Source of the DNA: an uncultured Bacilli bacterium | GTDB taxonomy: Bacteria; Bacillota_I; Bacilli_A; RF39; UBA660 | Assembly (NCBI GenBank): GCA_949025205.1 | Contig: CARMXJ010000003.1 | Span: 1 to 62,674, forward strand | Direction of reading: 5' to 3' | DNA length: 62,674 nucleotides | In this document: positions 1 through 62,674 of the stretch, piece by piece | Layout: each line of letters starts with the position of its first letter | Position numbering within the stretch: position 1 is the first letter of the stretch | Made by a program: the position numbers and the translations under genes | Notes under the pieces: model-generated | Database searches by the model: none | What the model was told of the DNA's origin: nothing | The model's input: only the letters and a program-made list of their open reading frames with translations

Positions 1-53
1 CATGTTTAGCTATCTAAATTTTAACATGTTTTTTGTTTCCGAACAACTCTAAT

Positions 54-78
54 AAGTACTTTTAAGAGTACTTTTTTT
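54..78 (+). terminator. Rho-independent terminator of an upstream off-window transcription unit
   Basis: 7-bp stem AAGTACT (54-60) / AGTACTT (67-73), 6-nt loop, followed by a T-run. Confidence 0.5.
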
Positions 79-100
79 CATGAAAACACACCGCCAACAT

Positions 101-129
101 TTGACTTTACCATCAAATTAGTTTATATT
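101..129 (+). promoter_or_regulatory. Sigma-70-type promoter for the flp/tad operon
   Basis: TTGACT (101-106), 17-nt spacer, TATATT (124-129), about 20 nt upstream of the flp RBS AGGTGGAG. Confidence 0.5.
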
Positions 130-151
130 TATATTGATAGTAGGTGGAGAT

Positions 152-361
152 ATGAAAAAACGGAACAACCATGGACAAGCATTAGTGGAATATGTATTAA
201 TTGTTGCAATCATTAGTGTGATTACGATTGCAGTAGTCAACTATTTTGGAGGATATGTTAAAGATTCTATTACTAAAACCTCTTGTTCTTTAGTAGACCA
301 AGAATACGTACCCGGTGCAAAACCTGGTGAGGGAGAGTGCAAAGAAAAAGAAATAGAGTAA
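152..361 (+). CDS. flp: Flp/Fap-family type IVb pilin
   Basis: Short basic leader then G|QALVEYVLIVAIISV (Flp G/xxxxEY motif plus hydrophobic helix). ATG at 152 follows RBS AGGTGGAG. The ORF-track TTG at 134 is unlikely to be the start. Confidence 0.8.
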   Translation: MKKRNNHGQALVEYVLIVAIISVITIAVVNYFGGYVKDSITKTSCSLVDQEYVPGAKPGEGECKEKEIE

Positions 362-375
362 CAAAGGGTGATAAA

Positions 376-726
376 ATGTTTTTAAATAAAAAGGGACAAG
401 CATTAGTGGAGTTTGTAATTATATTGCCCATCTTTATATTTATGATATTTGGAGTAATCGATTTAGGAAAAATTTTGTATACCAAAAACAATTTAGAAAG
501 CAAAATGGAAGAAGTAATCACTGCTTACGAAAGCGTGCCAGACATAGCAGAGTTAGAAAAGAAATTGAATTTAGAAAAAGAACACATCACCCTTGCCATC
601 GCAAAAGAAAAAGAGTACATGGAATTTAAATTAGAAAAAGAAATAGATATCGTTACACCAGGGCTAAATAGTATTCTAGGAAATCCCTACCAAATAACAA
701 CAAAGCGAGTGATATACAGTGAATAA
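376..726 (+). CDS. tadE: TadE-like pseudopilin / pilus assembly protein
   Basis: N-terminus MFLNKKGQALVEFVIILPIFIFMIFGVIDLG matches the TadE signature (GQ..VEF + hydrophobic + G.I-.G). ATG at 376 follows AAAGGGTG. Confidence 0.75.
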   Translation: MFLNKKGQALVEFVIILPIFIFMIFGVIDLGKILYTKNNLESKMEEVITAYESVPDIAELEKKLNLEKEHITLAIAKEKEYMEFKLEKEIDIVTPGLNSILGNPYQITTKRVIYSE

Positions 727-1099
727 AAAAGGGCAAACACTGATTCTTTTCGTCATTATAATTCCGGCTTTAATCTTACTTATGGCATTTGTAGTAGATA
801 CAGGAATGCTTTTAAAAGAAAACACAAGGCTTTCTAGCACAACCAAAACCATTTTAAAAACGATGTACGATGAAAAAGATAACAGTGGTTTTGAAACCAA
901 AATAAAAAATCTCTACCAAAAAAATAATATTCCAATAGAAAATATAGAAATAAGCACAACAAGCAATAAAATAGTGATTGAAAACAACTATACCATAGAA
1001 AGTATCTTCGGACGCATTATAGGAATCAAAGAGTATGCCTTAAAGATAAAAATGAATGCAACCAAAAGGGATGAAAAAATAAAAATAGAGAAAGAATAG
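719..1099 (+). CDS. TadE/TadG-like pilus assembly protein
   Basis: N-terminus (GTG)NKKGQTLILFVIIIPALILLMAFVVDTGMLL resembles TadG/TadE-like N-terminal domains. Overlaps the tadE stop by 8 nt. Confidence 0.65.
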   Translation: MNKKGQTLILFVIIIPALILLMAFVVDTGMLLKENTRLSSTTKTILKTMYDEKDNSGFETKIKNLYQKNNIPIENIEISTTSNKIVIENNYTIESIFGRIIGIKEYALKIKMNATKRDEKIKIEKE

Positions 1100-1109
1100 A
1101 GGGAAAGAC

Positions 1110-1913
1110 ATGTCAAGAACAAAAGGAAAATCAGTCTGCATATTCTCTGCTAAAGGAGGCGTAGGCAAAACGGTAACAACCATCAATTTGGCAGGAATAT
1201 TTGAACATTTAGAAAAAAAAGTATTAATTGTAGACTTAGATTTATCAAGTGGAGGAATTAGTGTTGCTCTAAACCGTGCATTTGAAAAAACAATATACAA
1301 TTTTGTAGATGATTATAACAATAACAGATACAAAGATTTTTCAAATTATATTACAAAATACGATGATTTTATTGATATCTTACCAAGTCCTAAAGACCCA
1401 CGCCAAGCAAATAAAATTGATTCCAAATACATCGATATTTTAATCGACAAAGCAGAGTCCAACTACGATATCGTTCTAATTGACACCAACCATATATTAG
1501 ATGAAATCAATATTGTTACATTAGACAAAGTCGACAATATTTTATTTGTCATGACCAATGACCCACTAGATATCAAAAACATGAAATCCCTTCTTAGTAT
1601 TTTCCATGATTCCAATATTACCAATTATAGAATTTTATTAAACAACAGTACAAATCCCTTTAAAGACTATTTTTCTATCTTTGACATACGAAACATCATT
1701 AAAGCCAATATCGACTATACCATTTCTTCTAGTTTTTACTTAAAAAACATAGACCACTATATTATGAACGGCGATGTTATCACGCTTTTAAAAAGCATGC
1801 CGACCACCTTTAATAAAGATTATGAAACCTTTATGACAATGGCCCTAGATACAATTGGAAAACCAGAAACGGAAGAAAAGGAAGAAGTAGAAGAAGGGGA
1901 TGCAAATGAATAA
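1110..1913 (+). CDS. cpaE: CpaE/TadZ-like ParA/MinD-family ATPase
   Basis: Deviant Walker A SAKGGVGKT near the N-terminus; sits between the pseudopilins and the CpaF ATPase. Confidence 0.75.
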   Translation: MSRTKGKSVCIFSAKGGVGKTVTTINLAGIFEHLEKKVLIVDLDLSSGGISVALNRAFEKTIYNFVDDYNNNRYKDFSNYITKYDDFIDILPSPKDPRQANKIDSKYIDILIDKAESNYDIVLIDTNHILDEINIVTLDKVDNILFVMTNDPLDIKNMKSLLSIFHDSNITNYRILLNNSTNPFKDYFSIFDIRNIIKANIDYTISSSFYLKNIDHYIMNGDVITLLKSMPTTFNKDYETFMTMALDTIGKPETEEKEEVEEGDANE

Positions 1914-3246
1914 AACCAGTTTAATGGATGCTTTTAATATTGAAAGAAAAAGCCCTAAAATAGATTCTGTCACAGATTATGAAGTATTTGCAGATAAAAA
2001 GCTACTTGACGAACTAAGAACTCGTATCGTTGAAAACATCATTGACAAAGAAGTACCAGAAGAAAAAGGATTAAATGAATTTATAAACGATGAAATCGAT
2101 GCAACCATTGAAGGGTATGACTTATCGAATTTAGAAAGAAGCCACTTATATAACTTAATTGATAATGAAATCAATGGATATGGACCCATTACAGAACTTC
2201 TAAAAGATAAAAACATCACCGAGATTATGGTCAATAGCCCAAATGAAATTTATATTGAAATTGATGGACAACTAATTAAAGACGAAAGTATTTCTTTTAT
2301 AAATGATGAACATATCGTAAGAACCATCCAAAGATTAATTGAACCTCTTGGAAGAACCATCGATGCGGCCAATCCAATGGTCGATTCAAGACTTCAAGAT
2401 GGGTCTCGTATCAATGCAGTAATTCCGCCGCTTTCTACCAAAGGTCCTATTATTACCATTCGTAAATTTAAAGAAACAATGGCAAGCATTGAAGACTTAA
2501 TCCGTATTGGTTCCTTAACACCTTATATGGCTAGATTTTTAGATGCCTCTGTAAGAGGAAAACTAAACATCATTGTCTGTGGAGGAACCGGAAGTGGAAA
2601 AACAACCCTTTTAAATATTTTAAGTGGCTTTATTGGTAGTCATGAAAGAATCATTACAATTGAAGATGCTGCCGAACTTCGTTTGCGTCAAGAACATGTG
2701 ATTTCTCTAGAAACAAGAGTTACCAATTACGATAGTACAGGAGAAGTAACCATAAGAGATTTAGTAAAAAATTCCCTTCGTATGCGTCCTGATAGAATCA
2801 TTGTGGGAGAAGTAAGAGGAAAAGAAGCCTTCGATATGTTACAAGCCATGAATACAGGACACGACGGTTCCCTAACAACGCTTCATGCAAACGGAGCCCT
2901 TGATGCTCTAAACAGACTAGAAACCATGGTTTTAATGAGTGGCTTAGATATTCCAATTAAAGCCATCCGGGAATACATTACCAATGCCATTGACTTAATT
3001 GTAAATATTGAAAGAATGAGCGATGGCAAAAGAAAAATTACATCTATTTCAGAAATAGAAGGGTTTGAGGAAGACCGCATAAAATTGCGTGAAATATTTA
3101 AATTTACGCCAAAAGGTTTAACCGAAACGGGAGAAGTAGATGGAGAATTTATGCTATACAAACAAACACCACACGTTTATAAAAAAATGATGGCCAGAGG
3201 AATTAACGATTTAGAAGATATGTTTGGAAAATCTACCAAGAATTAA
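1900..3246 (+). CDS. cpaF: CpaF/TadA secretion ATPase (type II/IV secretion NTPase family)
   Basis: Walker [40 protein letters not shown], His box [12 protein letters not shown]. Confidence 0.9.
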
Positions 3247-3264
3247 AAGAAAGGAGTAACCATT

Positions 3265-4269
3265 ATGAAAGAAGTTATTTTAACTACATTAATTATTCAA
3301 ATTATTTTAGTACTTCTAATAATAGGAATTCTTTTCTTTGTATTAAAACAAATCCAAGCATCAAAATTAGAAAAAAGATTCGAAGCTTTTAGTTTACAAT
3401 CCAATAAAGACGTAGAAATTTCTTTTTTTGACCAATTATCCCTTTCTATATGGAAGAAAATTCACAAATTATCCAAAATTTTTAGCCATTCCGCTGTATT
3501 ATGCGACTATGCCCAAAAATACGACCGTTATATTCCCTATGAAGAACGAGAAAAAAAAGAAAATATGGATTATATCTCGATTAAGTTTGCTTTAGGAATT
3601 CTATTTATTCTTTTAAATATAATAAGCTTAGTCTTTTCAGCTCATGTAAATACAATGACTTGTTTACTTTCTTTCCTAATTGGTTTTTTCTTGCCAGACA
3701 TTGCCCTAGCCATAAAATTTAAAAAGAAAAGAAAACAAATTGAAGAAGATTTACTAAAAGCCATTATTATCATGAACAATAGTTTTAAATCCGGAAGGAA
3801 TATTATGCAAGCCATTCAAATTGTAAAAACAGAATTAGAAGGACCAATTGCCGATGAATTTGGAAAAATATATCTAGACATTACCTATGGTTTAAGCTTA
3901 GAAGTAGTTTTTAATCGTTTTTATGAAAGAGTAAAACTAGAGGATGCCAAATACATTGCTTCTTCCTTAACTTTATTAAACAAAACAGGAGGAAATATTG
4001 TAAGTGTTTTTGAAAGCATTGAAAAATCATTCTTTGATAAAAAGAAATTACAAAATGAAATGAATAGTCTTACCGCTGCCAGTGTCTTTGTATTTCGAGT
4101 ATTAGTGGCATTACCTCTTATTTTTACGCTTGTGATTTTTATTTTAAATCCTACTTATTTTAATCCATTGTTTCAGTCAGGAATCGGCATTTTTATAACT
4201 TTAATAATCTTATTTTTGTACATAAATTATATTGTTGTCATTAAAAAAGCAATGAAGGTGAAGATGTAA
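3265..4269 (+). CDS. tadB: TadB-like type II secretion system F-family membrane protein
   Basis: N-terminal TM, central cytoplasmic helical domain, C-terminal TM pair; position directly after cpaF. Confidence 0.75.
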   Translation: MKEVILTTLIIQIILVLLIIGILFFVLKQIQASKLEKRFEAFSLQSNKDVEISFFDQLSLSIWKKIHKLSKIFSHSAVLCDYAQKYDRYIPYEEREKKENMDYISIKFALGILFILLNIISLVFSAHVNTMTCLLSFLIGFFLPDIALAIKFKKKRKQIEEDLLKAIIIMNNSFKSGRNIMQAIQIVKTELEGPIADEFGKIYLDITYGLSLEVVFNRFYERVKLEDAKYIASSLTLLNKTGGNIVSVFESIEKSFFDKKKLQNEMNSLTAASVFVFRVLVALPLIFTLVIFILNPTYFNPLFQSGIGIFITLIILFLYINYIVVIKKAMKVKM

Positions 4270-4973
4270 TGAAAAAAAACAAGCATTTTATACACAAAAT
4301 ATATAGACAAAAAACCATAAAACGAATTCAAAGTAAGATGAAGCTTTTAGGCAATAGTCCGAAATATGATGAAGCAACATTCTTAAATACAAGATTAATA
4401 CTAGCAACACTTTTGTTTTTAGCCCTTTTAATATTATCAAAACATGGATTTATTTTAGCGCCAATCTTAACCATTATATTCTGGCTTTTCTGCGAAACAT
4501 TTATTTTGGATATTCCTATTAAAAAAAGAGGAAAAAAATTAGAAGAAGAATCTATATTCTTTTTTGAAGTATTGGTCTTAACTCTAGATTCTAGCAGGAA
4601 TTTAAAAGGAGCTCTGGAACTTACCACTAATAATATTGATAGTGAACTAGCAAGTGAATTTAAACAAACATTAGAAGAAGTAAAATTAGGGAAAAGCTTT
4701 ACTGAAAGTCTAGAATCCATGAAGGAAAGAATCCCTAGTGATACTATCAAAAATATTATTTTAAATCTAACCGAATCGAGTATATTTGGAAATAGCATCA
4801 CTGCTTCTTTAAATAACCAATTGGATTACTTAAGAGATAAAAAAATGTTGGAAATAAAAGCAGAGATAGCCAAACTGCCAACCAAGATAAGTGTATTATC
4901 CGTCGTGTTTTTTATCCCCATTATGTTACTTATCATTCTAGCCCCTGTTTTAGTAGAATTTTTAATTGGATAG
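4269..4973 (+). CDS. tadC: TadC-like type II secretion system F-family membrane protein
   Basis: Same architecture as TadB; ATGA-type overlap with the tadB stop. Confidence 0.7.
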   Translation: MKKNKHFIHKIYRQKTIKRIQSKMKLLGNSPKYDEATFLNTRLILATLLFLALLILSKHGFILAPILTIIFWLFCETFILDIPIKKRGKKLEEESIFFFEVLVLTLDSSRNLKGALELTTNNIDSELASEFKQTLEEVKLGKSFTESLESMKERIPSDTIKNIILNLTESSIFGNSITASLNNQLDYLRDKKMLEIKAEIAKLPTKISVLSVVFFIPIMLLIILAPVLVEFLIG

Positions 4974-4998
4974 CATCTTTCATAGATGTTCTTTTTTT
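4971..4998 (+). terminator. Probable terminator after tadC
   Basis: GCATCT (4973-4978) / AGATGT (4984-4989) hairpin with one G.U pair, followed by a T7 run. Confidence 0.45.
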
Positions 4999-5084
4999 AC
5001 TAAATTTTCATAAATGTATGTTAAAATAAAAAACAAACAACTAAGAAGTACTTATGAATTTTTACTAAAAATAAGGAGGTTTCT

Positions 5085-5666
5085 ATGGAATTATTAAAAG
5101 AAGAAATGAATCTGAAACAAGAATATGCTTTTATAAATATGACAGAAGAAGAATTTTCTTCAATACTTAAGATTGCTAAAAAAGACAGTCAATTTGAAAA
5201 AGCATTTAAAAAATTAATAAATAGCTATTTAGAAGAAAATATGAGTCTTACCATTATGGTAAATTATTTAAAAAATATAAAATGGAATTCTCATACTTCA
5301 ATAAAGGTACTAAAAGAAAAATTAAATAGCTTTTTTAAAATGTTAGATGATGCTTGTTATGTATTAACACCCAGCGATGCTGAGGCACTTTTAGAACAGC
5401 CTATTTTAAAAAAATTATTTGAAAAATATTTTAGTGATAAAAAAGAAATAGAAGAAAAGGTGTTAGATCGTTTTACAGATAATAATACACAATTAGAAAT
5501 CCTTTGTGATAAATATATGGAACAAAATAAGATACTAAAATTGGTAATAGAAGAGGAAAACGAAAATATAAATAGCATTTATTACCAAGAAATCAGAAAA
5601 TCAAAATTACTAACAGCGGAACAAGAAATAGAACTAGGAAAAAGAATTGTAGAAGGAGATGAATAA
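5085..5666 (+). CDS. N-terminal fragment of a sigma-70 family factor (unique N-domain plus region 1.2), ended by an in-frame TAA
   Basis: C-terminal end reads IYYQEIRKSKLLTAEQEIELGKRIVEGDE*, which is canonical region 1.2. Same reading frame as the 5694 ORF. RBS AAGGAGG lies before ATG 5085. Confidence 0.75.
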   Translation: MELLKEEMNLKQEYAFINMTEEEFSSILKIAKKDSQFEKAFKKLINSYLEENMSLTIMVNYLKNIKWNSHTSIKVLKEKLNSFFKMLDDACYVLTPSDAEALLEQPILKKLFEKYFSDKKEIEEKVLDRFTDNNTQLEILCDKYMEQNKILKLVIEEENENINSIYYQEIRKSKLLTAEQEIELGKRIVEGDE

Positions 5667-5693
5667 GCCGCGAAAATATTAGCAGAAGCTAAT

Positions 5694-8600
5694 TTGCGTT
5701 TGGTTGTTAATATCGCCAAACGTTATGTAGGAAGAGGTCTATTATTTGATGATTTGGTACAAGACGGAAATGAAGGCTTAATGACTGCTGTTAAGAGATT
5801 CGATTATAAAAAAGGTTGCAGATTTTCTACATATGCTATGTGGTGGATTAGACAGGCTATTACAAGAAGTCTTGCAAATAATGCTAGAACCATTCGTATC
5901 CCTGTTCATAAGGTCGATAGAATTAACAAATTGATCAAAATTGAAAATAATTTGAAAGCGGAATTAGGGTATGAACCAGATGATATCGAAATTGCCGAAA
6001 AAATGCAAATTTCAGAAGCAGAAGTAAAAAAGATAAAGAAAATTATCAAAGATAATCAAACAGTTTCCATTGACCAAAAAATCGGAAAAGATGAAGATTC
6101 TGGACTGATAGATTTTATACCAGATTCTAAAAATCTTTTTGAAGAAAATGTGATAGAAGAATTAAATACATCAGAAATTTTAGATAAGGCCCAAAAAGCC
6201 GTAACTCCTCGTGAATATCAAGTTTTAGATTTGCGATTTGGCATTAGTGATGGGTGTCCAAGAACACTTGAAGAAGTTGGTAATATAATGGGTGTTACAA
6301 GAGAAGCAATCCGCTTAATACAAAATAAAGCACTTAGAAAATTAAAGAATAGCCAACGCATCAAAAAATTAAATCCATATGAAACAGAAGCCAAAGAAGC
6401 AATAAAAATAAAAGAAACAAATATTTCTAATGTAGAAATAAAAGAGTTTCAAATTCAAGATATTGAAATAAATGCATTTATCTATCTATTAGAATTATTT
6501 CCAAGGGAAGATAAAAGGTTGTATTGTAAATTAAAAGGAATAAATTTACATAACAAAATACTACTTAATGTGGCCGGTAAACAATTAAGTTCATGGGAAG
6601 CAAGTTTTTTAGAAAGTGTAGAAACAGATTTAAAACAAATGCACCAATTATATTCAAAATTAAAACACCAAAATCAAGAGGAAGAAAAACAAATGCTTTT
6701 ACATTATATTTCTAAAAAATCTCTACGTTTTCGCTATTTTAATCAAACGTATAAAGAGTTATACCATGCTGTAAGATGTCTATCTACAAAAGAACAAAAG
6801 GTACTATACAAAAATCATGGAAAAGACTTGCTTTCTATAGCAAATAAAACCGATAAACTTGAGAACGTTTATAAAAAGTTAGATGCTATTTTTAGAGGAG
6901 AAATTAAAATACCTTCTCCACAAGAATATCTATGCAGTATGTTAGAAGAAAACAATATAGATTTAATAAAAAAAGAGGTTTCGAAATTAGATATAGAAGA
7001 AAGAAAAGTATTTTATGAAGTACATGGCCTAAATTTAAACGATAATAACTATACAGAAAAAGAGAGTCTATACGAAGCTATTTTAAAGAAATTAAAAAAA
7101 TCTTTGCATTTTTTGAAACAGGAAAATGAACTTATAAAACTAATAAAAGCACATCCTGAGATTTCTCTAGACTTATGGCACACACTAATAAAAAAACTAC
7201 CTTCCTACTACCAAGAAATAGTCTATTTTAAGAATGGGAAAGGAGTACTATTAGAAAACAATCCATTTCCTAAAGAAGATTATCAAAAAAGATACACCAC
7301 TTATCAAAAAGCTATAAAAAAATTAAAAGATATGGTAGAACATCTAGAAGAGACTTTAGAACCATTCTATTCTCAATTTGAAGGAAACACAAAAGAAGAA
7401 ATTTTTTGGGTCTTATTAAGTTTGAATGAAAATAGAATGAATATCATTTTTAAACATTATGGTGAAAATTTAAAAGAAAAGATTACCCGTAATGAAGAGA
7501 ATCAATCAATAGTAACACAAAACTACTATAATGCAATGCAAGAAATAAAAAACAAATTAAACAACAATTCTTATTCTAGTTTTATAGAAAAATTTAAAAA
7601 AGAAGAGTACGAACCAGTTTTAAAAATTTTAACAAGAGAAGAACTAACGATATTTAACCTATTTCATGGAGAAAATCATGATAAACATTTATTAGTTGAA
7701 CAAAATGATAGTTATACGATTGCCTACTTATGTAAGAGTTATAAACGAATTATTTCTAAACTAGAAGCAGAAATAACCTTACAAAAGAAACAAATGCAAA
7801 AGCAATCTAAGAAAGAAAAAATAACCTTAAGAACTCTTATAGAAGCACATCCAGAAATTGATTTAAAAACATGGTTAAATATTATAAACAGATTATTTCC
7901 AAAAGAAAAAGAGGCTGTTTTTATAGTAAATGGCCAAAATTTAGAATTAGACAATGAAGTTGATTTTCTATCAGACCCAACTCTTTACCAAAATTATAGA
8001 CGTGCGATAAAAAGAATAAAACAAATGATAGAGAATTTAGAAGAGTTTTTAAATCCCTTTTTCTCACAATTTGAAGGACACACAAAAGAAAAAGTTTTTT
8101 GGGCTCTTTTAAAAATTAACGAAGAAAATATAAAAAGCATTTTTCTTTGTTATGGAGAAAATTTAGATGAATTAAATATATATGACAAAGAGAATAATCT
8201 AACAAAAAACGCTATTCATTATCGATCTATAAAACAAATTAAAAGTGAACTTACTGGTAAAACAATTAAAAAAAGTTTTATCGAAAAGTATAAAAAAGAT
8301 GAATTTGAACCATTTTTAAGTGAATTAACAGAAGAGGAACTGAGAATATTTATTCTATTTCATGGAAGTAATTACAACACACACTTATTTGTAGAAAAAG
8401 ATGAACACCACACTATCTCCTATTATTATTGGGAATATCAAAGAATCATCTCCAAATTAGAAGAAAAGATAAAAAACAAACCTAAAAAAGAAATTAACGA
8501 AAATAAATTACAATTATTAATGGCTGAGCATCCTGAAATTTCATTAGAGTTATGGCATAAACTTATTAGGAAATTAATTGAAAAGCAACAAAATGCCACT

Positions 8601-9917
8601 TATCAAAAACACGGAAATACACTAGAAGAAAATAATCCTTATCCAAAAGAAAATTATACTATTTTTTATAGCGAGTACCATAGTGCAATAAAAAATTTAA
8701 AAAAGATGGCAGAGCATTTAGAAGAAACTTTAGAACCATTCTATTCTCAAATGGAAGGACACTCTAAAGTAGAAGTTTTTTGGGAATTCCTAAGTTTAAA
8801 AGAAAATCAAAGAACAGTTGTCTTTAATCGAAATGGTGCAAATTTAAATGAAATACTCATTTATGATGCACAAGGAAAAACTACATCTACACCAACTTAC
8901 TATTATATAATTACAACTTTAAAGAAGAGACTAAAAGAATCTAAAAAAAGAAAAACTTTTATTGAAAAATATACAAAATATCAAATTACACAACACATAG
9001 ATATTTTAAATTCTGAAGAATTACGAATTTTTAATTTATTTCATGGAGAAAATTACAGTGAATACTTACTAGTAGAAGCTGATAGTGAACATACTCTTTT
9101 CTATTATTGTGAGGAGTATCAAAAAATCACTTTTAAATTAGAAGAAGAGATTAATAGTCTATCAAGCAAAAAACAAAAAAGAACTAAGTCAAAACAAATA
9201 AGAAAAACGCAAAAAGTAACAATAGATGAAAAAATAGCTGTAAATAACGATTATCTTGCAAAACTAGGCTGTTCTTTAGAAATGGCACTGGAATGTATAG
9301 AGTTATTAGCAGAAGAAGAAAAAAGAATAATTTATATGAAACGTGGAAAATTTTTAAATGAATTTAATCCTTATCCAAAAGATAGACCATTTTCTTACTA
9401 TAAAAAATTAGAAGAGCGAGCAACGAATAATTTAAAACATATAATTAAAGATAAAATAAAAAAAGAAAAAGAAAATCAAATGCAAGCATTAGTAGAAACT
9501 GAAAAGAAACAAGAGGAAATCAAAAAGAGTCTAATGGATGAAAAATTATCTTTGAAAAAAGCAGAGATATTTAATGATTTATTTAAAAAATACCAAGAGA
9601 TTGTAAATACAAAAATATTAGTAGATTGCATTGATAAGATAGTAGTAAACATTCGCGTATCAAATAGTGAATATATGCATGCAATTGAAAATGAATTATT
9701 TGCCAATTTAGCAAACCAATACAAAGAAAATAGGAATACAGAAGAAGGATATATTTTAATGGAACAAATAAAAGAAGTGTTTTTGATGCAAATTAAAACT
9801 AAAAATCCTTTATATTCTAAAGAAAAGATTGCAAACGCGATTGAAGAAGTATTTAAATCTTATAACGGAGAAAGAAGTTTTACAGAGGATATTATGCGCT
9901 ATTTAAAAAAGTCTTAA
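5694..9917 (+). CDS. Sigma-70 family RNA polymerase sigma factor (regions 2-4) with a ~1,150-aa repeat-rich C-terminal extension
   Basis: [59 protein letters not shown] (region 2). Region 4 reads [49 protein letters not shown]. The conserved sequence continues upstream of the annotated TTG to codon 5667 (AAKILAE). Confidence 0.85.
7140..9155 (+). repeat. Three tandem ~230-aa (681-696 nt) intragenic repeats in the sigma-factor tail
   Basis: Units start at 7140 ([13 protein letters not shown]), 7836 ([13 protein letters not shown]) and 8517 ([13 protein letters not shown]). An identical 23-mer CTTTAGAACCATTCTATTCTCAA occurs at 7354-7376 and 8728-8750. Confidence 0.85.
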
Positions 9918-9981
9918 AAATATTAAGGCTTTTTCTTTGAATAGAATACATGTGTATGGTACAATGAATATGGTGATACTT

Positions 9982-10533
9982 ATGTTTAGTTTTATAACAG
10001 GAAAAGTAAAAGAAACAGAAAAGAATTATATAACCTTAGAAAATAATGGAATCGGCTACCAAATATTTGTAGCAAATCCCTTTAGTTTCGAATTAGATAC
10101 CGAAAAAACGGTTTATATCTTTACTCATATTAGAGAAGATGAATTTTCTTTTTATGGCTTTAACACCAGAGAAGAAAAAGAACTTTTTTTAAGATTAATC
10201 AACGTAAAAGGATTAGGTCCTAAAATGGCACTTCCTATGTTTGCTTTAGGAAGTGTATCAGGAATTATGGATGCCATTGATAGAGAAAATATTTTGTATC
10301 TAACAAAATTTCCTAAAATCGGCGAAAAAATAGCTCGTCAAATCATATTAGATTTAAAAGGAAAACTTACCCAAAGTGAAAATGTAATAGCGACCGGTTT
10401 TGATGAAGTAGTAGAAGTACTAGAAAGTTTAGGATATAAAAATAGTGATATTAAAAAAATACTTCCAAAACTTTCTTCTGACTTAAAAATAGAAGACCAA
10501 GTAAAGGAAGCATTAAAACTTTTATTAAAATAG
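9982..10533 (+). CDS. ruvA: Holliday junction branch migration complex subunit RuvA
   Basis: MFSFITGKV...GIGYQIFV N-terminus; HhH region [13 protein letters not shown]; followed by ruvB. ATG at 9982 preferred over the ORF-track start. Confidence 0.9.
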
Positions 10534-10544
10534 AAAGGATTATT

Positions 10545-11549
10545 ATGGAAGACAGAATTATAAATGCGGAAGAAAAAACAGAAGATGTATTTGAAAAAAA
10601 CATTCGCCCTCAAGAATTAGATGAATATATTGGTCAAAACGAAATTAAAGAGAATTTACGTGTATTTATCAAAGCGGCTTTAATGCGAGAAGAACCTCTT
10701 GACCATGTCTTGTTATATGGCCCTCCAGGCCTAGGAAAAACAACTCTTGCGCATATTATTGCGAACGAACTTGGAACCAATATAAAAACAGCCTCTGGTC
10801 CCTCTATCGAAAAAACAGGAGACTTAGCTGCTGTACTTTCCACTTTAGAGCCGGGAGATGTATTATTTATTGATGAAATACACAGGATGCCAAAATTTAT
10901 TGAAGAAGTTTTGTATCCAGCCATGGAAGACTTTGAAATTGATTTAGTAATTGGAGCAGAAGGAAAGTCAAGAAACATTAAAATTGACTTGCCTCCCTTT
11001 ACGCTTGTTGGAGCAACCACAAGAGCGGGAGATATATCCTCTCCTTTGCGCGACCGTTTTGGTATTATTTCTAAACTAGAATATTATAAAAAAGAAGAAC
11101 TAGAAAGCATTATCAAAAGAACAAGCCGTGTTTTAGATATGCCCATTGAAGATGATGCTGCAAAAGAATTAAGTGGCAGATGTAGAAAAACACCACGTAT
11201 TGCGAATCGCTTATTTAAAAGAGTTCGTGATTTTGCTTTAGTAGAGGGCGATAGTACGATTACAAAAGAACTGGCTATAAAATCATTAGAACGTTTAAAA
11301 GTCGATAAATACGGATTAGATTCCATTGACATTGAATACTTAATGAGTTTAATTACCAAATTTAACGGTGGTCCAGTTGGTGTAGAAACCATAGCAACAT
11401 CAATTGGAGAAGAAGTATCTACCATTGAAGATGTAGTAGAACCATTCTTACTACAAGAAGGATTTATCAAGCGTACTCCAAGAGGTAGAGTAGCAACGGA
11501 AAAAGCCTACGACCATTTAAAAATAGATCATAATACAAGTATATTTTAA
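10545..11549 (+). CDS. ruvB: Holliday junction DNA helicase RuvB
   Basis: [14 protein letters not shown] Walker [10 protein letters not shown] Walker [16 protein letters not shown]. Confidence 0.95.
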
Positions 11550-11575
11550 ATAAAAAACAGGAGGACTATTTAAAT

Positions 11576-12601
11576 ATGACAACAGAAGATTTTAATTACG
11601 ATTTACCAGAAGAATTAATTGCTCAAACTCCCTTAAAAGAAAGAAGTGCATCAAAACTTTTAATTATGGATAAAAATACTGGAGAACTAGAAAACAAACA
11701 ATTTACAGATATTTTAGATTATTTAATACCAGGAGATGTACTCGTTTTAAATAATACAAAAGTAATACCTGCAAGATTAATTGGAGAAAAAGAAGACACG
11801 CATGCCACCATTGAACTTTTGCTTTTAAAAAATATTGAAAACGATACTTGGGAATGTTTATCACGTCCCTTTAAAAGATTACATATTGGAACAAAGATTT
11901 TCTTTGGTAGTGGTCTACTTGTAGCAGAAGTACAAGAGAAAAAAGAAGATGGAATGGTGATTGTAAACTTTCACTATAAAGGAATTTTTCTAAACATTTT
12001 AGACACCTTAGGAGAAATGCCCCTTCCACCATACATTCATGAGAAATTAGAAGAAAAAGACCGTTACCAAACAGTATATGCCAAAAATATAGGAAGTGCA
12101 GCAGCACCAACCGCTGGCCTTCACTTTACAGAAGAGTTGCTAAACAAAGCAAAAGAAAAAGGAATTATTATTGCAGAAGTAACACTACACGTAGGACTTG
12201 GAACATTTAGGCCTGTGGAAGTAAGTGATGTAAAAAAACATGTCATGCATAGTGAATTTTACCAAATGACAAAAGAAACAGCAGACATTTTAAACCAAGC
12301 AAAAAAAGAAAAAAGAAGAATTATTGCAGTGGGAACTACTTCCACTAGAACCCTAGAAACAATCATACAAAAATATAATGAATTCAAAGAATGTGAAGGA
12401 AATACCGATATTTTTATTTACCCAGGGTATGAATTTAAAGCGATTGATGCATTAATTACAAATTTTCATCTACCTAAAAGTACATTAGTGATGCTAGTAA
12501 GTGCTTTTTCTAAAAAAGAATTCATATTAAATGCGTACAAAGAAGCCATTAAAAAGAAATATCGTTTCTTTTCTTTCGGAGATGCCATGTTTATCAAATA
12601 A
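11576..12601 (+). CDS. queA: S-adenosylmethionine:tRNA ribosyltransferase-isomerase QueA
   Basis: [21 protein letters not shown]...[23 protein letters not shown]. Confidence 0.95.
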
Positions 12602-12616
12602 AAGGAGTACAAGCAT

Positions 12617-13183
12617 ATGGAAAAAAATAGATTAATTATTGTAGAAGGACCACAAGGAACAGGAAAAACAACTCTTACCAATTATTTAAGAGATAATATT
12701 CCTAGTTCTAATCTTTATAGACTAGCAGGCTCAAAAGATAAAACAATAGAAGGAAAAAAGATAAGCCAAAAAATGTACTATGCCTTACAAGAATATTTAA
12801 AAAAGATGGAAAGTATTCCAATGGATTTGATTTTTGACCGAACCTTTTTTACAGAACAAGTATACGCAAGTTTAGGGTATAAAGAATACGAATACAATGA
12901 CTTATTTGAAACATTCACGAGTATGTTAGACAATTTAAATTATGATATATATTTATTTTTATTATATCTAGAAGATACAGAGCTCTATAAAGAACGTTTA
13001 GATAGAAAAGACCATCACAAATACCAAGCATTTAGCATTGAAAGCAGTGTAAAACAACAGATAGAATATCTTCGTATTGGAGAGTTAATAGAAAAAAGAA
13101 CCAAAATAAAAGTATATCCTATAGCGATGGATAACTTTGACGAAGCATATGAAGGAATAAAAAGAACGTTAAAAATAAAATAA
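12617..13183 (+). CDS. P-loop nucleoside/nucleotide kinase-like protein (dNK/TMPK fold), function unknown
   Basis: N-terminal Walker A IIVEGPQGTGKTT and an FDRTFF motif resembling the DR(Y/S) motif of the dNK/TMPK family. Inserted between queA and tgt. Confidence 0.5.
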   Translation: MEKNRLIIVEGPQGTGKTTLTNYLRDNIPSSNLYRLAGSKDKTIEGKKISQKMYYALQEYLKKMESIPMDLIFDRTFFTEQVYASLGYKEYEYNDLFETFTSMLDNLNYDIYLFLLYLEDTELYKERLDRKDHHKYQAFSIESSVKQQIEYLRIGELIEKRTKIKVYPIAMDNFDEAYEGIKRTLKIK

Positions 13184-13185
13184 AA

Positions 13186-13662
13186 TTACCGTTTCGGACG
13201 AAATTCATCTGTAATGGTAGGATATTTTTCATTATAATAATGTTCTATTTGGCGTAAACGGTCATCGTAGAAAATACCGAATTGTTCTTTAACTCGTTTT
13301 TGTATTGCACTTTTATTTAATTCTTCAAAGGAAATTTGTAAAATTTCTAAATTAGGGTCAAATGTTAAAATAAAGAAGAGAAAAGATTCATCACCATAAG
13401 CTAAATAAAAATCGTTTGGAGACTTGTAATCATGATTAGCGTGGATTTCATTTAAAACCTGATAAAATAAATCTGCTTTTGAAACACCATCGTGAATCAG
13501 ATTCCACTTGATTGCAGCATCTTCAATCTCCTTTTTTCTCTTTTCCGTAATTTTCTTAAAACCATAAAATGGTTTGTTATCGTTAAAAAAAGATTTCTTT
13601 AACCCTTGTTTATAGTTAATATTCGAGTTTATAGAATCAAGTTCATAATAGTAATTTTTCAT
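13186..13662 (-). CDS. Hypothetical protein
   Basis: 158-aa ORF convergent with 12617..13183; no motif recognised. Confidence 0.5.
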   Translation of the reverse strand: MKNYYYELDSINSNINYKQGLKKSFFNDNKPFYGFKKITEKRKKEIEDAAIKWNLIHDGVSKADLFYQVLNEIHANHDYKSPNDFYLAYGDESFLFFILTFDPNLEILQISFEELNKSAIQKRVKEQFGIFYDDRLRQIEHYYNEKYPTITDEFRPKR

Positions 13663-13770
13663 ATTAAAACCTCTTATGACTCTATTTTATCAAAAAACAA
13701 AAGAAAAAACAAATTTTTAGGATGCAAACACAAAAAAAGAATGCTATACTAAAAAACACGAGGTGAAGAT

Positions 13771-14121
13771 ATGAGAAAATATACAGAGATAGCGAAAACC
13801 GATGGGTCTTTATGGAAACACAGAAATTATAGCAATTTAGAAAAAGAAAAATACCCAAGAGTAGAAACAGTAAAAACCGAAACAGAGGATATATTCCATT
13901 ACATAGATAAAATACAAATAGGCAGTTTAGAAATTTTTATTGATTTTTCTTGTAATAAGGATGGAAAACCAATCGGCTTTATCACAAATTCTTATTTTGA
14001 ACAAAAAGACATGCCAGTAGTAGAAGATACCTTTTGGCTACAAAACTACAAAAAAGATTTATTAAATCGAATAATAGTAGATTTGCAAAAAAGGCAAGAA
14101 GAACAAACGATTTTAAGATAA
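13771..14121 (+). CDS. Hypothetical protein
   Basis: 116-aa ORF with RBS GAGGTGAAG before the ATG; no motif recognised. Confidence 0.5.
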   Translation: MRKYTEIAKTDGSLWKHRNYSNLEKEKYPRVETVKTETEDIFHYIDKIQIGSLEIFIDFSCNKDGKPIGFITNSYFEQKDMPVVEDTFWLQNYKKDLLNRIIVDLQKRQEEQTILR

Positions 14122-14137
14122 TAAAAGAAAGGGGTAA

Positions 14138-15563
<1,426 letters not shown>

Positions 15564-15570
15564 GAGTAGA

Positions 15571-16374
15571 ATGAATAGTAAAGAAGCTTGTCAATTTTTA
15601 AAAACTATATTTTTAGCTTATAAAGAAAAAAAGAGCAAAAATGAAATTGATATGAATAACTTAAATTTATTTAAAAATATAATTAATATATATTTAACGA
15701 ATGTAGAAAAACAAGATATTAATATATTAATTCAAGATTATAAAGAAAAATATATTTTCAATGAATCCAGAATAGAAGAAAATAATTCTTTAGAAGAACA
15801 ACTAGGCATTGGAGAAGTATACGATTTTATTCAGTCATTTGACTTTAAAAAAGATTACTTCAATTTATTTACAACTTCACTTATAATCCATTCTAAGCTC
15901 TATTCAAAATGTGCTTGCCCTGAATTTGGTGGGAAATTAAGGGATACTACAGTTTATTTATTTGATACAAACTATGAAGTCATGGACCCAATGCTTTCTC
16001 AAAAATATTTTAATAGTTTAATTCCAATCTCATCTAAGATTTTCGATAGTCTTCAAAACGAACCGGGGGGGGGGTACTTTACGTACATTGATAAATGTAT
16101 TATACAAACCACAGATTTAATAAAAGCACAACCGTTTGCAGATGGAAACAAAAGAACATTTAGAGCACTTTTAAATCTGCTATTAAAAAAAATTAAAATA
16201 CCGCCTGTAAATATAGAATTAGATGAAAAAGACCTTTACAAGAATGCGCTTTTAAAAGCAATAAAAGAAAACGATTACACAAAAATCATTCATTTTTATT
16301 ATTATAAGATATGCGATGCTATTATTACACTAGATATCGAGCAATTATTAAATAATCACGATTTTAAAAGATAA
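15571..16374 (+). CDS. Fic/Doc-family protein with a non-canonical (Gln-for-His) active-site motif
   Basis: QPFADGNKRTFRAL compared with the Doc-type HxFx(D/N)(A/G)NKR motif. Contains a G10 tract upstream of the motif. Confidence 0.7.
   Translation: MNSKEACQFLKTIFLAYKEKKSKNEIDMNNLNLFKNIINIYLTNVEKQDINILIQDYKEKYIFNESRIEENNSLEEQLGIGEVYDFIQSFDFKKDYFNLFTTSLIIHSKLYSKCACPEFGGKLRDTTVYLFDTNYEVMDPMLSQKYFNSLIPISSKIFDSLQNEPGGGYFTYIDKCIIQTTDLIKAQPFADGNKRTFRALLNLLLKKIKIPPVNIELDEKDLYKNALLKAIKENDYTKIIHFYYYKICDAIITLDIEQLLNNHDFKR
16065..16074 (+). repeat. G10 homopolymer inside the Fic-like CDS (currently in frame)
   Basis: ccg ggg ggg ggg encodes PGGG; a 10-G run in a very AT-rich genome. Confidence 0.9.
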
Positions 16375-16386
16375 ACAAAAGAACGT

Positions 16387-16749
16387 TTATTCTTTTTTAG
16401 TGTTAATCCCAAGCATAGCCCCGAGAACAGAAGTAGCTAGTAAAATAAGATAATACAAAAGACTTCCAACCCGAAATTGAAAGACAGTAAAAATAATATT
16501 GAGAAGAAAAAGAACCAAAACAAAAAGTCCCCCCGTTTTTAAACCCGCCATAAATCCTTTTGCTTCCGTTTTTTTACCAGCAAGAAAACCAAAAACAAAA
16601 AATACAAGAAGCAAATAGGCAATACTTAAAATGCGTACAACTTTACTAGAAACTAAAAAATAATAGAGTACACTCGCTACAATACTTCCACCTACTAAAA
16701 AGCCCAAGAATTTTAAAAGTAAAATCCCATATTCTTTTATATATTTCAT
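16387..16749 (-). CDS. Small integral membrane protein (4 predicted TM segments)
   Basis: 120 aa, almost entirely hydrophobic helices. Confidence 0.6.
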   Translation of the reverse strand: MKYIKEYGILLLKFLGFLVGGSIVASVLYYFLVSSKVVRILSIAYLLLVFFVFGFLAGKKTEAKGFMAGLKTGGLFVLVLFLLNIIFTVFQFRVGSLLYYLILLATSVLGAMLGINTKKE

Positions 16750-16817
16750 AAAATCACCTATAAAACTATATGTCTTTGATTAAAAACTTATGAAACAAAC
16801 CATAATAAAGTTGGAAG

Positions 16818-17471
16818 GTGAAAAACATGGAACTATTAACGATTGTTTTAAGAACAACATTTTTTTATTTCTTTATTGTACTAGCATACCGAATTATGGG
16901 AAAACGTGAAATAGGACAGTTAGGAATCATTGATTTAATTGTCTCCATTTTGATTGCAGAACTGGTTGCGATTAGTATTGAAAACATAAACGATTCGATA
17001 TTCTTTACCATAATCCCGATTATTTTATTAGTGGTATTAGAGTTATCTTTGGCATTTATAAGCATTAAGTCTAGAACTTTTAGAACGCTGTTTGGAGGCA
17101 AACCCTCTTTAATCATCGTAAATGGCAATGTAAATTACAAAGAAATGGTACGTCAACGCTACAGTATGGACGACTTACTTCTAAGTTTACGTCAAAACTC
17201 CATTAAAAGCATTGATGAAATAGAATATGCTTTTCTAGAACCAAACGGAAAATTATCTATTTTTAAATACAATGTATTTCATAAAAGAAGCAACTATCCG
17301 ATGCCGATTATCTTAGATGGTGAAATCCAAGAAAAAGCCTTAAACTTCATAAAAAAAGACAAACATTGGTTGGAAGAAGAATTAGGAAAAAAACATCTAA
17401 AAGTAGAAGATGTCTTCTATGCTTTTCATAAAAAAAGTAAAATTTTCTTAATTAAAAAAAGTAATTTATAA
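16818..17471 (+). CDS. DUF421/YetF-family membrane protein
   Basis: N-terminal TM helices with RIMGKREIGQLGIIDLIVSILIAELVA, and a C-terminal LIIVNG...MDDLLLSLRQ...IEYAFLEPNGKLSIF pattern typical of YetF-like proteins. The start may instead be ATG 16827. Confidence 0.7.
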   Translation: MKNMELLTIVLRTTFFYFFIVLAYRIMGKREIGQLGIIDLIVSILIAELVAISIENINDSIFFTIIPIILLVVLELSLAFISIKSRTFRTLFGGKPSLIIVNGNVNYKEMVRQRYSMDDLLLSLRQNSIKSIDEIEYAFLEPNGKLSIFKYNVFHKRSNYPMPIILDGEIQEKALNFIKKDKHWLEEELGKKHLKVEDVFYAFHKKSKIFLIKKSNL

Positions 17472-17503
17472 TTTCAAAAAAACTTATGTTATAATGAAGC
17501 AAG

Positions 17504-17929
17504 ATGGTGATTAAAATGGATAGGCTAAGTAAAAAAAGAAAAATACAAAAAACAGGGATTATAATAGGATTTTCAAGCTTGATTCTATTTGTTTTCTTAT
17601 TATTATTGCTTCATCTTAATGGGGTGCGAAATAAATATATATTTGCCTACCAAAAAGATGAAAATTTTACACTTACAACAAAAGAACAAAAAACCTGCCA
17701 AAGCAAAAAATACACTTTATGGGAAGAAGACCGTTACCACTATTACGGATACTGTATTTCAAATATATATGTTTCCAAAAAAGGAAGCACCATTACTTTA
17801 CAAGAAGCCTTAAAAAAGAAATATATAAACTTAGAAGATATATTAAAAAAAGAAGAAAAAGCTTTTAATATAACGCTTATACCGACATACCAAGAAAATA
17901 TTGAAATAATATTTAGTCCTAAAGACTAA
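17504..17929 (+). CDS. Membrane-anchored hypothetical protein
   Basis: Basic N-terminus plus TM IIIGFSSLILFVFLLLLL. The start may be ATG 17516. Confidence 0.5.
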   Translation: MVIKMDRLSKKRKIQKTGIIIGFSSLILFVFLLLLLHLNGVRNKYIFAYQKDENFTLTTKEQKTCQSKKYTLWEEDRYHYYGYCISNIYVSKKGSTITLQEALKKKYINLEDILKKEEKAFNITLIPTYQENIEIIFSPKD

Positions 17930-18024
17930 TATTTTTTAATCGCCTTTAGGGTGTGGTTTGCAAAGAGCAAACCATCAAAAAATCCACTAGCTAAGCTAGT
18001 GGAAGTTAAAGGGCTTAAAGCAAA

Positions 18025-18093
18025 ATGACATCTCTCATGCTATAATATGTGGCTGTTCAGGCCTAATATTAAGCATGAAAGGAGAGATGTCAT
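18025..18093 (+). promoter_or_regulatory. 5'-leader stem-loop sequestering the tnpA RBS and start codon
   Basis: ATGACATCTCTC+ATGC (18025-18040) pairs with GCAT (18073-18076) and GAGAGATGTCAT (18082-18093). The second arm includes part of the SD and ATG 18092. A TATAAT lies in the loop (18041-18046). Confidence 0.65.
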
Positions 18094-18547
18094 GGCTAAA
18101 AGTTTAGCACACACAAAATATATGTGCAAGTATCATATAGTATTTATCCCAAAGTATCGAAGAAAGGTAATATATAATAAACTAAGAAAAGATATACAAG
18201 GCTATATAAAAGATTTATGCAAATGGAAAGGTGTAGAGATAATAGAAGGACACATGATGTCAGACCATGTACATCTATTGTTAGAAATACCGCCAAAAAT
18301 GAGTGTATCGTATTTTATGGGATATCTAAAAGGAAAGAGTAGCCTAATGATTTTTGAGAAACATACAAATTTAAAATATAAGTTTGGAAATAGGAATTTT
18401 TGGGCAACAGGATATTATGTAAGTACAGTAGGGTTAAATGAAGCGACGATACGAAAATATATAAGAGAACAAGAAAATGAAGATATAATGGAAGACAAAC
18501 TATCAAAGAAAGAATACATAAACCCTTTCAAGGGTAAATTAAAGTAG
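18092..18547 (+). CDS. tnpA: IS200/IS605-family Y1 (HUH) transposase TnpA
   Basis: YHIVFIPKYRRKV, HUH motif DHVHLLL, catalytic-Tyr region FWATGYYVSTVG. Confidence 0.95.
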   Translation: MAKSLAHTKYMCKYHIVFIPKYRRKVIYNKLRKDIQGYIKDLCKWKGVEIIEGHMMSDHVHLLLEIPPKMSVSYFMGYLKGKSSLMIFEKHTNLKYKFGNRNFWATGYYVSTVGLNEATIRKYIREQENEDIMEDKLSKKEYINPFKGKLK

Positions 18548-18730
18548 TCATTGCATAAGGCTTGAACAAAGAGAAAGCAAGCCTTCATTTGCGGGCTTGC
18601 AGATATTTCGGCCTTATAGGCCATGTGAAATCCACCCGTTTTACGGGTGGTTATTTAATTTTACAATTTTTTCTTTATTTTTAAAACAATCTTTGTTAAG
18701 ATAGCAAAAAAGAAAAGAGGAAAGAAAAAT

Positions 18731-19411
18731 ATGTCCAAAAGCTTAAATGAATTGTTGATGCTAATAGATGCTTATCAAGAATTTGAAAATCTTGCAAAGG
18801 TTTCTAAAAGAAAGGCAAGAAAGAGCTATTACTTAGTCTTGCAAACACAAACTTTAGAACTAATATCTACTGCTGCAAGTATAATAGGAATTTCTATAAA
18901 AGACCCTAAAGAATTTCAGAAGCAAATAAACATTTATTTTGAAAAAAGAAAAAACAAAACAAAAAGATTTCCAATAGAAGACTTAATTATGGATGAAAAT
19001 ATGGATGAAAAACCAATAGAAAAAATAATTCTGTCTTGCCAAGATTTTGATAACTTGCCTTACGAAAATAAAAAAAGAAAAAATTACTTTACGTGTGTAG
19101 CTAAAACGCCATTATACAAAAGCATAACAGGACAAGTAACAGAAGACAAAAAAGAAGAATTAGAAGAAAATTTAGAAGAGTCTATCCATTTTGAAAATAT
19201 TGGAAAAAATATATACGAAATAACAAATACTACGGATGATTGGAAAAACAAACTAGAAGAATTAAGAAAAGAAGGAAGAATAACAGAAGAAGAATATAAA
19301 AAATACATGATGCAAATAGATTATTTAACAAGTTACTATTTCAGTCTTATAAATGGAGAACAAGGAAAATTTGAAGAAGAAATAAAAAGAGAAATTAGAA
19401 AAAAGAAATAG
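18731..19411 (+). CDS. Hypothetical Lys/Glu-rich protein
   Basis: 226-aa ORF with RBS AAGAGGAAAG before the ATG; no motif recognised. Confidence 0.45.
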   Translation: MSKSLNELLMLIDAYQEFENLAKVSKRKARKSYYLVLQTQTLELISTAASIIGISIKDPKEFQKQINIYFEKRKNKTKRFPIEDLIMDENMDEKPIEKIILSCQDFDNLPYENKKRKNYFTCVAKTPLYKSITGQVTEDKKEELEENLEESIHFENIGKNIYEITNTTDDWKNKLEELRKEGRITEEEYKKYMMQIDYLTSYYFSLINGEQGKFEEEIKREIRKKK

Positions 19412-19414
19412 AAT

Positions 19415-20716
19415 TTATAAAGAAAAAGTATGCAGTACTTTTTTTATTTTGTAAAGATTTGTCCCAACAACAAAAATAATGTTTACAATCTCAGAAATAA
19501 TAAGCCCATAAATACCAATATGGAAAAAAGAAAAAAGAGCCAAAACAATGTTTTTAATAATAACCCCAATAAAAGTAATCTTCATAGTATATTTAGCAAG
19601 TCCAAGTCCTTGCAAAGTACTGATGAGAGGAGTTTCCAAATAAAAGAGAACAAAAAAAGGGAATAAAGCTTTAATATAATCTGCACCACTCGTAGTATGG
19701 TACAGTATCCATAATAACTTTTCTCGGCATAAAAAAATAGGAAGGGTAAACAAAACACCTAACAAAAAAGAAAAAACAAAAGCTTGCTTAAACCGACGTT
19801 TTACCATATCTAGATTTCTTTTTTGATAAAACTTACTAATTTCTGGAATTAAAGAATTGGAAATCGCACCGACAAAAAAAGAAGGCATGGTAAGTAGGGC
19901 AATCGAATAAGCGTTATATGCTCCATATTCCATCAAAATAAATTCACTCGAGTAGCCGACATAAAGTAAGATATTGGTAAGTAAAATCGGTTCAAAGAAA
20001 AAGCCAATATTTCCAATAAACCGGGAAGAAACAGTAGGAATACTGACTCCTAAAACTTCTCGAATCGTTTTAATATCGGGTTTTATATCCTTTTTTGTAA
20101 TAACCACTCGTTTGGGGAGAAAAAACAAAAAAACAACAACCGAAAAAAGTTCAGAAACGATATTAAACAAAATAAAAGCCGTAACACCAAATAGTACCCC
20201 TTTTTTCATAAAGTGAGGCAAAAAAAGAACAATTAACACCAACCGAATCACTTGTTCTAATGCATTAGATAAAGCATAAGGAAAACTTCTTTGCTTTCCA
20301 AAAAAATAACCCTTTACAATCGAAGAAATACTAATAAATGGTAAAGTAATTGTGCAAGCAAGAAGGAGTATCGTAACACTTTCGTTTTTTAACAAATGAA
20401 CAGCAATAAAATGGCTCGAAAAAAACATAATCCCGATAAGGAAAATATTTACAAGCATAATAACGACCACCGAAGAACAAATAATTTTAATACTTCTTAC
20501 TCGCTCTTCAGCTACCAACTTAGAAATGGCAAGAGGAAGGGCAAGAGTGGCAATCGTAATCAAAAGAGAATAGGTAGGCATTACCAAAGAATGTAAACTA
20601 ACTCCCTCCTCTAAAATAATTCTGGTATATACAATTTTAATAATAAAACCAAGGAGTTTAGTAACAAAACCACCTAAAATAAGGACTAAAGTAGACGTAA
20701 TAAATTTATTTTTCAT
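19415..20716 (-). CDS. MOP-superfamily flippase (SpoVB/MurJ-like polysaccharide or lipid II flippase)
   Basis: Polytopic membrane protein starting MKNKFITSTLVLILGGFVTKLLGFIIKIVYTRI. ATG at 20716 follows RBS AAAGGTGAGG. Adjacent to a comN-like gene, as spoVB is in Bacillus. The ORF-track extension to 20950 is rejected. Confidence 0.75.
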   Translation of the reverse strand: MKNKFITSTLVLILGGFVTKLLGFIIKIVYTRIILEEGVSLHSLVMPTYSLLITIATLALPLAISKLVAEERVRSIKIICSSVVVIMLVNIFLIGIMFFSSHFIAVHLLKNESVTILLLACTITLPFISISSIVKGYFFGKQRSFPYALSNALEQVIRLVLIVLFLPHFMKKGVLFGVTAFILFNIVSELFSVVVFLFFLPKRVVITKKDIKPDIKTIREVLGVSIPTVSSRFIGNIGFFFEPILLTNILLYVGYSSEFILMEYGAYNAYSIALLTMPSFFVGAISNSLIPEISKFYQKRNLDMVKRRFKQAFVFSFLLGVLFTLPIFLCREKLLWILYHTTSGADYIKALFPFFVLFYLETPLISTLQGLGLAKYTMKITFIGVIIKNIVLALFSFFHIGIYGLIISEIVNIIFVVGTNLYKIKKVLHTFSL

Positions 20717-20781
20717 ATTCCTCACCTTTAAAAATAACAAAATATGCTTTATAATAAATATATGAATAGTGGAGGAAAAAT

Positions 20782-21030
20782 ATGGAAAAAGAAAACAAAA
20801 ACCCAATGATTGATTTATATAAAAGAGTCCTTCCAGCTCTCCGCTCGAAGAAAAAAGAACTCCATTTAAAAAGAATACCATCTGCAACAGAAAAAAACAT
20901 ATGGGATTGCCTGCGTAAAACGAGATGGAACAAAATGGGAGATTTAACACTATTTGATATTGTAGATGATATTTTAAAATTAAAAGAAGAAGATTTCCTG
21001 CTTTTTTTAAACAAAGAAGAAAGAAGATAA
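20782..21030 (+). CDS. ComN-like post-transcriptional regulator family protein
   Basis: 82 aa. The pattern LYKRVLPALRSK...IWDCLRKTRWNK...LFDIVDDILKLK resembles B. subtilis ComN/YrzD as I recall it. Synteny with spoVB-like and relA genes. Confidence 0.55.
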   Translation: MEKENKNPMIDLYKRVLPALRSKKKELHLKRIPSATEKNIWDCLRKTRWNKMGDLTLFDIVDDILKLKEEDFLLFLNKEERR

Positions 21031-21034
21031 ATTA

Positions 21035-23170
21035 ATGAACCAATTAGAAATGTTAAAAGAAATAAGTAAAAATTTTACTGAAGAAGAAAAAAAAGAAATT
21101 AAAAAAGCCTACGAATTTGCTAGGGAAAAACATAAAGGAAGAGTTAGACTAACTAACGAAGATTACATCATGCATCCTTTAAATGTTGCCCTTATTCTTA
21201 GCGATTTAAACGTAGACAAAACAACTATTATGGGAGCACTTCTTCATGAAACAATAAACAACGGAGAAACATTAGAAAGCGAATTAGAAGAAAACTTTGG
21301 AACAGAAATCGCTCATATCGTAAAAAGCATTAGTACGATTAACAAGTTAGAACTTCCCGATAATAAAGAATCTTCCGCAATTTATTTGAGAAAAGTCTTA
21401 GTAGGTCTTGCCGAAGATGTTCGTGTACTCTTTATAAAACTAGCCGACCGCTTACACAATATGCGTACCATTTGGGCGGTAAACCCAGCAAAACAAAAGA
21501 GAAAAGCCAATGAAACCATGACCGTTTTAATTCCGATTGCCCACCGTCTAGGAATCTATTCCATCAAAAGTGAACTAGAAGACCTTTGTCTAAAATACAC
21601 AAAACCAGAAGTATACGAAGACATTTTAAAACAATTAGATGCATCAGTAGAAGAACTAGAAGATGTTTTAGAAGCTATGCAAGACAGTATATCTGAAATA
21701 TTAATAGAACATGGTTTAAAATTTCATATCAAAAGCCGTGTAAAAAGTGTATACAGTATCTATAAAAAATTATCAAAAGGCAAAAAATGGAGCGAAATTT
21801 ACGATATTCTGGCTTTACGCCTTATCATGGAAAAAGAAAGTGACTGTTATTTAGCCATTGGTTTAATTCACTCTAAATTCCATCCACTTCCCAAAAGATT
21901 TAAAGACTATATCGCCATGCCAAAAGAAAACATGTACCAATCATTACATACTGGTGTATTTGGTATTGATGGGAATATCTTTGAAGTACAAGTAAGAACC
22001 CATGAAATGGATGAAATCGCAGAAAAAGGAATTGCATCTCACTGGTCATACAAAGAAAAAGGAACCAAAAAAATTCAAAGTATGATGGAACAAAAACTAG
22101 AAATATTTAGAAATATCATTGAAACCTATAAAGAAAGTGAAAGTGCTCTTGATTTTGCAGCCAATGTAAATGATGATATTTTAGGAGATTTAATTTATGT
22201 ATTTACGCCGAAAGGTGATGTTGTAGAACTTCCAAAAGATGCAACTCCAATCGATTTTGCTTACCGTATCCATTCTAAAGTTGGGGACACAACTATTGGA
22301 GCCATTGTAAACGAAGAAATTGTCCCACTTTCTTACAAACTCCAAGATGGCGATGTTATAAAAATCAATACCAACAAAAATTCAACCCCATCAGAAGAAT
22401 GGCTAAATTTCGTAAAAACAACCGGAGCAAAAAGCAAAATAAAAGCATATTTCAACAAACAAGACCGTGCTGACTACATTGAAAATGGAAAAAGTATTCT
22501 AGAAAAAGAATTACGAAAACAAAAATTAAGCTTTGCAGAAATCTTTTCTCCAGAAAAAATAGAAAAAATATGCAACGATTTAAAGCTAAACGACTTAGAA
22601 GAGATATACCTAGCCATTGGTTCATTTAGATATACTGCTGGATTCATTATAAAGCTAACAACCGAAGAAAAACACGATGTTACAGATGCCTTAATTGAAA
22701 AAGTAAGAAACAAAAACAAAATAATTCCATCCCTAAACAACAAAAACGACATCATAGTAGGAGAACATAATGATATATTAGTCACTTTAGCCAAATGCTG
22801 TAAGCCTGTAAAAGGAGATAATATCATCGGCTATATCACCAAAGGGGAAGGAATAACGGTCCACAAAACAGACTGTCCAAACATAAAAGACAAAGAAGAG
22901 CGATTAATTGAAGTTACTTGGAGTGAAAATGCAGACAATGACTACTACACAGACATCTATATCGAAGCATTAAACGATAAAAATTATGTAACAGACATCA
23001 TTAATAAAGCAAGTACCAAAAACATTAGTGTTGTATCTCTAACAACAAATGAATTTGCAGAGTATACCACCTACAATTTAACAATCAAAGTAAAAAATGC
23101 CACAGAATTAAATGATTTCTTGAACAGTTTGTATAGCCTTTCCTTTATCAAGAAAGCAGGAAAAAAATAA
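21035..23170 (+). CDS. relA: Bifunctional (p)ppGpp synthetase/hydrolase RelA/SpoT homologue
   Basis: HD domain (HPLNVA...LLHE), synthetase domain (YKSLHT-like [18 protein letters not shown]), TGS domain ([26 protein letters not shown]) and a C-terminal ACT-like domain. Confidence 0.95.
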
Positions 23171-23634
23171 TGCGTGTTGTAATACAAAGAGTAAAAAAAG
23201 CAAGTGTCGCCATAGAAAACAAAGTGGTTGGCAAAATAGACAATGGATTATGCATCCTAGTTGGATTTACGGATAAAGATAACGAAAGTGATATTGACTA
23301 TCTCGTAAAAAAGATAATAAATCTACGTATATTTAATGATGAACAAGGGATTATGAATAAAAGCATTTTGGATGCAAAAGGAAGTATTTTATCCATCAGT
23401 CAATTTACCCTTTATGCAGACACAAAAAAAGGCAATCGTCCTTCCTATATAAAAGCCATGAAAGGAGAAAGTGCCACCTTACTTTATGATGTATTTAATC
23501 AAAAACTAAAAGAATATGTAGAAGTACAAACAGGTATTTTTGGGGCTGATATGCTTGTATCCATAGAAAATGATGGCCCTGTTACCATAATAATAGATTC
23601 AAAAGGAGAAGGGACACAAAAATGCTATGAATAA
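23170..23634 (+). CDS. dtd: D-aminoacyl-tRNA deacylase
   Basis: MRVVIQRV...[16 protein letters not shown]...NDGPVT; directly downstream of relA. Confidence 0.9.
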
Positions 23635-23859
23635 TCTCTAAAATAGATAATTATGATAGTAGTCTTTACCATGAAAATTCCTCTTATATCTACACATGTT
23701 ACAAAGAAGGAAAAGTAAATTTCCTAAGTATGCAACAACTCAAGAAAAAGAAGAACTTGCGTTATCTAGAAGAAGATATTAACTCAAAAATAAGATTGCT
23801 AAAAACTAGCACTCTTTTTTTTGACTGTGCTATAATACTAATAAAGGTTGTGATGTATA

Positions 23860-25224
23860 ATGATAAATTTGAAAACTGATTCTAGAAAGGTAGGAAAAGG
23901 GGACACATTTATAGCCATTCGAAATGTAAACCGAGATGGACATGATTATATAGAGGAAGCCATTAAAAAAGGTGCTACAAAAATTATTTGTGAAGAGGGA
24001 ACATACCCAGTAGAAACTGAAATTGTTAAAGATACAAGGGCCTATTTAGATGAATACCTATATGCCCATTATTATCCGCAAATTAAAAATATGAAACTAA
24101 TTGGTGTAACCGGTACAAATGGAAAAACAACCACTTGTTTTCTAATCTACCAAATGTTAAAAAAATTAGGTTGTAATCCTGCTTATATTGGAACAATAGG
24201 ATTTTACTATAACAATACAAAAAAAGAGTTAAACAATACCACCCCCGATACAGATTTGCTATACGAAATGCTTTTAGAAGCAAGTGAGGCCGGCTGTGAT
24301 ACAGTCGTAATGGAAGTTAGTAGCCATGCTCTAGACAAAAATAGAATTTACGGGCTAGAATTTGATTGTGTTGCATTCACAAATTTAACGCAAGACCATT
24401 TAGATTATCACGAATCTATGGAAAACTATTGCGAAGCCAAGAAAAAACTATTTAAACGAACTAGAAACAATAAAATTGCTGTCATTAATAAAGATGATGC
24501 TTACGCAAATAACTTTATTTTACCAGAAAATGAAAATATTACGATTTCTAGCGAAAGCGGAAGTGTAACTATTACGGATATGGATTTTTCACACATGAGT
24601 ACCCAAATTAAATTTACTTATGAAGAAAAAGAATATACAACTTCTATAAATATGGTAGGAAGATACAATGTCTACAATTTCCTAACGGCTGTATTTTTAG
24701 TACATAAACTTGGATTTACATTAAAAGAAATTTTAAATTTAGCAGATACTTTGAGCGCTCCAGCGGGAAGAATGGAAAAGATTGCCTACAAAACAAACAG
24801 CATATTTATTGATTATGCCCATACACCAGATGCAGTCATAAACGTACTAAAAAGTGCAGAAGAATATAAAAATGGACAAGTAATTACCATCATTGGTTGT
24901 GGAGGAGACAGAGACCGAAAAAAACGTCCAATAATGGGACATGCCGCCGAAGAAAATTCTGATTATGTTATATTTACAAACGACAATCCAAGAACAGAAG
25001 ACGAACACCAAATCATGAACGATATAATAGATGGACTAAATAAAGATAACCATGAAGTCATTTTTGACCGAAAAGAAGCCATCCAAAAAGGAATTAGCTT
25101 ACTAAAAGAAAACGATATGCTAATGATTTTAGGAAAAGGACATGAAGATTACCAAATCATTGGTACAGAAAAACACCATTTCAGCGATAAAGAAATTGTG
25201 TTAGAAACAATAAATAACTATTAA
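23860..25224 (+). CDS. murE: UDP-N-acetylmuramoyl-L-alanyl-D-glutamate--2,6-diaminopimelate ligase MurE
   Basis: GVTGTNGKTTT, DYAHTPDA, and GCGGDRDRKKRP followed by DNPRTED (the DNPR motif of DAP-adding MurE). Confidence 0.9.
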   Translation: MINLKTDSRKVGKGDTFIAIRNVNRDGHDYIEEAIKKGATKIICEEGTYPVETEIVKDTRAYLDEYLYAHYYPQIKNMKLIGVTGTNGKTTTCFLIYQMLKKLGCNPAYIGTIGFYYNNTKKELNNTTPDTDLLYEMLLEASEAGCDTVVMEVSSHALDKNRIYGLEFDCVAFTNLTQDHLDYHESMENYCEAKKKLFKRTRNNKIAVINKDDAYANNFILPENENITISSESGSVTITDMDFSHMSTQIKFTYEEKEYTTSINMVGRYNVYNFLTAVFLVHKLGFTLKEILNLADTLSAPAGRMEKIAYKTNSIFIDYAHTPDAVINVLKSAEEYKNGQVITIIGCGGDRDRKKRPIMGHAAEENSDYVIFTNDNPRTEDEHQIMNDIIDGLNKDNHEVIFDRKEAIQKGISLLKENDMLMILGKGHEDYQIIGTEKHHFSDKEIVLETINNY

Positions 25225-25254
25225 CTAACAAAATAGTAGGAAAGGAAAATAGTA

Positions 25255-25818
25255 ATGGCTAGTTTTGGCATTCATCTTGCGATAGCAGAAGAATATTTAA
25301 AATGTCATCCAAAAGAAAATAGACAAGAATTTATAAAAGGAACTATTGATGTTGATTTGGCAACTGATAAAATTAAATCACACTACACAGGAACTACAAA
25401 TCACGATAATCTTATTGAATTTTTAAACAAAAAAGTTGTATTAGAAGATTATGTTTCTGAAAATGAAATAAGTACAAGTTATGATAGAGGTTATTTTCTC
25501 CATTTATTAACAGATTACTATTTTTATACAACTTTTTTTGACAGAGAATGGCTAGAATCTATAGACTATCATCAGTTTAAACAAATTTTATATCAAGAAT
25601 ACCCAGTTTTAACGCATTTCATTAATTCGACTTTTAAAATAGAGTATCCCGATATTATAGAGAAATATAACTATCAAATAAATGGTGTAAATAAAATTTT
25701 GACTGAAACAAAAGTAAACAGATTTATCCAAAAGATAGCAAATTTAAACATTGAAAATATATATGCATTTATAAAAAATAAACAAATCTCAAGTTCAGAG
25801 AATAATTTGAAAACATAA
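25255..25818 (+). CDS. Hypothetical protein (possible metal-dependent hydrolase-like fold)
   Basis: 187-aa ORF with N-terminal GIHLAIAEEY. The assignment is weak. Confidence 0.4.
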   Translation: MASFGIHLAIAEEYLKCHPKENRQEFIKGTIDVDLATDKIKSHYTGTTNHDNLIEFLNKKVVLEDYVSENEISTSYDRGYFLHLLTDYYFYTTFFDREWLESIDYHQFKQILYQEYPVLTHFINSTFKIEYPDIIEKYNYQINGVNKILTETKVNRFIQKIANLNIENIYAFIKNKQISSSENNLKT

Positions 25819-25844
25819 AGTAAACACAGAAAAGAGGCAATTAC

Positions 25845-26189
25845 ATGATACATAAAATGAATTTAAACGATGATCCATTCAATAGAATAAAAGAAGGGAC
25901 AAAAACAATTGAATCACGACTAAATGACGAAAAAAGACAATTACTAAAAATAAAAGATTATATTGAATTTACAAATAGATTAACATTTGAAAAAATGCTT
26001 GTAGAAATAATAAATTTACACAAATATCCAAACTTTGAAGAATTATATAAGCACTTCAATAAAATAGAACTGGGATATGATAAAAATACTCTAGCAAATT
26101 CCAAAGACATGGAAGAGTATTATTCTAAAGAAGAACAAGAAAAATATGGAGTAGTTGGAATAGAAATTAAAAGAATAAAAACTATTTAA
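25845..26189 (+). CDS. ASCH domain protein
   Basis: PFNRIKEGTKTIESRLNDEKRQLLKIKDYIEF matches the ASCH N-terminal pattern (F..I..G.KT.E.R..D.KR); ~110 aa. Confidence 0.6.
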   Translation: MIHKMNLNDDPFNRIKEGTKTIESRLNDEKRQLLKIKDYIEFTNRLTFEKMLVEIINLHKYPNFEELYKHFNKIELGYDKNTLANSKDMEEYYSKEEQEKYGVVGIEIKRIKTI

Positions 26190-26226
26190 AAAATAATTTT
26201 TATTCTTTTATTATATTTAGTACGAG

Positions 26227-28131
26227 GTGAAGAATTTGAAATACATTATAAAAAACGCATCCATTTCTTTAAGTGGTGAGCCTATACTTACAGATATCAA
26301 TTTAGAAATTATAGATACTTCCCATATCGGCATTGTAGGACGTAATGGGGCTGGGAAAACAACCTTATTAAATGCCTTAATCCATAATGAAATGCTAGAA
26401 GAAGGACTAGCGGATGCCAAATTTGAAATCAACAAAATAGGACCATGTACGATTGGATACTTAGAACAAATTACATTTAACGATGAAAATAGAACCCTTT
26501 TAGAAGAAATCAAAAACTGCTATCCTGAAATTTTAGAACTAGAACAAAAACTGGAAAAGCTAACAAAAAAATTAGAAGAAGATTTTTCAGAAAAAACAAT
26601 CAATGAATACACAAACACTTTAGATAGGTACGAAGTTCTAGGGGGATATTCCTACCAAAAAGAATATGAAATTATGTTAAAAAAATTTGGGTTTAGTGAG
26701 ATGGATAAAGAAAAAAGTATATCTTCTTTTTCGGGTGGAGAAAGAACGAAAATTGCTTTTCTAAAATTACTACTTGGAAAACAAGATATTCTCCTACTAG
26801 ATGAACCCACAAACCATTTAGATATTGAAGCCATCGAATGGTTAGAAACTTACCTAAAAAATTATAAAAAAGCTTTTATCATCGTATCCCATGACCGCAT
26901 GTTTTTAAATAACACCGTAAACACTATTTTAGATATCTCTTATAAAAAAGTAACGAAATATATTGGAAATTATGAATCCTACGAAAAGCAAAAGAAAGAA
27001 AATTACGAAAAGACTTTAAAAGATTATGAACGCCAACAAAAAGAAATAGAAAGATTAAATGCTTTATATGAAAAGTTTAGAGCAAAGCCAACCAAAGCCA
27101 AAATGGCATTATCAAAACTTCATATGATAGAGAGAATGGAAAAAATAGAGCGTCCACTAAGAGCAAATGAAAAAACATTTAAAATGAATCTAAACAAAAT
27201 GGAAGCAAGTGGCAAAAATGTACTCTCTTTAAAAGACTTAGAAGTGGGATACGACCATACTTTAGCTAAAATATCTTTAGAAATTATGCAAGGACAAAAA
27301 ATAGGTGTTATCGGAGCAAATGGTACTGGAAAATCAACGCTTTTAAAAACGATTAAAGGAATTATAAAACCCATGAAAGGACACATTTCTTTTGGCTATC
27401 ATGTACATATGGGATACTTTGACCAAAATTTAGAAATGATAAATAACGAACATACCATCTTAGAAGAGTTTAAAGCATCACTCCCTGATTGTTTAGAAAG
27501 CGATGCCAGAAGTGCGCTTGGTGCTTTTCTATTTAGTGGAAATGATGTAAATAAAAAAATAAACGTTTTATCAGGTGGAGAGAAAGTACGACTTCAATTA
27601 TGTAAAATTCTTTATGAAAAACCCAATTTTTTAATTTTAGACGAACCAACCAATCATTTAGATTTAATTGGAAAACAACAACTAGAATCGATTCTAACTA
27701 GCTACAAAGGTACTATCCTGTTTGTTTCTCACGATAGATACTTTGTAAAGAAGATTGCTTCTGATTTAATCGTATTTAATGAAATGGGGGCGAAATTTTA
27801 TTCATTTGACTATGAAACTTATAAGGAGAAAGAAAAGTTTTTAAAGCAACAAAGCCAACCGGAAGCAAAAATTATTCCAACGGAACAAAAGAAAAAGAAA
27901 GCGGAGCTCTCAAACGATTATAAAAAAGAACTTACAAAAATAGATAAAGAAATAACAAAATTAGAAGCAGAAAAAAAGAAATGGAATGAAGAATTATATA
28001 AAGTTGAAAACTATACCGATTACCAAAAGATGCAGGATTTACAAAAAAAGATAGAAGAAATAGAAAAGAAGATTGTTTTCTTAGAAAAAAGATGGGAAGA
28101 TATTGCTAAAGATTTAGAAGAAACAGAATAA
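26227..28131 (+). CDS. ABC-F family ATPase (translation-associated; no TM domain)
   Basis: Two ABC cassettes (GRNGAGKTTLL / LSGGERTK / LLLDEPTNHLD and GANGTGKSTLL / LSGGEKVR / LILDEPTNHLD), an inter-domain linker and a coiled-coil C-terminus. GTG start. Confidence 0.9.
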   Translation: MKNLKYIIKNASISLSGEPILTDINLEIIDTSHIGIVGRNGAGKTTLLNALIHNEMLEEGLADAKFEINKIGPCTIGYLEQITFNDENRTLLEEIKNCYPEILELEQKLEKLTKKLEEDFSEKTINEYTNTLDRYEVLGGYSYQKEYEIMLKKFGFSEMDKEKSISSFSGGERTKIAFLKLLLGKQDILLLDEPTNHLDIEAIEWLETYLKNYKKAFIIVSHDRMFLNNTVNTILDISYKKVTKYIGNYESYEKQKKENYEKTLKDYERQQKEIERLNALYEKFRAKPTKAKMALSKLHMIERMEKIERPLRANEKTFKMNLNKMEASGKNVLSLKDLEVGYDHTLAKISLEIMQGQKIGVIGANGTGKSTLLKTIKGIIKPMKGHISFGYHVHMGYFDQNLEMINNEHTILEEFKASLPDCLESDARSALGAFLFSGNDVNKKINVLSGGEKVRLQLCKILYEKPNFLILDEPTNHLDLIGKQQLESILTSYKGTILFVSHDRYFVKKIASDLIVFNEMGAKFYSFDYETYKEKEKFLKQQSQPEAKIIPTEQKKKKAELSNDYKKELTKIDKEITKLEAEKKKWNEELYKVENYTDYQKMQDLQKKIEEIEKKIVFLEKRWEDIAKDLEETE

Positions 28132-28170
28132 GAAAATATGCTATAATCAAATTAGCAAGAAGGAATAGCG

Positions 28171-28830
28171 ATGGATAATAAATATAATTTAACTCGAGAA
28201 CAAAATGTTTTTCTTTCCAAAAGAAACATTGTAGATTATATATGGAAAAGTGCCAACTTAGAAGGGATTACAGTAACATATTCTGAAACACAAGTACTAT
28301 ATGATGGAGGGATTGTAAATAGTTTAACTGTAAATGAAGTAATAGCCATTAATAATTTAAAATATGCCTGGAACTTTATATTAGAAACAAAAGAATTACC
28401 TCTTAATTATAGAACTCTTTGCGAAATTCATAAATTAACCACCGAAAAATTAGTAATAAATCCAGGAAAAATAAGAACTACTCCCGTAAATATCGGAGGA
28501 ACCAATTGGCATCCCGCATTTCCTTACGAAAGCCAAATTAAAGAAGAATTAGAAGATTTATTAAATCAAAAAGAAAAAACAAAAACAGAAATAGCATTAG
28601 AAACTATGCTTTACATCATGAGAAGACAAATGTTTTTAGACGGAAATAAAAGAGTAGCCATGCTATTTGCTAACAAAATAATGATTGATAACGGCTGTGG
28701 TATTATTACAATTGCGAAAGAAAAACAACCAACATTCTTTGAAAAACTAATAGCCTTTTACGAAACAAATAATATGCAACATTTAAAAGAATGGCTATAC
28801 GAAAATTGTATTGATGGAATAAAATTGTAG
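28171..28830 (+). CDS. Fic/Doc-family protein with a Gln-for-His motif (second copy)
   Basis: RRQMFLDGNKRVAMLFAN compared with the Doc-type HxFxDxNKR motif. Confidence 0.65.
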   Translation: MDNKYNLTREQNVFLSKRNIVDYIWKSANLEGITVTYSETQVLYDGGIVNSLTVNEVIAINNLKYAWNFILETKELPLNYRTLCEIHKLTTEKLVINPGKIRTTPVNIGGTNWHPAFPYESQIKEELEDLLNQKEKTKTEIALETMLYIMRRQMFLDGNKRVAMLFANKIMIDNGCGIITIAKEKQPTFFEKLIAFYETNNMQHLKEWLYENCIDGIKL

Positions 28831-28939
28831 TAAAAAATGAAAGTAAGTTTAAATATTTACTTTTTTTCTTGAATTCAACTAACAGTTTGTTTACTTTTAG
28901 AAAAAAGTATAGCAATAATGAATAAAAAGGAGTAAAAGA

Positions 28940-29797
28940 ATGAAGAATCAAAAAATGGGAGAATTTATAGCCAAATTAAGAAAAGAAAAAGAAATGACAC
29001 AAAAAGCTTTAGCAGAGAAACTATACGTAACAGACCGCGCCGTAAGCAAATGGGAAAGAGGTTTAAGTTATCCGGATATAACGCTTCTAGAAAAATTAAG
29101 TGAAATATTAGAAATAAGCGTAAATGAATTATTAAATGGAGAAAGAATAAACGATTTAACACGAGAAAAAGCCGATGATGTTTTAAAAACAGGAATCAAA
29201 GCTTATAAAAAACAAACAGAAAAAAAATTACACAAAAAAGTAGGACTAGGTATTGGTATTTTTCTTATACTTGGAACAATTCTTTTAGTAGTTGTAAGTG
29301 AATTAAACTATGGAGAAGTTTCTTTAGGCGTAATAAAATTCACATTCCCAAATATTAGCATGCAAGCTGCAAGAAAAAATACAGATAAATTCATGAAAGC
29401 ATTACAAGAGCAAAATTATGAAACATTAGAAAAAATAGTAAGTCCTCAAAAAGGAACGTATAAATTACTTTTAAAAAATACTTCAAACGAAGAAACCATA
29501 AAATTATATCAAGAATTAATTGAAAAAAGTTATCGTGAATTATTAGAAGAATTTTTTAAAGAAGTAGAAATTATAAATTACAAACGGGAAATGGTTTATT
29601 ATAATGGAAATAACTATGCGGTTAGTTATACCGTAAAAATCAAAGTCGAAAACGAAGAATTAACAATCTTGCCTACTTTAGTAGGACATCAAGAAAACAT
29701 AACACTTAGTTCCTTTGGTTGGAAAGATACTTGTAATAATTTTATAAATAATAATCCAGAAACTTGGAATAAAATCAAAAAGATTTTTATGTACTAA
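28940..29797 (+). CDS. Membrane-anchored XRE-family HTH regulator
   Basis: N-terminal HTH KEKEMTQKALAEKLYVTDRAVSKWERG, a single TM VGLGIGIFLILGTILLVVV, and a ~170-aa extracytoplasmic domain. Confidence 0.8.
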   Translation: MKNQKMGEFIAKLRKEKEMTQKALAEKLYVTDRAVSKWERGLSYPDITLLEKLSEILEISVNELLNGERINDLTREKADDVLKTGIKAYKKQTEKKLHKKVGLGIGIFLILGTILLVVVSELNYGEVSLGVIKFTFPNISMQAARKNTDKFMKALQEQNYETLEKIVSPQKGTYKLLLKNTSNEETIKLYQELIEKSYRELLEEFFKEVEIINYKREMVYYNGNNYAVSYTVKIKVENEELTILPTLVGHQENITLSSFGWKDTCNNFINNNPETWNKIKKIFMY

Positions 29798-29929
29798 ATA
29801 CAAGAAAAAAAGCAATTAGCAAACAATAAAAAAATAAAAAGTTCATTATTGACTTTTTTTCATTTTCTCGCTTAAAATGAATAAGGTTCAAAAAATTTTA
29901 ATTAAAATAGTAAAAATAAAGGAGACAAT

Positions 29930-30382
29930 ATGAACAAAACGACTTGTTATTCAGAATTTGTAATACAGAGTAACGGAAAAATGACCAAAAACGGATTTAA
30001 AACAAATAAAAATAGTGAATTTAATCCAGATGAAATAACGAAATTACTAAATATCACTCCATATCATACAACTACTATGAATGCTTCAAGGCCAAACGGA
30101 GTAGGAAACTATCCTTTCTCTACTTGGAGTGGTTGTAAAAAAGAAGAGCCTATATTAGATGCCGAAAAGCAAGTAGAAATGATTGTAGAAGAATTAAGAG
30201 ATAAAATCCCAACACTATTACAAATTAAAAAACGTTATGATGTTCGTTTCTTTATCACTATAGTTCCCTCTATATATAACGAAGAAGCTCCAGTAATCGG
30301 CTTTAATAAAGATATTATTGATTTCTGTTATAAAACAGGAGCCGAAATAGGAGTACATCTCTATGTATTTGATAAAGAATAA
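29930..30382 (+). CDS. Hypothetical protein (possibly DUF4279-like)
   Basis: 150 aa; its own promoter-like TTGACT..17/18 nt..TAAAAT lies at about 29851-29880. The family assignment is from memory and weak. Confidence 0.45.
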   Translation: MNKTTCYSEFVIQSNGKMTKNGFKTNKNSEFNPDEITKLLNITPYHTTTMNASRPNGVGNYPFSTWSGCKKEEPILDAEKQVEMIVEELRDKIPTLLQIKKRYDVRFFITIVPSIYNEEAPVIGFNKDIIDFCYKTGAEIGVHLYVFDKE

Positions 30383-30600
30383 AAAAGAAGCAGAAAATAT
30401 TTATAGAGAAAAAAAGCAAGATAAAAAGAAAAACTAAATATTATCACTTAGGTTTTGAAAAATAGCAAATGGAATTGTTGAGAGGTTTAAAAAGAAAGAA
30501 AACAAAATCTTAGCAATCCAGATGAACTTATATAGTAGAATAACTATTTAAGTCCTTTTATTTTTAAAGTGTCGACTAAAGATTGCAAAAAACAAAAAAA

Positions 30601-30628
30601 TTGACTTGTTAAAAATTTATACTATAAT
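30601..30628 (+). promoter_or_regulatory. Near-consensus sigma-70 promoter of the lipoprotein gene
   Basis: TTGACT (30601-30606), 16-nt spacer, TATAAT (30623-30628). Confidence 0.6.
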
Positions 30629-30655
30629 AAGAAACACCTAAGAAAGGAAACGAAT

Positions 30656-31226
30656 ATGAAAAAAGAAAATAAATTTAAAACCTTTATTGCTATTCTTGGA
30701 ATGAGCACTACTTTATCCTTACTGGGGGGGGTGTGGAAACGCCAATACTGATAATACTACTGCTAGCAAAAGCATATCTCTTACTGATTATCCAGAAACT
30801 AAAATCACGTATGATGAAATGGGTATACACGGGACAGTTTCCTACACAAATTTAGAAACTGGACATTTGCAAATTGTGATTATGGAGTATAGTGGAAAAC
30901 TCCTAGAACCAAAATTAATGGCTATCTCTACTTTAAGTGATGGTGGTATGCGTGGTCCACATTGGAAAACAACAGAATATATAGATTTAAAAATAGGAGT
31001 GACTCAAATCTCTTATACTAATGATAATATCACTCTAGGAGAAGATTTTACCATTGTAGAAGAAATATCCCTTTTTGCTTTTATAATCGAGAAAAATTGG
31101 ATACAAGAGGAATATGAAATAAATGAACTTATCAAGTTTTATGAAGAGAAAGTAAAAAGCAAATTAGAAGAACAAAAAGAGATAGAAGAAAGTAGGCTTT
31201 CTCGTACAAAATGGCAAAATATTTAA
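30656..31226 (+). pseudogene. Lipoprotein gene frameshifted (phase-OFF) at a poly-G tract
   Basis: ATG 30656 encodes MKKENKFKTFIAILGMSTTLSLLGG, then the G8 tract. As written the frame stops at TGA 30749-30751. With 7 Gs it reads LLGG-C-GNANTDNTTASK... (lipobox LGGC) and joins the 30819..31226 ORF frame. Confidence 0.75.
30724..30731 (+). repeat. G8 homopolymer at the lipobox of the lipoprotein gene
   Basis: ctg ggg ggg g; a shift of one frame separates the signal peptide from the mature-protein ORF. Confidence 0.9.
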
Positions 31227-31255
31227 TTGACTAAACCCCGATTTAGTAATAAAAT
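31227..31255 (+). promoter_or_regulatory. Sigma-70 promoter of the T-box leader / aaRS operon
   Basis: TTGACT (31227-31232), 17-nt spacer, TAAAAT (31250-31255). Confidence 0.55.
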
Positions 31256-31261
31256 AAATTT

Positions 31262-31473
31262 ATATAAATTTTCTATGAAAAAGAAAAGTAAGAAAAAAAC
31301 ATTTCTTTAAAAGAGAAGGCTAGGTTGCTGAAAATGCCAAAAGAAATCTTTTTCTGAAAGACAACTTTTTAATACATAGAAACGCACACGTTGCGATAAA
31401 AAGTGAAGAGTACCTAGTAAAGTAAGGTGGCACCGCGGGTTTTTTCTCGTCCTTACATTTATTAGGTTTTTTT
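31262..31473 (+). promoter_or_regulatory. T-box leader (tRNA-sensing riboswitch) upstream of hisS
   Basis: Conserved T-box AAGGTGGCACCGCGG. Antiterminator: GTAAGG (31422-27), 7-nt bulge TGGCACC (31428-34), small hairpin, CCTTAC (31451-56). A U-run follows at 31467-73. AGAGA and GNUGNNA-like elements lie in the 5' part. Confidence 0.8.
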
Positions 31474-31493
31474 ACGTTTAAGGAGGAGAAAAA

Positions 31494-32750
31494 ATGATAA
31501 CAAAACCAAAAGGAACTTATGATGTAATTGAAAGGGATGCATTAAAATTACAAAAAATCAATCGAGTGATAGAATACTATTGTGAATTTTATAACTATGA
31601 CTTTATTAGAACCCCAATTTTTGAATCACGTGACTTATTTCATAGAACCGTTGGGGAAGAAACAGATATTGTTACAAAAGAAACCTATGACTTTAAAGAT
31701 AGAAGTGAACGGGATTTAACACTTCGCCCTGAAGGAACCGCTGGAGTAGTTCGTTCGTTTATCGAAAATAAAATGTATGGTTCTTCTATGCCTAGAAAAC
31801 TTTTCTATAATGGCACGATGTATCGATATGAACGACCTGGAAACGGTAGAAATAGAGAATTTACCCAATTTGGAGTAGAAATTTTAGGAAGCAATGACCC
31901 TATAGTAGATGCTGAAGTAATATCTATGCCTTATCGTATGTTTGAGGAACTAGGATTTAAAGATTTAAACGTAAAACTAAACAACTTAGGTTCTAAAGAA
32001 GATAGGGAAAATTACAAGAGTGCTTTAAAAGAATACTTAAGTCCACATATAGATAAATTATGTGAAGACTGTAAAAGAAGATTTAACACGAATCCACTAC
32101 GCATTTTAGACTGTAAAGTAGATAGTGATTCGGAAATTTTAAAAAACGTTCCAAGTATTTTAGATTATCAAAGTGAGGAATCACAAAAAATATTTAAAAA
32201 AGTATTAGAGTATTTAGATTACTTAGATATTGATTACGAAGTAGATGACAAAATAGTCCGTGGACTAGATTACTACGACTACACCGTATTTGAAATTGTA
32301 AGTAGTGCCGAAGTTTTAGGAGGAGCATCTACTATTGCTGCAGGAGGAAGATATAACGACCTAGTAGAAAAACTAGGAGGACCATCAACGCCATGTATTG
32401 GTTTTGCAAGTGGACTAGAACGCGTAATGCTTGCAATGGATGAATTTGAATCTCACGAAAAAAGACCACTTGATTGTTACATTATGTATGTAAACGAAGA
32501 AGAAAAAATAAAAGCGTTAACACTTGCCCAAGACTTACGCTTAAGTGGTGTATCTGTTGATTATGACACAACAGGAAGAAGTCTAAAAAGTCAATTTAAA
32601 GAAGCCGACCGTATGCATGCAGAATTACTCGTCATATTAAATAGTGAAGATTTAAAGAAAGGTTTAATTACCGTAAAGGATAACATCACCAAAGAAGAAA
32701 CAAAAATAGATGAAAATGAAATCATAGATTATATTGTAACAAATGGATAG
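31494..32750 (+). CDS. hisS: Histidine--tRNA ligase
   Basis: KGTYDV, LRPEGTAGVVRS, YRYERPGNGRNREFTQFGVE, GGGRYD-like AAGGRYNDL. Confidence 0.95.
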   Translation: MITKPKGTYDVIERDALKLQKINRVIEYYCEFYNYDFIRTPIFESRDLFHRTVGEETDIVTKETYDFKDRSERDLTLRPEGTAGVVRSFIENKMYGSSMPRKLFYNGTMYRYERPGNGRNREFTQFGVEILGSNDPIVDAEVISMPYRMFEELGFKDLNVKLNNLGSKEDRENYKSALKEYLSPHIDKLCEDCKRRFNTNPLRILDCKVDSDSEILKNVPSILDYQSEESQKIFKKVLEYLDYLDIDYEVDDKIVRGLDYYDYTVFEIVSSAEVLGGASTIAAGGRYNDLVEKLGGPSTPCIGFASGLERVMLAMDEFESHEKRPLDCYIMYVNEEEKIKALTLAQDLRLSGVSVDYDTTGRSLKSQFKEADRMHAELLVILNSEDLKKGLITVKDNITKEETKIDENEIIDYIVTNG

Positions 32751-32760
32751 GAGAATAAAT

Positions 32761-34125
32761 ATGGATTTAAAAGAACTTTTTGAAAATATAGAAAACTTAG
32801 TAAACAAAGAAGTAGAGTTAAATGGCTGGATTCGTAACCATCGGCGCCAAAAAGAATTTGGATTTATTGATTTTTCTGATGGAACTTGCTTTAAACATAT
32901 CCAAATCGTATATGATAATACGCTAGAGAATTTTGAAAGTATTAATAAACTATTAGTAGGTTGTGCCCTAAATATTAAAGGTGAACTTATTCCATCAAGT
33001 GGGTCCCAAGACTATGAAATAAAAGCAAATGAAATAACTCTTTTAGGAGATTGCCCAGAAGATTATCCCATTCAACCCAAAAGACATACAAGAGAATTCT
33101 TAAGAGAACAGGCTTACCTTCGTCCTAGAACCAATCTTTTTCAAGCCGTATTTCGAGTTCGTAGTGTTGCAGCATACGCTATCCATAAATACTTTCAAGA
33201 AAATGGATTTGTCTACTTCCATGCTCCTTTAATTACAGCAAGTGACTGTGAAGGTGCTGGAGAAATGTTTCAAGTAACAACCCTTCCTCTTGATAAAATA
33301 AAAGGAGATGTAGATTACACCAAAGACTTCTTTGGAAAAATGACAAATCTTACTGTAAGTGGTCAATTAGAAGCCGAAACGTTTGCGACAGCTTATAAAA
33401 AAACGTACACTTTTGGCCCAACCTTTAGAGCAGAAAATTCAAATACAAAAACCCATGCTGCTGAATTTTGGATGATAGAACCAGAAATGTGCTTCACCGA
33501 TTTAGATGGCAATATGGACATTATGGAAAGTATGTTAAAATACATCGTTTCTTATGTTTTAGAAAATTGCAAAGACGAAATGGATTTCTTTGATAATTTC
33601 GTAGAAAAAGGAATAAAAGAAAAGCTAAACAAACTAATAAATAGTAATTTCACCAGAATTGATCATGAAGAAGCCATTAAAATACTAAAGAATGCCGATG
33701 TAAAATGGGAATTTGAGCCCGAATATGGAGAGGATATCGCTAAAGAACATGAGAAATACATAACAGAATACTTTAATGGACCTGTATTCATTAAAAACTG
33801 GCCAAAAGATATAAAAGCATTCTATATGAAACAAAATGAAGACGGGAAAACCGTTGCTGCTGTAGACTTGGAGGTCCCTGGAGCAGGAGAACTAATGGGT
33901 GGTTCCCAAAGAGAAGAAGATTACGAAAAACTCATTAATCGTATGAAAGAAATGCATGTAAACCCAGAAGAACTAGATTGGTATCTAAACTTAAGAAAAT
34001 ACGGCACATGCGTACATTCTGGATTCGGTATGGGATTTGAAAGACTTTTAATCTATCTAACTGGAGTAGATAATATTCGTGATGTCATTCCTTATCCAAG
34101 AACACCAGGAAATTGCGAGTTTTAA
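32761..34125 (+). CDS. asnS: Asparagine--tRNA ligase
   Basis: GWIRNHRRQKEFGFIDFSDG; class IIb motifs FRAENSNTKTHAAEFWMIEPE and GFGMGFERL. ATG 32761 follows TAGGAG. Confidence 0.92.
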   Translation: MDLKELFENIENLVNKEVELNGWIRNHRRQKEFGFIDFSDGTCFKHIQIVYDNTLENFESINKLLVGCALNIKGELIPSSGSQDYEIKANEITLLGDCPEDYPIQPKRHTREFLREQAYLRPRTNLFQAVFRVRSVAAYAIHKYFQENGFVYFHAPLITASDCEGAGEMFQVTTLPLDKIKGDVDYTKDFFGKMTNLTVSGQLEAETFATAYKKTYTFGPTFRAENSNTKTHAAEFWMIEPEMCFTDLDGNMDIMESMLKYIVSYVLENCKDEMDFFDNFVEKGIKEKLNKLINSNFTRIDHEEAIKILKNADVKWEFEPEYGEDIAKEHEKYITEYFNGPVFIKNWPKDIKAFYMKQNEDGKTVAAVDLEVPGAGELMGGSQREEDYEKLINRMKEMHVNPEELDWYLNLRKYGTCVHSGFGMGFERLLIYLTGVDNIRDVIPYPRTPGNCEF

Positions 34126-34127
34126 GT

Positions 34128-34913
34128 ATGGATTTAGTAAATATAATTTATCGTTACGTTCAAAGATTTATAAATAGTGAAGAATTAATAAATCTTTTAG
34201 AAAATATTGATAAAAATAAATTTGCTGACGATGAAACAGAAGCTCTTAATAAACTTCTATTAGAAGTGAAGGAAATAATAAAAACGATCCCCAATGAAAT
34301 TGATGCTGTTGAAAAAAATAGATTAAAAACGATTAATCGTATGTTATCATCACTTAAGAAAACTTTAGAAAGTGATAATTTAGATGAAAAAGGAAAAGAG
34401 TTTCTTGAAAATCAATATAATAATATGCTAAAAAATAAAGAAAAAGTCCGGGATAGCGGATTAAGATATGAAAAACTATTTGAACTTCTAACCCATTTTC
34501 CCATATATAATCATTATTGCTTGCAAATGGATGATTTAACACTCTTAGAATTTATTACACAGTATATATCAGTTCCATTACCACCACCAATTAGTCAAAA
34601 AGATTTTGATGAATTAATCGAAGTCGGTATTAAAGAAGATAAAAGAGAATCTTTATGGCGTATGGCTATGAATTACAATCGCAAAAACAAAGATTTTTCT
34701 AAAATAGAAGACTATTTTATATCAATAAGAGATGACTATTATTTGGCAGAATTAATTAGTGGAGTAGAAGAAGACTTAGATTTAGATAGATTAATTGATA
34801 AAGTTTTAAGGACTAAAGATAATGATTTTATAAAAAAATTAGCAAATACTTCTTATTTAGAACCGATATTTACAGATGAGCAAAAAGAAAAAATAAAGAA
34901 TGGAATTAAATAA
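34128..34913 (+). CDS. Hypothetical helical protein embedded in the aaRS operon
   Basis: ORF with no recognised motif; starts 3 nt after the asnS stop. Confidence 0.45.
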   Translation: MDLVNIIYRYVQRFINSEELINLLENIDKNKFADDETEALNKLLLEVKEIIKTIPNEIDAVEKNRLKTINRMLSSLKKTLESDNLDEKGKEFLENQYNNMLKNKEKVRDSGLRYEKLFELLTHFPIYNHYCLQMDDLTLLEFITQYISVPLPPPISQKDFDELIEVGIKEDKRESLWRMAMNYNRKNKDFSKIEDYFISIRDDYYLAELISGVEEDLDLDRLIDKVLRTKDNDFIKKLANTSYLEPIFTDEQKEKIKNGIK

Positions 34914-34930
34914 AAAAAGAGGAAAAAAGA

Positions 34931-35275
34931 ATGAAAATTATAAAAAAATATAGTAAAGAAATCGAAAAAGAAGATGCCCATGGCGGTAGTGGAAGCAGAA
35001 AATTATACATAGAAGACAATGAATTTAGCACTATCCAAGGAATGACTTATGGATGGCTTCCAATTGGAAACAAGTATGCATGGCATAATCATGAAGATAT
35101 TGATGAAATTATGTTTGTAATAAAAGGAACAGGAATAGTAAAGGATGAAGATGGAGAATATCGATACGAATCTGGGGATGTCTTTATGTATCCTGCTAAT
35201 ATATTTCATGAAATTTACAATGATGGAAATCTAGAATCAGAATTTGTTTTCGTAAGAATACATAATACTAAATAA
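34931..35275 (+). CDS. Cupin-domain protein
   Basis: Cupin motifs WHNHEDIDEIMFVIKGTG and GDVFMYPANIFHEIYN. Confidence 0.7.
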   Translation: MKIIKKYSKEIEKEDAHGGSGSRKLYIEDNEFSTIQGMTYGWLPIGNKYAWHNHEDIDEIMFVIKGTGIVKDEDGEYRYESGDVFMYPANIFHEIYNDGNLESEFVFVRIHNTK

Positions 35276-35306
35276 AATATTGAAAAAAGAAAGAAGAGAA
35301 TAACAC

Positions 35307-37070
35307 ATGAAACAATATAACAATGGAGAATTTAGAAAAAAAGACATTGGCAAGGAATATACCGTATATGGCTGGGTAAACAAACGTAGAGATATGGGAG
35401 GAGTCATATTTGTTGACCTTCGTGACCGCTCTGGCTTTTTGCAAATCGTATTTAATCGCAGTTTTTTAAAAAATGATTTTGCTCTAGCAGAGAGTCTAAA
35501 AAATGAATACTGTATTAAAGTAACTGGAGAGTTAATTGCGAGAACTGATGATATGATAAACCCAAAAATTCCAACAGGTGAAGTAGAATTAATGGTTCGT
35601 GATTTAGAAATACTAAGCGAATGCGAAACATTACCATTTAACGTCTACGAAGACAAAGAAGTAAACGAAAACGTAGGATTAAAATATCGTTATTTGGATT
35701 TAAGAAGAGAAAAACTACAAAATACAATCAAAACAAGAGCTATGATTACATCTTCAGTAAGAGAATACTTAAATAACTTAGATTTTTTGGAAATAGAAAC
35801 TCCAATTCTTTGTAAATCAACACCAGAAGGAGCAAGAGACTATATTGTACCTTCTAGAATTAATAAAGGAGCCTTTTATGCTTTACCCCAAAGTCCTCAA
35901 ATTTTTAAACAACTTTTAATGGTAGGTGGATTTGAGAAATACTATCAAATCGCAAAGTGTTTCCGTGATGAAGACTTACGTGCAGATAGACAACCAGAAT
36001 TCACCCAAATTGACTTAGAAATGAGCTTTGCAAATCAAGAAGACATCATAACTCTTGTAGAAGGCATGATTAAACATGTTGTAAAAAAGGTAAAAAACAT
36101 TGAACTTTCTGATTTTCCAAGAATGCCTTATAAAGAAGCAATGGAACGTTTTGGTTCTGATAAACCTGATACAAGATTTGCCATGGAACTAAATGATTTA
36201 ACAGAAATTTTAAAAGGAACAAAAATGAATGTATTTAATAATGTCATAGAAAGTGGTGGCATGGTAAAATGCTTAATCGTTAAAAATAACGGAGATAAAT
36301 ATTCAAGAAGCGATGTAGAACACCTAACAGATTTCGTTAAAATTTATGGTGCGAAAGGTCTTGCTTGGCTAAAATACGATAACGATACCTTTAATGGAGT
36401 CATTGCCAAAAACTTAGAAGATGAAAAACTAGAATTAATGAAAACCACTTACAATATCGAAAATAATGATTTAATCTTAATCGTAGCAGATAAAGCAAAA
36501 ATAGTATATGACTCTCTTGGTGCGTTGCGTCTAAAAATTGCGAATGAATTAAATTTAATTGACAAAGAAAAACTAAATTTCTTATGGGTAGTAGATTTTC
36601 CTATGTTTGAATATTCTGAAACCGACAAACGTTTTAAAGCGATGCATCATCCATTTACAATGCCAAGTGACCTAGACAAAGTAAAAAATGACAAAGAAAA
36701 TTGCTTAAGTATTGCTTATGACATTGTATTAAATGGTTACGAATTAGGAGGAGGTTCTGTTCGTATTCACGACCCAAAAATACAAAAAATTGTATTTGAT
36801 GCGCTAGGATTAACAGAAGAAGATATTAAAGCAAAATTTGGATTCTTTATTGATGCATTCAAATTTGGAGCACCTCCTCATGCTGGACTTGCCATTGGAC
36901 TAGAAAGATTTACAATGCTTTTATCTGGAACAGACAACATGAAAGATGTTATAGCATTCCCTAAAACCCAAAGTGCGAGTGACTTAATGAGCGAAGCACC
37001 AAGTATTGTTGCGGAAAGTCAACTAGAAGAACTAGGAATAAAAGTAGTAGAGGAGGAAGAAAATGCCTAA
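35307..37070 (+). CDS. aspS: Aspartate--tRNA ligase
   Basis: GWV..RRDMGGVIFVDLRDRSG, FRDEDLRADRQPEFTQID, GGGSVRIH, GLAIGLERF. Confidence 0.95.
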   Translation: MKQYNNGEFRKKDIGKEYTVYGWVNKRRDMGGVIFVDLRDRSGFLQIVFNRSFLKNDFALAESLKNEYCIKVTGELIARTDDMINPKIPTGEVELMVRDLEILSECETLPFNVYEDKEVNENVGLKYRYLDLRREKLQNTIKTRAMITSSVREYLNNLDFLEIETPILCKSTPEGARDYIVPSRINKGAFYALPQSPQIFKQLLMVGGFEKYYQIAKCFRDEDLRADRQPEFTQIDLEMSFANQEDIITLVEGMIKHVVKKVKNIELSDFPRMPYKEAMERFGSDKPDTRFAMELNDLTEILKGTKMNVFNNVIESGGMVKCLIVKNNGDKYSRSDVEHLTDFVKIYGAKGLAWLKYDNDTFNGVIAKNLEDEKLELMKTTYNIENNDLILIVADKAKIVYDSLGALRLKIANELNLIDKEKLNFLWVVDFPMFEYSETDKRFKAMHHPFTMPSDLDKVKNDKENCLSIAYDIVLNGYELGGGSVRIHDPKIQKIVFDALGLTEEDIKAKFGFFIDAFKFGAPPHAGLAIGLERFTMLLSGTDNMKDVIAFPKTQSASDLMSEAPSIVAESQLEELGIKVVEEEENA

Positions 37071-37368
37071 ATTTACAAGTGAGCTCGTAGATGATTTAGC
37101 AGCCAAACTTTTAATTGGCTTAAGTCCTGAAGAAAACCAAATGGTTCTAGATGAATTTTCTATCATTGATGAAAATCTAGGCAAAGTAGAAAATTTTGAA
37201 AATATAAAAAAAGTAGAACCTATGACCCATTGTTTAGATGATTTTACTTGTACTTTAAGAGAAGATAAAGTAGAACCTTCTATTCCTATTGAGGATGCTT
37301 TAAAAAATTGTGATGTAGTAGAAGGAAGAGAAATAGAGGTACCAAAAGTAGTTGGAGGAGAAAATTAA
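37063..37368 (+). CDS. gatC: Asp/Glu-tRNA amidotransferase subunit C
   Basis: ~100 aa with LAKLL-like LAAKLLIGLSPEE, directly before gatA/gatB with overlapping stop/starts. Confidence 0.85.
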   Translation: MPKFTSELVDDLAAKLLIGLSPEENQMVLDEFSIIDENLGKVENFENIKKVEPMTHCLDDFTCTLREDKVEPSIPIEDALKNCDVVEGREIEVPKVVGGEN

Positions 37369-38816
37369 TGGATAAAACAATTGAAGAGTTACATGAATTA
37401 TTAAAGACAAATCAAATAACCAGCAAAGAATTAATCGAAGAATCTCTTAAAAAATCACATGATATTCAAGAACGTTACAACGCTTTTGTAACCATTTTAG
37501 ATGAAGCAGAAGAAACTCCTATAACAGATAATTTCCTTTCCGGTATTCCTTTTGGAATTAAAGATAATTATTCTACTAAAGATATTTTATCAACTGGTTC
37601 TTCTAATACTTTAAAAGATTATGTTCCCTTTTTTAACGCTACTGCTGTCCAAAAACTTTTAGATGCAGGAGCAGTTCCTGTAAACAAAACCGTTCTAGAT
37701 GAATTTGGAATGGGTGGTACTGGAACAACGGGACACACTGGCATTGTCAAAAATCCGTGGGATCCTACTCGTATGACAGCAGGTTCTAGTGCAGGGTCTG
37801 CTTGCGCGGTAGCAGCTGGAGTATATCCTTATGCTCTAGGAAGTGACACAGGAGATTCAATAAGAAAACCTGCCGCTTACTGTGGTATTGTGGGATACAA
37901 ACCAACATATGGTATGATTTCTAGATTCGGTTTATTTCCCTTTGCATCTAGTTTAGACCATTGTGGTGTTTTAACAAGAAGTGTAGCAGATGCGGCAATT
38001 GTAGTAGACACCATGAAAGGAATCGATGAAAAAGATATGACTTCTTGGGATTCTAGTAACATGCATTTGTATGAAAACATAGACAAAGAAATAAAAGGAA
38101 AGAAATTGTGCTACATCAAAGAATTGTGTGACATTGACTTTTATGAAAATCCTACAGAAGAATTAAAAATGCACTTAGAAAATTTTAAAGAAAAACTAGA
38201 ACTATGTAAAAATTTAGGAATGGAAGTAGAAGGCGTTTCCGTAAACCAAAAGTTACTTGATGCACTACCTAGTGTTTATGTAGCCATTTCTTGTGCGGAA
38301 GCCACAAGCAACATGTCAAATTTAACAGGAATTATTTTTGGGCCAAGAGGAAATGGAAAAAATGTTACCGAAATGATGATGGACCATCGAACAAAAGGTT
38401 TTTCTCCTTTAATCAAACGCCGTTTTATTATTGGGTCTTATATCTTACAAAAAGAAAATCAAGAAAGATATTTCAAAAATGCAGGGAGAGTAAGAAGATT
38501 ACTTGTCGATACTTGGAAAAAATTATACGAGAGTTACGATGCTGTTATTTTACCTGTAGGAAGCGGTCCTGCAAAACACTTAGACGGTTCTAAAGATATC
38601 TTAACCAAAGATACTGCTGCTTTAGAGGAGCACCTACAAATTGGAAACTTTGGTGGCTTTCCTTCTATTACGATACCTGATGGGTTTATAAACGGACTCC
38701 CCGTTGCCTTAAACATTACCGGAAATTGCTATGAAGATGAAAAAGTTCTAAATATTGCATATGCTTTAGAGAGCGCAATGCCTTACAAAAATCAAATAGC
38801 CAAGGAGGTGCGTTAA
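37368..38816 (+). CDS. gatA: Asp/Glu-tRNA amidotransferase subunit A
   Basis: Amidase signature GGSSAGSA-like TAGSSAGSACAVAAG and GSDTGDSIRKPAA. Confidence 0.95.
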   Translation: MDKTIEELHELLKTNQITSKELIEESLKKSHDIQERYNAFVTILDEAEETPITDNFLSGIPFGIKDNYSTKDILSTGSSNTLKDYVPFFNATAVQKLLDAGAVPVNKTVLDEFGMGGTGTTGHTGIVKNPWDPTRMTAGSSAGSACAVAAGVYPYALGSDTGDSIRKPAAYCGIVGYKPTYGMISRFGLFPFASSLDHCGVLTRSVADAAIVVDTMKGIDEKDMTSWDSSNMHLYENIDKEIKGKKLCYIKELCDIDFYENPTEELKMHLENFKEKLELCKNLGMEVEGVSVNQKLLDALPSVYVAISCAEATSNMSNLTGIIFGPRGNGKNVTEMMMDHRTKGFSPLIKRRFIIGSYILQKENQERYFKNAGRVRRLLVDTWKKLYESYDAVILPVGSGPAKHLDGSKDILTKDTAALEEHLQIGNFGGFPSITIPDGFINGLPVALNITGNCYEDEKVLNIAYALESAMPYKNQIAKEVR

Positions 38817-40273
38817 TGGCAAATTTTATAACAAAAATTGGACTTGAGATGCATTGTGAAATGAGCAAAACAAATTCGAAAGTATTTTCAAGCGCCAAAA
38901 ATGCCTATAGCGAAATACCAAATAGCAACATAAGACCTCTTGATATGGGGTTTCCAGGTACTTTACCAGTTGTAAATAAAGAAGCAGTCAAATTATCCTT
39001 AATGGCAAGTATGATTTTACATTGTAGGCAACCTGAATATATGTACTTCGAAAGAAAAAATTATTATTATCCCGATATGCCTAAAAATTACCAAATAACC
39101 CAAAATCCCCCAGAAGATTGTGTCGGAATGGATGGATATCTTGATGTAGAACGGGAAGACGGTTCTTTGTTTAGAGTCGGAATTGATAATATCCATTTAG
39201 AAGAAGATGCCGCAAGTCTTGACCACTACTACGATACATCTTGCATTGATTATAACCGTGCTGGCGTGCCCTTACTAGAACTCGTAACCAACCCAGATAT
39301 CCATAGTGCAAGTGATGCCGTTGCCTTTTTAGAACAAATGCGTAGCATTTACCAATATGCAAACATTAGTGAAGCAGACTCTAAAAAAGGGCAAATACGA
39401 TGCGATGTCAATGTTTCTATTATGGATGCCGATTTAGATGAAGAAAATCCTGAAAATTGGGGAACAAAAGTAGAAATTAAAAACATCAATTCCTTTGGAG
39501 GCGTAAGAGATGCCATAAACTATGAAATCAAACGCCAAAGTGAATTAAAGAGTCTTGGAAGATACAACGAAGTAGAACAAGAAACAAGAAGATGGGATGA
39601 AGAATCAGGGACTACCATTCGCATGCGAAGCAAAGTAGATGCTATTGATTATAAATATTTTGTCGACCCTAATATTCCAAAATTTAAAATTGAAGCTTCT
39701 TGGCTAGAGGAAATAAGAAAAAGTATTCCTTTGCTCCCTTTAGAAAGAAAAGAAAAATATATACAAGAATATGGGCTTTCTGCATACGATGCAAAAGTCA
39801 TTGTAAAAGAAAGAGAATACGCCGAATATTTTGAGAGCTGTTTAGAAATAGGAATGGATGCTAAAACAAGTGCAAATTGGTTAACTACCCAAATTCTAGG
39901 AGAAATAAATAGAACAAACACAAATATAAAAGATTTCTATCTAACACCACAACGTTTAAAGCAAATTACAGATGAAGTAAATAAGGGAACCATCTCTTCC
40001 AAACAAGCAAAAGAAATATTCTATAAAGCAATAGAAGAACAAAAAGAGCCATCTTCTTATATAAGTAGTGATATGGCGCAAATCTCAGATAAAAAAGAAT
40101 TAGAAACCATCATTACAAAAATCTTAGAAGACAATGCATCACAAGTAGAAGAATACAAAAAGGGAAAAGATAATCTATTTGACTACTTTGTAGGACAAGT
40201 CATGAAAAATACATGTGGAAAAGCAAATCCAGTTATTACAAAAGAAATATTAAAAGATAAATTAGACAAATAG
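38816..40273 (+). CDS. gatB: Asp/Glu-tRNA amidotransferase subunit B
   Basis: IGLEMHCE, NRAGVPLLELVT, RCDVNVS, VEIKNINSF, and a C-terminal YqeY-like tail. Confidence 0.95.
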   Translation: MANFITKIGLEMHCEMSKTNSKVFSSAKNAYSEIPNSNIRPLDMGFPGTLPVVNKEAVKLSLMASMILHCRQPEYMYFERKNYYYPDMPKNYQITQNPPEDCVGMDGYLDVEREDGSLFRVGIDNIHLEEDAASLDHYYDTSCIDYNRAGVPLLELVTNPDIHSASDAVAFLEQMRSIYQYANISEADSKKGQIRCDVNVSIMDADLDEENPENWGTKVEIKNINSFGGVRDAINYEIKRQSELKSLGRYNEVEQETRRWDEESGTTIRMRSKVDAIDYKYFVDPNIPKFKIEASWLEEIRKSIPLLPLERKEKYIQEYGLSAYDAKVIVKEREYAEYFESCLEIGMDAKTSANWLTTQILGEINRTNTNIKDFYLTPQRLKQITDEVNKGTISSKQAKEIFYKAIEEQKEPSSYISSDMAQISDKKELETIITKILEDNASQVEEYKKGKDNLFDYFVGQVMKNTCGKANPVITKEILKDKLDK

Positions 40274-40327
40274 TCTTTCTAGTTTATCTTTTTTCATTTT
40301 TTTAGCCATTTACAAAAATAAAAAGAC

Positions 40328-40783
40328 ATGTTAGAATACAAATCGATTTCAAAAAAAGGGGATTATCACAAAATGAAAATAAAAAAAATAAAAAAGCAAA
40401 AAGATTATAATGCAATGCCTATTAAAATATTAAAAAACGAATTAAAAAGTTTTAAAAGAGCTTTAAAAATAGAAAAATATAGCATTTTTGCAAGTTATGC
40501 ATTAAATATAATAGCAGTTCAAAATTTTATAGAGGCATTTAAAAATTATCTAGAAGCACACCAAGAACCACTATTCAATCATGAATTAAACCAACTTCGC
40601 ATGTTTATGGCTGACCAAAACCTTGGAATCAGCGGTGGAGCTGAGCTATTCACTATTTTTGCAACAATTGCCTTGTTATATGTGCATGGTTATGACAACC
40701 AACAAAAAGCAACAATAGAAACAGTAATGGATATAAAAAGTGAGAAAGAAAGTAAAGAGAGAAAATTAACAAGAACAAGATAA
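40328..40783 (+). CDS. Hypothetical protein
   Basis: 151-aa ORF (possibly starting at a later ATG); one hydrophobic segment GGAELFTIFATIALLYV. Confidence 0.4.
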   Translation: MLEYKSISKKGDYHKMKIKKIKKQKDYNAMPIKILKNELKSFKRALKIEKYSIFASYALNIIAVQNFIEAFKNYLEAHQEPLFNHELNQLRMFMADQNLGISGGAELFTIFATIALLYVHGYDNQQKATIETVMDIKSEKESKERKLTRTR

Positions 40784-40842
40784 ACTTTAAAACAATTGGT
40801 TTATCTTTTTTTCTTTTATGGTATACTAAAATAGTGATAAAT

Positions 40843-41706
40843 ATGAAAAAAATAAATAGAATATTAAAAAATATAATCAATTCCCTTACCAATATGCGCA
40901 TTAGTACTATTTATAAACTAATTGGCATTATTTTATTAATTGGAATTCTTTTTTGGGTATATAAAACCATGACGAAAAGTGAAAAAGTAGAAAATAAACC
41001 AAATATTGTTTTAACAGGTACTATCACAAACAAAGGAGAAGGCTATATCATTATAAAAGATTCTAGCCAAAACGAATATTTAATAAATAGCATCAATGAA
41101 ACAAATTACGCAATAGGTAGTGAGGTAAATGCAAGTGTTGCAACCATAATAGAACAAGGAAATAAAACAAAACCCACAACGATTACAAGCAATGAAATAT
41201 TCGTGACAAAAGAAAATGCAAAAAACAAAAACGCCGATGCAGAAATTTTAGCTTATCTAAAAGAAACAGAAAATGATTTTGAAGATACAAATAAACAAGA
41301 AGAAGCAAAAATGCGTTTTATAAGTATCGTAGACTTTTTATTCTATGAAGGCAAAATAAATGGGTATACACTAAACGATGTAACGAATAAAACCAAATTA
41401 CAAGTATTAAAAATAGCATTATCCATTGATAGCAAAATTGAAAATACTTTCCCAGGTTATAAAGAATCTTTATCAAACACAGGAAAAATATATACAGGAA
41501 TTAAAAATAAAATCATTGAAAGTTATTTGACATTAACAACAAATATATGTGAATTTGATGCAAATTTATGCCAAACAGCTCAAAATGACTTTGGGGAAAT
41601 GAAAGACGCATTTTCTATCACTTGGAATGTAATTAGAAATTTAATAGCAGGTACTACTGAAACATTACAAGACTGGTACGAAATTTATAGTGGCAAAAAA
41701 GAGTAG
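40843..41706 (+). CDS. N-terminally membrane-anchored hypothetical protein
   Basis: TM LIGIILLIGILFWVY then a ~240-aa soluble domain; stop lies 31-40 nt upstream of the HerA-like gene. Confidence 0.5.
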   Translation: MKKINRILKNIINSLTNMRISTIYKLIGIILLIGILFWVYKTMTKSEKVENKPNIVLTGTITNKGEGYIIIKDSSQNEYLINSINETNYAIGSEVNASVATIIEQGNKTKPTTITSNEIFVTKENAKNKNADAEILAYLKETENDFEDTNKQEEAKMRFISIVDFLFYEGKINGYTLNDVTNKTKLQVLKIALSIDSKIENTFPGYKESLSNTGKIYTGIKNKIIESYLTLTTNICEFDANLCQTAQNDFGEMKDAFSITWNVIRNLIAGTTETLQDWYEIYSGKKE

Positions 41707-41746
41707 GCTATGATATACTTTAAAAGAAAATAAAGAGGTGTTAAAA

Positions 41747-43525
41747 GTGTTTGGAAAAATAAAATATATCAGTGAAAATGTAGCATTCATAGAAAATCTA
41801 GGAGGAGATGCAGGAACTACAGATTTAATGAACATTAATGTTATTTTTGAAGCTCCTGACCAAAGAATTCTAGGAGAAGTAACGGAATTTAACAAAGAGG
41901 AAATAAAAATTCGTTTTTTAGGAGAATATGTTGGAGAACACTACATAAATGGTGTAATCAGAAAGCCATTATTATCTTCCCAAGTACGAATTATCAATAA
42001 TAATGAACTTTTAGAATTAGTAGGAACGCCTAGTAATAAATCTTTTGTTTTAGGAAATAGTGCTATATACAAAAATTACCAAGTTTGTCCCAACATCAAT
42101 GCTCTTTTATCCAACCACATTGGCATTTTTGGAAATACAGGAAGCGGTAAATCTTGCGGAGTGGCAAGAATCGTTCAAAACCTATTTTCCAATCCTCATA
42201 TGTTATCTTATAATGCTAATATCTTTGTTTTTGATGCTTATGGAGAATACAAAAATGCTTTTGGAAGTATTAATAAAATTAATCCCAACTACAGTTACAA
42301 ATTTATTACGACAAATCCAATCGATGCCGATGACTTTTTACTAAAAATACCAGTAAATTTACTGAACTTAGACGATTATGCTCTTCTATTACAAGCAACA
42401 AACCACTCTCAACTACCAATTATTGAAAGAACTATAAGACTTGCTAAAATATTTAGCCAAGATACTGAAGAATCTATAAAATACAAAAATCACTTAATTG
42501 CCAAAGCCTTGCTGGCCATTTTATTTAGTAACCAAACAACAGCTAGAAAGAAAAATGAAGTATTTCAAATCATTGAAGTATGCCACACCAACGAATTCAA
42601 TTTTGATAGTACTATTGCAGGCCTTGGATATACCAGAACATTTAGTGAATGCTTTGAAATTGATTCAAACGGTTATTTTGGAGAAAGTGTTTTAATTACA
42701 GATTACATTTTAAAACACATTGAGGATACGTATGAAGAAATGGAAGAACCAACAGAATACAACTATTCATTAGCAGATTTTACAAAAGCTTTAGAATTCA
42801 CAATGATTAGTGAAGGATTCCAAAACAATTCCAATCTATATAACGATGCAATTATCCTAAAAGTACGTTTAAACACCATTTTAAATACCAAAGTAGGAAA
42901 ATATTTTTCAAACGATGGCTATATACCTCTTGATCGATATGTTAGTAGTTTAGTTGTCAAAAATAATAAAAAAGCCCAAATTATTAATATCAACCTAGAA
43001 GATGTCGATGATACCTATGCTAAAGTTATTGTAAAAATTATGTCTCGTTTGTTCTTTGAGTTTTCTAAAAACTTAGAAAAAAGAGCATCGATTCCATTCC
43101 ACATTTTCTTAGAAGAAGCACATAGATATATTCAACATGATAGTGATACTTACTTAATTGGTTATAACATTTTTGATCGTATTGCAAAAGAAGGAAGAAA
43201 ATATGGTGTACTTTTAGGAATTATTAGCCAACGACCAGTAGAACTATCAGATACTGTTATATCCCAAGTATCCAATTTCTTAATATTTAAAATGACACAC
43301 CCGAAGGATATCAAATACATTGAAGAAATGCTTCCAAATATTTCATCAGATGTTATTGAAAAACAAAAAACATTACAACCAGGAAGTTGTGTCGGATTTG
43401 GCTCTGCATTTAAAATCCCTATGATTATGCGCCTAGAATTACCAGATCCACTTCCATATTCCTCAAACTGCGATGTCTCAGCAAGATGGAACGTAAAAAC
43501 AGAAACACAAGAAAGCAATCAATAA
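41747..43525 (+). CDS. HerA/FtsK-superfamily (DUF87-type) P-loop ATPase
   Basis: N-terminal barrel-like domain; Walker A GIFGNTGSGKSCG; Walker B FHIFLEEAHRYI; GRKYGVLLGIISQRPVELSDTVISQVSNFLIFKMTHPKD, typical of HerA. GTG 41747 lies 8 nt after AAAGAGG; the ORF-track start is 41738. Confidence 0.75.
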   Translation: MFGKIKYISENVAFIENLGGDAGTTDLMNINVIFEAPDQRILGEVTEFNKEEIKIRFLGEYVGEHYINGVIRKPLLSSQVRIINNNELLELVGTPSNKSFVLGNSAIYKNYQVCPNINALLSNHIGIFGNTGSGKSCGVARIVQNLFSNPHMLSYNANIFVFDAYGEYKNAFGSINKINPNYSYKFITTNPIDADDFLLKIPVNLLNLDDYALLLQATNHSQLPIIERTIRLAKIFSQDTEESIKYKNHLIAKALLAILFSNQTTARKKNEVFQIIEVCHTNEFNFDSTIAGLGYTRTFSECFEIDSNGYFGESVLITDYILKHIEDTYEEMEEPTEYNYSLADFTKALEFTMISEGFQNNSNLYNDAIILKVRLNTILNTKVGKYFSNDGYIPLDRYVSSLVVKNNKKAQIININLEDVDDTYAKVIVKIMSRLFFEFSKNLEKRASIPFHIFLEEAHRYIQHDSDTYLIGYNIFDRIAKEGRKYGVLLGIISQRPVELSDTVISQVSNFLIFKMTHPKDIKYIEEMLPNISSDVIEKQKTLQPGSCVGFGSAFKIPMIMRLELPDPLPYSSNCDVSARWNVKTETQESNQ

Positions 43526-43592
43526 AGATTGTTTTTTCTTGCAATAAAACGAGAAATCTATTAAAATAGCTGAAGAAAAAGAGGAATACAAA

Positions 43593-44387
43593 ATGATGAA
43601 TTATTATGAAAGAATAGCAGAATTAATTTTTAGAAATGTTAAAAGTTCTCTTAATAAAGACTTTGTTGAAGAACTAATACAAATAATCATAGAAGAAGAA
43701 GCTTTAGAAGAGTATATGACTACTCAAACGAAAGAATTATTATTAGATCCTGGTTGTATTATTTATCAAACAATGTATAAAGAAGATGCGCCATACGTCG
43801 AAGCGGTGCCAAAATCAAATTATTCCCAAGAATATTATGATTACCTTTATGCAACGCGTTTAACATTAACAGAATTAGAAAAAAGAAGATTAAGAAAAGA
43901 GTTAGAAGAAGGGACAACAGAGAATTTACAAAACTACATTTTAAATGAATATCTTACTCAATGTAAAAAATTAGATGCAATGAAAATATATCAAAAAAAT
44001 ATACGTATGGGTCAACCTGGTAATCCTGAAGAACGATATGCAGATATTTTTACATATGATATTTTACTGAAAGTTTCAGAGTTATTACAAGAAGAAGAAA
44101 TTTATAATATACATAGGTTAGAATTATGCGATGTATTAATTAGAACCTATAGAGCACTACTAGATGGACTTTATATGGGAGGAACTGGAGCAAAGACTTC
44201 TCCAACATTATGTTACCTTAAACAATTAGGTTGCGAAGAAAGAGTGTTAAAAGAAATACAACAAAAAAGTCAAGATTTAGAAGATATTGAAAAATTAAAA
44301 TTGGGATTAGAAATAAGTAAATCTACAGGTGATAAAATTTGTTCAGAACAAGGCAGATTAAAAAGGGCACTTCATATCAATAAATAA
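43593..44387 (+). CDS. Hypothetical helical protein downstream of the HerA-like ATPase
   Basis: 264-aa ORF with RBS AAGAGGAA; no motif recognised. Confidence 0.45.
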   Translation: MMNYYERIAELIFRNVKSSLNKDFVEELIQIIIEEEALEEYMTTQTKELLLDPGCIIYQTMYKEDAPYVEAVPKSNYSQEYYDYLYATRLTLTELEKRRLRKELEEGTTENLQNYILNEYLTQCKKLDAMKIYQKNIRMGQPGNPEERYADIFTYDILLKVSELLQEEEIYNIHRLELCDVLIRTYRALLDGLYMGGTGAKTSPTLCYLKQLGCEERVLKEIQQKSQDLEDIEKLKLGLEISKSTGDKICSEQGRLKRALHINK

Positions 44388-44422
44388 TTGCTATTCAAAA
44401 AATTGTATGCTACAATGAAATT

Positions 44423-44600
44423 ACCTAAAGGATATAGTTTGTTTTATATAAAACCGACTATGGATATGCTTGGGAATCTAATTGAAGTGTGGTGTAGAAT
44501 GCTAACCCATTAAGTGCTGTTAGAATCCTAAAACATTTCATGTGATGCCCACCTCGCGAGAGCGGGTTTTTATCCAAACAGACTTTCCTTTGGGTTTTTA
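44423..44600 (+). ncRNA. Candidate 6S RNA (ssrS-like) or other structured ~180-nt RNA upstream of tcdA
   Basis: Promoter TTGCTA (44388-93), 17-nt spacer containing TG, TACAAT (44411-16). The 5' CCTAAAGGA (44424-32) pairs with the 3' TCCTTTGGG (44586-94). GTTTG/CAAAC and ATAAAACCG/CGGGTTTTTAT extend a long closing helix, and a T-run follows. In B. subtilis the aspS-yrvM(tcdA) intergenic region hosts 6S-1 RNA. Confidence 0.45.
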
Positions 44601-44615
44601 TTTTGAGGTGAATTT

Positions 44616-45302
44616 ATGTTTGACAGAACACTAAAAATAATAGAGGAAAAACTTTTTAAGGCAATTCAATTCAAAAAAATTCTTTTAGTAGGAATTGGGG
44701 GAGTAGGGGGATATGCCCTAGAAAATTTAGTACGTTTAGGATTTTTAGATATCACAATAGTAGATAACGATACGATTGAAACAAGCAATTTAAATAGACA
44801 AATCATTGCTACAACCAAATCGATAGGAAATCTAAAAACAGAAGAAGCAAAAAAAAGAGCACTGGATATAAATCCAAATGCCAATATCAAAACTTATTCT
44901 TTATTTGTAACAGAAGAAAATATAAAAACTATTTTTAATACCACATATGACTATATCATTGATGCTTGTGATACAATAACTACCAAATATTTGCTTATAA
45001 AAGAGTCTTTAAAACAAAATTGCAAAATCATTACTTGTTTAGGGACAGGGAACCGACTAAATCCAGGAGAAATTACCATTACCACTTTAAAGAATACTTA
45101 TAATGACCCTCTAGCCAAAGCCATGCGCAATATTTTAAAAAAGAACAATATTCCACTAAATGTCCCCGTAATATGGAGTAGAGAACTTCCTATAAAAAAG
45201 AAAAGTAGGGAACCAGGTTCCATCTCCTTAGTTCCTGCATCAGCAGGTCTTCAAGCCGTATACTTTATTTTAGAAGATATAAAAAAGGAAATAAATGATT
45301 AG
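44616..45302 (+). CDS. tcdA: tRNA threonylcarbamoyladenosine dehydratase (ThiF/MoeB-family, TcdA/YrvM)
   Basis: VGIGGVGGYALENLVRLGFLDITIVDNDTIETSNLNRQ. Confidence 0.8.
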   Translation: MFDRTLKIIEEKLFKAIQFKKILLVGIGGVGGYALENLVRLGFLDITIVDNDTIETSNLNRQIIATTKSIGNLKTEEAKKRALDINPNANIKTYSLFVTEENIKTIFNTTYDYIIDACDTITTKYLLIKESLKQNCKIITCLGTGNRLNPGEITITTLKNTYNDPLAKAMRNILKKNNIPLNVPVIWSRELPIKKKSREPGSISLVPASAGLQAVYFILEDIKKEIND

Positions 45303-46279
45303 TTTCCTTTTTTTGTAACAACTTCTATTAATGATTTAGGTTTTTCCTGTTCTAAAACGATTTTAGAAATTGTCTTTAAAATGGGGACTTTGATATGTTT
45401 TTTCTCTAAAATAGGAAGCAAAGCCTTTAAGGTATGAACTCCTTCTACAGTATTATTTTTTAAATATTTCTCCTTATTTTGTTGATTAGAACCTCTGCCT
45501 ACCATTTCTCCAAATGTGTAATTTCTACTCTTACTAGAAGAACAAGTCAATACCAAATCTCCAAAGCCAGATAAACTATGAAGTGTCGTAAGTGTAGAAT
45601 TAAAATGAAATAAGATGGTCTCTAGTTCTTTATAAACGGCAGTAAGATAGAAAAAATGTGTACTTTCTTTATATCCAAGTCCACTCACAATTCCAGAACC
45701 TATAGCATAAATATTTTTCACACATCCACATAATGCAGTTCCAACTAAATCATGACTTGGTTCTACAAATACAGAAGTCCCTTGAAATGCTTCTAGGGTA
45801 GCTTTAATACACTTTTTATTTTTACTAGCTACATTAAGTCCTACTGGTTCTAAATTAGCAACATCTAAAGCGAAAGTAGGACCTCCCAATATAGATATAG
45901 GATTTTTTAAACTTTTTTTTGCTATTTCATGAACAAACAAATGACTATCTTCTGCTATTCCTTTGGTCCCAATCGTAACCGGAATATCACTAGAAAGAAG
46001 AGAAGAAATTTCTTTGCATACGCTTTCTAGATACAAAACACTGGTTACAAGGAGTACAAGCTTAGCATCCTTTAAAGCTTCTTCATAAGAATTAGTAATT
46101 TTTATACTTTTAGGAAACATTTTATCTTGAAAAAGAGTAGGTATCTTTGCTGTTTTTTTATATTCCTTTACAAGTTCTGCATTCTCACTCCACATAACAA
46201 TTTCATTCTTTTGATTACTAGCTAAAGCAAGAGCTAAAGAAGCACCAAAAACACCCGTTCCTATAATTCCTATTTTCAT
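45299..46279 (-). CDS. gpsA: NAD(P)H-dependent glycerol-3-phosphate dehydrogenase
   Basis: MKIGIIGTGVFG, GPTFA, CGCVKNIYAIG, LSGFGDLVLTCSSSKSRNYTFG. Confidence 0.9.
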   Translation of the reverse strand: MKIGIIGTGVFGASLALALASNQKNEIVMWSENAELVKEYKKTAKIPTLFQDKMFPKSIKITNSYEEALKDAKLVLLVTSVLYLESVCKEISSLLSSDIPVTIGTKGIAEDSHLFVHEIAKKSLKNPISILGGPTFALDVANLEPVGLNVASKNKKCIKATLEAFQGTSVFVEPSHDLVGTALCGCVKNIYAIGSGIVSGLGYKESTHFFYLTAVYKELETILFHFNSTLTTLHSLSGFGDLVLTCSSSKSRNYTFGEMVGRGSNQQNKEKYLKNNTVEGVHTLKALLPILEKKHIKVPILKTISKIVLEQEKPKSLIEVVTKKGN

Positions 46280-46281
46280 AT

Positions 46282-47484
46282 TTAGTTTCCACCTTTCATT
46301 TCGTTATATAACTTATTAATATTTGCTTCATATTTATTTATTTTCGCTTGGTAATAGCGTTTTCCTTTTAAATTTTCAGGCATATATTCCTGGTAAACCC
46401 AATCATTCTTATAATCGTGCGGATATTTGTAGGTTGTACTACTTGTTTTAATGTGGTTAGGAACATTTCCCGTGTTTCCACTTCTGATATCATTTATCGC
46501 TGCATGAATGGCAAGATAAGCACTATTACTCTTTGGAGACAAAGCCATTTCGGTAACGACAACGCCAAGAGGAATAACGGCCTCAGGTAAGCCAATAAGT
46601 TCTGATGCGTGAATCGCAGCCATCACTTTAGGGCCAATAGAAGGATTGGCAAGGCCAATATCTTCATAAGCAATCACACTCATTCTTCTATAAATACTAT
46701 CTAAATCGCCTGCTTCTAAAAGTCTACCTAAATAATGAAGAGCAGCATCCACATCACTCCCGCGAATCGATTTTTGAAATGCCGATAACACATCATAATG
46801 TCCATCTTCATTTTTATCATGAAAGAATACTGGTTTACTATTAATCTCTTTTACTAAATTGGTACTTACAATTTTATCATCGTCAGTAGAAGAGTAACTA
46901 ACTTCTAATAAATTAAGAGCACTCCTAAAATCTCCTGAAGATAAAGTAGCAATATATTCAAGTGCTTCCTCATCAATTGAAATCCCTTCTAGTCTCTCAC
47001 ATGCTTTCTTAAGCCCAATCATAATATCTTCTTTGGAAAGCTCATGAAGTTCAAAAATTTGCACCCGACTACGAATAGCAGGATTGATTTTGTGATAGGG
47101 ATTAGAGGTAGTAAGGCCAATTAAAATAATTAAACCACTTTCAATATAGGGAAGAAGCAAATCTTGTTTATCTTTATTCATACGATGGATTTCATCAATA
47201 ATAACAATCATTTCGCCATGCATCTTTGCTTCTTCAATCACAATATCAAAATCCTTTTTATTATTAATGGTTGCATTTAAAAAACGATGTTGTACGCCAA
47301 GTTCTTTTACAATCGCATTGGCAATCGAAGTCTTTCCAATACCCGGTTTTCCATACAATATAAAAGAAAAAATTTTCTTATTCTTAACCATATTCGATAG
47401 AATCTTGCCATTTCCAACCAAATGACTTTGGCCAATAACATCTCTAAGTTTCTCTGGTCTTAACGTATTTGAAAGTAATTCCAT
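46282..47484 (-). CDS. rarA: Replication-associated recombination protein A (AAA+)
   Basis: LRPEKLRDVIGQ, LYGKPGIGKTS, IIDEIHR, and a C-terminal MgsA domain (SAFQKSIRGSDVDAALHYL...). Confidence 0.9.
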   Translation of the reverse strand: MELLSNTLRPEKLRDVIGQSHLVGNGKILSNMVKNKKIFSFILYGKPGIGKTSIANAIVKELGVQHRFLNATINNKKDFDIVIEEAKMHGEMIVIIDEIHRMNKDKQDLLLPYIESGLIILIGLTTSNPYHKINPAIRSRVQIFELHELSKEDIMIGLKKACERLEGISIDEEALEYIATLSSGDFRSALNLLEVSYSSTDDDKIVSTNLVKEINSKPVFFHDKNEDGHYDVLSAFQKSIRGSDVDAALHYLGRLLEAGDLDSIYRRMSVIAYEDIGLANPSIGPKVMAAIHASELIGLPEAVIPLGVVVTEMALSPKSNSAYLAIHAAINDIRSGNTGNVPNHIKTSSTTYKYPHDYKNDWVYQEYMPENLKGKRYYQAKINKYEANINKLYNEMKGGN

Positions 47485-47509
47485 GTAACCACCAAGGGTA
47501 TTATATCAT

Positions 47510-47533
47510 CAAAAAAGAGTCAGAACAACTGAC
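47510..47533 (-). terminator. Terminator of the 47545..48372 gene
   Basis: AGTCAG (47517-22) / CTGACT (47528-33) stem with a T-run on the minus strand (47510-16). Confidence 0.5.
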
Positions 47534-47544
47534 TACTAAAGAAT

Positions 47545-48372
47545 TTAAGAAGATATATTATCCTTAATCTTCCATTTTCTAGAACGTTTTAAAATATCCA
47601 TATACATCTCATATTCTTCTTTATTTATGGGAAATCCATATAACAATCTATTTGATAAAGAAAAATTTTCTCTATATTGTAGACTCATTGTATCAAAGTC
47701 TTCCTTATTATACCAAACAAATATAGGAAGATATTTTTCTACACCTATTAAGTGAAAATATTCTAATGTAGGAGAAATGATAGTATCATTAACTCGCTCA
47801 TAACTTAAAATAATACTTTCTAATAATTCGACTTTAAAAAAATCTATTAAATTTGGTGCAAAAGTAGCTATGTATGAAAGAAGGGATAACATTTCCATAT
47901 TTGCACAAATTCTTGTATATCTTTCATCAAAATCTAAATTATAGAATGTATAATATTGTCCTAAAGTGGCTTCATGGGTTAAATTTAACAAGTCAGCCTC
48001 TATACTTGTTTCAAATAATCTTTTCTTTAAATTATGACCATGTTCAATCTCATGCACAAGTGTCCTACATACAAGATAATTAGGAAAAAATAACCTTTCT
48101 TCATAGGAAAATAAATTTAAATATAAAGCATAAGTTTCTAACATTTTTTCTATACCACTCAAAGAAACAGTTATCATTCTTCTAGAACTATCATAGAATG
48201 CGGTGGCATAACTATCATCGTTTTGCGGAACTGTTTCAAATTTTATATCTTTAACATATTCTCCTAAATTTTTCAAATTAGTTTCCATACGAACAATATT
48301 AATAATAAACTCTTTATCTGCCAATCTACCTCTTTTAGAATACTCTAAAAGTAATTTTAACAATTCTAGCAT
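47545..48372 (-). CDS. Hypothetical protein with an HExxH motif (possible zinc metallopeptidase)
   Basis: TLVHEIEHGHNL; no other recognised motif. Confidence 0.4.
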   Translation of the reverse strand: MLELLKLLLEYSKRGRLADKEFIINIVRMETNLKNLGEYVKDIKFETVPQNDDSYATAFYDSSRRMITVSLSGIEKMLETYALYLNLFSYEERLFFPNYLVCRTLVHEIEHGHNLKKRLFETSIEADLLNLTHEATLGQYYTFYNLDFDERYTRICANMEMLSLLSYIATFAPNLIDFFKVELLESIILSYERVNDTIISPTLEYFHLIGVEKYLPIFVWYNKEDFDTMSLQYRENFSLSNRLLYGFPINKEEYEMYMDILKRSRKWKIKDNISS

Positions 48373-48483
48373 ACAAACACGCTCCTTAAAATTGAAAACT
48401 ATTTTAGCAAAAATTTGAAAATAGTCAAATTTGACACAGTCAAAAAAAATCCTTATACTTTAATTAGAAAGGATAGTGAATGT

Positions 48484-49377
48484 ATGACAAATCAAGAATA
48501 CTATGAAAAATACCTAGATTATTTAAGGTTTGAGCGAAAACTATCCAAAAATACCATAGCATCCTACCAAGACAATCTAAATCGTTTTGAAGAATTTATA
48601 AAACCAAAAAATATTAAAGAACTAAAAAGAAAAGATATAGAAGCTTACCTGAAATTTAATGACAATATGGCAGAAAAAAGTAGGGCACATTATTTAACAG
48701 TTGTCAAAAACTTCTATAATTTTTTAGTTGGAGAAAACTTAATCAATTCTAATCCTTGTGAGACAATAAAATCACCAAAAATTTCAAAAAAACTGCCAAA
48801 CTTTCTAACAGAAGAAGAAATTAATAAACTTTTAAATTTACATTTAGAAACGCCGCTAGACTACCGAAATAAAGCCATGCTAGAACTATTATATGCAACT
48901 GGTATTCGTGTAAGTGAACTTATTAGTTTAAAATTAAGCAATATTAGCTTAGAAGAAGATTTAATAAGAGTAGTAGGAAAGGGGAGTAAAGAACGATTAA
49001 GCCCCATTAGTTCTATAGCAGAAAAATATGTAAGAATATACATAGAAGAATACCGAAATACACTTTTAAAGAACAAAGATAGTGAATACGTTTTTATAAA
49101 TACCTTTGGTGATCCTATCTCTCGTCAAGGATTTTTTAAAAATTTAAAAAGAATCGCAAAAGAGCAGGGAATAGAAAAAGAAATAAGTCCCCATACACTC
49201 AGACACTCTTATGCAACCCACTTACTTTCTAATGGGGCAGACTTACGTATTATCCAAGAATTACTCGGACATAGCGATATTTCAACAACAGAAATCTATA
49301 CCCATTTAGTAAATGAAAAATTAAAAAACGATTATAATAATCACCCTAGAGCAAAAAAAGAAGGAAATCCAAATTAA
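48484..49377 (+). CDS. xerD: Tyrosine recombinase XerD/XerC family
   Basis: N-terminal SAM-like domain (YLDYLRFERKLSKNTIASY), R..ELLYATGIRVSEL, HTLRHSYATHLL, GHSDISTTEIYTH. ATG 48484 follows AAAGGA. Confidence 0.85.
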   Translation: MTNQEYYEKYLDYLRFERKLSKNTIASYQDNLNRFEEFIKPKNIKELKRKDIEAYLKFNDNMAEKSRAHYLTVVKNFYNFLVGENLINSNPCETIKSPKISKKLPNFLTEEEINKLLNLHLETPLDYRNKAMLELLYATGIRVSELISLKLSNISLEEDLIRVVGKGSKERLSPISSIAEKYVRIYIEEYRNTLLKNKDSEYVFINTFGDPISRQGFFKNLKRIAKEQGIEKEISPHTLRHSYATHLLSNGADLRIIQELLGHSDISTTEIYTHLVNEKLKNDYNNHPRAKKEGNPN

Positions 49378-50096
49378 TTTCCTTTTTTAAGTTTCCTGAA
49401 TCTACTTAAAATCATACCGTTTTGCTTTGATACTTCTGGTTCTTGTTGTTCGATTACTTTCTCTTGTAACAATTGATTTAAAATAACTTTCTGTAACTCT
49501 AATTCCTCTTTATAAGATACTGTTTGAATAGCAGTAGAAACATTTTGCATATTATCTTTTGTTTTTTCCTCTAACAATTTTTGGCATTGTAATTTATTCT
49601 TTGCTAAAACTTGTTCTAGACCAGAGATTTCTAAATTTAAATTTTGAATACTTTTTTCCAATTCTTGTTTTTCTCTTTTCTTTTTTCTATATTGAAAAGG
49701 CCAAAAAGCTCCAGAAGAAGCAACAATATCAAAACATCCGCAAAAAATAGTGGCCGCAAAAAATATAAGCCATGCATACGCAAATCCGACTTTTATAATA
49801 TAAACTAGGGTCGCTATAAGAGGGATACCTGGCATAAAAAATAGAAGGAAAATCCAAGAAAATATGTCTTCTTTTTTGGCATTTGGCATCTCTTGAATTA
49901 TCTCATTTAAATCTTGCATTTTAGATTTTTGTTTTTCTTTCTTTTTATCTAAACTTTCTTGTTGTTTTTCATTAACATTTTCAAGTTTTAAAATATCTCC
50001 CATATTGTCTTGATATTCTCTTGTTTGCATAATTCCTTGTTCATCGGAAACTAAAAAACTTTCCTCTTCGCGATTGAATTTAAAATTAACGTTCAA
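49374..50096 (-). CDS. Membrane protein with flanking coiled-coil regions
   Basis: TTG start preceded by GAGGTGA; two or three central TM helices; K/E/Q-rich N- and C-terminal regions. Confidence 0.5.
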   Translation of the reverse strand: MNVNFKFNREEESFLVSDEQGIMQTREYQDNMGDILKLENVNEKQQESLDKKKEKQKSKMQDLNEIIQEMPNAKKEDIFSWIFLLFFMPGIPLIATLVYIIKVGFAYAWLIFFAATIFCGCFDIVASSGAFWPFQYRKKKREKQELEKSIQNLNLEISGLEQVLAKNKLQCQKLLEEKTKDNMQNVSTAIQTVSYKEELELQKVILNQLLQEKVIEQQEPEVSKQNGMILSRFRKLKKGN

Positions 50097-50150
50097 AAAT
50101 AATCACCTCAACGGGACATATTATATAATGCAAATAAATTATAGTCAAAC

Positions 50151-50183
50151 AAAAAGCCTAGTTTTTTCACTAGACTTTTTTTG
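50151..50183 (-). terminator. Terminator downstream of the small basic ORF
   Basis: On the minus-strand RNA: AGUCUAGU gaaaaaa ACUAGGCU (one G.U pair) followed by UUUUU. Confidence 0.55.
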
Positions 50184-50235
50184 CTGCATCAATAAAACAT
50201 ACAGCCCATAAAAGATTAACTTTATAATCGTTTAA

Positions 50236-50370
50236 TTAACGACTTTGTTCGTTTCTACTAGATTTTCTATTATTATTTCTAGAATTTTCTTGTTTTTGGT
50301 TATTTTGTTTATTGTTTCTAGAATTAGTATTAGAATTTCTACTATTACGAGAATTATTATTTTTTTCCAT
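50236..50370 (-). CDS. Small (44 aa) highly basic Asn/Ser/Arg-rich protein, absent from the ORF track
   Basis: My translation: MEKNNNSRNSRNSNTNSRNNKQNNQKQENSRNNNRKSSRNEQSR*. Strong RBS GGGAGGT ~10 nt upstream, with its own terminator. Confidence 0.55.
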   Translation of the reverse strand: MEKNNNSRNSRNSNTNSRNNKQNNQKQENSRNNNRKSSRNEQSR

Positions 50371-50536
50371 AATCTCTTTTACCTCCCACTAGTAGTATGG
50401 TCTTTTTAGAACACTTAATTCAAAAATAAAAAATTATCTCTTGGAAATAATTGGTTTTAGTAAAAAAAGATTGACAACCACAGCCTAAATATGCTAATTT
50501 ATAATGGTTGTGTCCTAAAAAAGAAAGGAGTCTATT

Positions 50537-51736
50537 ATGAACAAATGGAATTTAATAACAAACTATTGCATATGGAAAATGAAAAATATAGCTGCTAAAC
50601 AAATACCTTTAGCAAGTAGTGGAGCATGTTATCAAATTGATGGTTACAGTTTTATTATTGACAGCAAATACGAACTACAATTTAACAAATTAATCTCTTT
50701 ATACCAAAATTGTACAAAACATTCTCTAAAAATAAAACTCCTAACTCTTTTAGCCAGTTTAAGTATTATTTCTCTTTTTACAACTACAAATGAAAATATA
50801 ACATTTACAAATAAACTAAAAGAAATAGTAGAAGATACAATAGACTCACATACTACTACAAATTCTTTTGCAAACATAGATATGCAATTAACTGAAAATA
50901 TAGTAAAAACAGCAGATAATCTAGCAAGAACAATAGAAACAAGAAATGCAGAAATAAAAAGCAATCAAAGAAAATATGACAGTCTTATTGAATTGAATTG
51001 TTACGATTTAAACATAGATATACAAACTAAAAACAAAATCATTACTTTAACAAATCAAATAGTAGAGATGGATAGAGACAATTTTGAAACGTTTTATCAA
51101 GAAAAATTATTAACTAAATTAGATAGTGCTGAGTCTCTGCAAACAATCCTTGATTATTTACAATCCAAAATAGGTACAAAAGGGAAAAAAGAAATAAAAG
51201 AATTAAAAGATATAGTTACCAAAATGGCAAATAGAAAAAATAGAGTATATTACGACATTCCCGTATATGACTTAGATTTTCAAGATTTTATTTATGAGAC
51301 AGCAACTTTTTATGATGTTCCATACAGAATTCCTTTTGTCATTGCTGAATTAGAATCAGGTGGTTCATGGAAATCAAACGGTGTACTAAGTAATGGAAAT
51401 TACGGACTTACGCAAATTAATTGGTATAATCTTGATTACATTGAAAAAAATTATGGATATAAAGAAATAGAAGTTCAAAACGATCCTTATATTAATATGG
51501 AATGCTGTATTCGCTTATTACATGATAAATTTCTTCCGGCAAGCCACTATGATAGCAATAACATCAATTACGAAGAAGTATTTGGTATATACAATCGTTG
51601 GGTGCTATGGCAAGATTATCCAGAAGCAATAGAATATGCAGAAAATGCCATAAACCTTTTAAATACCAAATACAGTGGCGATTTTGTAGTACAAGATAAG
51701 GAAGATACTTTAACATTAGAATTAACACAAAAATGA
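50537..51736 (+). CDS. Membrane-anchored lytic transglycosylase (SLT-domain) protein
   Basis: TM LLTLLASLSIISLF; C-terminal SLT motifs VIAELESGG and YGLTQIN. Confidence 0.65.
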   Translation: MNKWNLITNYCIWKMKNIAAKQIPLASSGACYQIDGYSFIIDSKYELQFNKLISLYQNCTKHSLKIKLLTLLASLSIISLFTTTNENITFTNKLKEIVEDTIDSHTTTNSFANIDMQLTENIVKTADNLARTIETRNAEIKSNQRKYDSLIELNCYDLNIDIQTKNKIITLTNQIVEMDRDNFETFYQEKLLTKLDSAESLQTILDYLQSKIGTKGKKEIKELKDIVTKMANRKNRVYYDIPVYDLDFQDFIYETATFYDVPYRIPFVIAELESGGSWKSNGVLSNGNYGLTQINWYNLDYIEKNYGYKEIEVQNDPYINMECCIRLLHDKFLPASHYDSNNINYEEVFGIYNRWVLWQDYPEAIEYAENAINLLNTKYSGDFVVQDKEDTLTLELTQK

Positions 51737-51893
51737 TAAAATAATGATAAAATAATGAAATTTGTCATTTTTATTTTATAAAAAATACTTTTCACAAAAT
51801 AAAAATAGCCAAGAATAAATGGGACTTTCAACTTGAATTAATCCCTAAAAAATGCAATATTTTAAAATACGACAGAAAATGGAAGATCTGACA

Positions 51894-53153
51894 ATGAATT
51901 CAAATAAAATAAAAAAGAAAATTTACAATTTAACACTTAAAGCAATAACGAAATATAAGAAAAACAATTGGCCAATATTTTTAAAATATCTTTTATTTAA
52001 GGTTTGTATTATTACGAATACTTTTTGCTTAGGGTTCACTTTTACAACAATGACTATGCCTTTTTGGCTAGATTTTATTAAAATGAACAATGAAAATAAT
52101 GACCTAGACAGTTACTATGAATCAATTCTTATTAACAGAAGCGATGATATAACGCAGTCAATAAAAAACAATGCGAGTGAAATAGCAAAAAATTATATTT
52201 TTGATACAAATACATTAGAATTAGAAAACGATTCAAAAAAAACAAATAATATTTCTGCTGTAGAATATAAAGAAAAATTGTTCCAAACAGACTTAGATTT
52301 AATTTTAGAAATAGCATGTATGTTAGAAAAATACAACATGACCTATATAGAACTAGTAGAACTTGTTCTAAATAACCCAGAATATAATCAAGAGTTACAA
52401 AATGTACTAGTCTCCAATCCGAATCTTACTACAGATAAATTAATAGCAATATTGCAAGGAAAAGATAATAGCTTACGAGAAACTTTATTTATTGGAGATT
52501 CAAGAACAAAAGGGATGCTTTTAAGCGGTGTAATAAGAGAGGATAATTCTGTTTATGGAGTTGGATACGGTTATAATTGGTTAATCGGTAAAGGCGAATT
52601 TTCCCCCAATAATACTAATGCATTAAATGGCGCAATTGATGATCTAAAAAATAAAATGGTAGAAGGGCAATTTTATAATATTGTTATTTGGCTAGGAGTT
52701 AATGATTATACTTATGTTGATGCTAATACTTATTTTGAAAAATATAAAGAATTAGCATTAAATGATTGGAATAACCATAATATTTATATTGTTTCAGTAG
52801 GGCCTGTAAAAGAAAATAGTAAAACGAATGTAAGCAACATAGGAATAGATAATTTTAACAATTCTTTAAAAGAGTTGACTGCAAATACTACTTTAGATAA
52901 TTTGAACTTTATAGACTTAAATTTAAATGAAAATTCTATTAAAAATTATGATACAGTAGGACTTCACTATGGTCCCAGCGATTATCAAAATATTTTCAAT
53001 ACATTAATAAAAACTATAACTAAAATGGATACTAAAGATATCCATAGCCTTTTGAATGTCTTTTATAATGCTTTAAATTCTTATGATAAAGTTTTTGATA
53101 ATAATGATGCTAATGAAATAATTTTAAGAAGGTTAAGAATACATAGAAAGTAA
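51894..53153 (+). CDS. Membrane-anchored SGNH/GDSL-type hydrolase
   Basis: TM region after a basic N-terminus; block I LFIGDSRTKG, block III IWLGVNDY. The start is uncertain (51852, 51879 or 51894). Confidence 0.6.
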   Translation: MNSNKIKKKIYNLTLKAITKYKKNNWPIFLKYLLFKVCIITNTFCLGFTFTTMTMPFWLDFIKMNNENNDLDSYYESILINRSDDITQSIKNNASEIAKNYIFDTNTLELENDSKKTNNISAVEYKEKLFQTDLDLILEIACMLEKYNMTYIELVELVLNNPEYNQELQNVLVSNPNLTTDKLIAILQGKDNSLRETLFIGDSRTKGMLLSGVIREDNSVYGVGYGYNWLIGKGEFSPNNTNALNGAIDDLKNKMVEGQFYNIVIWLGVNDYTYVDANTYFEKYKELALNDWNNHNIYIVSVGPVKENSKTNVSNIGIDNFNNSLKELTANTTLDNLNFIDLNLNENSIKNYDTVGLHYGPSDYQNIFNTLIKTITKMDTKDIHSLLNVFYNALNSYDKVFDNNDANEIILRRLRIHRK

Positions 53154-53176
53154 AGTATAAGCATACAGTTAAATAG

Positions 53177-53938
53177 GTGAAGAGTATGCATATTTTAATT
53201 CCTTTACTTATATCTACCATTGCAGGATTATCTACGACTCTTGGAGCATTTGTAATCTTTTTAAAAATTAAAGAAGAGAATATCAATAAATTTATTGCGT
53301 TTTGTCTAAGTTTTTCCATTGCCATTATGATCGGTATCAGTTTAACAGATTTAATTCCAGAATCTTTTTTCACTTTGTTAGACGAAAATAAAACAAAAGG
53401 ATTTATAACGGCTATTTTATCTTTTATAATAGGTATTTTTTTAATCAAATTGCTTATTATTTTTATAAACAAACAAAAGAAAAACACAACTAGTTTATAC
53501 AAATTAGGTATTTTAAACATGCTTGCTTTAATGCTACATAATTTTCCAGAAGGAATTGCCACATTCTTAAGTGCTTACCAAGATATGGATTTAGGAATAA
53601 AATTAGGAATTGCTATTATGCTTCATAACATACCTGAAGGTATATCTATTGCTGTTCCCCTTTATTATGCGACAAAAAATAAAAAACAAGCCATAAAAAA
53701 AGCCTTTATATCTGGACTAGCAGAACCACTCGGCGCAATTCTTGCTTTTTTAATCTTTAAAAATTTTGTAACGAAAAACTTTTTAAGTATTATTTTACTT
53801 TTAGTAGCAGGGATTATGATCACAATATCCATAGAAGAAATGTACCCAGAAGTAATAAAATGCAAAGAAAAAAAACTATTTATCATAGGAATAGCTTTAG
53901 GAATCATTTTAATTCTTATCAATCATTTTTGTTTTTAA
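53177..53938 (+). CDS. zupT: ZIP-family zinc transporter ZupT
   Basis: LHNFPEGIATF and HNIPEGISIAVPLYYAT motifs; 8 TM segments. Alternative start at ATG 53186. Confidence 0.85.
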   Translation: MKSMHILIPLLISTIAGLSTTLGAFVIFLKIKEENINKFIAFCLSFSIAIMIGISLTDLIPESFFTLLDENKTKGFITAILSFIIGIFLIKLLIIFINKQKKNTTSLYKLGILNMLALMLHNFPEGIATFLSAYQDMDLGIKLGIAIMLHNIPEGISIAVPLYYATKNKKQAIKKAFISGLAEPLGAILAFLIFKNFVTKNFLSIILLLVAGIMITISIEEMYPEVIKCKEKKLFIIGIALGIILILINHFCF

Positions 53939-54732
53939 AATTTAATTTGTATAGCATCAATTTCTCGTCCATAAATACCAGCATAGCCATCACTTGTATT
54001 ATCTACTTTAGAAACCCAAGAAAGCCAGTTTCCATTCTTTAAATGCACACGGTATATAGCTCCATAAATTTGGACACCGTCTATAGGGTTTTCTAAATTA
54101 CCAGCATAATCACTTCTGCCCACAACAAAAGGAAGCCATATGTTTTTTATTTTATCATGAACTCGGTATGTCAAATGATCAATGTATAATCCACTAATAG
54201 AATTTCCAAAATTTCCAGCATAAGAAAGAATTCCAAATCCTGCACCTACTATAATATTGCTTAACCATTTTTTCTTAACGAAATCGTAGGCTTGATAGGT
54301 AAGTTCTTTTTTATTTTCAAAAAAATTTTTTGTTAAATAAATAGTTGGATTAATTCTCTTATTATCTTTTATGACTTCAAAATGCAAATGTCTTCCATAC
54401 GCATTTCCGCTTTCTCCCATAACTCCTAAAGGAATATTTGCACAAATCCTTTCTCCTTTTTTTACTAAAATTGAGTATTTTTGTAAATGAGCATATCGTG
54501 TTTTAAAACCATTTTCGTGGTTTATTAAAATATAATTCCCATAACTTTCTATTCCACTGGAACCACGATTTCTATCTTTACCATCTACAAGTTCTTCTAT
54601 AATACCTGCACTATGAGCTTTCACAATATTTTCCTCTTCGTTTGGTTTACTTCCTAAATCAATAGCTAAATGTGTATTCTTAAATCCTTGTGTGATTCTC
54701 TTAGAACTATTGACTAATACTTTATCATTCAT
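53935..54732 (-). CDS. M23-family peptidoglycan endopeptidase with three C-terminal ChW-like cell-wall-binding repeats (endolysin-like)
   Basis: HLAIDL (HxxxD) and GRHLHFEV (HxH). Three ~40-aa repeats of the type Y(R/Q)VH...W(L)...YAG..G..IDxxQI. No signal peptide. Confidence 0.75.
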   Translation of the reverse strand: MNDKVLVNSSKRITQGFKNTHLAIDLGSKPNEEENIVKAHSAGIIEELVDGKDRNRGSSGIESYGNYILINHENGFKTRYAHLQKYSILVKKGERICANIPLGVMGESGNAYGRHLHFEVIKDNKRINPTIYLTKNFFENKKELTYQAYDFVKKKWLSNIIVGAGFGILSYAGNFGNSISGLYIDHLTYRVHDKIKNIWLPFVVGRSDYAGNLENPIDGVQIYGAIYRVHLKNGNWLSWVSKVDNTSDGYAGIYGREIDAIQIKF

Positions 54733-55004
54733 TATTTTTCCTCCTTTTTCATCATTGTTTTTAAAATAATGTTTATATTATGTAAAACATCATATATTCC
54801 TCCGGCAGTAATACCAGAAACTGCAATTGCCACTTTAAAATCACGTGTTAAAAACCATTCTGCAAGAGCCATAAATATTCCTATCAATAAATTTTGTATA
54901 GGAATTAAATAATCATTAAACCACGATAACTTTTTTGAAATTTTTCCAAGAAACCATGTGACTAATAATGAAACGGTGCAAAATAATTCAGTTGGTGTTT
55001 CCAT
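54732..55004 (-). CDS. Phage-type holin
   Basis: 90 aa with 2-3 TM helices and a charged C-terminus KTMMKKEEK. The stop overlaps the endolysin start (TAATG). Architecture resembles A118/Hol118-type holins. Confidence 0.6.
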   Translation of the reverse strand: METPTELFCTVSLLVTWFLGKISKKLSWFNDYLIPIQNLLIGIFMALAEWFLTRDFKVAIAVSGITAGGIYDVLHNINIILKTMMKKEEK

Positions 55005-55054
55005 TTACATTCTCCTCTCTAAAAGAAGAATAAAATGTCTTTTAAAATTTGTAT

Positions 55055-55097
55055 AGCAACCAAAAGTTTCGAAAAACTAAGGAAACTTTTGGTTGCT
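55055..55097. promoter_or_regulatory. Perfect 16-bp inverted repeat in the divergent holin / fibre-RHS intergenic region (bidirectional terminator or operator)
   Basis: AGCAACCAAAAGTTTC (55055-70), 11-nt loop, GAAACTTTTGGTTGCT (55082-97). Confidence 0.6.
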
Positions 55098-55191
55098 TGT
55101 TTATTTTAAAATCCTTTTTTATTCTGGAAACAGGAAGGAGGAAACATAAAAACAAAATCAAAAATTCATTTACAAAAAAGGAGGAGAAAAA

Positions 55192-57363
55192 ATGAATTTA
55201 GACGAATTATATTTTAAAGACAGTTTTACAAAAGAAGAAAACAAAATCAACCTAGAAGTAAACAAATTAACGCTAGAATGCTTAGAATCCAAAAATAAAA
55301 CTTTTAAGTTAGATGAATTAGGAAATTTAAGAGTAAAATCTATATCAACCATTGCACCAACTCCCGATATAGTAACACAGACAGGTGCAATTTATTTAAG
55401 TAGTAATAAAACAAATCCGGGTGAATACTTAGGAGGAATATGGAAACAAAAACGTACAAGTGCTTTGTTTGATAAAAAAGATTTAGATCAAGAGCAAAAG
55501 GAAATAATTGGAGCAAACCATATGACGTTTAACGCAAGCGAAAATAATGCAATAGTGTACAACATAGAAGGTAAGTGTGAACAAAAAAATGACCCTAGTC
55601 CAAATAACCCAAGTGAAATAAGAACAATAAAAGGGATAAGGAATTTATTTAATAAAGAAGAGGTTGAAAACGGTTATTTAAATGTTGCAAATGGTGAAAT
55701 TATTTTGAATAACGATTGGATAACAACAAATTTTATACCTTTAGAAAATAACACAGAAAATGTTACTATTATTGGAAACTCTGGTAACAAAGAAGGCTAC
55801 TGCTTTTATGATAATGAAAAAGCATATTTAATTGGCGGTAGTATGGCCTCTAATGTAAACAAAATAATATCTGTGCCTAACAATGCCAAATATTTTAAAG
55901 CTACAGTCAGCAAAGATGTAGTAAATCAATATGCGATCTATTTAAATCATTCTATAAATACTCACTATGTTCCATATGGTTCATGGTTAAAAAGTAAGGT
56001 AACGGGTAAGAATTTATTTGATTTAAAAACATACTTTGAATACAGCATAGCAATTGGTTGCACAAAAACTTTAATAAATAATGGTATTCAGTTAGACTTT
56101 ACTAACGGAGCAGATGCCTATCTTAATTTTGCAACTAACTCTACTGGTACAAACGAACTAAAAACAAGCGAAAAATTAAGGAAATCTTGTATTGAAGTAA
56201 GAGCAAATCAAGAATATACCATATCACTTAGTTCATCTCCAAAATGTTACATTAGTTTTTTAGATAAAAATTATGAGCCAACTGCAGAATATGTTAGGAT
56301 TCCTCAAACATATTCAAAAACATCTTATACATTAACAACTAACGAAAATACAAAATATATAATGTTAAGATTAGGAATACAAGATTCTAATTATACTACT
56401 TATTCTTTTAATGACATTCAACTAGAAGAAGGAACAGAAGCAACTGAATACGAACCATACAAAGAAAAAGAAATATTGATGGATATGAGTAAAGATAATC
56501 TGTTAAATACACCTTATACTTTTGAGAATAAATTAACTAACACAGCAACAAGAGACGATTTTTTTGCTGCCACCGATTATTATGCTGAACTAAAAGCGGG
56601 AAAAATTTATACCTTTAAATGTAAAACAGATGGTGTATTTGGAAAAGACGGAAGTGATACTTTAGAATGTTATTTATTGAAAGATAAAAAGTATGAATAT
56701 ATTATAAGATTAGGAACAAATCCTTTTTCCTTTACTGTAGCATCAGATGGAAAGTTTTATTTAAGATATGATATAAATCAAAATGGAAGAACACATTCTT
56801 TTTGGGACTTTGAGATTTATGAAGGATATAGTCCATACTATGAACTATATTCTACTAAAGATTTATCAATAAGAGATAGAATAGAAGTAGTAAGTGGGGT
56901 TTTAGAAAAACGAATAGGTAAGATTGTTTTAGATGGAACACAACCAATATCAGGTTTTGATACATCTTCCGAAAATACTATACGTATATCATTCAATAAT
57001 GTATTGTTGCAAAAAGCAAATATTGAAGAAGGAATAAAAAGTGTTTTATGTAATAGACTGTCATGTGTTTCAATGTGGGCTAAAGATACAGAAGGAATAT
57101 ACCTAACAGCAACGCACATAATTATTCGAATAAATAAAAGTACAATAGGAACAACAACCAATGAAATAAATACGTATTTAAGCAATCATCCTTTGGAAAT
57201 ATATTACGTTTTAGAAGAACCAGAAGAAATACAATTAACTCCAACAGATGTGCCATTATTTGAAGATGAAAATCATGTTACTTTACTTGAAGATGTAGAA
57301 ACAAGCACAGAAATAAAATATAAACCTTATTTAACAGTATATGTCTGGGAAAGGGTAGCTTAA
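55192..57363 (+). CDS. Phage tail-fibre / receptor-binding-like protein
   Basis: N-terminal LDELGNLRVKSI and TGAIYLSSNKTNPGEYLGGIWKQ (common in Gram-positive phage fibre/baseplate proteins); IQLEEGTEATEYEPY module boundary. RBS AAGGAGGAG. No signal peptide. Confidence 0.6.
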   Translation: MNLDELYFKDSFTKEENKINLEVNKLTLECLESKNKTFKLDELGNLRVKSISTIAPTPDIVTQTGAIYLSSNKTNPGEYLGGIWKQKRTSALFDKKDLDQEQKEIIGANHMTFNASENNAIVYNIEGKCEQKNDPSPNNPSEIRTIKGIRNLFNKEEVENGYLNVANGEIILNNDWITTNFIPLENNTENVTIIGNSGNKEGYCFYDNEKAYLIGGSMASNVNKIISVPNNAKYFKATVSKDVVNQYAIYLNHSINTHYVPYGSWLKSKVTGKNLFDLKTYFEYSIAIGCTKTLINNGIQLDFTNGADAYLNFATNSTGTNELKTSEKLRKSCIEVRANQEYTISLSSSPKCYISFLDKNYEPTAEYVRIPQTYSKTSYTLTTNENTKYIMLRLGIQDSNYTTYSFNDIQLEEGTEATEYEPYKEKEILMDMSKDNLLNTPYTFENKLTNTATRDDFFAATDYYAELKAGKIYTFKCKTDGVFGKDGSDTLECYLLKDKKYEYIIRLGTNPFSFTVASDGKFYLRYDINQNGRTHSFWDFEIYEGYSPYYELYSTKDLSIRDRIEVVSGVLEKRIGKIVLDGTQPISGFDTSSENTIRISFNNVLLQKANIEEGIKSVLCNRLSCVSMWAKDTEGIYLTATHIIIRINKSTIGTTTNEINTYLSNHPLEIYYVLEEPEEIQLTPTDVPLFEDENHVTLLEDVETSTEIKYKPYLTVYVWERVA

Positions 57364-60300
57364 ATGAAAGAAATAATAGATTTAAGAACTCCTAAAGAAA
57401 AACACTTTTTAAATGATGATGGTACATATACACTGTATGCATATGATATTCATTTTTTAAAAAATGGGAAATATATTGAAAAAAATAACACAATTATTGA
57501 AAAAGACAATTGTCTAACAAATCAAGACAATGATTTTTCTGTAACTTTTGCTACAAACTCTATTGATTGTTTATTAAAAGTAAATAAAGAAAATCAAGAG
57601 ATTAAAATTGATCTACCAAATAAAATCATAGAAAAAGAAATAACAAACAATCAGATTACTTATAAAAATATTCTACCAAATATTGATATTAAGTATGATA
57701 TTACAAATAACAAAGTAAAAGATACGATTTTATTAAAAGAAAAAAATAATGCTTTCATAAACTTAAAATATATAATAAAAACGAATTTAGTTTTAAAACT
57801 TGAAGAAGATGGATCTATTCAAGTTTTAAATAATGAAAATAGATGTTGTTTTTCAATTGCAAAACCCACTTTAACAGATAATCAAAATACATCTTATCCT
57901 ATTAGCTATCTACTTGAAAAAACAGAGAATGATTATTTATTAAGCTTTTCCATTCAAAAAGAATTACTTGAAAGAAAAGATTTATATCCACTTACCATAG
58001 ACCCTAGTATTGAAGTAAAAGAAGAGAATAGCGTAATAGATACTTATATCTATCCTGGAGATGAGGGAGTAAATCGAAATAATCAAGATAAATTAATAGT
58101 GGGGGTTGATCCAAATGGCACAATATATAGGGCTCTTATCAAATTTAACTTGCCTACCATTGGAACAGGATGCGATATAATAAATGCACAAGTTAATCTC
58201 ATGAGCCATCCTGAACTTGTAGATGGTGGAATGTTTCCTGAGGAAGAAACCTATTTAAAGAAACCGATTGATGTACATGCTATAAACACTTCTTGGAATG
58301 AAGAAACTGCAAATTGGAATACAATGCATGATAAAATTAACCAAAGAATAGAAGAATATTTTTTTGGTGAAAGAACAATATGGGTACATGATGGATATGA
58401 TTCACTAGGAAATATTAAAAAAGGTAGAGAACTAACATCTACTTCCTTTGATATCACTAATTTAGTTAAGCAGTGGTATGCGGGAAAAGAAAATAATGGA
58501 TTTATGCTTAAATTAGATAAAGAAACTTATGAAGACCAATATCGCGAATATTATTTTTATTCCAAAAACAATAACGCGGCGATAGAACATCAAATAGAAA
58601 ATCCAAAGCCATTCTTAGTTATCTCCTATCGCAATCAAACTGGATTAGAAAGTTATATGACGTATCAAAATATTTCTTTTAATCAAGGAACTTCTTACGT
58701 CAATAATTTAACCGGAAATATAACAAATGTATTTGATGTAAATCATACATTAGGAAACAAATATCCAATACAACTAAGTTTAATTTACAATACCAATGAT
58801 GTTGTTTTAAATAACCAATACAACTTAGCAAAAGGATACAAATGGAATTACTACCAAACAATAAAGGAAGTAGATTTTGATAATGTATGTTTAGAATATA
58901 TAGATGCCGATGGAACCATTCATTATTTTTATAAATACAAAGAAACAGAAGAATCCGAAGAAAAAATAATAGATGAAGATGGCTTAGGACTCACTGCAAC
59001 AAAAGAAGAAAATACATACACCATAACCGATAAAACAAACAATAAAATGATTTTTACCAAAAGAGGAAATACATATTACCTAACAAAAATTATAAATACA
59101 AAGGAAGATTTTATCACCATAGAATATGATGATAATAACCAAATAGATAAGCTTATCGATGGAAATCAAGAAGAAATGAATATCCTTTATGAAGAAAATA
59201 AAATAACCATAATAAGCAATTATCTTAGTACAACATTAAATAGAAGTGAAAATAAGATAATATCTTTAGCCAATAAACTTGGTACCACTTCATTTACATA
59301 TAATGATACCTATATTATTAATAAAATCACCGATACAAATGGAAAGAAAACCATCTTTTCTTATTATCCAATGAGCCCTTATCGTTTAAAAAGAGTAGCA
59401 GAATTAGGTCTAAACAATATAGAAGGAACATCTTTAGAATTTACTTATGAATATAATGTAACAAGAATAAAAGATAACAAAGGAAGAATCAATAGCTATA
59501 CTTTTAACGACCAAGGAAACACTACAGGAATTACCAATTTAGATACAGACGGAGATTTTAGAAATGGGTATGGTATTTTAAAAGAATACTATACTGATTT
59601 TGGAGGAACAGCTCCTCATTTAAAAAATAAATTAGCAATAGAAACAACACCTGCCAAATACACAAAAAATTATTTCATAGATTCTAGTTTTGAAAAAGGA
59701 ACTTACCCAAATACAACAACAGAAGAAGCAAGAACTGGTACACATAGTTTAAAAATAATAAACACCTATACTTTAAATTTACCACAAATACAAGAAGAGA
59801 AAAACTACACATTTAGTGGCTATATAAAAACAATAGAAACAGAAAACAAAATGGCTTTGTATTGTGGAGAAGAAAAAATCAAAGAAATAAAAATTGCTTC
59901 CTCTAATGATTTTAAACGATATAGTATAACCAGCGAATTAGAAACCACTAAAAATTACAGTATTAAAATAACATCAAATGGTATTCTATACATGGATGAT
60001 GTACAACTTGAAGAAGGGGAAATAGCAAATTATCACAATTTGATAGAAAATTCCGATTTTAAAGATAATTTCAACTATTGGAGTTATTATGGTGTTGATG
60101 CCAATGGCAACGATTTAGAAAACCAAGCAAGTATTGTTACTCTAGAAAATCAAATCCCTGCTTTAAAAATGCATTGTGACCCACAAACTTCTCATAGTAT
60201 TGACCAAACATTGCATATTAGCGGAAAAGCAAATGATATTTATCGTTTATCCTTTTGGTATAAAAATGAAGGAATCTATGCAGAAAACATGGCAAATGGC

Positions 60301-62674
60301 AATATGGCTCTTGTAAGTTTTGCTTATCCCTATACAGAAGAAGGACATGGCGAATACCCATGTATCTTAAATTTGCATGCAACAGAATGGCAATTCTTCC
60401 AAACCGTATTTATAGCAGAAGAAGATTACACAAATGTATACTTAAGTTTTCTAGCACAAAATAACGCCAATGATTTATATATTACAAACATCACTCTAAC
60501 CAAAGACCTAGAAAATACTTCCTACCAATACGATGAAAAAGGAAACCTAATTGCAACAAATAACAAAAACAAAGGTGTATCAGAATTTAAATACGACAAA
60601 AATAACCAACTAACAAGCATGTTTGAACCAAAAGGCAATAGTTTTAATTTCGAATATGATAATAAAGATACTTCTAAAGTATTACAAGGAATTTCTAAAA
60701 AAGGGATTTCTAACAAAATTAAATATGATGAAAATAATAATCCTATAAAAACCATTATTCAAAACAATGAGACAACAGAATTAAATGACCATTATTTCTT
60801 TATAAGATCAAAAGGAACAAACAAATATATATTTGCAAATTTTGATACCATGGAGCTTGAACTAAAAGAGGTGGCATGTTCAAAAGATACCTGGGGATTT
60901 TCCAAAGGAAGAGATAGTGACAATTATGTTATTAAAAGTGGAATTATCCCCTTTTATTTGATAGTTAATGGAAGTATGAAAGTAAAAATAGCAAAGATAG
61001 GAGCACTGTTTTCTATAGAAAAAGAAGAAAATGGCAGTTACACTTTTGGAATCATGAGAACTGATGGCATTCGTCAATGTATAACCATCACAACAGAAGG
61101 ATTCAAAATAGAAAAATACGACAAAGACAATGAAAACCAACAATTCTATTTAGAACCATTTGAAAGTAAAGAATATATAGAAACAACGGCTAGTTATACG
61201 AGCAATGGCAAATTTATAAAAACAACTACTGATGCCTTAGGAAAAGTAACAGAATATGATATTGATGCTACTACTGGATTAACCAAAAGTATTACAGACC
61301 CAAAAGGAGAAACAACCTATTATACTTATAACGCTAAAGAACAAATCACCAAAGTAGAAAAAGAGAATAAAGCCACAAGTTACACCTATAATGAACAAGA
61401 TTTACTAGAAAAAATTACTTGTAACAATAAAGAATACAACTTCACATATGATGAATTCTTAAACGCAAAAGAAGTTAGTATTAACAACCAAGTATTAGTC
61501 ACCAACGAATACGAAGAAAACAATGGAAATCTAATCTCTGCAAACTATGGAAATAATACCAATATCTCTTATACTTATGATGAACTTGATAGAATAAAAA
61601 CACTCACCAAAAACAATAAAGTCTATCAATATAAGTACGATAACCAAAACAATCTAGCTAAAATCACCCAAAATAACGATACCTATAACTTTTACTACGA
61701 CTTTGCAGAACGTTTAAGTAGATACGAGTACAACAACTTTTCTATTGATTATGACTATGACTTAAATAACAACATCACCAAGAAAAAATACAATCTAGAA
61801 AATCAAACACAAGAAATATCTTACACTTATGATGAAGATGATTCCATTATTAAAGTAACTTTAGATAACACCAATCAAAATCTAATCTACGATAAACTAG
61901 GTAGACTAACAAACAAAAATATTGATAACCAACTACCAGTAGAATATGAATACTACAAAAACGGAAACAAAACCTCTCTTGTTTTAAAAAGTATGAAAAT
62001 AGATAATGACTTATACGAATATATCTATGATGCTATCTATAACATAACAGATATCTATAAAAACAAAGAACTCCAAAACCACTACGAATACGATAACTTT
62101 AGTGAACTTATAAAAGAAGACAACTATCAAAATAACAAAACCATAAAATATACTTATGATGCATCTGGAAATATATTAAAAAGAGAAGAATACACTATAA
62201 ACACAGAAGTATTCATTCACCAAGACACTTATGAATACAACAATAACAATTGGAAAGACCAACTAACCAAATATAACGATACCACTCTAACATATGATGC
62301 TATTGGAAATCCACTAACCATTGGGAATGCCAATCTATCCTGGTACGCAAGAGAACTCCAAACCTACCAAAATAACATGTTTAATATAAGCTATTTTTAT
62401 AACAAAGAAGGAATTCGTACCAAAAAAAGAGTCAATAATATAGACACAAACTACTTTCTAGAGAATTCAAATATTATCTTTGAAGAAACAAATGGGAATA
62501 TGTTATACTATATGAGAACTGGTAAAAATGAACTTCTAGGATTCATTTACAACAGTGAAAAGTACTACTACAAGAAAAACTATCAAGGAGATATTATCGG
62601 TATCTATAACCAAGAATATGAACTTATTGCAACCTATGAATACGACTCTTGGGGAAGAATACTTAGTATCAAAG
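57364..62674 (+). CDS. RHS/YD-repeat polymorphic toxin, N-terminal ~1,770 codons (partial; continues beyond the window)
   Basis: ATG 57364 directly abuts the TAA of the upstream gene. It is missing from the ORF track only because no stop is reached. I translated codons 1 to ~530, a block at 60001 and the last codons, all in the same frame. DTYIYPG..NRNNQDKLIVGVD..IYRALIKFNLP is a DNRLRE-like domain. Dozens of YD repeats follow (YTYDELDRIKTL, YKYDNQNNLAKI, YEYDSWGRI), with onset of the RHS core (LTYDAIGNPLTIGN). Confidence 0.9.
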   Translation, partial: MKEIIDLRTPKEKHFLNDDGTYTLYAYDIHFLKNGKYIEKNNTIIEKDNCLTNQDNDFSVTFATNSIDCLLKVNKENQEIKIDLPNKIIEKEITNNQITYKNILPNIDIKYDITNNKVKDTILLKEKNNAFINLKYIIKTNLVLKLEEDGSIQVLNNENRCCFSIAKPTLTDNQNTSYPISYLLEKTENDYLLSFSIQKELLERKDLYPLTIDPSIEVKEENSVIDTYIYPGDEGVNRNNQDKLIVGVDPNGTIYRALIKFNLPTIGTGCDIINAQVNLMSHPELVDGGMFPEEETYLKKPIDVHAINTSWNEETANWNTMHDKINQRIEEYFFGERTIWVHDGYDSLGNIKKGRELTSTSFDITNLVKQWYAGKENNGFMLKLDKETYEDQYREYYFYSKNNNAAIEHQIENPKPFLVISYRNQTGLESYMTYQNISFNQGTSYVNNLTGNITNVFDVNHTLGNKYPIQLSLIYNTNDVVLNNQYNLAKGYKWNYYQTIKEVDFDNVCLEYIDADGTIHYFYKYKETEESEEKIIDEDGLGLTATKEENTYTITDKTNNKMIFTKRGNTYYLTKIINTKEDFITIEYDDNNQIDKLIDGNQEEMNILYEENKITIISNYLSTTLNRSENKIISLANKLGTTSFTYNDTYIINKITDTNGKKTIFSYYPMSPYRLKRVAELGLNNIEGTSLEFTYEYNVTRIKDNKGRINSYTFNDQGNTTGITNLDTDGDFRNGYGILKEYYTDFGGTAPHLKNKLAIETTPAKYTKNYFIDSSFEKGTYPNTTTEEARTGTHSLKIINTYTLNLPQIQEEKNYTFSGYIKTIETENKMALYCGEEKIKEIKIASSNDFKRYSITSELETTKNYSIKITSNGILYMDDVQLEEGEIANYHNLIENSDFKDNFNYWSYYGVDANGNDLENQASIVTLENQIPALKMHCDPQTSHSIDQTLHISGKANDIYRLSFWYKNEGIYAENMANGNMALVSFAYPYTEEGHGEYPCILNLHATEWQFFQTVFIAEEDYTNVYLSFLAQNNANDLYITNITLTKDLENTSYQYDEKGNLIATNNKNKGVSEFKYDKNNQLTSMFEPKGNSFNFEYDNKDTSKVLQGISKKGISNKIKYDENNNPIKTIIQNNETTELNDHYFFIRSKGTNKYIFANFDTMELELKEVACSKDTWGFSKGRDSDNYVIKSGIIPFYLIVNGSMKVKIAKIGALFSIEKEENGSYTFGIMRTDGIRQCITITTEGFKIEKYDKDNENQQFYLEPFESKEYIETTASYTSNGKFIKTTTDALGKVTEYDIDATTGLTKSITDPKGETTYYTYNAKEQITKVEKENKATSYTYNEQDLLEKITCNNKEYNFTYDEFLNAKEVSINNQVLVTNEYEENNGNLISANYGNNTNISYTYDELDRIKTLTKNNKVYQYKYDNQNNLAKITQNNDTYNFYYDFAERLSRYEYNNFSIDYDYDLNNNITKKKYNLENQTQEISYTYDEDDSIIKVTLDNTNQNLIYDKLGRLTNKNIDNQLPVEYEYYKNGNKTSLVLKSMKIDNDLYEYIYDAIYNITDIYKNKELQNHYEYDNFSELIKEDNYQNNKTIKYTYDASGNILKREEYTINTEVFIHQDTYEYNNNNWKDQLTKYNDTTLTYDAIGNPLTIGNANLSWYARELQTYQNNMFNISYFYNKEGIRTKKRVNNIDTNYFLENSNIIFEETNGNMLYYMRTGKNELLGFIYNSEKYYYKKNYQGDIIGIYNQEYELIATYEYDSWGRILSIK

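Follow-up and report, generated by a model that had tools for sequence, protein, structure and literature searches.

The window, by which we mean the whole stretch of 62,674 nucleotides that was analysed, carries at 5085-9917 on the + strand an accessory RpoD-like sigma-70 gene, in which codon 194 of 1,611 is an in-frame stop. For the window, the gene table of contig L001 was used, which corresponds to the window with an offset of 72 nt. The features of the locus are as follows.

152-4973, + strand: tad/flp pilus operon, directly upstream of the sigma gene, in the order flp, tadE, unknown gene, cpaE/tadZ-like ATPase, tadA, tadB, tadC
1110-1913, + strand: cpaE/tadZ-like ATPase (gene table of L001)
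ending at 3246, + strand: tadA (gene table of L001)
3265-4269, + strand: tadB (Pfam T2SSF)
4269-4973, + strand: tadC (Pfam T2SSF)
5085-5666, + strand: ORF-a, 193 aa, with the acidic N-terminal domain and region 1.2, ending at the premature TAA
aa 1-165, + strand: N-terminal domain, acidic, pI 5.0
5577-5663, + strand: sigma region 1.2 (Pfam Sigma70_r1_2, E 7.8e-11)
5664-5666, + strand: premature TAA, in frame, between regions 1.2 and 2.1
5667-9917, + strand: ORF-b, open for 1,416 codons past the TAA
5697-5891, + strand: sigma region 2 (Pfam Sigma70_r2, E 2.2e-20)
5919-6134, + strand: sigma region 3 (Pfam Sigma70_r3, E 4e-14)
6201-6347, + strand: genuine sigma region 4, in one stretch (Pfam Sigma70_r4, E 7.4e-16)
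6462-7124, + strand: modules P0, P1 and P2, outside the macro-repeats (9.9, 23.4 and 23.4 bits)
7122-7820, + strand: macro-repeat 1 (A1, B1, C1)
7821-8504, + strand: macro-repeat 2 (A2, B2, C2), 44% identical to repeat 1
8505-9200, + strand: macro-repeat 3 (A3, B3, C3), 46% identical to repeat 1 and 40.5% to repeat 2
9243-9458, + strand: terminal module Z, the top-scoring module (52 bits)
9459-9917, + strand: C-terminal domain of about 150 aa and stop codon
9937-11549, + strand: ruvA and ruvB, directly 3' of the sigma gene, the right border of a variable slot

The tad operon and the sigma gene are on the same strand, and tadC ends 111 nt before the latter, in agreement with an earlier note on this DNA, which had placed the operon immediately upstream. 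The order tad, sigma gene, ruvA is common to L008, L009, L012, L013, L017, L018, L022, L023, L084, L089 and L094. The neighbours of the sigma gene are tad and ruvAB, and no defence genes were found beside it.

The core had been described as canonical and group-1/2-like, and rightly so: Pfam detects regions 1.2, 2, 3 and 4, all present and in order, as in group 1/2 sigma-70 proteins (E from 8e-11 to 2e-20). Region 4 at 6201-6347 is the only one that Pfam recognises in the whole protein. The N-terminal domain is also found in 13 proteins of the family (E 1e-13 to 1e-32). The best NCBIfam matches of the core are RpoD models, but they stay below their cut-offs. With the stop repaired, the score against the RpoD/SigA equivalog (NF006666) is 323 bits, compared with a cut-off of 572 bits, and the syntenic relatives reach 263-461 bits on the same scale. 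The protein resembles RpoD/SigA in the usual order of regions 1.2, 2, 3 and 4, in keeping the -10 reading motif, and in having its acidic N-terminal domain at the position of region 1.1. It differs in falling far under the equivalog cut-offs, in a changed region 4.2 (TREAIRLIQ), and in having about 1,190 extra residues and, in this strain's copy, a stop codon. Moreover, a sigma of the window type is dispensable, with the slot empty in sister species. The protein is an accessory, RpoD-like member of the sigma-70 family; the accessory status is supported by the empty slots, by tails of 0-13 modules among close species, and by decayed copies. MzaA of the MZA anti-phage system (NF041931, PDLC02203) is likewise a long sigma-70, with which the core aligns at 247 bits in NCBIfam and 159 bits in PADLOC. 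However, its extra length is N-terminal, and not a C-terminal repeat array. We rejected an identity with MzaA, as 247 bits against a cut-off of 800 bits reflect the generic core only, and no Mza partner genes are nearby.

The region 5085-9917 had been read as a single ORF. It is split by the TAA at 5664-5666 into ORF-a and ORF-b. The ATG of ORF-a is preceded by a strong Shine-Dalgarno sequence (AAGGAGG). The earliest start candidates of ORF-b are TTG 5694 and TTG 5700, with a convincing Shine-Dalgarno sequence at neither, and gene callers assign it a length of 1,405-1,407 aa. Intact relatives have Glu (in GDEEAKK) where the window reads TAA, and one G-to-T change suffices for the stop. A nonsense change from GAA to TAA after codon 193 divides the gene in this strain, and a premature stop where intact orthologues encode Glu is the mark of a pseudogene. 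The TAA was found in all eight related contigs checked, which represent no fewer than four sequencing runs and three MAGs, and TAA is the normal stop codon in the window, where it terminates 36 of the 46 ORFs; a read error and a recoded codon can thus both be dismissed. The stop-bearing contigs are near-clonal (at least 99.8% identical) and so too similar to date the mutation by. Downstream of the stop, ORF-b is open over all of its 1,416 codons, and this at a genomic G+C content of about 27%. For judging decay there are just two substitutions between the near-clonal strains in the gene, both of them nonsynonymous.

Past the core, the same frame holds a tail of about 1,187-1,190 residues. An array of this kind had been claimed before, with about 1,150 residues (1,187 as measured here), at least 13 recurring modules, and nine of these arranged in three tandem macro-repeats of about 230 aa. 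All of this is borne out. A profile built from 154 module instances, taken from other proteins only, finds 13 modules of about 70-75 aa with scores of 9.9-52.1 bits. Twelve of them reach at least 23 bits and the first, P0, is marginal; in a set of 1,000 shuffled tails, no score exceeded 8.9 bits. The recurrent motif, in one rendering, occurs nine times in the tail, whereas shuffled versions contain it 0.06 times on average and never more than twice. The macro-repeats have the order A-B-C three times. The further claim that they arose by recent duplication has to be abandoned, since their protein identity is just 40-46% and the duplication is thus old; at the DNA level, they are 77-79% identical only across stretches of up to 170 nt. 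The AlphaFold2 model of macro-repeat 1 is all helical (pLDDT 74.9). Overall, the tail is positively charged (+9 net), and the linkers between the macro-repeats are Lys-rich. With pI values of 5.1-6.6, nine of the 13 modules are neutral or acidic, in contrast to a pI of 9.4 for the genuine region 4. No other part of the subfamily is as conserved as the C-terminal domain, for which no match to known families was found.

The modules had also been called sigma4-like. This stands as a remote homology to region 4, but only the 4.1 half aligns, and a helix of the helix-turn-helix (HTH) is lost. When the single modules were compared with Pfam, including Sigma70_r4/r4_2, as the earlier note had proposed, none of the 13 matched at E up to 10. 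None of the Pfam HTH families matches any module, and the module profile found no sigma among PDB sequences. In profile-profile comparisons, module types A, B and C aligned with the genuine region 4 at HH probabilities of 89.5, 92.2 and 94.6% (P 2e-6 to 7e-8), whereas the same family profiles stayed below 1% with regions 2 and 3 as controls. Overall, hhalign gave 81-95% for modules against region 4 (P 1e-5 to 7e-8), in alignments over the 4.1 half, and no more than 1.1% for the region 2 and 3 controls. The relatives provide intermediate forms: modules of the window type connect to HTH-bearing modules of relatives (HH 97%, 8e-11), and the latter to the genuine region 4 (HH 98.6% over 60 columns). 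P0005, P0024 and L017 have true Pfam Sigma70_r4 copies within their tails, and L010 has five such copies; when whole proteins are searched, the repeats of relatives such as P0016 (47.6 bits) and P0021 (52.3 bits) pass Pfam Sigma70_r4 or r4_2. In the single-module model of A3 (AlphaFold2, pLDDT 96.5), an ordered loop of 14 residues (38-51), often Pro-containing in the modules, replaces the first HTH helix, and the model has no region 4.2 helix-turn-helix. Both region-4.1 helices (L..eE..ii.l.hG) and the long last helix are kept. Among the ten nearest PDB folds of this model in Foldseek, eight are sigma4, none of them significant (E 6-10, TM 0.26-0.57). Judged by the profile-profile comparison and the intermediate forms in relatives, the modules, which are four-helix units, descend from sigma region 4 by duplication.

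A search for homologues showed that the gene is not a singleton. It belongs to a sizeable family (84 clusters at 50% identity), at home in uncultured gut bacteria of the "Tenericutes"/Bacilli, and lies in a hypervariable slot that is bordered by the tad operon and ruvAB. Sister species either leave this slot empty or have in it a sigma that lacks a tail, one that carries 1-13 modules, a stand-alone array of true sigma4 units, or a decayed remnant; even where RuvB is 85-92% identical between species, the module count varies between 0 and 13. L011, L019, L020 and L087 have an empty slot. Decayed copies are found in L015 and L008, the latter with at least three frameshifts, all in the N-terminal 230 aa, and the remaining 869 aa intact. 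L010 has a stand-alone tail of five sigma4 copies and the C-terminal domain in the same slot. In P0010 and L024, the head is short, with just regions 2 and 4 and neither the N-terminal domain nor region 1.2, and the conserved tail is joined to one type of sigma head in P0010 and to another in P0015. For the pair P0010 and P0015, the only one compared, the tail is under purifying selection, with a dN/dS of 0.26 in the modules (424 codons) and 0.14 in the C-terminal domain, which indicates that it is functional in intact relatives. No phage or IMG/VR relatives were found. A sigma with a region-4 array is not described in Pfam, NCBIfam, the PDB or the full-text literature that was searched, as the earlier note had also held from what it knew. 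The family is undescribed and fast-changing.

The C-terminal extensions of ECF sigma factors are about 100-200 aa long and SnoaL-like, TPR or Cys-rich. ECF sigmas with a regulatory C-terminal extension appear to be the best functional analogy for the tail. In ECF41, ECF42 and ECF56 SigG1, the last of which carries a C-terminal SnoaL_2 domain extension (PMC7730460), an activity-modifying module is fused in cis at the C-terminus, without a separate anti-sigma, and the tail may be comparable in this respect. The ECF heads, however, consist of sigma2 and sigma4 only and have a single extension domain, whereas the window head is RpoD-like, with regions 1.2 and 3, and the extension in its family comprises up to at least 13 sigma4-derived modules and a novel C-terminal domain. 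The protein is not an ECF sigma with a known extension, as its head has regions 1.2 and 3 and its tail has no Pfam domain. The sigma region 4 arrays of L010, P0035, P0053, P0076 and P0084 are homologous to the window modules (HH 97-99%), and the L010 array also has the C-terminal domain and the genomic slot in common with the window gene. In contrast to the window modules, these arrays keep the full HTH and pass Pfam Sigma70_r4.

Taken as a whole, the following explanation appears rather probable. The gene encodes an accessory sigma made up of an acidic N-terminal domain (about 165 aa), regions 1.2-4, 13 modules and a conserved C-terminal domain of about 150 aa. The modules are products of region 4 duplication, nine of them forming three old A-B-C macro-repeats, and the gene occupies a slot of gain and loss between the tad pilus operon and ruvAB. 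Owing to the stop, the full-length protein is presumably not made here, and the gene was most likely inactivated recently in this strain. The sigma head of intact relatives would dock on RNA polymerase, and the tail, which probably no longer reads DNA in the manner of region 4, would serve as an extension for multivalent docking of proteins or for regulation in cis. The C-terminal domain may be the key effector, possibly linked to expression of the tad locus. Some observations speak against this explanation: the window modules are without a direct Pfam or PDB sequence match, their Foldseek matches to sigma4 are not significant one by one, and the long open frame of ORF-b, the broken N-terminal part and intact rest of L008, and the short heads of P0010 and L024 together allow for a functional truncated product.

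Such a product would be made if the gene were split but functional, with ORF-b translated from an internal start (TTG 5694/5700, or termination-reinitiation) as a sigma without regions 1.1 and 1.2 or as a tail protein, and ORF-a as a separate product. ORF-b is intact throughout, the L008 frameshifts spare the tail, L010 is a natural stand-alone tail, and short heads occur in nature, all of which is consistent with this possibility. It is nevertheless somewhat unlikely: TTG 5694 lacks the kind of Shine-Dalgarno sequence that ORF-a has, the product would miss half of helix 2.1, the intactness in near-clonal strains may reflect a young mutation, and the two between-strain substitutions, few as they are, both change the protein. 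Programmed readthrough or recoding of the TAA could instead yield the full-length protein, in line with a reproducible stop and a downstream frame that is open and in register with the sigma alignment. This is very improbable in view of the regular use of TAA in the window and the plain Glu of intact relatives; diverged orthologues have no conserved stop at the site, and L008 is broken differently. An assembly artefact, in which a separate tail gene is misjoined to the sigma gene, would have overturned the finding according to the earlier note. A chimeric contig does exist (L005, with csm3/csm4 fused to the N-terminal domain at the 5' end), but eight contigs, which differ in sequencing run and assembler, all show the same junction of core and tail, and many diverged intact orthologues share the architecture. 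A misassembled tail is thereby refuted for practical purposes.

For the tail itself, the suggestions made earlier were binding to several DNA sites, docking of anti-sigma factors or activators, and tethering of RNA polymerase. An array of DNA-binding domains is the least likely of the three and can be considered improbable. It would be in keeping with the descent of the modules from a DNA-binding domain, the complete region-4 HTH copies in relatives' arrays, the Lys-rich linkers and the positive net charge. However, the alignment with region 4 is confined to the 4.1 half, Pfam has no HTH family that matches a module, and the modules, most of them neutral or acidic, have lost one HTH helix to a confidently modelled loop, so that the tail is unlikely to bind DNA. 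An extension that docks proteins or has a regulatory role is more likely. Alternatively, the tail could be a decoy, in which sigma4 mimics capture region-4 binders (phage anti-sigma factors, activators, the beta-flap) and an arms race drives fast turnover. The variation in presence, copy number and head type among sister species, the stand-alone array of true sigma4 copies in L010, and the retention of the non-DNA-reading half of sigma4 would fit. This idea is just as improbable, since the tail matches no defence-system model, phage or IMG/VR relatives were not found, the adjoining genes are not defence genes, and selection in the one pair tested is purifying, not positive. A broader proposal, unlikely but less so than either of these, is that a portable multivalent tail with its C-terminal domain, on varied heads or alone, tethers RNA polymerase at a Tad-linked structure or sponges up region-4 binders (anti-sigma factors, activators, phage takeover proteins), with the number of modules tuned by birth and death.

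For annotation, the window's copy should be labelled as interrupted, and not as a 1,610-aa protein. Few bacterial proteins have been studied as thoroughly as sigma factors, and their architecture, with an end at region 4, is regarded as settled. The family breaks this rule by adding up to at least 13 region-4-derived modules to a sigma. Sigma heads are exchanged on a tail that stays conserved, intact region 4 arrays also stand alone, and the whole cassette is gained and lost between sister species beside a pilus operon. If the tail indeed docks partners or tethers the polymerase, it would represent a new way to regulate or localise transcription in a large group of uncultured gut bacteria, and would show that a DNA-binding domain can be recycled as a repeat scaffold.

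The gene at 5085–9917 encodes a member of the sigma-70 family whose C-terminal architecture is without precedent, and this protein belongs to an undescribed, rapidly evolving family. The earlier note had read the gene as a single giant open reading frame, but the frame is interrupted by a stop codon:

5664–5666, plus strand: in-frame TAA (frame translation of the window)

An AAGGAGG motif lies ahead of the start ATG at 5085, and 193 codons are read before the stop; they encode an acidic N-terminal domain followed by a clear match to sigma region 1.2 (Pfam 7.8e-11). After the TAA, the same frame is open for 1,416 codons, up to 9917, and encodes regions 2, 3 and 4 (Pfam 2e-20, 4e-14 and 7e-16), followed by about 1,187 further residues. 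Gene callers report two separate proteins here, of 193 and 1,405 aa. The TAA is not a sequence error, since it recurs in seven contigs (runs ERR3199521, ERR3199689, ERR3199584 and ERR3199536, and two MAGs); a third MAG also carries it, with a two-base difference over 7.6 kb. An alternative genetic code was considered and dropped, because TAA is the main stop codon in the window and ends 36 of its 46 large ORFs, so that the code is standard. Intact relatives read GDEEAKK at the stop position, and the simplest origin of the stop would be a single GAA-to-TAA change.

Decay was also seen in an orthologue from a second lineage (L008, a contig of SRR29305861). At least three frameshifts are present at 7290–8000, all inside the N-terminal 230 aa; the 869-aa ORF that spans region 2 through the C-terminal domain is undamaged, and synteny is as in the window.

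The nonsense codon cuts the sigma gene in this strain, and we consider it rather likely that the window's copy was recently inactivated. The main alternative is that an internal start yields a functional truncated product. This would fit with the intact downstream ORF (open from 5667), with the decay of the L008 orthologue, which follows the same pattern, and with relatives that have short heads or no head at all. However, the TTG at 5694 has no Shine-Dalgarno sequence, and we regard a functional truncated product as improbable, although a serious contender. Recent inactivation is the reading that we adopt for this copy as the most likely one.

Self-comparison resolves three macro-repeats in the tail, each of about 230 aa and 40–46% identical to one another:

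aa 680–912: macro-repeat 1
aa 913–1140: macro-repeat 2
aa 1141–1372: macro-repeat 3

At the DNA level, 77–79% identity is confined to patches of at most 170 nt. The duplication must therefore be old, and not recent as had been proposed earlier. TRF, whose longest period is 500 nt against about 690 nt for the macro-repeats, detected no tandem repeat in the DNA. Each macro-repeat consists of one module of each of the types A, B and C (about 70–75 aa), and with three modules before and one after, the sum is 13. All 13 were recovered by a profile built from 154 module instances, all from other proteins and none from the window's own, twelve of them at 23–52 bits and the first at 9.9 bits, against a best score of 8.9 bits in 1,000 shuffles of the tail. 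The recurring modules are thus real. The same profile did not match the genuine region 4 of the window's protein.

The modules are descendants of sigma region 4 in which the 4.1 helices are retained, as is the last helix, whereas the first helix of the helix-turn-helix has been lost. The Pfam Sigma70_r4 and Sigma70_r4_2 search of single modules, proposed in the earlier note, matched 0 of 13 even at E 10, and a PDB sequence search with the module profile found no sigma factor. The descent rests on profile-profile matches, on a chain of homology and on true region-4 copies in relatives, and a structural model agrees with it in part. When a family profile was seeded on each of the types A, B and C and compared with a profile derived from 28 genuine region-4 sequences, the HH probabilities were 89.5, 92.2 and 94.6% (P 2e-6 to 7e-8). 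The alignment covers the two region-4.1 helices (..L..rE..vl.lR.G), and controls against regions 2 and 3 stayed below 1%. The remaining gap is bridged by relatives: in profile-profile comparison, window-type modules reach 98.9% against the short repeats found in other members of the family and 97% (8e-11) against the full helix-turn-helix modules of relatives, and the latter reach 98.6% against genuine region 4, over 60 columns. As whole proteins, P0016, P0021 and P0035 have repeats that exceed the Pfam r4 or r4_2 threshold, and bona fide region-4 copies occur within the tail of the close relatives P0005, P0024 and L017. The central idea of the earlier note, that the modules resemble region 4, is borne out by these comparisons.

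A highly confident AlphaFold2 model of a single module, based on an alignment of 60 family modules (pLDDT 96.5, pTM 0.85), has helices at residues 2–9, 15–23 and 27–37, then an ordered loop of 14 residues and finally a long helix at 52–71. Of its ten nearest PDB folds, eight are sigma region-4 structures, although no match reaches significance (E ≥6, TM ≤0.57). Foldseek yielded nothing significant for a three-module model, or for a single module against BFVD. The modules are neutral or acidic in 9 of 13 cases (pI 5.1–6.6), against a pI of 9.4 for true region 4. In P0021, a short-type repeat at residues 186–210 weakly resembles the C-terminal domain of the Mycoplasma MG284/MPN403 family (NCBIfam E 1.5e-4, 21.7 bits, below the 37.3-bit cut-off); judged by this sequence similarity, that family may also be sigma4-derived.

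The family was uncovered because an exhaustive HMMER scan was run; word-index searches yielded little. With the macro-repeat profile, HMMER retrieved 84 proteins, each representing a cluster at 50% identity, at E ≤1e-3 and 35 at E ≤1e-10; many of the proteins are 900–1,700 aa long and have 3–11 matched stretches. Word-index searches returned only the query itself for the tail, the query and a variant in contig L005 for the N-terminal 193-aa ORF, and nothing for the module alignment; a GTDB scan with C-terminal-domain patterns gave no match. In one subfamily (for example P0005–P0008, P0012–P0015, P0017 and P0020), a single uninterrupted ORF encodes the window-type N-terminal domain, an RpoD-like core, a module tail and the conserved C-terminal domain. 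The N-terminal domain is highly variable across its alignment. Neither the modules nor the N- and C-terminal domains are covered by any entry in Pfam, NCBIfam, PHROG, PADLOC or PDB, and searching PDB sequences with profiles of the two terminal domains was uninformative. None of ten cluster representatives has a name in any source consulted, and the full-text literature search found no description of such proteins.

The L005 variant (ERR3199584_4367) has, at its 5' end (1–890), sequence that by eye, in translation, resembles the type III CRISPR proteins Csm3 and the N-terminus of Csm4, joined in frame, at about residue 37, to the sigma N-terminal domain. The contig is probably an assembly chimera; the CRISPR-like sequence has no match in the window.

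In a RuvB-anchored scan, the window grouped with gut MAGs of uncultured "Tenericutes"/Bacilli, recovered from rabbit, mouse, Hadza people and chicken. The sigma gene is genetically linked to the tad operon, and the content of the slot between tadC and ruvA is highly variable among species with RuvB 85–92% identical.

Content of the tadC–ruvA slot in related loci
Empty: L011, L019, L020; also the more distant L087 (RuvB 76%)
Tail-less RpoD-like sigma with the same N-terminal domain: L012, L022, L009
Short head with regions 2 and 4 only, no tail: L024
Sigma with 1–6 modules: L013, L017, L018
Giant intact sigma, 1,407 aa: L023
Giant intact sigma, 1,451 aa: L084
True sigma4 array and C-terminal domain, no sigma core: L010
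C-terminal-domain remnant of 87 aa as sole content: L015, 4083–4343

The lone remnant in L015 and the empty slots demonstrate repeated loss, or gain, of the sigma cassette. Promoter-like sites are not enriched between tadC and ruvA, and no terminator-like site was found there. A few kb downstream of the ruvAB-queA-tgt block, the gene table of L001 (the window offset by 72 nt) lists a Fic-domain gene (window 15571–16374; weak Pfam match) and an IS200-like Y1 transposase gene (18047–18547).

Tails also vary among relatives. The alleles P0013, P0088 and P0090 (one 90%-identity cluster, L084 locus) have 1,447, 1,351 and 1,174 aa and are identical save for the number of near-identical terminal modules, which reflects either real copy-number variation or assembly collapse of repeats. 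P0010 (L094, 2034–5645) and P0015 (L089, 7001–11071) lie in one and the same slot, and their tails are conserved, with an identity of about 66% over 424 codons; one head is short, with regions 2 and 4 only, whereas the other has the N-terminal domain and regions 1.2–4, as if a head had been swapped or a large part deleted. For this pair dN/dS is about 0.26 for the modules (424 codons) and 0.14 for the C-terminal domain, values that are approximate because dS is 0.85–1.0. P0002 (1,607 aa), directly after tadC, has many short sigma4-like repeats without regions 2 and 3. In L092 (ERZ1029111 contig, 7001–15096) it is the first of two consecutive giant genes after tadC; the second encodes a sigma of 1,090 aa that contains regions 2, 3 and 4, and is followed by an ftsW-like gene and spoIIP. 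L010 (MAG CAOKUH010000010.1, 7265–8887) encodes a 541-aa protein with five tandem near-identical true region-4 copies (Pfam 119 bits), each followed by an IWLEWN motif, and then the family's C-terminal domain; the array adjoins ruvA on its upstream side, with neither a sigma core nor a tad operon upstream.

The window's gene is an accessory RpoD-like sigma, as it falls below the RpoD cut-offs and is absent from sister genomes. The array of sigma4-derived modules is old and under selection, and the C-terminal domain is conserved. Less probably, the tail might act as a sigma4 decoy, but it showed no defence or phage association in the searches made: phage origin, IMG/VR relatives, PADLOC defence models and PHROGs gave nothing for it. 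In intact members, the tail would rather be a protein-docking or cis-regulatory extension than a DNA-reading array, because the modules have no helix-turn-helix and are not basic, and the C-terminal domain is the most conserved piece. The closest functional analogy is with the C-terminal extensions of some ECF sigma factors.

Follow-up and report, generated by a model that had tools for sequence, protein, structure and literature searches.

A poly-G tract at the lipobox of a small lipoprotein gene as a probable slipped-strand ON/OFF switch in an uncultured mouse-gut Bacilli lineage

Introduction

Slipped-strand phase variation, textbook knowledge for pathogens of the genera Neisseria, Campylobacter, Helicobacter and Mycoplasma, has to our knowledge rarely been documented in uncultured gut commensals. 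In the opa genes of Neisseria (CTCTT repeats) and in hopZ, oipA and sabA of Helicobacter pylori (CT repeats), the repeat lies inside the leader-peptide coding sequence and the OFF state yields a short leader fragment. The closest analogue of the locus described here is Vaa of Mycoplasma hominis. According to a passage of PMC524362 that cites Zhang & Wise 1997, a run of 8 A corresponds to the ON state of this gene, and 7 or 9 A to the OFF state. In Campylobacter, runs of at least 7 G/C are the accepted threshold for phase-variable tracts (PMC6321876), and the contingency repeats of Campylobacter and Helicobacter include poly-G/C tracts of at least 7, such as the poly-G of H. pylori pldA and the C8 of fliP (PMC6321876, PMC11768039). 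For the uncultured Candidatus Mycoplasma girerdii, repeat-length variants were detected in metagenome reads and used to predict ON and OFF states, with several genes being majority OFF (PMC5476646).

Here we analyse a stretch of 62,674 bases (the window) from an uncultured low-G+C 'Tenericutes/Bacilli' bacterium, which is known from mouse-gut metagenome-assembled genomes. It contains a lipoprotein gene with eight consecutive G at the lipobox, and we consider it likely, with a probability of roughly three in four, that this locus is switched ON and OFF by slipped-strand mispairing and was captured while OFF. As in opa and hopZ/oipA/sabA, the slippery repeat is located within the leader coding sequence; those genes, however, code for outer-membrane proteins and carry penta- or dinucleotide repeats, whereas a homopolymer at the lipobox is found here. 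The features shared with Vaa, as far as the cited passage describes it, are a surface lipoprotein, a low-G+C Mollicute-type organism and a one-base homopolymer change near the 5' end of the ORF. The logic is also the same, since 8 A (ON) and 7 or 9 A (OFF) are mirrored by G7 (ON) and G6 or G8 (OFF). Unlike in Vaa, the tract is poly-G instead of poly-A and is placed exactly on the Gly-Gly codons of the lipobox; moreover, the protein family is unrelated, and the host is an uncultured gut commensal. Intragenic G/C tracts of at least 7 in an AT-rich genome, translational ON/OFF control, several such genes per genome and OFF alleles that are common among sequenced strains are likenesses to Campylobacter jejuni and H. 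pylori (PMC6321876, PMC11768039). Those Gram-negative Campylobacterota possess dozens of tracts per genome, in contrast to two tracts in 62.7 kb of a Bacilli/Tenericutes-type lineage. Like Candidatus Mycoplasma girerdii, the organism is uncultured and its repeat-length states are read from metagenomic data; there, mostly dinucleotide repeats in BspA-like and restriction-modification genes were described with read-level frequencies, whereas the lengths reported here are at assembly level only (PMC5476646). The mechanism is already known; the host lineage and the protein family are new.

Results and Discussion

A single lipoprotein gene with a frameshift at the lipobox

Judged from its sequence, the region 30601-31226 comprises one gene, which encodes a small membrane-anchored lipoprotein with a 189-aa precursor (Table 1). 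A previous sequence-only reading of this DNA had described a near-consensus promoter and a ribosome-binding site, followed by a G8 run and a reading frame ending at an early TGA, and all four elements lie where it had placed them. The promoter ranks best among 7 promoter-like sites in 30300-31550 and is kept in the relatives L006, L015 and L016. The leader comprises 25 signal-peptide codons; its n-region is rich in Lys and its h-region hydrophobic. The tract, which falls within codons 23-25 of the ORF starting at 30656, encodes Gly-Gly at lipobox positions -2/-1. In the G8 state, the mature region is one base out of frame with respect to the start codon. This region is free of internal stops and includes the called ORF 30819-31226, and tblastn placed residues 24-189 of the repaired protein in a single frame (30726-31223).

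Table 1. Coordinates of the features discussed in the text (positions in the window)
Feature	Position	Strand	Description	Evidence
Second poly-G tract	16065-16074	+	G10, ON; in the Fic-like gene 15571-16374	sequence, strain comparison
Second Fic gene	28171-28830		variable islet	
Membrane-anchored XRE-type HTH gene	28940-29797		variable islet	
DUF4279 gene	29930-30382		variable islet	
Sigma-70-type promoter	30601-30628	+	TTGACT 30601-30606, 16-nt spacer, TATAAT 30623-30628	11/12 consensus matches
Ribosome-binding site	30643-30649	+	AAAGGAA, 7 nt 5' of ATG 30656	read from sequence
Start codon and signal-peptide coding region	30656-30731	+	MKKENKFKTFIAILGMSTTLSLLGG	translation, homologues, family lipobox
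OFF-state ORF	30656-30751	+	31 codons, product MKKENKFKTFIAILGMSTTLSLLGGVWKRQY, stop TGA 30749-30751	translation
Poly-G tract	30724-30731	+	GGGGGGGG (G8, OFF)	read from sequence
Mature lipoprotein coding region	30732-31226	+	TGT (Cys+1) 30732-34, stop TAA 31224-26	translation, tblastn
6S (SsrS) RNA gene	44419-44600	+		Rfam, 63.4 bits

In silico variation of the tract gave products of 189 aa for G7, 31 aa for G8, 66 aa for G9 and 190 aa for G10, and a change by one repeat unit flips the product between the full-length and the truncated form. In the G7 and G10 ON frame, MKKENKFKTFIAILGMSTTLSLLGG is followed directly by CGNANTDN..., i.e. ...SLLGG-C, and translation continues through ORF 30819-31226 to the TAA at 31224-31226. 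The proposal that removal of one G joins LLGG-C in frame to this ORF was thereby borne out, with a resulting ORF of 189 codons.

The G+C content of the window is 29.6%, and only two G/C runs of at least 7 occur in its 62,674 bases, namely the G8 run and a G10 run at 16065-16074. The expected number of runs of G8 or longer in the window is between 0.017 (independent bases) and 0.034 (first-order Markov model), in agreement with the earlier remark that such a run is very unexpected in DNA this AT-rich. With eight G inside an ORF, the tract lies above the length of at least 7 G/C that is regarded as hypermutable (PMC6321876). The functional allele spells L-G-G-C as CTG-GGG-GGG-TGT, which constitutes a G7 run. 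In the genes of the window, CTG accounts for 1.7% of Leu codons and GGG for 9.1% of Gly codons, and, calculated from this codon usage, the probability of a G7 spelling of L-G-G-C is about 8e-4.

The one-base frameshift is the only disabling lesion of the window copy, since promoter, ribosome-binding site, ATG and 165 downstream codons are intact. Several lesions or lost expression signals, which characterize a plain pseudogene, were not found in the window copy. An alternative genetic code, in which TGA is read as Trp as in the database call P0002, was rejected: the long ORFs of the window are intact under table 11, which indicates that the organism uses the standard code. Reading TGA as Trp also fails to extend the OFF frame, because a TAA sits immediately after the TGA at 30749-30751.

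The lipoprotein family and its predicted structure

The repaired protein had 7 matches among 5.8 billion proteins, and 63 family members, most of them 165-190 aa long, were retrieved with a profile from 1.84 billion cluster representatives. The family is small and uncharacterised. Searches with the repaired protein returned nothing above cut-off in Pfam and NCBIfam and no match in a PDB sequence search; a scan of JGI metagenomes with the family alignment yielded no relatives, and no paralogues of the gene are present within the window. A lipobox follows the rule [LVI][ASTVIG][GAS]C (PROSITE PS51257-type pattern); a basic n-region and a hydrophobic h-region precede it, and its Cys lies at about residue 15-35. 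The leader of the G7 frame, MKKENKFK-TFIAILGMSTTLSLL-GG-C with the Cys at position 26, agrees with this description of a lipoprotein signal peptide. In 33 of 38 full-length family members, a lipobox Cys is located at residue 15-40 (LTGC, LSGC, LGGC and similar), and the closest intact orthologues, P0003 and P0005, read ...SLLGGC. The Cys gained by removal of one G is thus the conserved lipid-attachment Cys of the family, and G7 gives the authentic frame. The protein is predicted to be lipidated and surface-exposed.

A first AlphaFold2 model built from 7 sequences was poor (pLDDT 48). From a 38-sequence alignment, the G7 protein was modelled with confidence (pLDDT 85.3, pTM 0.76; model m53ad370b9d21), which further supports this frame. 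In the model, the Cys is followed by a disordered tether; residues 38-138 form a beta-sheet domain and residues 155-187 a long C-terminal helix. A Foldseek comparison of this model with the PDB revealed no similar solved structure (best E 0.24, TM <0.2), and the predicted fold may be undescribed.

Tract length in the window strain and its relatives

All tract lengths were read from assemblies or contigs, i.e. at consensus level. The downstream 135-aa ORF product, P0001, is found on 11 public contigs. Six of these, originating from five samples and comprising ENA assemblies, Logan contigs and one NCBI metagenome-assembled genome, were compared with the window. Over 2.3-6.4 kb they share 99.9-100% identity with the window, and all six carry G8. 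Samples in which the strain occurs are ERR3199521, ERR3199689, ERR3199533, ERR3199584 and ERR3199536. An ON allele was thus absent from the window-strain assemblies (6/6 G8), and a 189-aa ON form of the window lineage was not found in the collection of 5.8 billion proteins. Taken together, the OFF state is stable at consensus level across several animals of one study. Run searches with the window sequence led to runs containing 4-14% of the sampled sequence words, and their contigs represented relatives only.

The sequence-only reading had suggested comparing tract lengths among related strains, and G6, G7 and G8 indeed occur at the same site. A contig from run X15, about 97% identical over 30566-30740, has one G fewer (G7, ON); this contig of 406 bases with a depth of 3.8 is the sole ON example in the window's own clade. 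L016, a lineage with 82% protein identity, carries G6 and is OFF with an otherwise intact frame. Among the sister-species assemblies, six (L002, L032-L036; 52-55% protein identity) have G7 and are ON, with called proteins of 190 or 181 aa, and 13 (L004, L005, L007, L022-L031) have G8 and are OFF, with only fragments of 99 or 109 aa called; as exact ON or OFF protein sequences served as queries for these contigs, the counts are not frequencies. The more distant orthologues L001 and L008 are intact and contain no tract, their lipobox codons being TTA GGA GGA TGT or ACA GGA TGT.

Tract length differs even on near-identical or identical backgrounds. Besides the X15 contig compared with the window, this applies to L029 (G8), which matches L032-L036 (G7) at every variable column of the gene, so that one haplotype is found in both states. 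The ON (190/181 aa) and OFF (99 aa) forms within one 90% cluster have identical C-terminal sequences. One sister-species haplotype was found with G8 in ten samples from several studies.

Sequence variation of another kind was observed in the middle of the sister-species gene. Between L004 and L002/L007, about 45 of 160 nt differ within alignment columns ~157-314, and both ends are about 99% identical. The two alleles of this segment read ...EKGYLKIATLE...YFYKYRPVRGGGGYDTINY and ...ENENIKIIILE...YKYSYAHTLSVSYYDTIDY. These sequences give the middle segment the look of a hypervariable mosaic that arose by recombination, a pattern expected of an exposed antigen. In another orthologue, L003, the orthologous ATG is replaced and the lipobox is tract-free (AGT GGA TGT); a G9 run (1541-1549) lies about 90 nt 5' of this lipobox, where the gene before it ends.

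Poly-G tracts in other genes

The second tract of the window is located in a Fic-like gene of the Fic/DOC family coding for 267 aa (Pfam PF02661, E 4e-6), in frame and just 5' of the degenerate active-site motif QPFADGNKRTFR. It measures G10 in the window, L020 and L021, and G9 in L017, which was obtained from sample ERR3199536 and belongs to the same strain. Over 3,394 bp, L017 and the window show 0 mismatches and a single gap, the Fic tract itself. With G9, the Fic product of L017 is shortened to 182 aa (P0013). At the corresponding site of a sister species (L018, L019), G9 is also found. These comparisons support slippage of poly-G tracts in this organism, and the Fic-like gene looks like a second phase-variable gene, which is ON in the window.

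Divergent from the lipoprotein gene of L002 lies an NlpC/P60-like gene on the minus strand (1260-1810), which a G9 run (C9 at 1472-1480) splits in two. Addition of one G fuses its two ORFs, and the PF00877 match then extends over the point of fusion (E 9e-16). L004 lacks most of this segment. Together with the one-G variation of the Fic tract, the G9 of the NlpC/P60-like gene suggests that poly-G contingency tracts are a habit of these genomes.

Less likely explanations: pseudogene, leaky expression or sequencing error

The best-surviving alternative, which we nevertheless regard as unlikely, is that the G8 allele is a plain pseudogene, in which a frameshift at a mutational hot spot became fixed in the window lineage and the gene is heading for loss, with no reversible or adaptive switching. 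The invariant G8 of the six strain assemblies and the lack of an ON form in the protein collection fit this explanation. It also draws on the immediate clade, most of which is inactivated by differing lesions: the window by G8, L016 by G6, and L006 and L015 by a 5' deletion together with a nonsense codon. The neighbouring species, to which L006 (its species representative), L015 and the X1 and X5 run contigs belong, has lost the tract along with ribosome-binding site, start codon and signal peptide. The deletion amounts to 125 bp in L006, X1 and X5 and is larger in L015; the X1 and X5 contigs skip window positions 30633-30757, and the affected regions are ~3990-4465 in L006 and 246-731 in L015. 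Furthermore, an in-frame TGA replaces an Arg codon (read as Trp in P0002). By sequence, the lipoprotein gene of L006 and L015 has become an irreversible pseudogene, and its death in a neighbouring species implies that loss of the gene is tolerated, perhaps favoured.

Substitution rates speak in both directions. The window and L016, both of which are OFF, give a dN/dS ratio of 0.43. Within the clade it is 0.41-0.43, higher than the 0.19 obtained with distant orthologues (range 0.19-0.26; 0.19 with L002), which fits the pseudogene explanation. Ratios below 1 count slightly against neutral decay, dN/dS being a weak statistic here: the comparison with the dead L006 copy also gives about 0.4, which means that the ratio discriminates poorly at such divergence.

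Several observations argue against simple decay. The frameshift is the sole lesion in a gene with intact expression signals and 165 intact codons, a strain with about 97% identity has G7, an identical sister-species haplotype exists in both states, and the second tract varies within the window strain. Moreover, synonymous sites are saturated between the window and L002 (dS = 1.9), and the tract of rare codons is still found at the same codons in both clades. A G8 fixed in all relatives and accompanied by further downstream lesions, which the sequence-only reading had named as the outcome that would speak for a pseudogene, is not what the relatives show. Its proposal of a phase-variable lipoprotein captured in the OFF state is instead supported by the tract lengths of the relatives, the haplotype with two states, the lipobox of the family and the Fic tract.

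It is improbable that the G8 allele is still expressed by RNA-polymerase slippage or ribosomal frameshifting, in which case the tract would act as a dimmer and not as an off switch. Long homopolymers can support transcriptional slippage, but a G8 run serves this process less well than a long A/T run does. The alternation of G6, G7 and G8 among relatives is the prediction of slippage at the DNA level, and nothing found here specifically favours expression of the G8 allele. The chance that a homopolymer error of sequencing or assembly disguises a true G7 and an intact gene, as the sequence-only reading had also considered, is negligible: homopolymers are error-prone on some platforms and inspection was confined to assemblies, but G8 recurs in six assemblies from five samples and two pipelines (ENA assemblies, Logan contigs), and the same assembly types give G7 in six other samples and G6 in one, so that the pipelines are able to resolve these lengths and an error was rejected as the source of G8.

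A model for the probable ON/OFF switch

According to the slipped-strand switch that we favour, the G7 run would be prone to mispairing during replication, and gain or loss of one G would shift the frame right before the Cys codon. Translation in the shifted frame would stop after 31 residues, and the mature protein would be absent. With the tract at the last two signal-peptide codons, the OFF product would consist of the 31-residue leader fragment only. A later -1 or +2 change in the tract would bring back the ON frame, and in-frame changes to G10 or G4 would leave a usable lipobox (LLGGGC or LLGC). As the window strain carries G8, its gene would be transcribable and translationally OFF.

By slippage, variants with one G less or one G more would arise far more often than point mutations; the Fic case, with one indel and zero substitutions in 3.4 kb, is an example. 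At such a rate, a population would always include some cells of the other phase, and selection by host or phage would set the majority state. Switching is accordingly expected to be frequent and reversible within a population, and OFF variants may be favoured by some host or phage pressure.

A broader reading is more tentative, and we give it less than even odds: these commensals would possess a small poly-G 'phasome', the OFF state of the lipoprotein would be actively selected in the host, and the protein would have a fold without a solved relative. Members of this 'phasome' seen so far may be the lipoprotein gene, the Fic-like gene and the NlpC/P60-like hydrolase gene of the sister species. 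The selecting agent could be, for example, secretory IgA or a phage using the lipoprotein as receptor. Selection for OFF would explain the dominance of OFF across animals, the 5' deletions in the neighbouring species and the mosaic middle segment in the sister species.

The locus provides a clean assembly-level example in a mouse-gut lineage. A tract length of 6, 7 or 8 is a ready marker, readable from existing metagenomes, with which selection of ON or OFF states by host immunity or phage pressure could be examined in vivo. Gene callers split such genes, leaving here a 135-aa 'hypothetical protein', and both the family and its ON/OFF states are therefore invisible to automated annotation of metagenome-assembled genomes.

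Genomic surroundings

Directly after the stop codon of the lipoprotein gene, a second promoter-like site (TTGACT-17-TAAAAT, 31227-31255) heads a 267-nt leader of hisS with a terminator-like hairpin at 31435-31450. No T-box was detected in this leader at the Rfam gathering threshold; at the same threshold, the 6S RNA gene was the only Rfam match in the whole window, with none near the lipoprotein gene. A variable islet occupies 26227-31493, between an ABC-F ATPase gene and hisS. Its genes in the window are the second Fic gene, the XRE-type HTH gene, the DUF4279 gene (Table 1) and the lipoprotein gene, and in relatives it is occupied by other sets, which include a His_Phos_1 gene, 225-aa and 340-aa genes of unknown function and an NlpC/P60 gene.

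Follow-up and report, generated by a model that had tools for sequence, protein, structure and literature searches.

The window, the whole stretch of 62,674 nt of DNA that was analysed, ends in a four-gene locus preceded by approximately 57 kb of housekeeping genes, according to the precomputed Pfam annotation of the contig. A 90 aa holin (54732–55004) and a 265 aa M23 endopeptidase (53935–54732) are encoded on the minus strand, and divergently from these, across a gap of 187 bp (55005–55191), the plus strand encodes a 723 aa fibre-like protein (55192–57363) and an RHS/YD polymorphic toxin (57364–62674), of which residues 1–1770 are present before the gene leaves the window. Direct reading of the DNA confirmed the layout given by an earlier, sequence-only reading, with the holin stopcodon and M23 startcodon overlapping as TAATG, the TAA of the fibre-like gene and the ATG of the RHS gene being contiguous (57361–57366), and an RHS frame that remains open for 1770 codons up to the end of the window. 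Extension of the contig, suggested in the same reading, gave a full length of 2031 aa for the RHS protein in a longer, identical assembly. In locus L001, an ORF starts 14 nt past the RHS stopcodon.

The hydropathy profile of the holin shows three hydrophobic segments, and its C-terminal tail is charged; the protein matches PHROG holin family 1299, and scored 27.5 bits (E 3.9e-6) against Pfam Phage_holin_5_2, slightly below the cut-off of 29.2. A Shine-Dalgarno sequence is located within the 3′ end of the holin gene. The M23 protein matches Pfam Peptidase_M23 (69 bits) with both catalytic motifs intact (HxxxD at residues 21–25 and HxH at residues 115–117), and is an endolysin-type, signal-less zinc endopeptidase. 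Its C-terminal half had been labelled ChW, which could not be confirmed: this half gave no Pfam match at E<0.05; only PHROG endolysin families match the last 40 residues, and the half, which is repeated and common to other endolysins, is probably wall-binding. The divergent intergenic region does contain the perfect 16 bp inverted repeat noted before (55055–55070 and 55082–55097), which forms a hairpin (55055–55097) with an 11 nt loop and is followed by TTGTTTATTTT. This hairpin was kept in all six species with a divergent holin/fibre layout, with compensatory changes in 4/17 pairs, and is a candidate attenuator, terminator or operator common to both divergent operons.

At both ends, over a conserved N-terminal region of approximately 100 aa and the final 13 aa, the fibre-like protein matches the fibre-tip partners of Gp10_C type found in related loci. 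The approximately 600 aa in between form CBM-like beta-sandwich modules, with homology to the central part of phage tail proteins of 1100–1250 aa. The match of the window protein to Pfam Gp10_C itself is weak (residues 64–87 only, 18 bits with a cut-off of 27), and the protein carries a terminal PY..Y.W.RVA motif; the partners in nine sampled relatives scored 36–105 bits with Gp10_C. The short partners correspond to PHROG tail proteins over the 200 aa at the C-terminal end of the latter, and the window protein aligns with residues ~350 to 1000 of the 1100–1250 aa phage homologues and nowhere else. In these alignments the N-terminal virion-attachment region of the phage tail proteins is absent from the partners. 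The partner is predicted to have its origin in a phage tail fibre, at the distal tip.

The RHS protein matches Pfam RHS_repeat (81–86 bits) and TIGR01643, and has a DNRLRE/CBM96 module at aa 226–420 (nt 58039–58623), as well as further beta-sandwich inserts and YD repeats. In locus L001, the Rhs-associated core was found at aa 1760–1851 (TIGR03696, 52.9 bits, cut-off 32.5), and is followed by an orphan C-terminal domain of approximately 200 aa, which looks membrane-active and for which no relatives were found in Pfam, the PDB or the protein database. The C-terminal domains diverge between species past a conserved NNPIN..D..G motif, the small ORFs downstream of RHS in related loci are immunity-like (35/49 with transmembrane segments), and orphan C-terminal RHS fragments are present in 13 loci. 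A variable C-terminus, predicted immunity ORFs and orphan modules are classic features of polymorphic toxins, and the loci appear to belong with these.

To look for export signals, the M23, fibre-like and RHS proteins were checked for an N-terminal hydrophobic stretch using the maximum 12-residue Kyte-Doolittle mean, which was ≤0.5 in all three; none of the soluble proteins has a signal peptide, and for the fibre-like and RHS proteins this agrees with what the sequence-only reading had stated. The maximum for the first 45 aa of the RHS protein was 0.39, and its N-terminus (MKEIELI.KRK.REKHFL) is conserved and non-hydrophobic in approximately 65 species. A Sec-exported toxin of the WapA type was rejected, given the lack of a hydrophobic N-terminus both here and in these ~65 orthologues. 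The N-terminus is predicted to be beta-rich, no Pfam or NCBIfam match to an LXG/WXG helical N-terminal domain was found in the RHS protein, and no gene for an FtsK/SpoIIIE-type EssC is present in the window; on these grounds a T7SS (LXG/WXG) toxin was also rejected. Other than the lysis cassette, no exporter was seen in the 57 kb upstream.

The earlier statement that the window lacks T7SS/LXG, capsid, portal, terminase and tape-measure genes was upheld by the precomputed Pfam annotation of the contig, but its extension to integrases was not, since a gene with a Phage_integrase domain is located at 48415–49377. This gene encodes the housekeeping XerD (TIGR02225, 341 bits, above cut-off) and is syntenic in a sister species. 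The same sister species shares the four-gene layout (holin, M23, fibre, RHS), with an identity of 68–97% for housekeeping proteins, 87% for the holin, 71% for M23, 74% for RHS and 40% for the fibre-like protein. In this comparison, the holin had a dN/dS ratio of 0.076, M23 of 0.24 and RHS of 0.14, with housekeeping genes at 0.05–0.20; both lysis genes are intact and under purifying selection.

The locus was compared with a set of 80 species-level loci from related genomes of uncultured gut Bacilli. In 78 of the 80 loci, the gene immediately before RHS has the same orientation and encodes the fibre N-terminus (Gp10_C-type), with a gap that is usually ≤82 nt or with the genes overlapping. Peptidoglycan hydrolase genes were present within 3 kb of RHS at 8.05 per 100 kb, versus 0.19 in the outer flanks, an enrichment of approximately 42-fold (31 versus 1, p 4.6e-11), and are usually flanked by small ORFs encoding holin-like transmembrane proteins. 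The cassettes are located downstream on the same strand (15), upstream on the same strand (10), upstream and divergent (5) or convergent (1). The cassettes combine a Hol44-like holin with either M23 or an M15 peptidase, a TcdE-family holin (TIGR01593, 64.9 bits, cut-off 40.2) with an M23-like enzyme, or an XhlA-like protein and an r1t-like holin with M23, while others have GH25 or CW_7/LysM lysins; the cassettes are non-orthologous, representing several unrelated holin/hydrolase families. Adjacency is not obligatory, as a cassette was found within ~4.6 kb in 20 of the 42 fully flanked loci, with HTH regulators, DUF2691 proteins and housekeeping genes being the neighbours in cassette-less loci.

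Three of the features by which a type 10 secretion system (T10SS) is recognised were seen at this locus, namely a phage-type holin gene, an overlapping gene for a signal-less peptidoglycan hydrolase and a linked signal-less cargo; with respect to a position outside a prophage, there were no virion genes in the 57 kb upstream nor on either side of related loci. The RHS protein has no export signal and adjoins a holin and a wall hydrolase, which points to its probable release by controlled lysis, as with certain insecticidal toxins of Yersinia. The proposal of the sequence-only reading, a domesticated lysis cassette releasing the RHS toxin, is sustained in part: the conserved pair, the selected lysis genes, the cassette enrichment and the lack of phage structural genes fit a domesticated cassette that would serve the signal-less RHS protein, whereas the incomplete adjacency and the phage-like gene order, which offers a non-functional explanation for part of the linkage, call for qualification.

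With moderate confidence, we favour the reading that the locus represents a phage-derived, tail-less RHS bacteriocin module which would be released by a type-10-secretion-like lysis cassette. The module would comprise a giant, cytoplasm-folded and signal-less RHS protein, a translationally coupled fibre-tip partner, and the divergent holin and M23. RHS and partner would build up in the cytoplasm until the holin permeabilises the membrane, allowing the signal-less M23 to reach and cut the peptidoglycan, and the large cargo would then escape, probably via lysis of a sacrificed subpopulation, comparable to the way in which Tc toxins leave by type 10 secretion. Once outside, RHS and the fast-evolving partner may bind the surface of a competitor with their carbohydrate-binding modules, and the RHS C-terminal domain may kill cells without the downstream immunity protein; release via the cassette, the targeting role of the partner and the way of killing are inferred. 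More tentatively, the loci could represent a previously unrecognised, clade-wide mode of RHS delivery, in which a CBM-bearing signal-less RHS cocoon is in complex with a trimeric fibre-tip targeting subunit, and is set free by altruistic holin/endolysin lysis under control of a dedicated sigma factor or leader hairpin, making it a soluble RHS bacteriocin that has no tail and is built from a phage genome's distal end.

Several observations count against the bacteriocin module. The Pfam score of the holin is just below the gathering cut-off, the partner-RHS interaction is a predicted one, the structural model of the fibre has a low confidence (pLDDT 56.5), a sigma-factor-like regulator, found in 24/80 loci, is missing from the window species, and the cassette is adjacent in less than half of the fully flanked loci. 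Furthermore, phage fibre genes adjoin lysis genes, and the linkage could thus be partly inherited rather than selected. In an alternative explanation, the linkage is historical: the fibre-tip gene and the cassette are remnants of one degraded prophage, with RHS and partner leaving the cell by other means or acting surface-bound, and the cassette having no role in release. The order of fibre and holin-lysin genes does mirror the order of phage late genes, all parts have PHROG relatives, and in approximately half of the related loci no cassette adjoins the pair. Against this, the purifying selection on the lysis genes is comparable to that on housekeeping genes, no other phage genes remain, there is no alternative exporter in the 57 kb, and unrelated holin/hydrolase families occupy four different positions, so that a historical linkage would require repeated independent acquisition beside the pair. 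We consider this explanation unlikely.

Less likely still is a resident autolysis or wall-remodelling system, with a role such as programmed cell death or the separation of daughter cells, which adjoins the toxin locus by chance and serves other purposes or cargo. M23 enzymes are often housekeeping hydrolases, and the M23 gene is next to a ZIP zinc transporter gene in the window, as is the orthologous M23 gene in the rearranged locus L022, which would suit a resident autolysin and weighs against the bacteriocin module. However, a signal-less M23 overlapping with a phage-type holin is the arrangement of an endolysin, and the 42-fold local enrichment of varied lysin/holin pairs near RHS is not expected for a housekeeping autolysin.

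The search for further phage genes proposed in the sequence-only reading gave none in the 57 kb upstream or in the flanks of relatives, with the window species being unassembled beyond RHS; capsid, portal, terminase, tube, sheath, tape-measure and baseplate genes were absent from the window and from the most frequent families of the related flanks. It is very improbable that the four genes border on a complete prophage, tailocin or contractile injection system, whose remaining genes would lie past RHS beyond the contig end and for which RHS would be a particle-attached fibre toxin. Every assembly of the window species does end 32–40 nt past the RHS stopcodon, leaving the downstream region unseen, and the partner is homologous to tail-fibre tips, but repeated orphan RHS fragments account for the assembly breaks, and in relatives with 5–10 kb downstream of RHS this stretch contains lysis and housekeeping genes, genes of the immunity type and orphan C-terminal fragments, and no structural genes. 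No relatives were present in the 2.9 million viral contigs of IMG/VR, and the virion-attachment part at the N-terminus of the 1100–1250 aa phage proteins is missing from the partners.

Colicins with their lysis proteins, and R/F-pyocins with their holin-endolysin cassette, are cytoplasmic bacteriocins freed by lysis of some of the producers. The bacteriocin module would follow the same logic of a cytoplasmic toxin with a receptor-binding part, an immunity protein and phage-derived lysis genes, but differs in its RHS cocoon scaffold, its separate fibre-tip receptor-binding candidate and the absence of a tail particle. The WapA RHS toxins of Bacillus subtilis and Streptococcus suis share the YD-repeat shell, the Rhs-associated core and the polymorphic C-terminus with immunity gene, and a DNRLRE domain is likewise present in WapA of S. 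suis (PMC12704120). WapA has a Sec signal peptide and wall-anchoring domains, whereas in the RHS proteins described here the N-terminus is conserved and without a signal peptide, and a search for a wall anchor gave none.

The sequence-only reading regarded the combination as undescribed, but the principle is known from the RHS-containing Tc toxins of Yersinia, which are released by type 10 holin/endolysin/spanin cassettes located inside or away from the toxin operon (PMC10847048). In common with the T10SS of the Tc (ABC) toxins of Yersinia entomophaga and Y. enterocolitica (YenLC), there is a large, cytoplasm-folded and signal-less toxin around an RHS/YD cocoon, a phage-derived holin and peptidoglycan endopeptidase outside any prophage (PMC10847048, PMC9718411), and receptor-binding, glycan-recognising accessory parts. 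Here, the host appears to be of the Gram-positive-type Bacillota and there is no spanin, the partner is a phage fibre tip (Gp10_C) instead of TcA or chitinases, and release is predicted; the likely targets are bacteria rather than insects, because of the immunity genes and orphan C-terminal modules. There is neither a TcA translocator nor a TcB/TcC split, and a Tc (ABC) toxin complex was rejected for the locus, which has no TcA-like gene and a single 2031 aa RHS chain with CBM inserts. What is new is that the setting is Gram-positive, that a single-chain RHS carries carbohydrate-binding modules, and that a fibre-tip partner is obligatory (78/80).

How very large signal-less toxins exit bacterial cells is an open question, and for Gram-positive RHS/teneurin-like proteins it has been stated explicitly that no delivery machinery is known (PMC13018210). 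The locus offers an answer that is concrete and testable, in the form of a lysis cassette and a fibre-tip partner, for at least 78 species of gut bacteria that are abundant but uncultured. If correct, lysis-dependent release of RHS would be a first for Gram-positive bacteria, as would targeting by a phage receptor-binding protein for an RHS toxin. Type-10-like release would then extend from Gram-negative pathogens to gut commensals, and phage parts would have a new reuse in bacterial warfare, with a modular targeting subunit that could be engineered.

Within the Firmicutes, a sigma factor occurs together with a holin and the remnant of an endolysin in the C. difficile PaLoc (PMC12485765). The Clostridioides difficile PaLoc (TcdR, TcdE, TcdL) and related clostridial toxin or bacteriocin loci likewise join a signal-less large toxin with a phage holin and lysin, the differences being that the cargo here is an RHS polymorphic toxin instead of a large clostridial glucosylating toxin, that the endolysin is intact, and that the holin of the window species is Hol44-like, with no gene for a sigma factor in the vicinity. 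Related loci also have a small sigma-70-family gene directly upstream (24/80) and a downstream TcdE-family holin (TIGR01593), for example L049, where the gene order is sigma factor, fibre tip, small ORF, RHS, immunity gene, holin and M23-like enzyme.

The locus consists of a lysis cassette on the minus strand and, divergent from it, a fibre-like gene and an RHS gene on the plus strand, and re-reading of the ORFs in the sequence bore out the coordinates of the holin, M23, spacer, fibre and RHS as given in the sequence-only reading. The holin (90 aa, 54732–55004, minus strand) contains three hydrophobic segments, ends in a charged tail and matches PHROG holin families, with a Pfam Phage_holin_5_2 match of 27.5 bits that is just under the cut-off of 29.2. 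The M23 peptidase (265 aa, 53935–54732, minus strand) has an M23 domain of 69 bits with the catalytic HxxxD and HxH motifs kept; its ATG is overlapped by the TAA stop of the holin gene, and its Shine-Dalgarno sequence is located within the holin 3′ end. The C-terminal half of this protein had been labelled ChW, which was not confirmed, with no such match in a Pfam search of the endolysin. The fibre-like ORF (723 aa, 55192–57363, plus strand) ends in a TAA stop followed without spacing by the ATG of the RHS gene, which runs from 57364 to the end of the window with 1770 codons open (plus strand), and encodes 2031 aa in L001, a longer assembly with the identical, full gene. Apart from the holin, the three soluble proteins (M23, fibre and RHS) all lack a hydrophobic N-terminus.

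The same layout was found at the same chromosomal site in a sister species. Identity and dN/dS between the window and this species were 87% and 0.076 for the holin, 71% and 0.24 for M23, and 74% and 0.14 for RHS, with housekeeping genes at 68–97% and 0.05–0.20, which shows that selection maintains the lysis genes. The fibre-like partner (40% identity, dN/dS 0.41) is fast-evolving, like receptor-binding proteins. Searching species-representative genomes with a profile built on the RHS N-terminus gave 80 loci, each of them from uncultured Bacilli or labelled e.g. 'Tenericutes' or Acholeplasma sp. CAG:878, which we take to be gut MAGs of the RF39 group. Seven loci are in MAGs labelled 'uncultured Muribaculaceae' (L012, L023, L027, L044, L047, L055 and L082) and one in a genome labelled 'Ruminococcus sp.' (L022); mis-binning or mislabelling is the probable cause. 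The arrangement is genuine and conserved throughout the clade: a fibre-tip gene directly precedes the RHS gene on the same strand in 78/80 loci, and the RHS proteins are ~2000–2170 aa in length, with an N-terminus (MKEIELI.KRK.REKHFL) that is conserved from residue 1 and hydrophobic in none of the related loci. The gap between both genes is mostly ≤82 nt or an overlap, and ~400–500 nt where there is an intervening ORF. Such a conserved ORF of ~118 aa is present in 22/80 loci (L019, L022–L024, L027–L029, L036 and others), is absent from the window, and matched no Pfam, PHROGs or NCBIfam family.

Lysis genes were strongly enriched around the RHS genes. A peptidoglycan hydrolase gene was located <3 kb from the RHS gene in 31 loci, with small transmembrane ORFs beside most of them, and the density of hydrolase genes was 8.05 per 100 kb in this near zone versus 0.19 per 100 kb in the larger outer flanks (31 versus 1 genes, binomial p 4.6e-11). 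The cassettes are non-orthologous, and combine a Hol44-like holin with M23 (window, sister species, L022 and L030) or with an M15 peptidase, a TcdE-family 'toxin secretion/phage lysis' holin (TIGR01593, 64.9 bits) with an M23-like enzyme, or an XhlA-like protein and r1t-like holin with M23, or contain GH25 or CW_7/LysM lysins. Their position relative to the RHS gene also varies, with 15 downstream and 10 upstream on the same strand, five upstream divergent and one convergent. No phage structural genes were found at the related loci. That the linkage is historical and stems from a degraded prophage is less likely; the PHROG relatives of all the parts fit such an origin, and selection on the lysis genes and the repeated association of unrelated cassettes with RHS genes speak against it. 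An adjacent cassette was present in only 20/42 loci with ≥4 kb on both sides, which limits the evidence for the link. A resident autolysin with other purposes is also less likely given the enrichment. The 150 ORFs neighbouring the RHS gene in cassette-less loci belonged most commonly to HTH regulators, DUF2691 and housekeeping enzymes. A small sigma-70-family gene lies directly upstream of the fibre-tip gene in 24/80 loci, and L049 has a PaLoc-like order of sigma factor, fibre tip, small ORF, RHS, immunity, holin and M23-like genes.

Most relatives of the window fibre protein are 1100–1250 aa proteins, encoded among phage tail genes where the context is visible (e.g. with Collar-domain proteins and a CHAP lysin in the related locus L007), and the window protein aligns only to their central part (~residue 350 to 1000). 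Its first ~100 and last 13 residues match 170–260 aa proteins beside RHS genes elsewhere, which have a full Pfam Gp10_C domain (36–105 bits) and correspond to the final 200 residues of proteins in the PHROG tail and tail-fibre families. Because of these alignments, Gp10_C partners and PHROG tail matches, the window protein is predicted to be a fibre-tip protein with ~600 aa of CBM-like modules inserted, lacking the virion-attachment end. Its AlphaFold model is of low confidence (pLDDT 56.5), so that its fold matches serve only to back the CBM-like modules and the relationship to phage tails; at module level they were to tail-fibre and distal tail proteins of viruses and to CBM-like sandwiches in the PDB, which would agree with a fibre tip with CBM inserts. 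The only match of the modules in GenBank phages was to a Streptococcus prophage tail fibre, at 25% identity. One locus (L009) was dropped from the comparison, as it resembles a chimeric assembly or a truncation.

Downstream of its conserved, signal-less N-terminus, the L001 RHS protein contains a DNRLRE/CBM96 module (aa 226–420, NCBIfam 77.9 bits), the predicted fold of which matches a chondroitin-sulfate-binding CBM (PDB 8wab, E 2.5e-5), followed by additional beta-sandwich inserts and YD repeats, the Rhs-associated core (aa 1760–1851) and a Lys- and Gly-rich C-terminal domain of ~200 aa. An attempt to identify the toxin in this domain gave no homologue in a search of 5.8 billion proteins, no PDB sequence match and no Pfam family. 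Single-linkage clustering of the C-terminal families by BLAST yielded no useful grouping, owing to the low complexity of the sequences. Many of the C-terminal domains of the clade (L010–L089, first 60–250 residues past the core) are short and contain Lys-rich amphipathic runs, e.g. 'KKLLKKAKKAIKKVVKTVKK', together with Gly/Ala-rich hydrophobic segments. In L001, an ORF (MLNKRKLI...) preceded by a ribosome-binding site of its own begins 14 nt past the RHS stop, just before the contig end, and small ORFs 3′ of RHS encode transmembrane segments in 35/49 cases; these ORFs, together with orphan RHS C-terminal fragments, are standard features of polymorphic toxin loci. Since the C-termini are Lys-rich and Gly/Ala-rich and most ORFs immediately downstream have transmembrane segments, their composition suggests that the toxins may target membranes and that the immunity proteins may be membrane-bound. 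No relatives of the RHS N-terminus were present in 2.9 million IMG/VR contigs, and a viral origin of the RHS gene was rejected. Likewise, no protein of the locus matched any PADLOC family, and a role in anti-phage defence was rejected on this result.

The best-supported explanation is a process resembling type 10 secretion, in which lysis assists the release of the RHS toxin, which has no signal peptide, and of its fibre-tip partner. RHS and its partner, possibly as a complex, would leave the cell by cassette-driven lysis, the carbohydrate-binding modules would provide targeting, and the C-terminal domain, which is probably membrane-active, would kill. Release by a lysis cassette, as proposed from the sequence alone, is substantially supported by the comparative evidence, short of proof. 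The closest systems in working principle are the Yersinia Tc toxins, RHS cocoons which are released by holin/endolysin/spanin cassettes that may lie within the toxin operon or apart from it (PMC10847048, PMC10847046, PMC9718411), and the C. difficile PaLoc (PMC12485765). The locus is not a Tc toxin, as it lacks TcA and its RHS protein consists of one chain; nor is it of the WapA type, since WapA-type RHS proteins carry Sec signals (PMC12704120), and it resembled a T7SS substrate in no feature tested. For bacterial teneurin-like YD proteins, the delivery machinery is described as unknown in a recent paper (PMC13018210). Literature searches found no paper on the pairing of an RHS toxin with a phage fibre tip or on RHS loci in this clade, and nothing relevant on polymorphic toxins with holins in Gram-positive bacteria. 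For the principle of release, there is a precedent among Gram-negative bacteria in Yersinia.

Exact-protein look-up placed the locus in four assemblies. The window lies within a 63,563 nt contig that ends ~32 nt past the RHS stop codon, and all four assemblies with the fibre gene stop either within the RHS gene or 32–40 nt past it (cf. L001 18266–18308), probably because orphan RHS C-terminal fragments, which in related loci repeat the last ~200 core residues, break the assembly. When JGI metagenomes were scanned for exact matches to the RHS 3′ junction, none was found, and the contig was not extended. An unseen prophage or tailocin downstream, past the contig end, is less likely. The 57 kb upstream is ordinary chromosome without virion or T7SS genes, encoding competence-type T2SSF proteins, RpoD, RuvAB, QueA, Tgt, RelA, MurC, HisS, AspS, GatCAB, HerA, ThiF, GpsA, MgsA and XerD. 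The earlier statement that capsid, portal, terminase, tape-measure and integrase genes are absent stands for virion genes but not literally for integrases, as a Phage_integrase-domain gene is present (48415–49377); this tyrosine recombinase was rejected as a phage integrase, being the housekeeping XerD. Elsewhere, a 193 aa protein with Sigma70_r1_2 only (5085–5666) precedes a 1405 aa protein with sigma-70 regions 2, 3 and 4 (5694–9917), and the pair looks like a split, greatly enlarged primary sigma factor. A HerA-type ATPase (41738–43525; PADLOC HerA models, E 5e-104; 97% identity in the sister species) is flanked by two unannotated genes (290 and 264 aa), and this region (40834–44387) may encode either a defence system built on HerA or a repair pair of the NurA/HerA type. 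Also located in the housekeeping part are a gene for a Y1 transposase of the IS200/IS605 type and two genes with Fic domains (18047–18547; 15571–16374; 28171–28830). Three poorly annotated genes between XerD and a ZIP zinc transporter gene (49374–53153) encode a 399 aa protein that weakly matches an SLT lytic transglycosylase and also has PHROG matches (50% identity in the sister species), a 240 aa membrane protein and a 433 aa membrane protein with a weak GDSL/SGNH match, and are candidates that may act in wall remodelling for toxin release. The ZIP gene (53177–53938) adjoins the gene for the zinc-dependent M23 enzyme convergently with a 4 nt overlap, and a ZIP gene is again located beside the M23 gene, divergently, in the rearranged locus L022 (16353–17105), which may be fortuitous or may reflect a functional link through zinc.

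The 187 bp spacer between holin and fibre genes contains a perfect 16 bp inverted repeat (55055–55070 and 55082–55097). This hairpin is kept in all six species with the divergent holin/fibre layout, with compensatory changes at 4/17 pairs and a conserved TTGTTT 3′ of it, and its position suggests a control element common to both operons, either an attenuator/terminator or an operator. In four related species (L011, L012, L014 and L021), the hairpin is followed by a strong Shine-Dalgarno sequence and a minimal start-stop ORF (ATG-TAA or ATG-TAG) before the fibre gene, which may represent a regulatory leader; in the window (55055–55200), the ATG of this start-stop ORF is lost (ACATAA).
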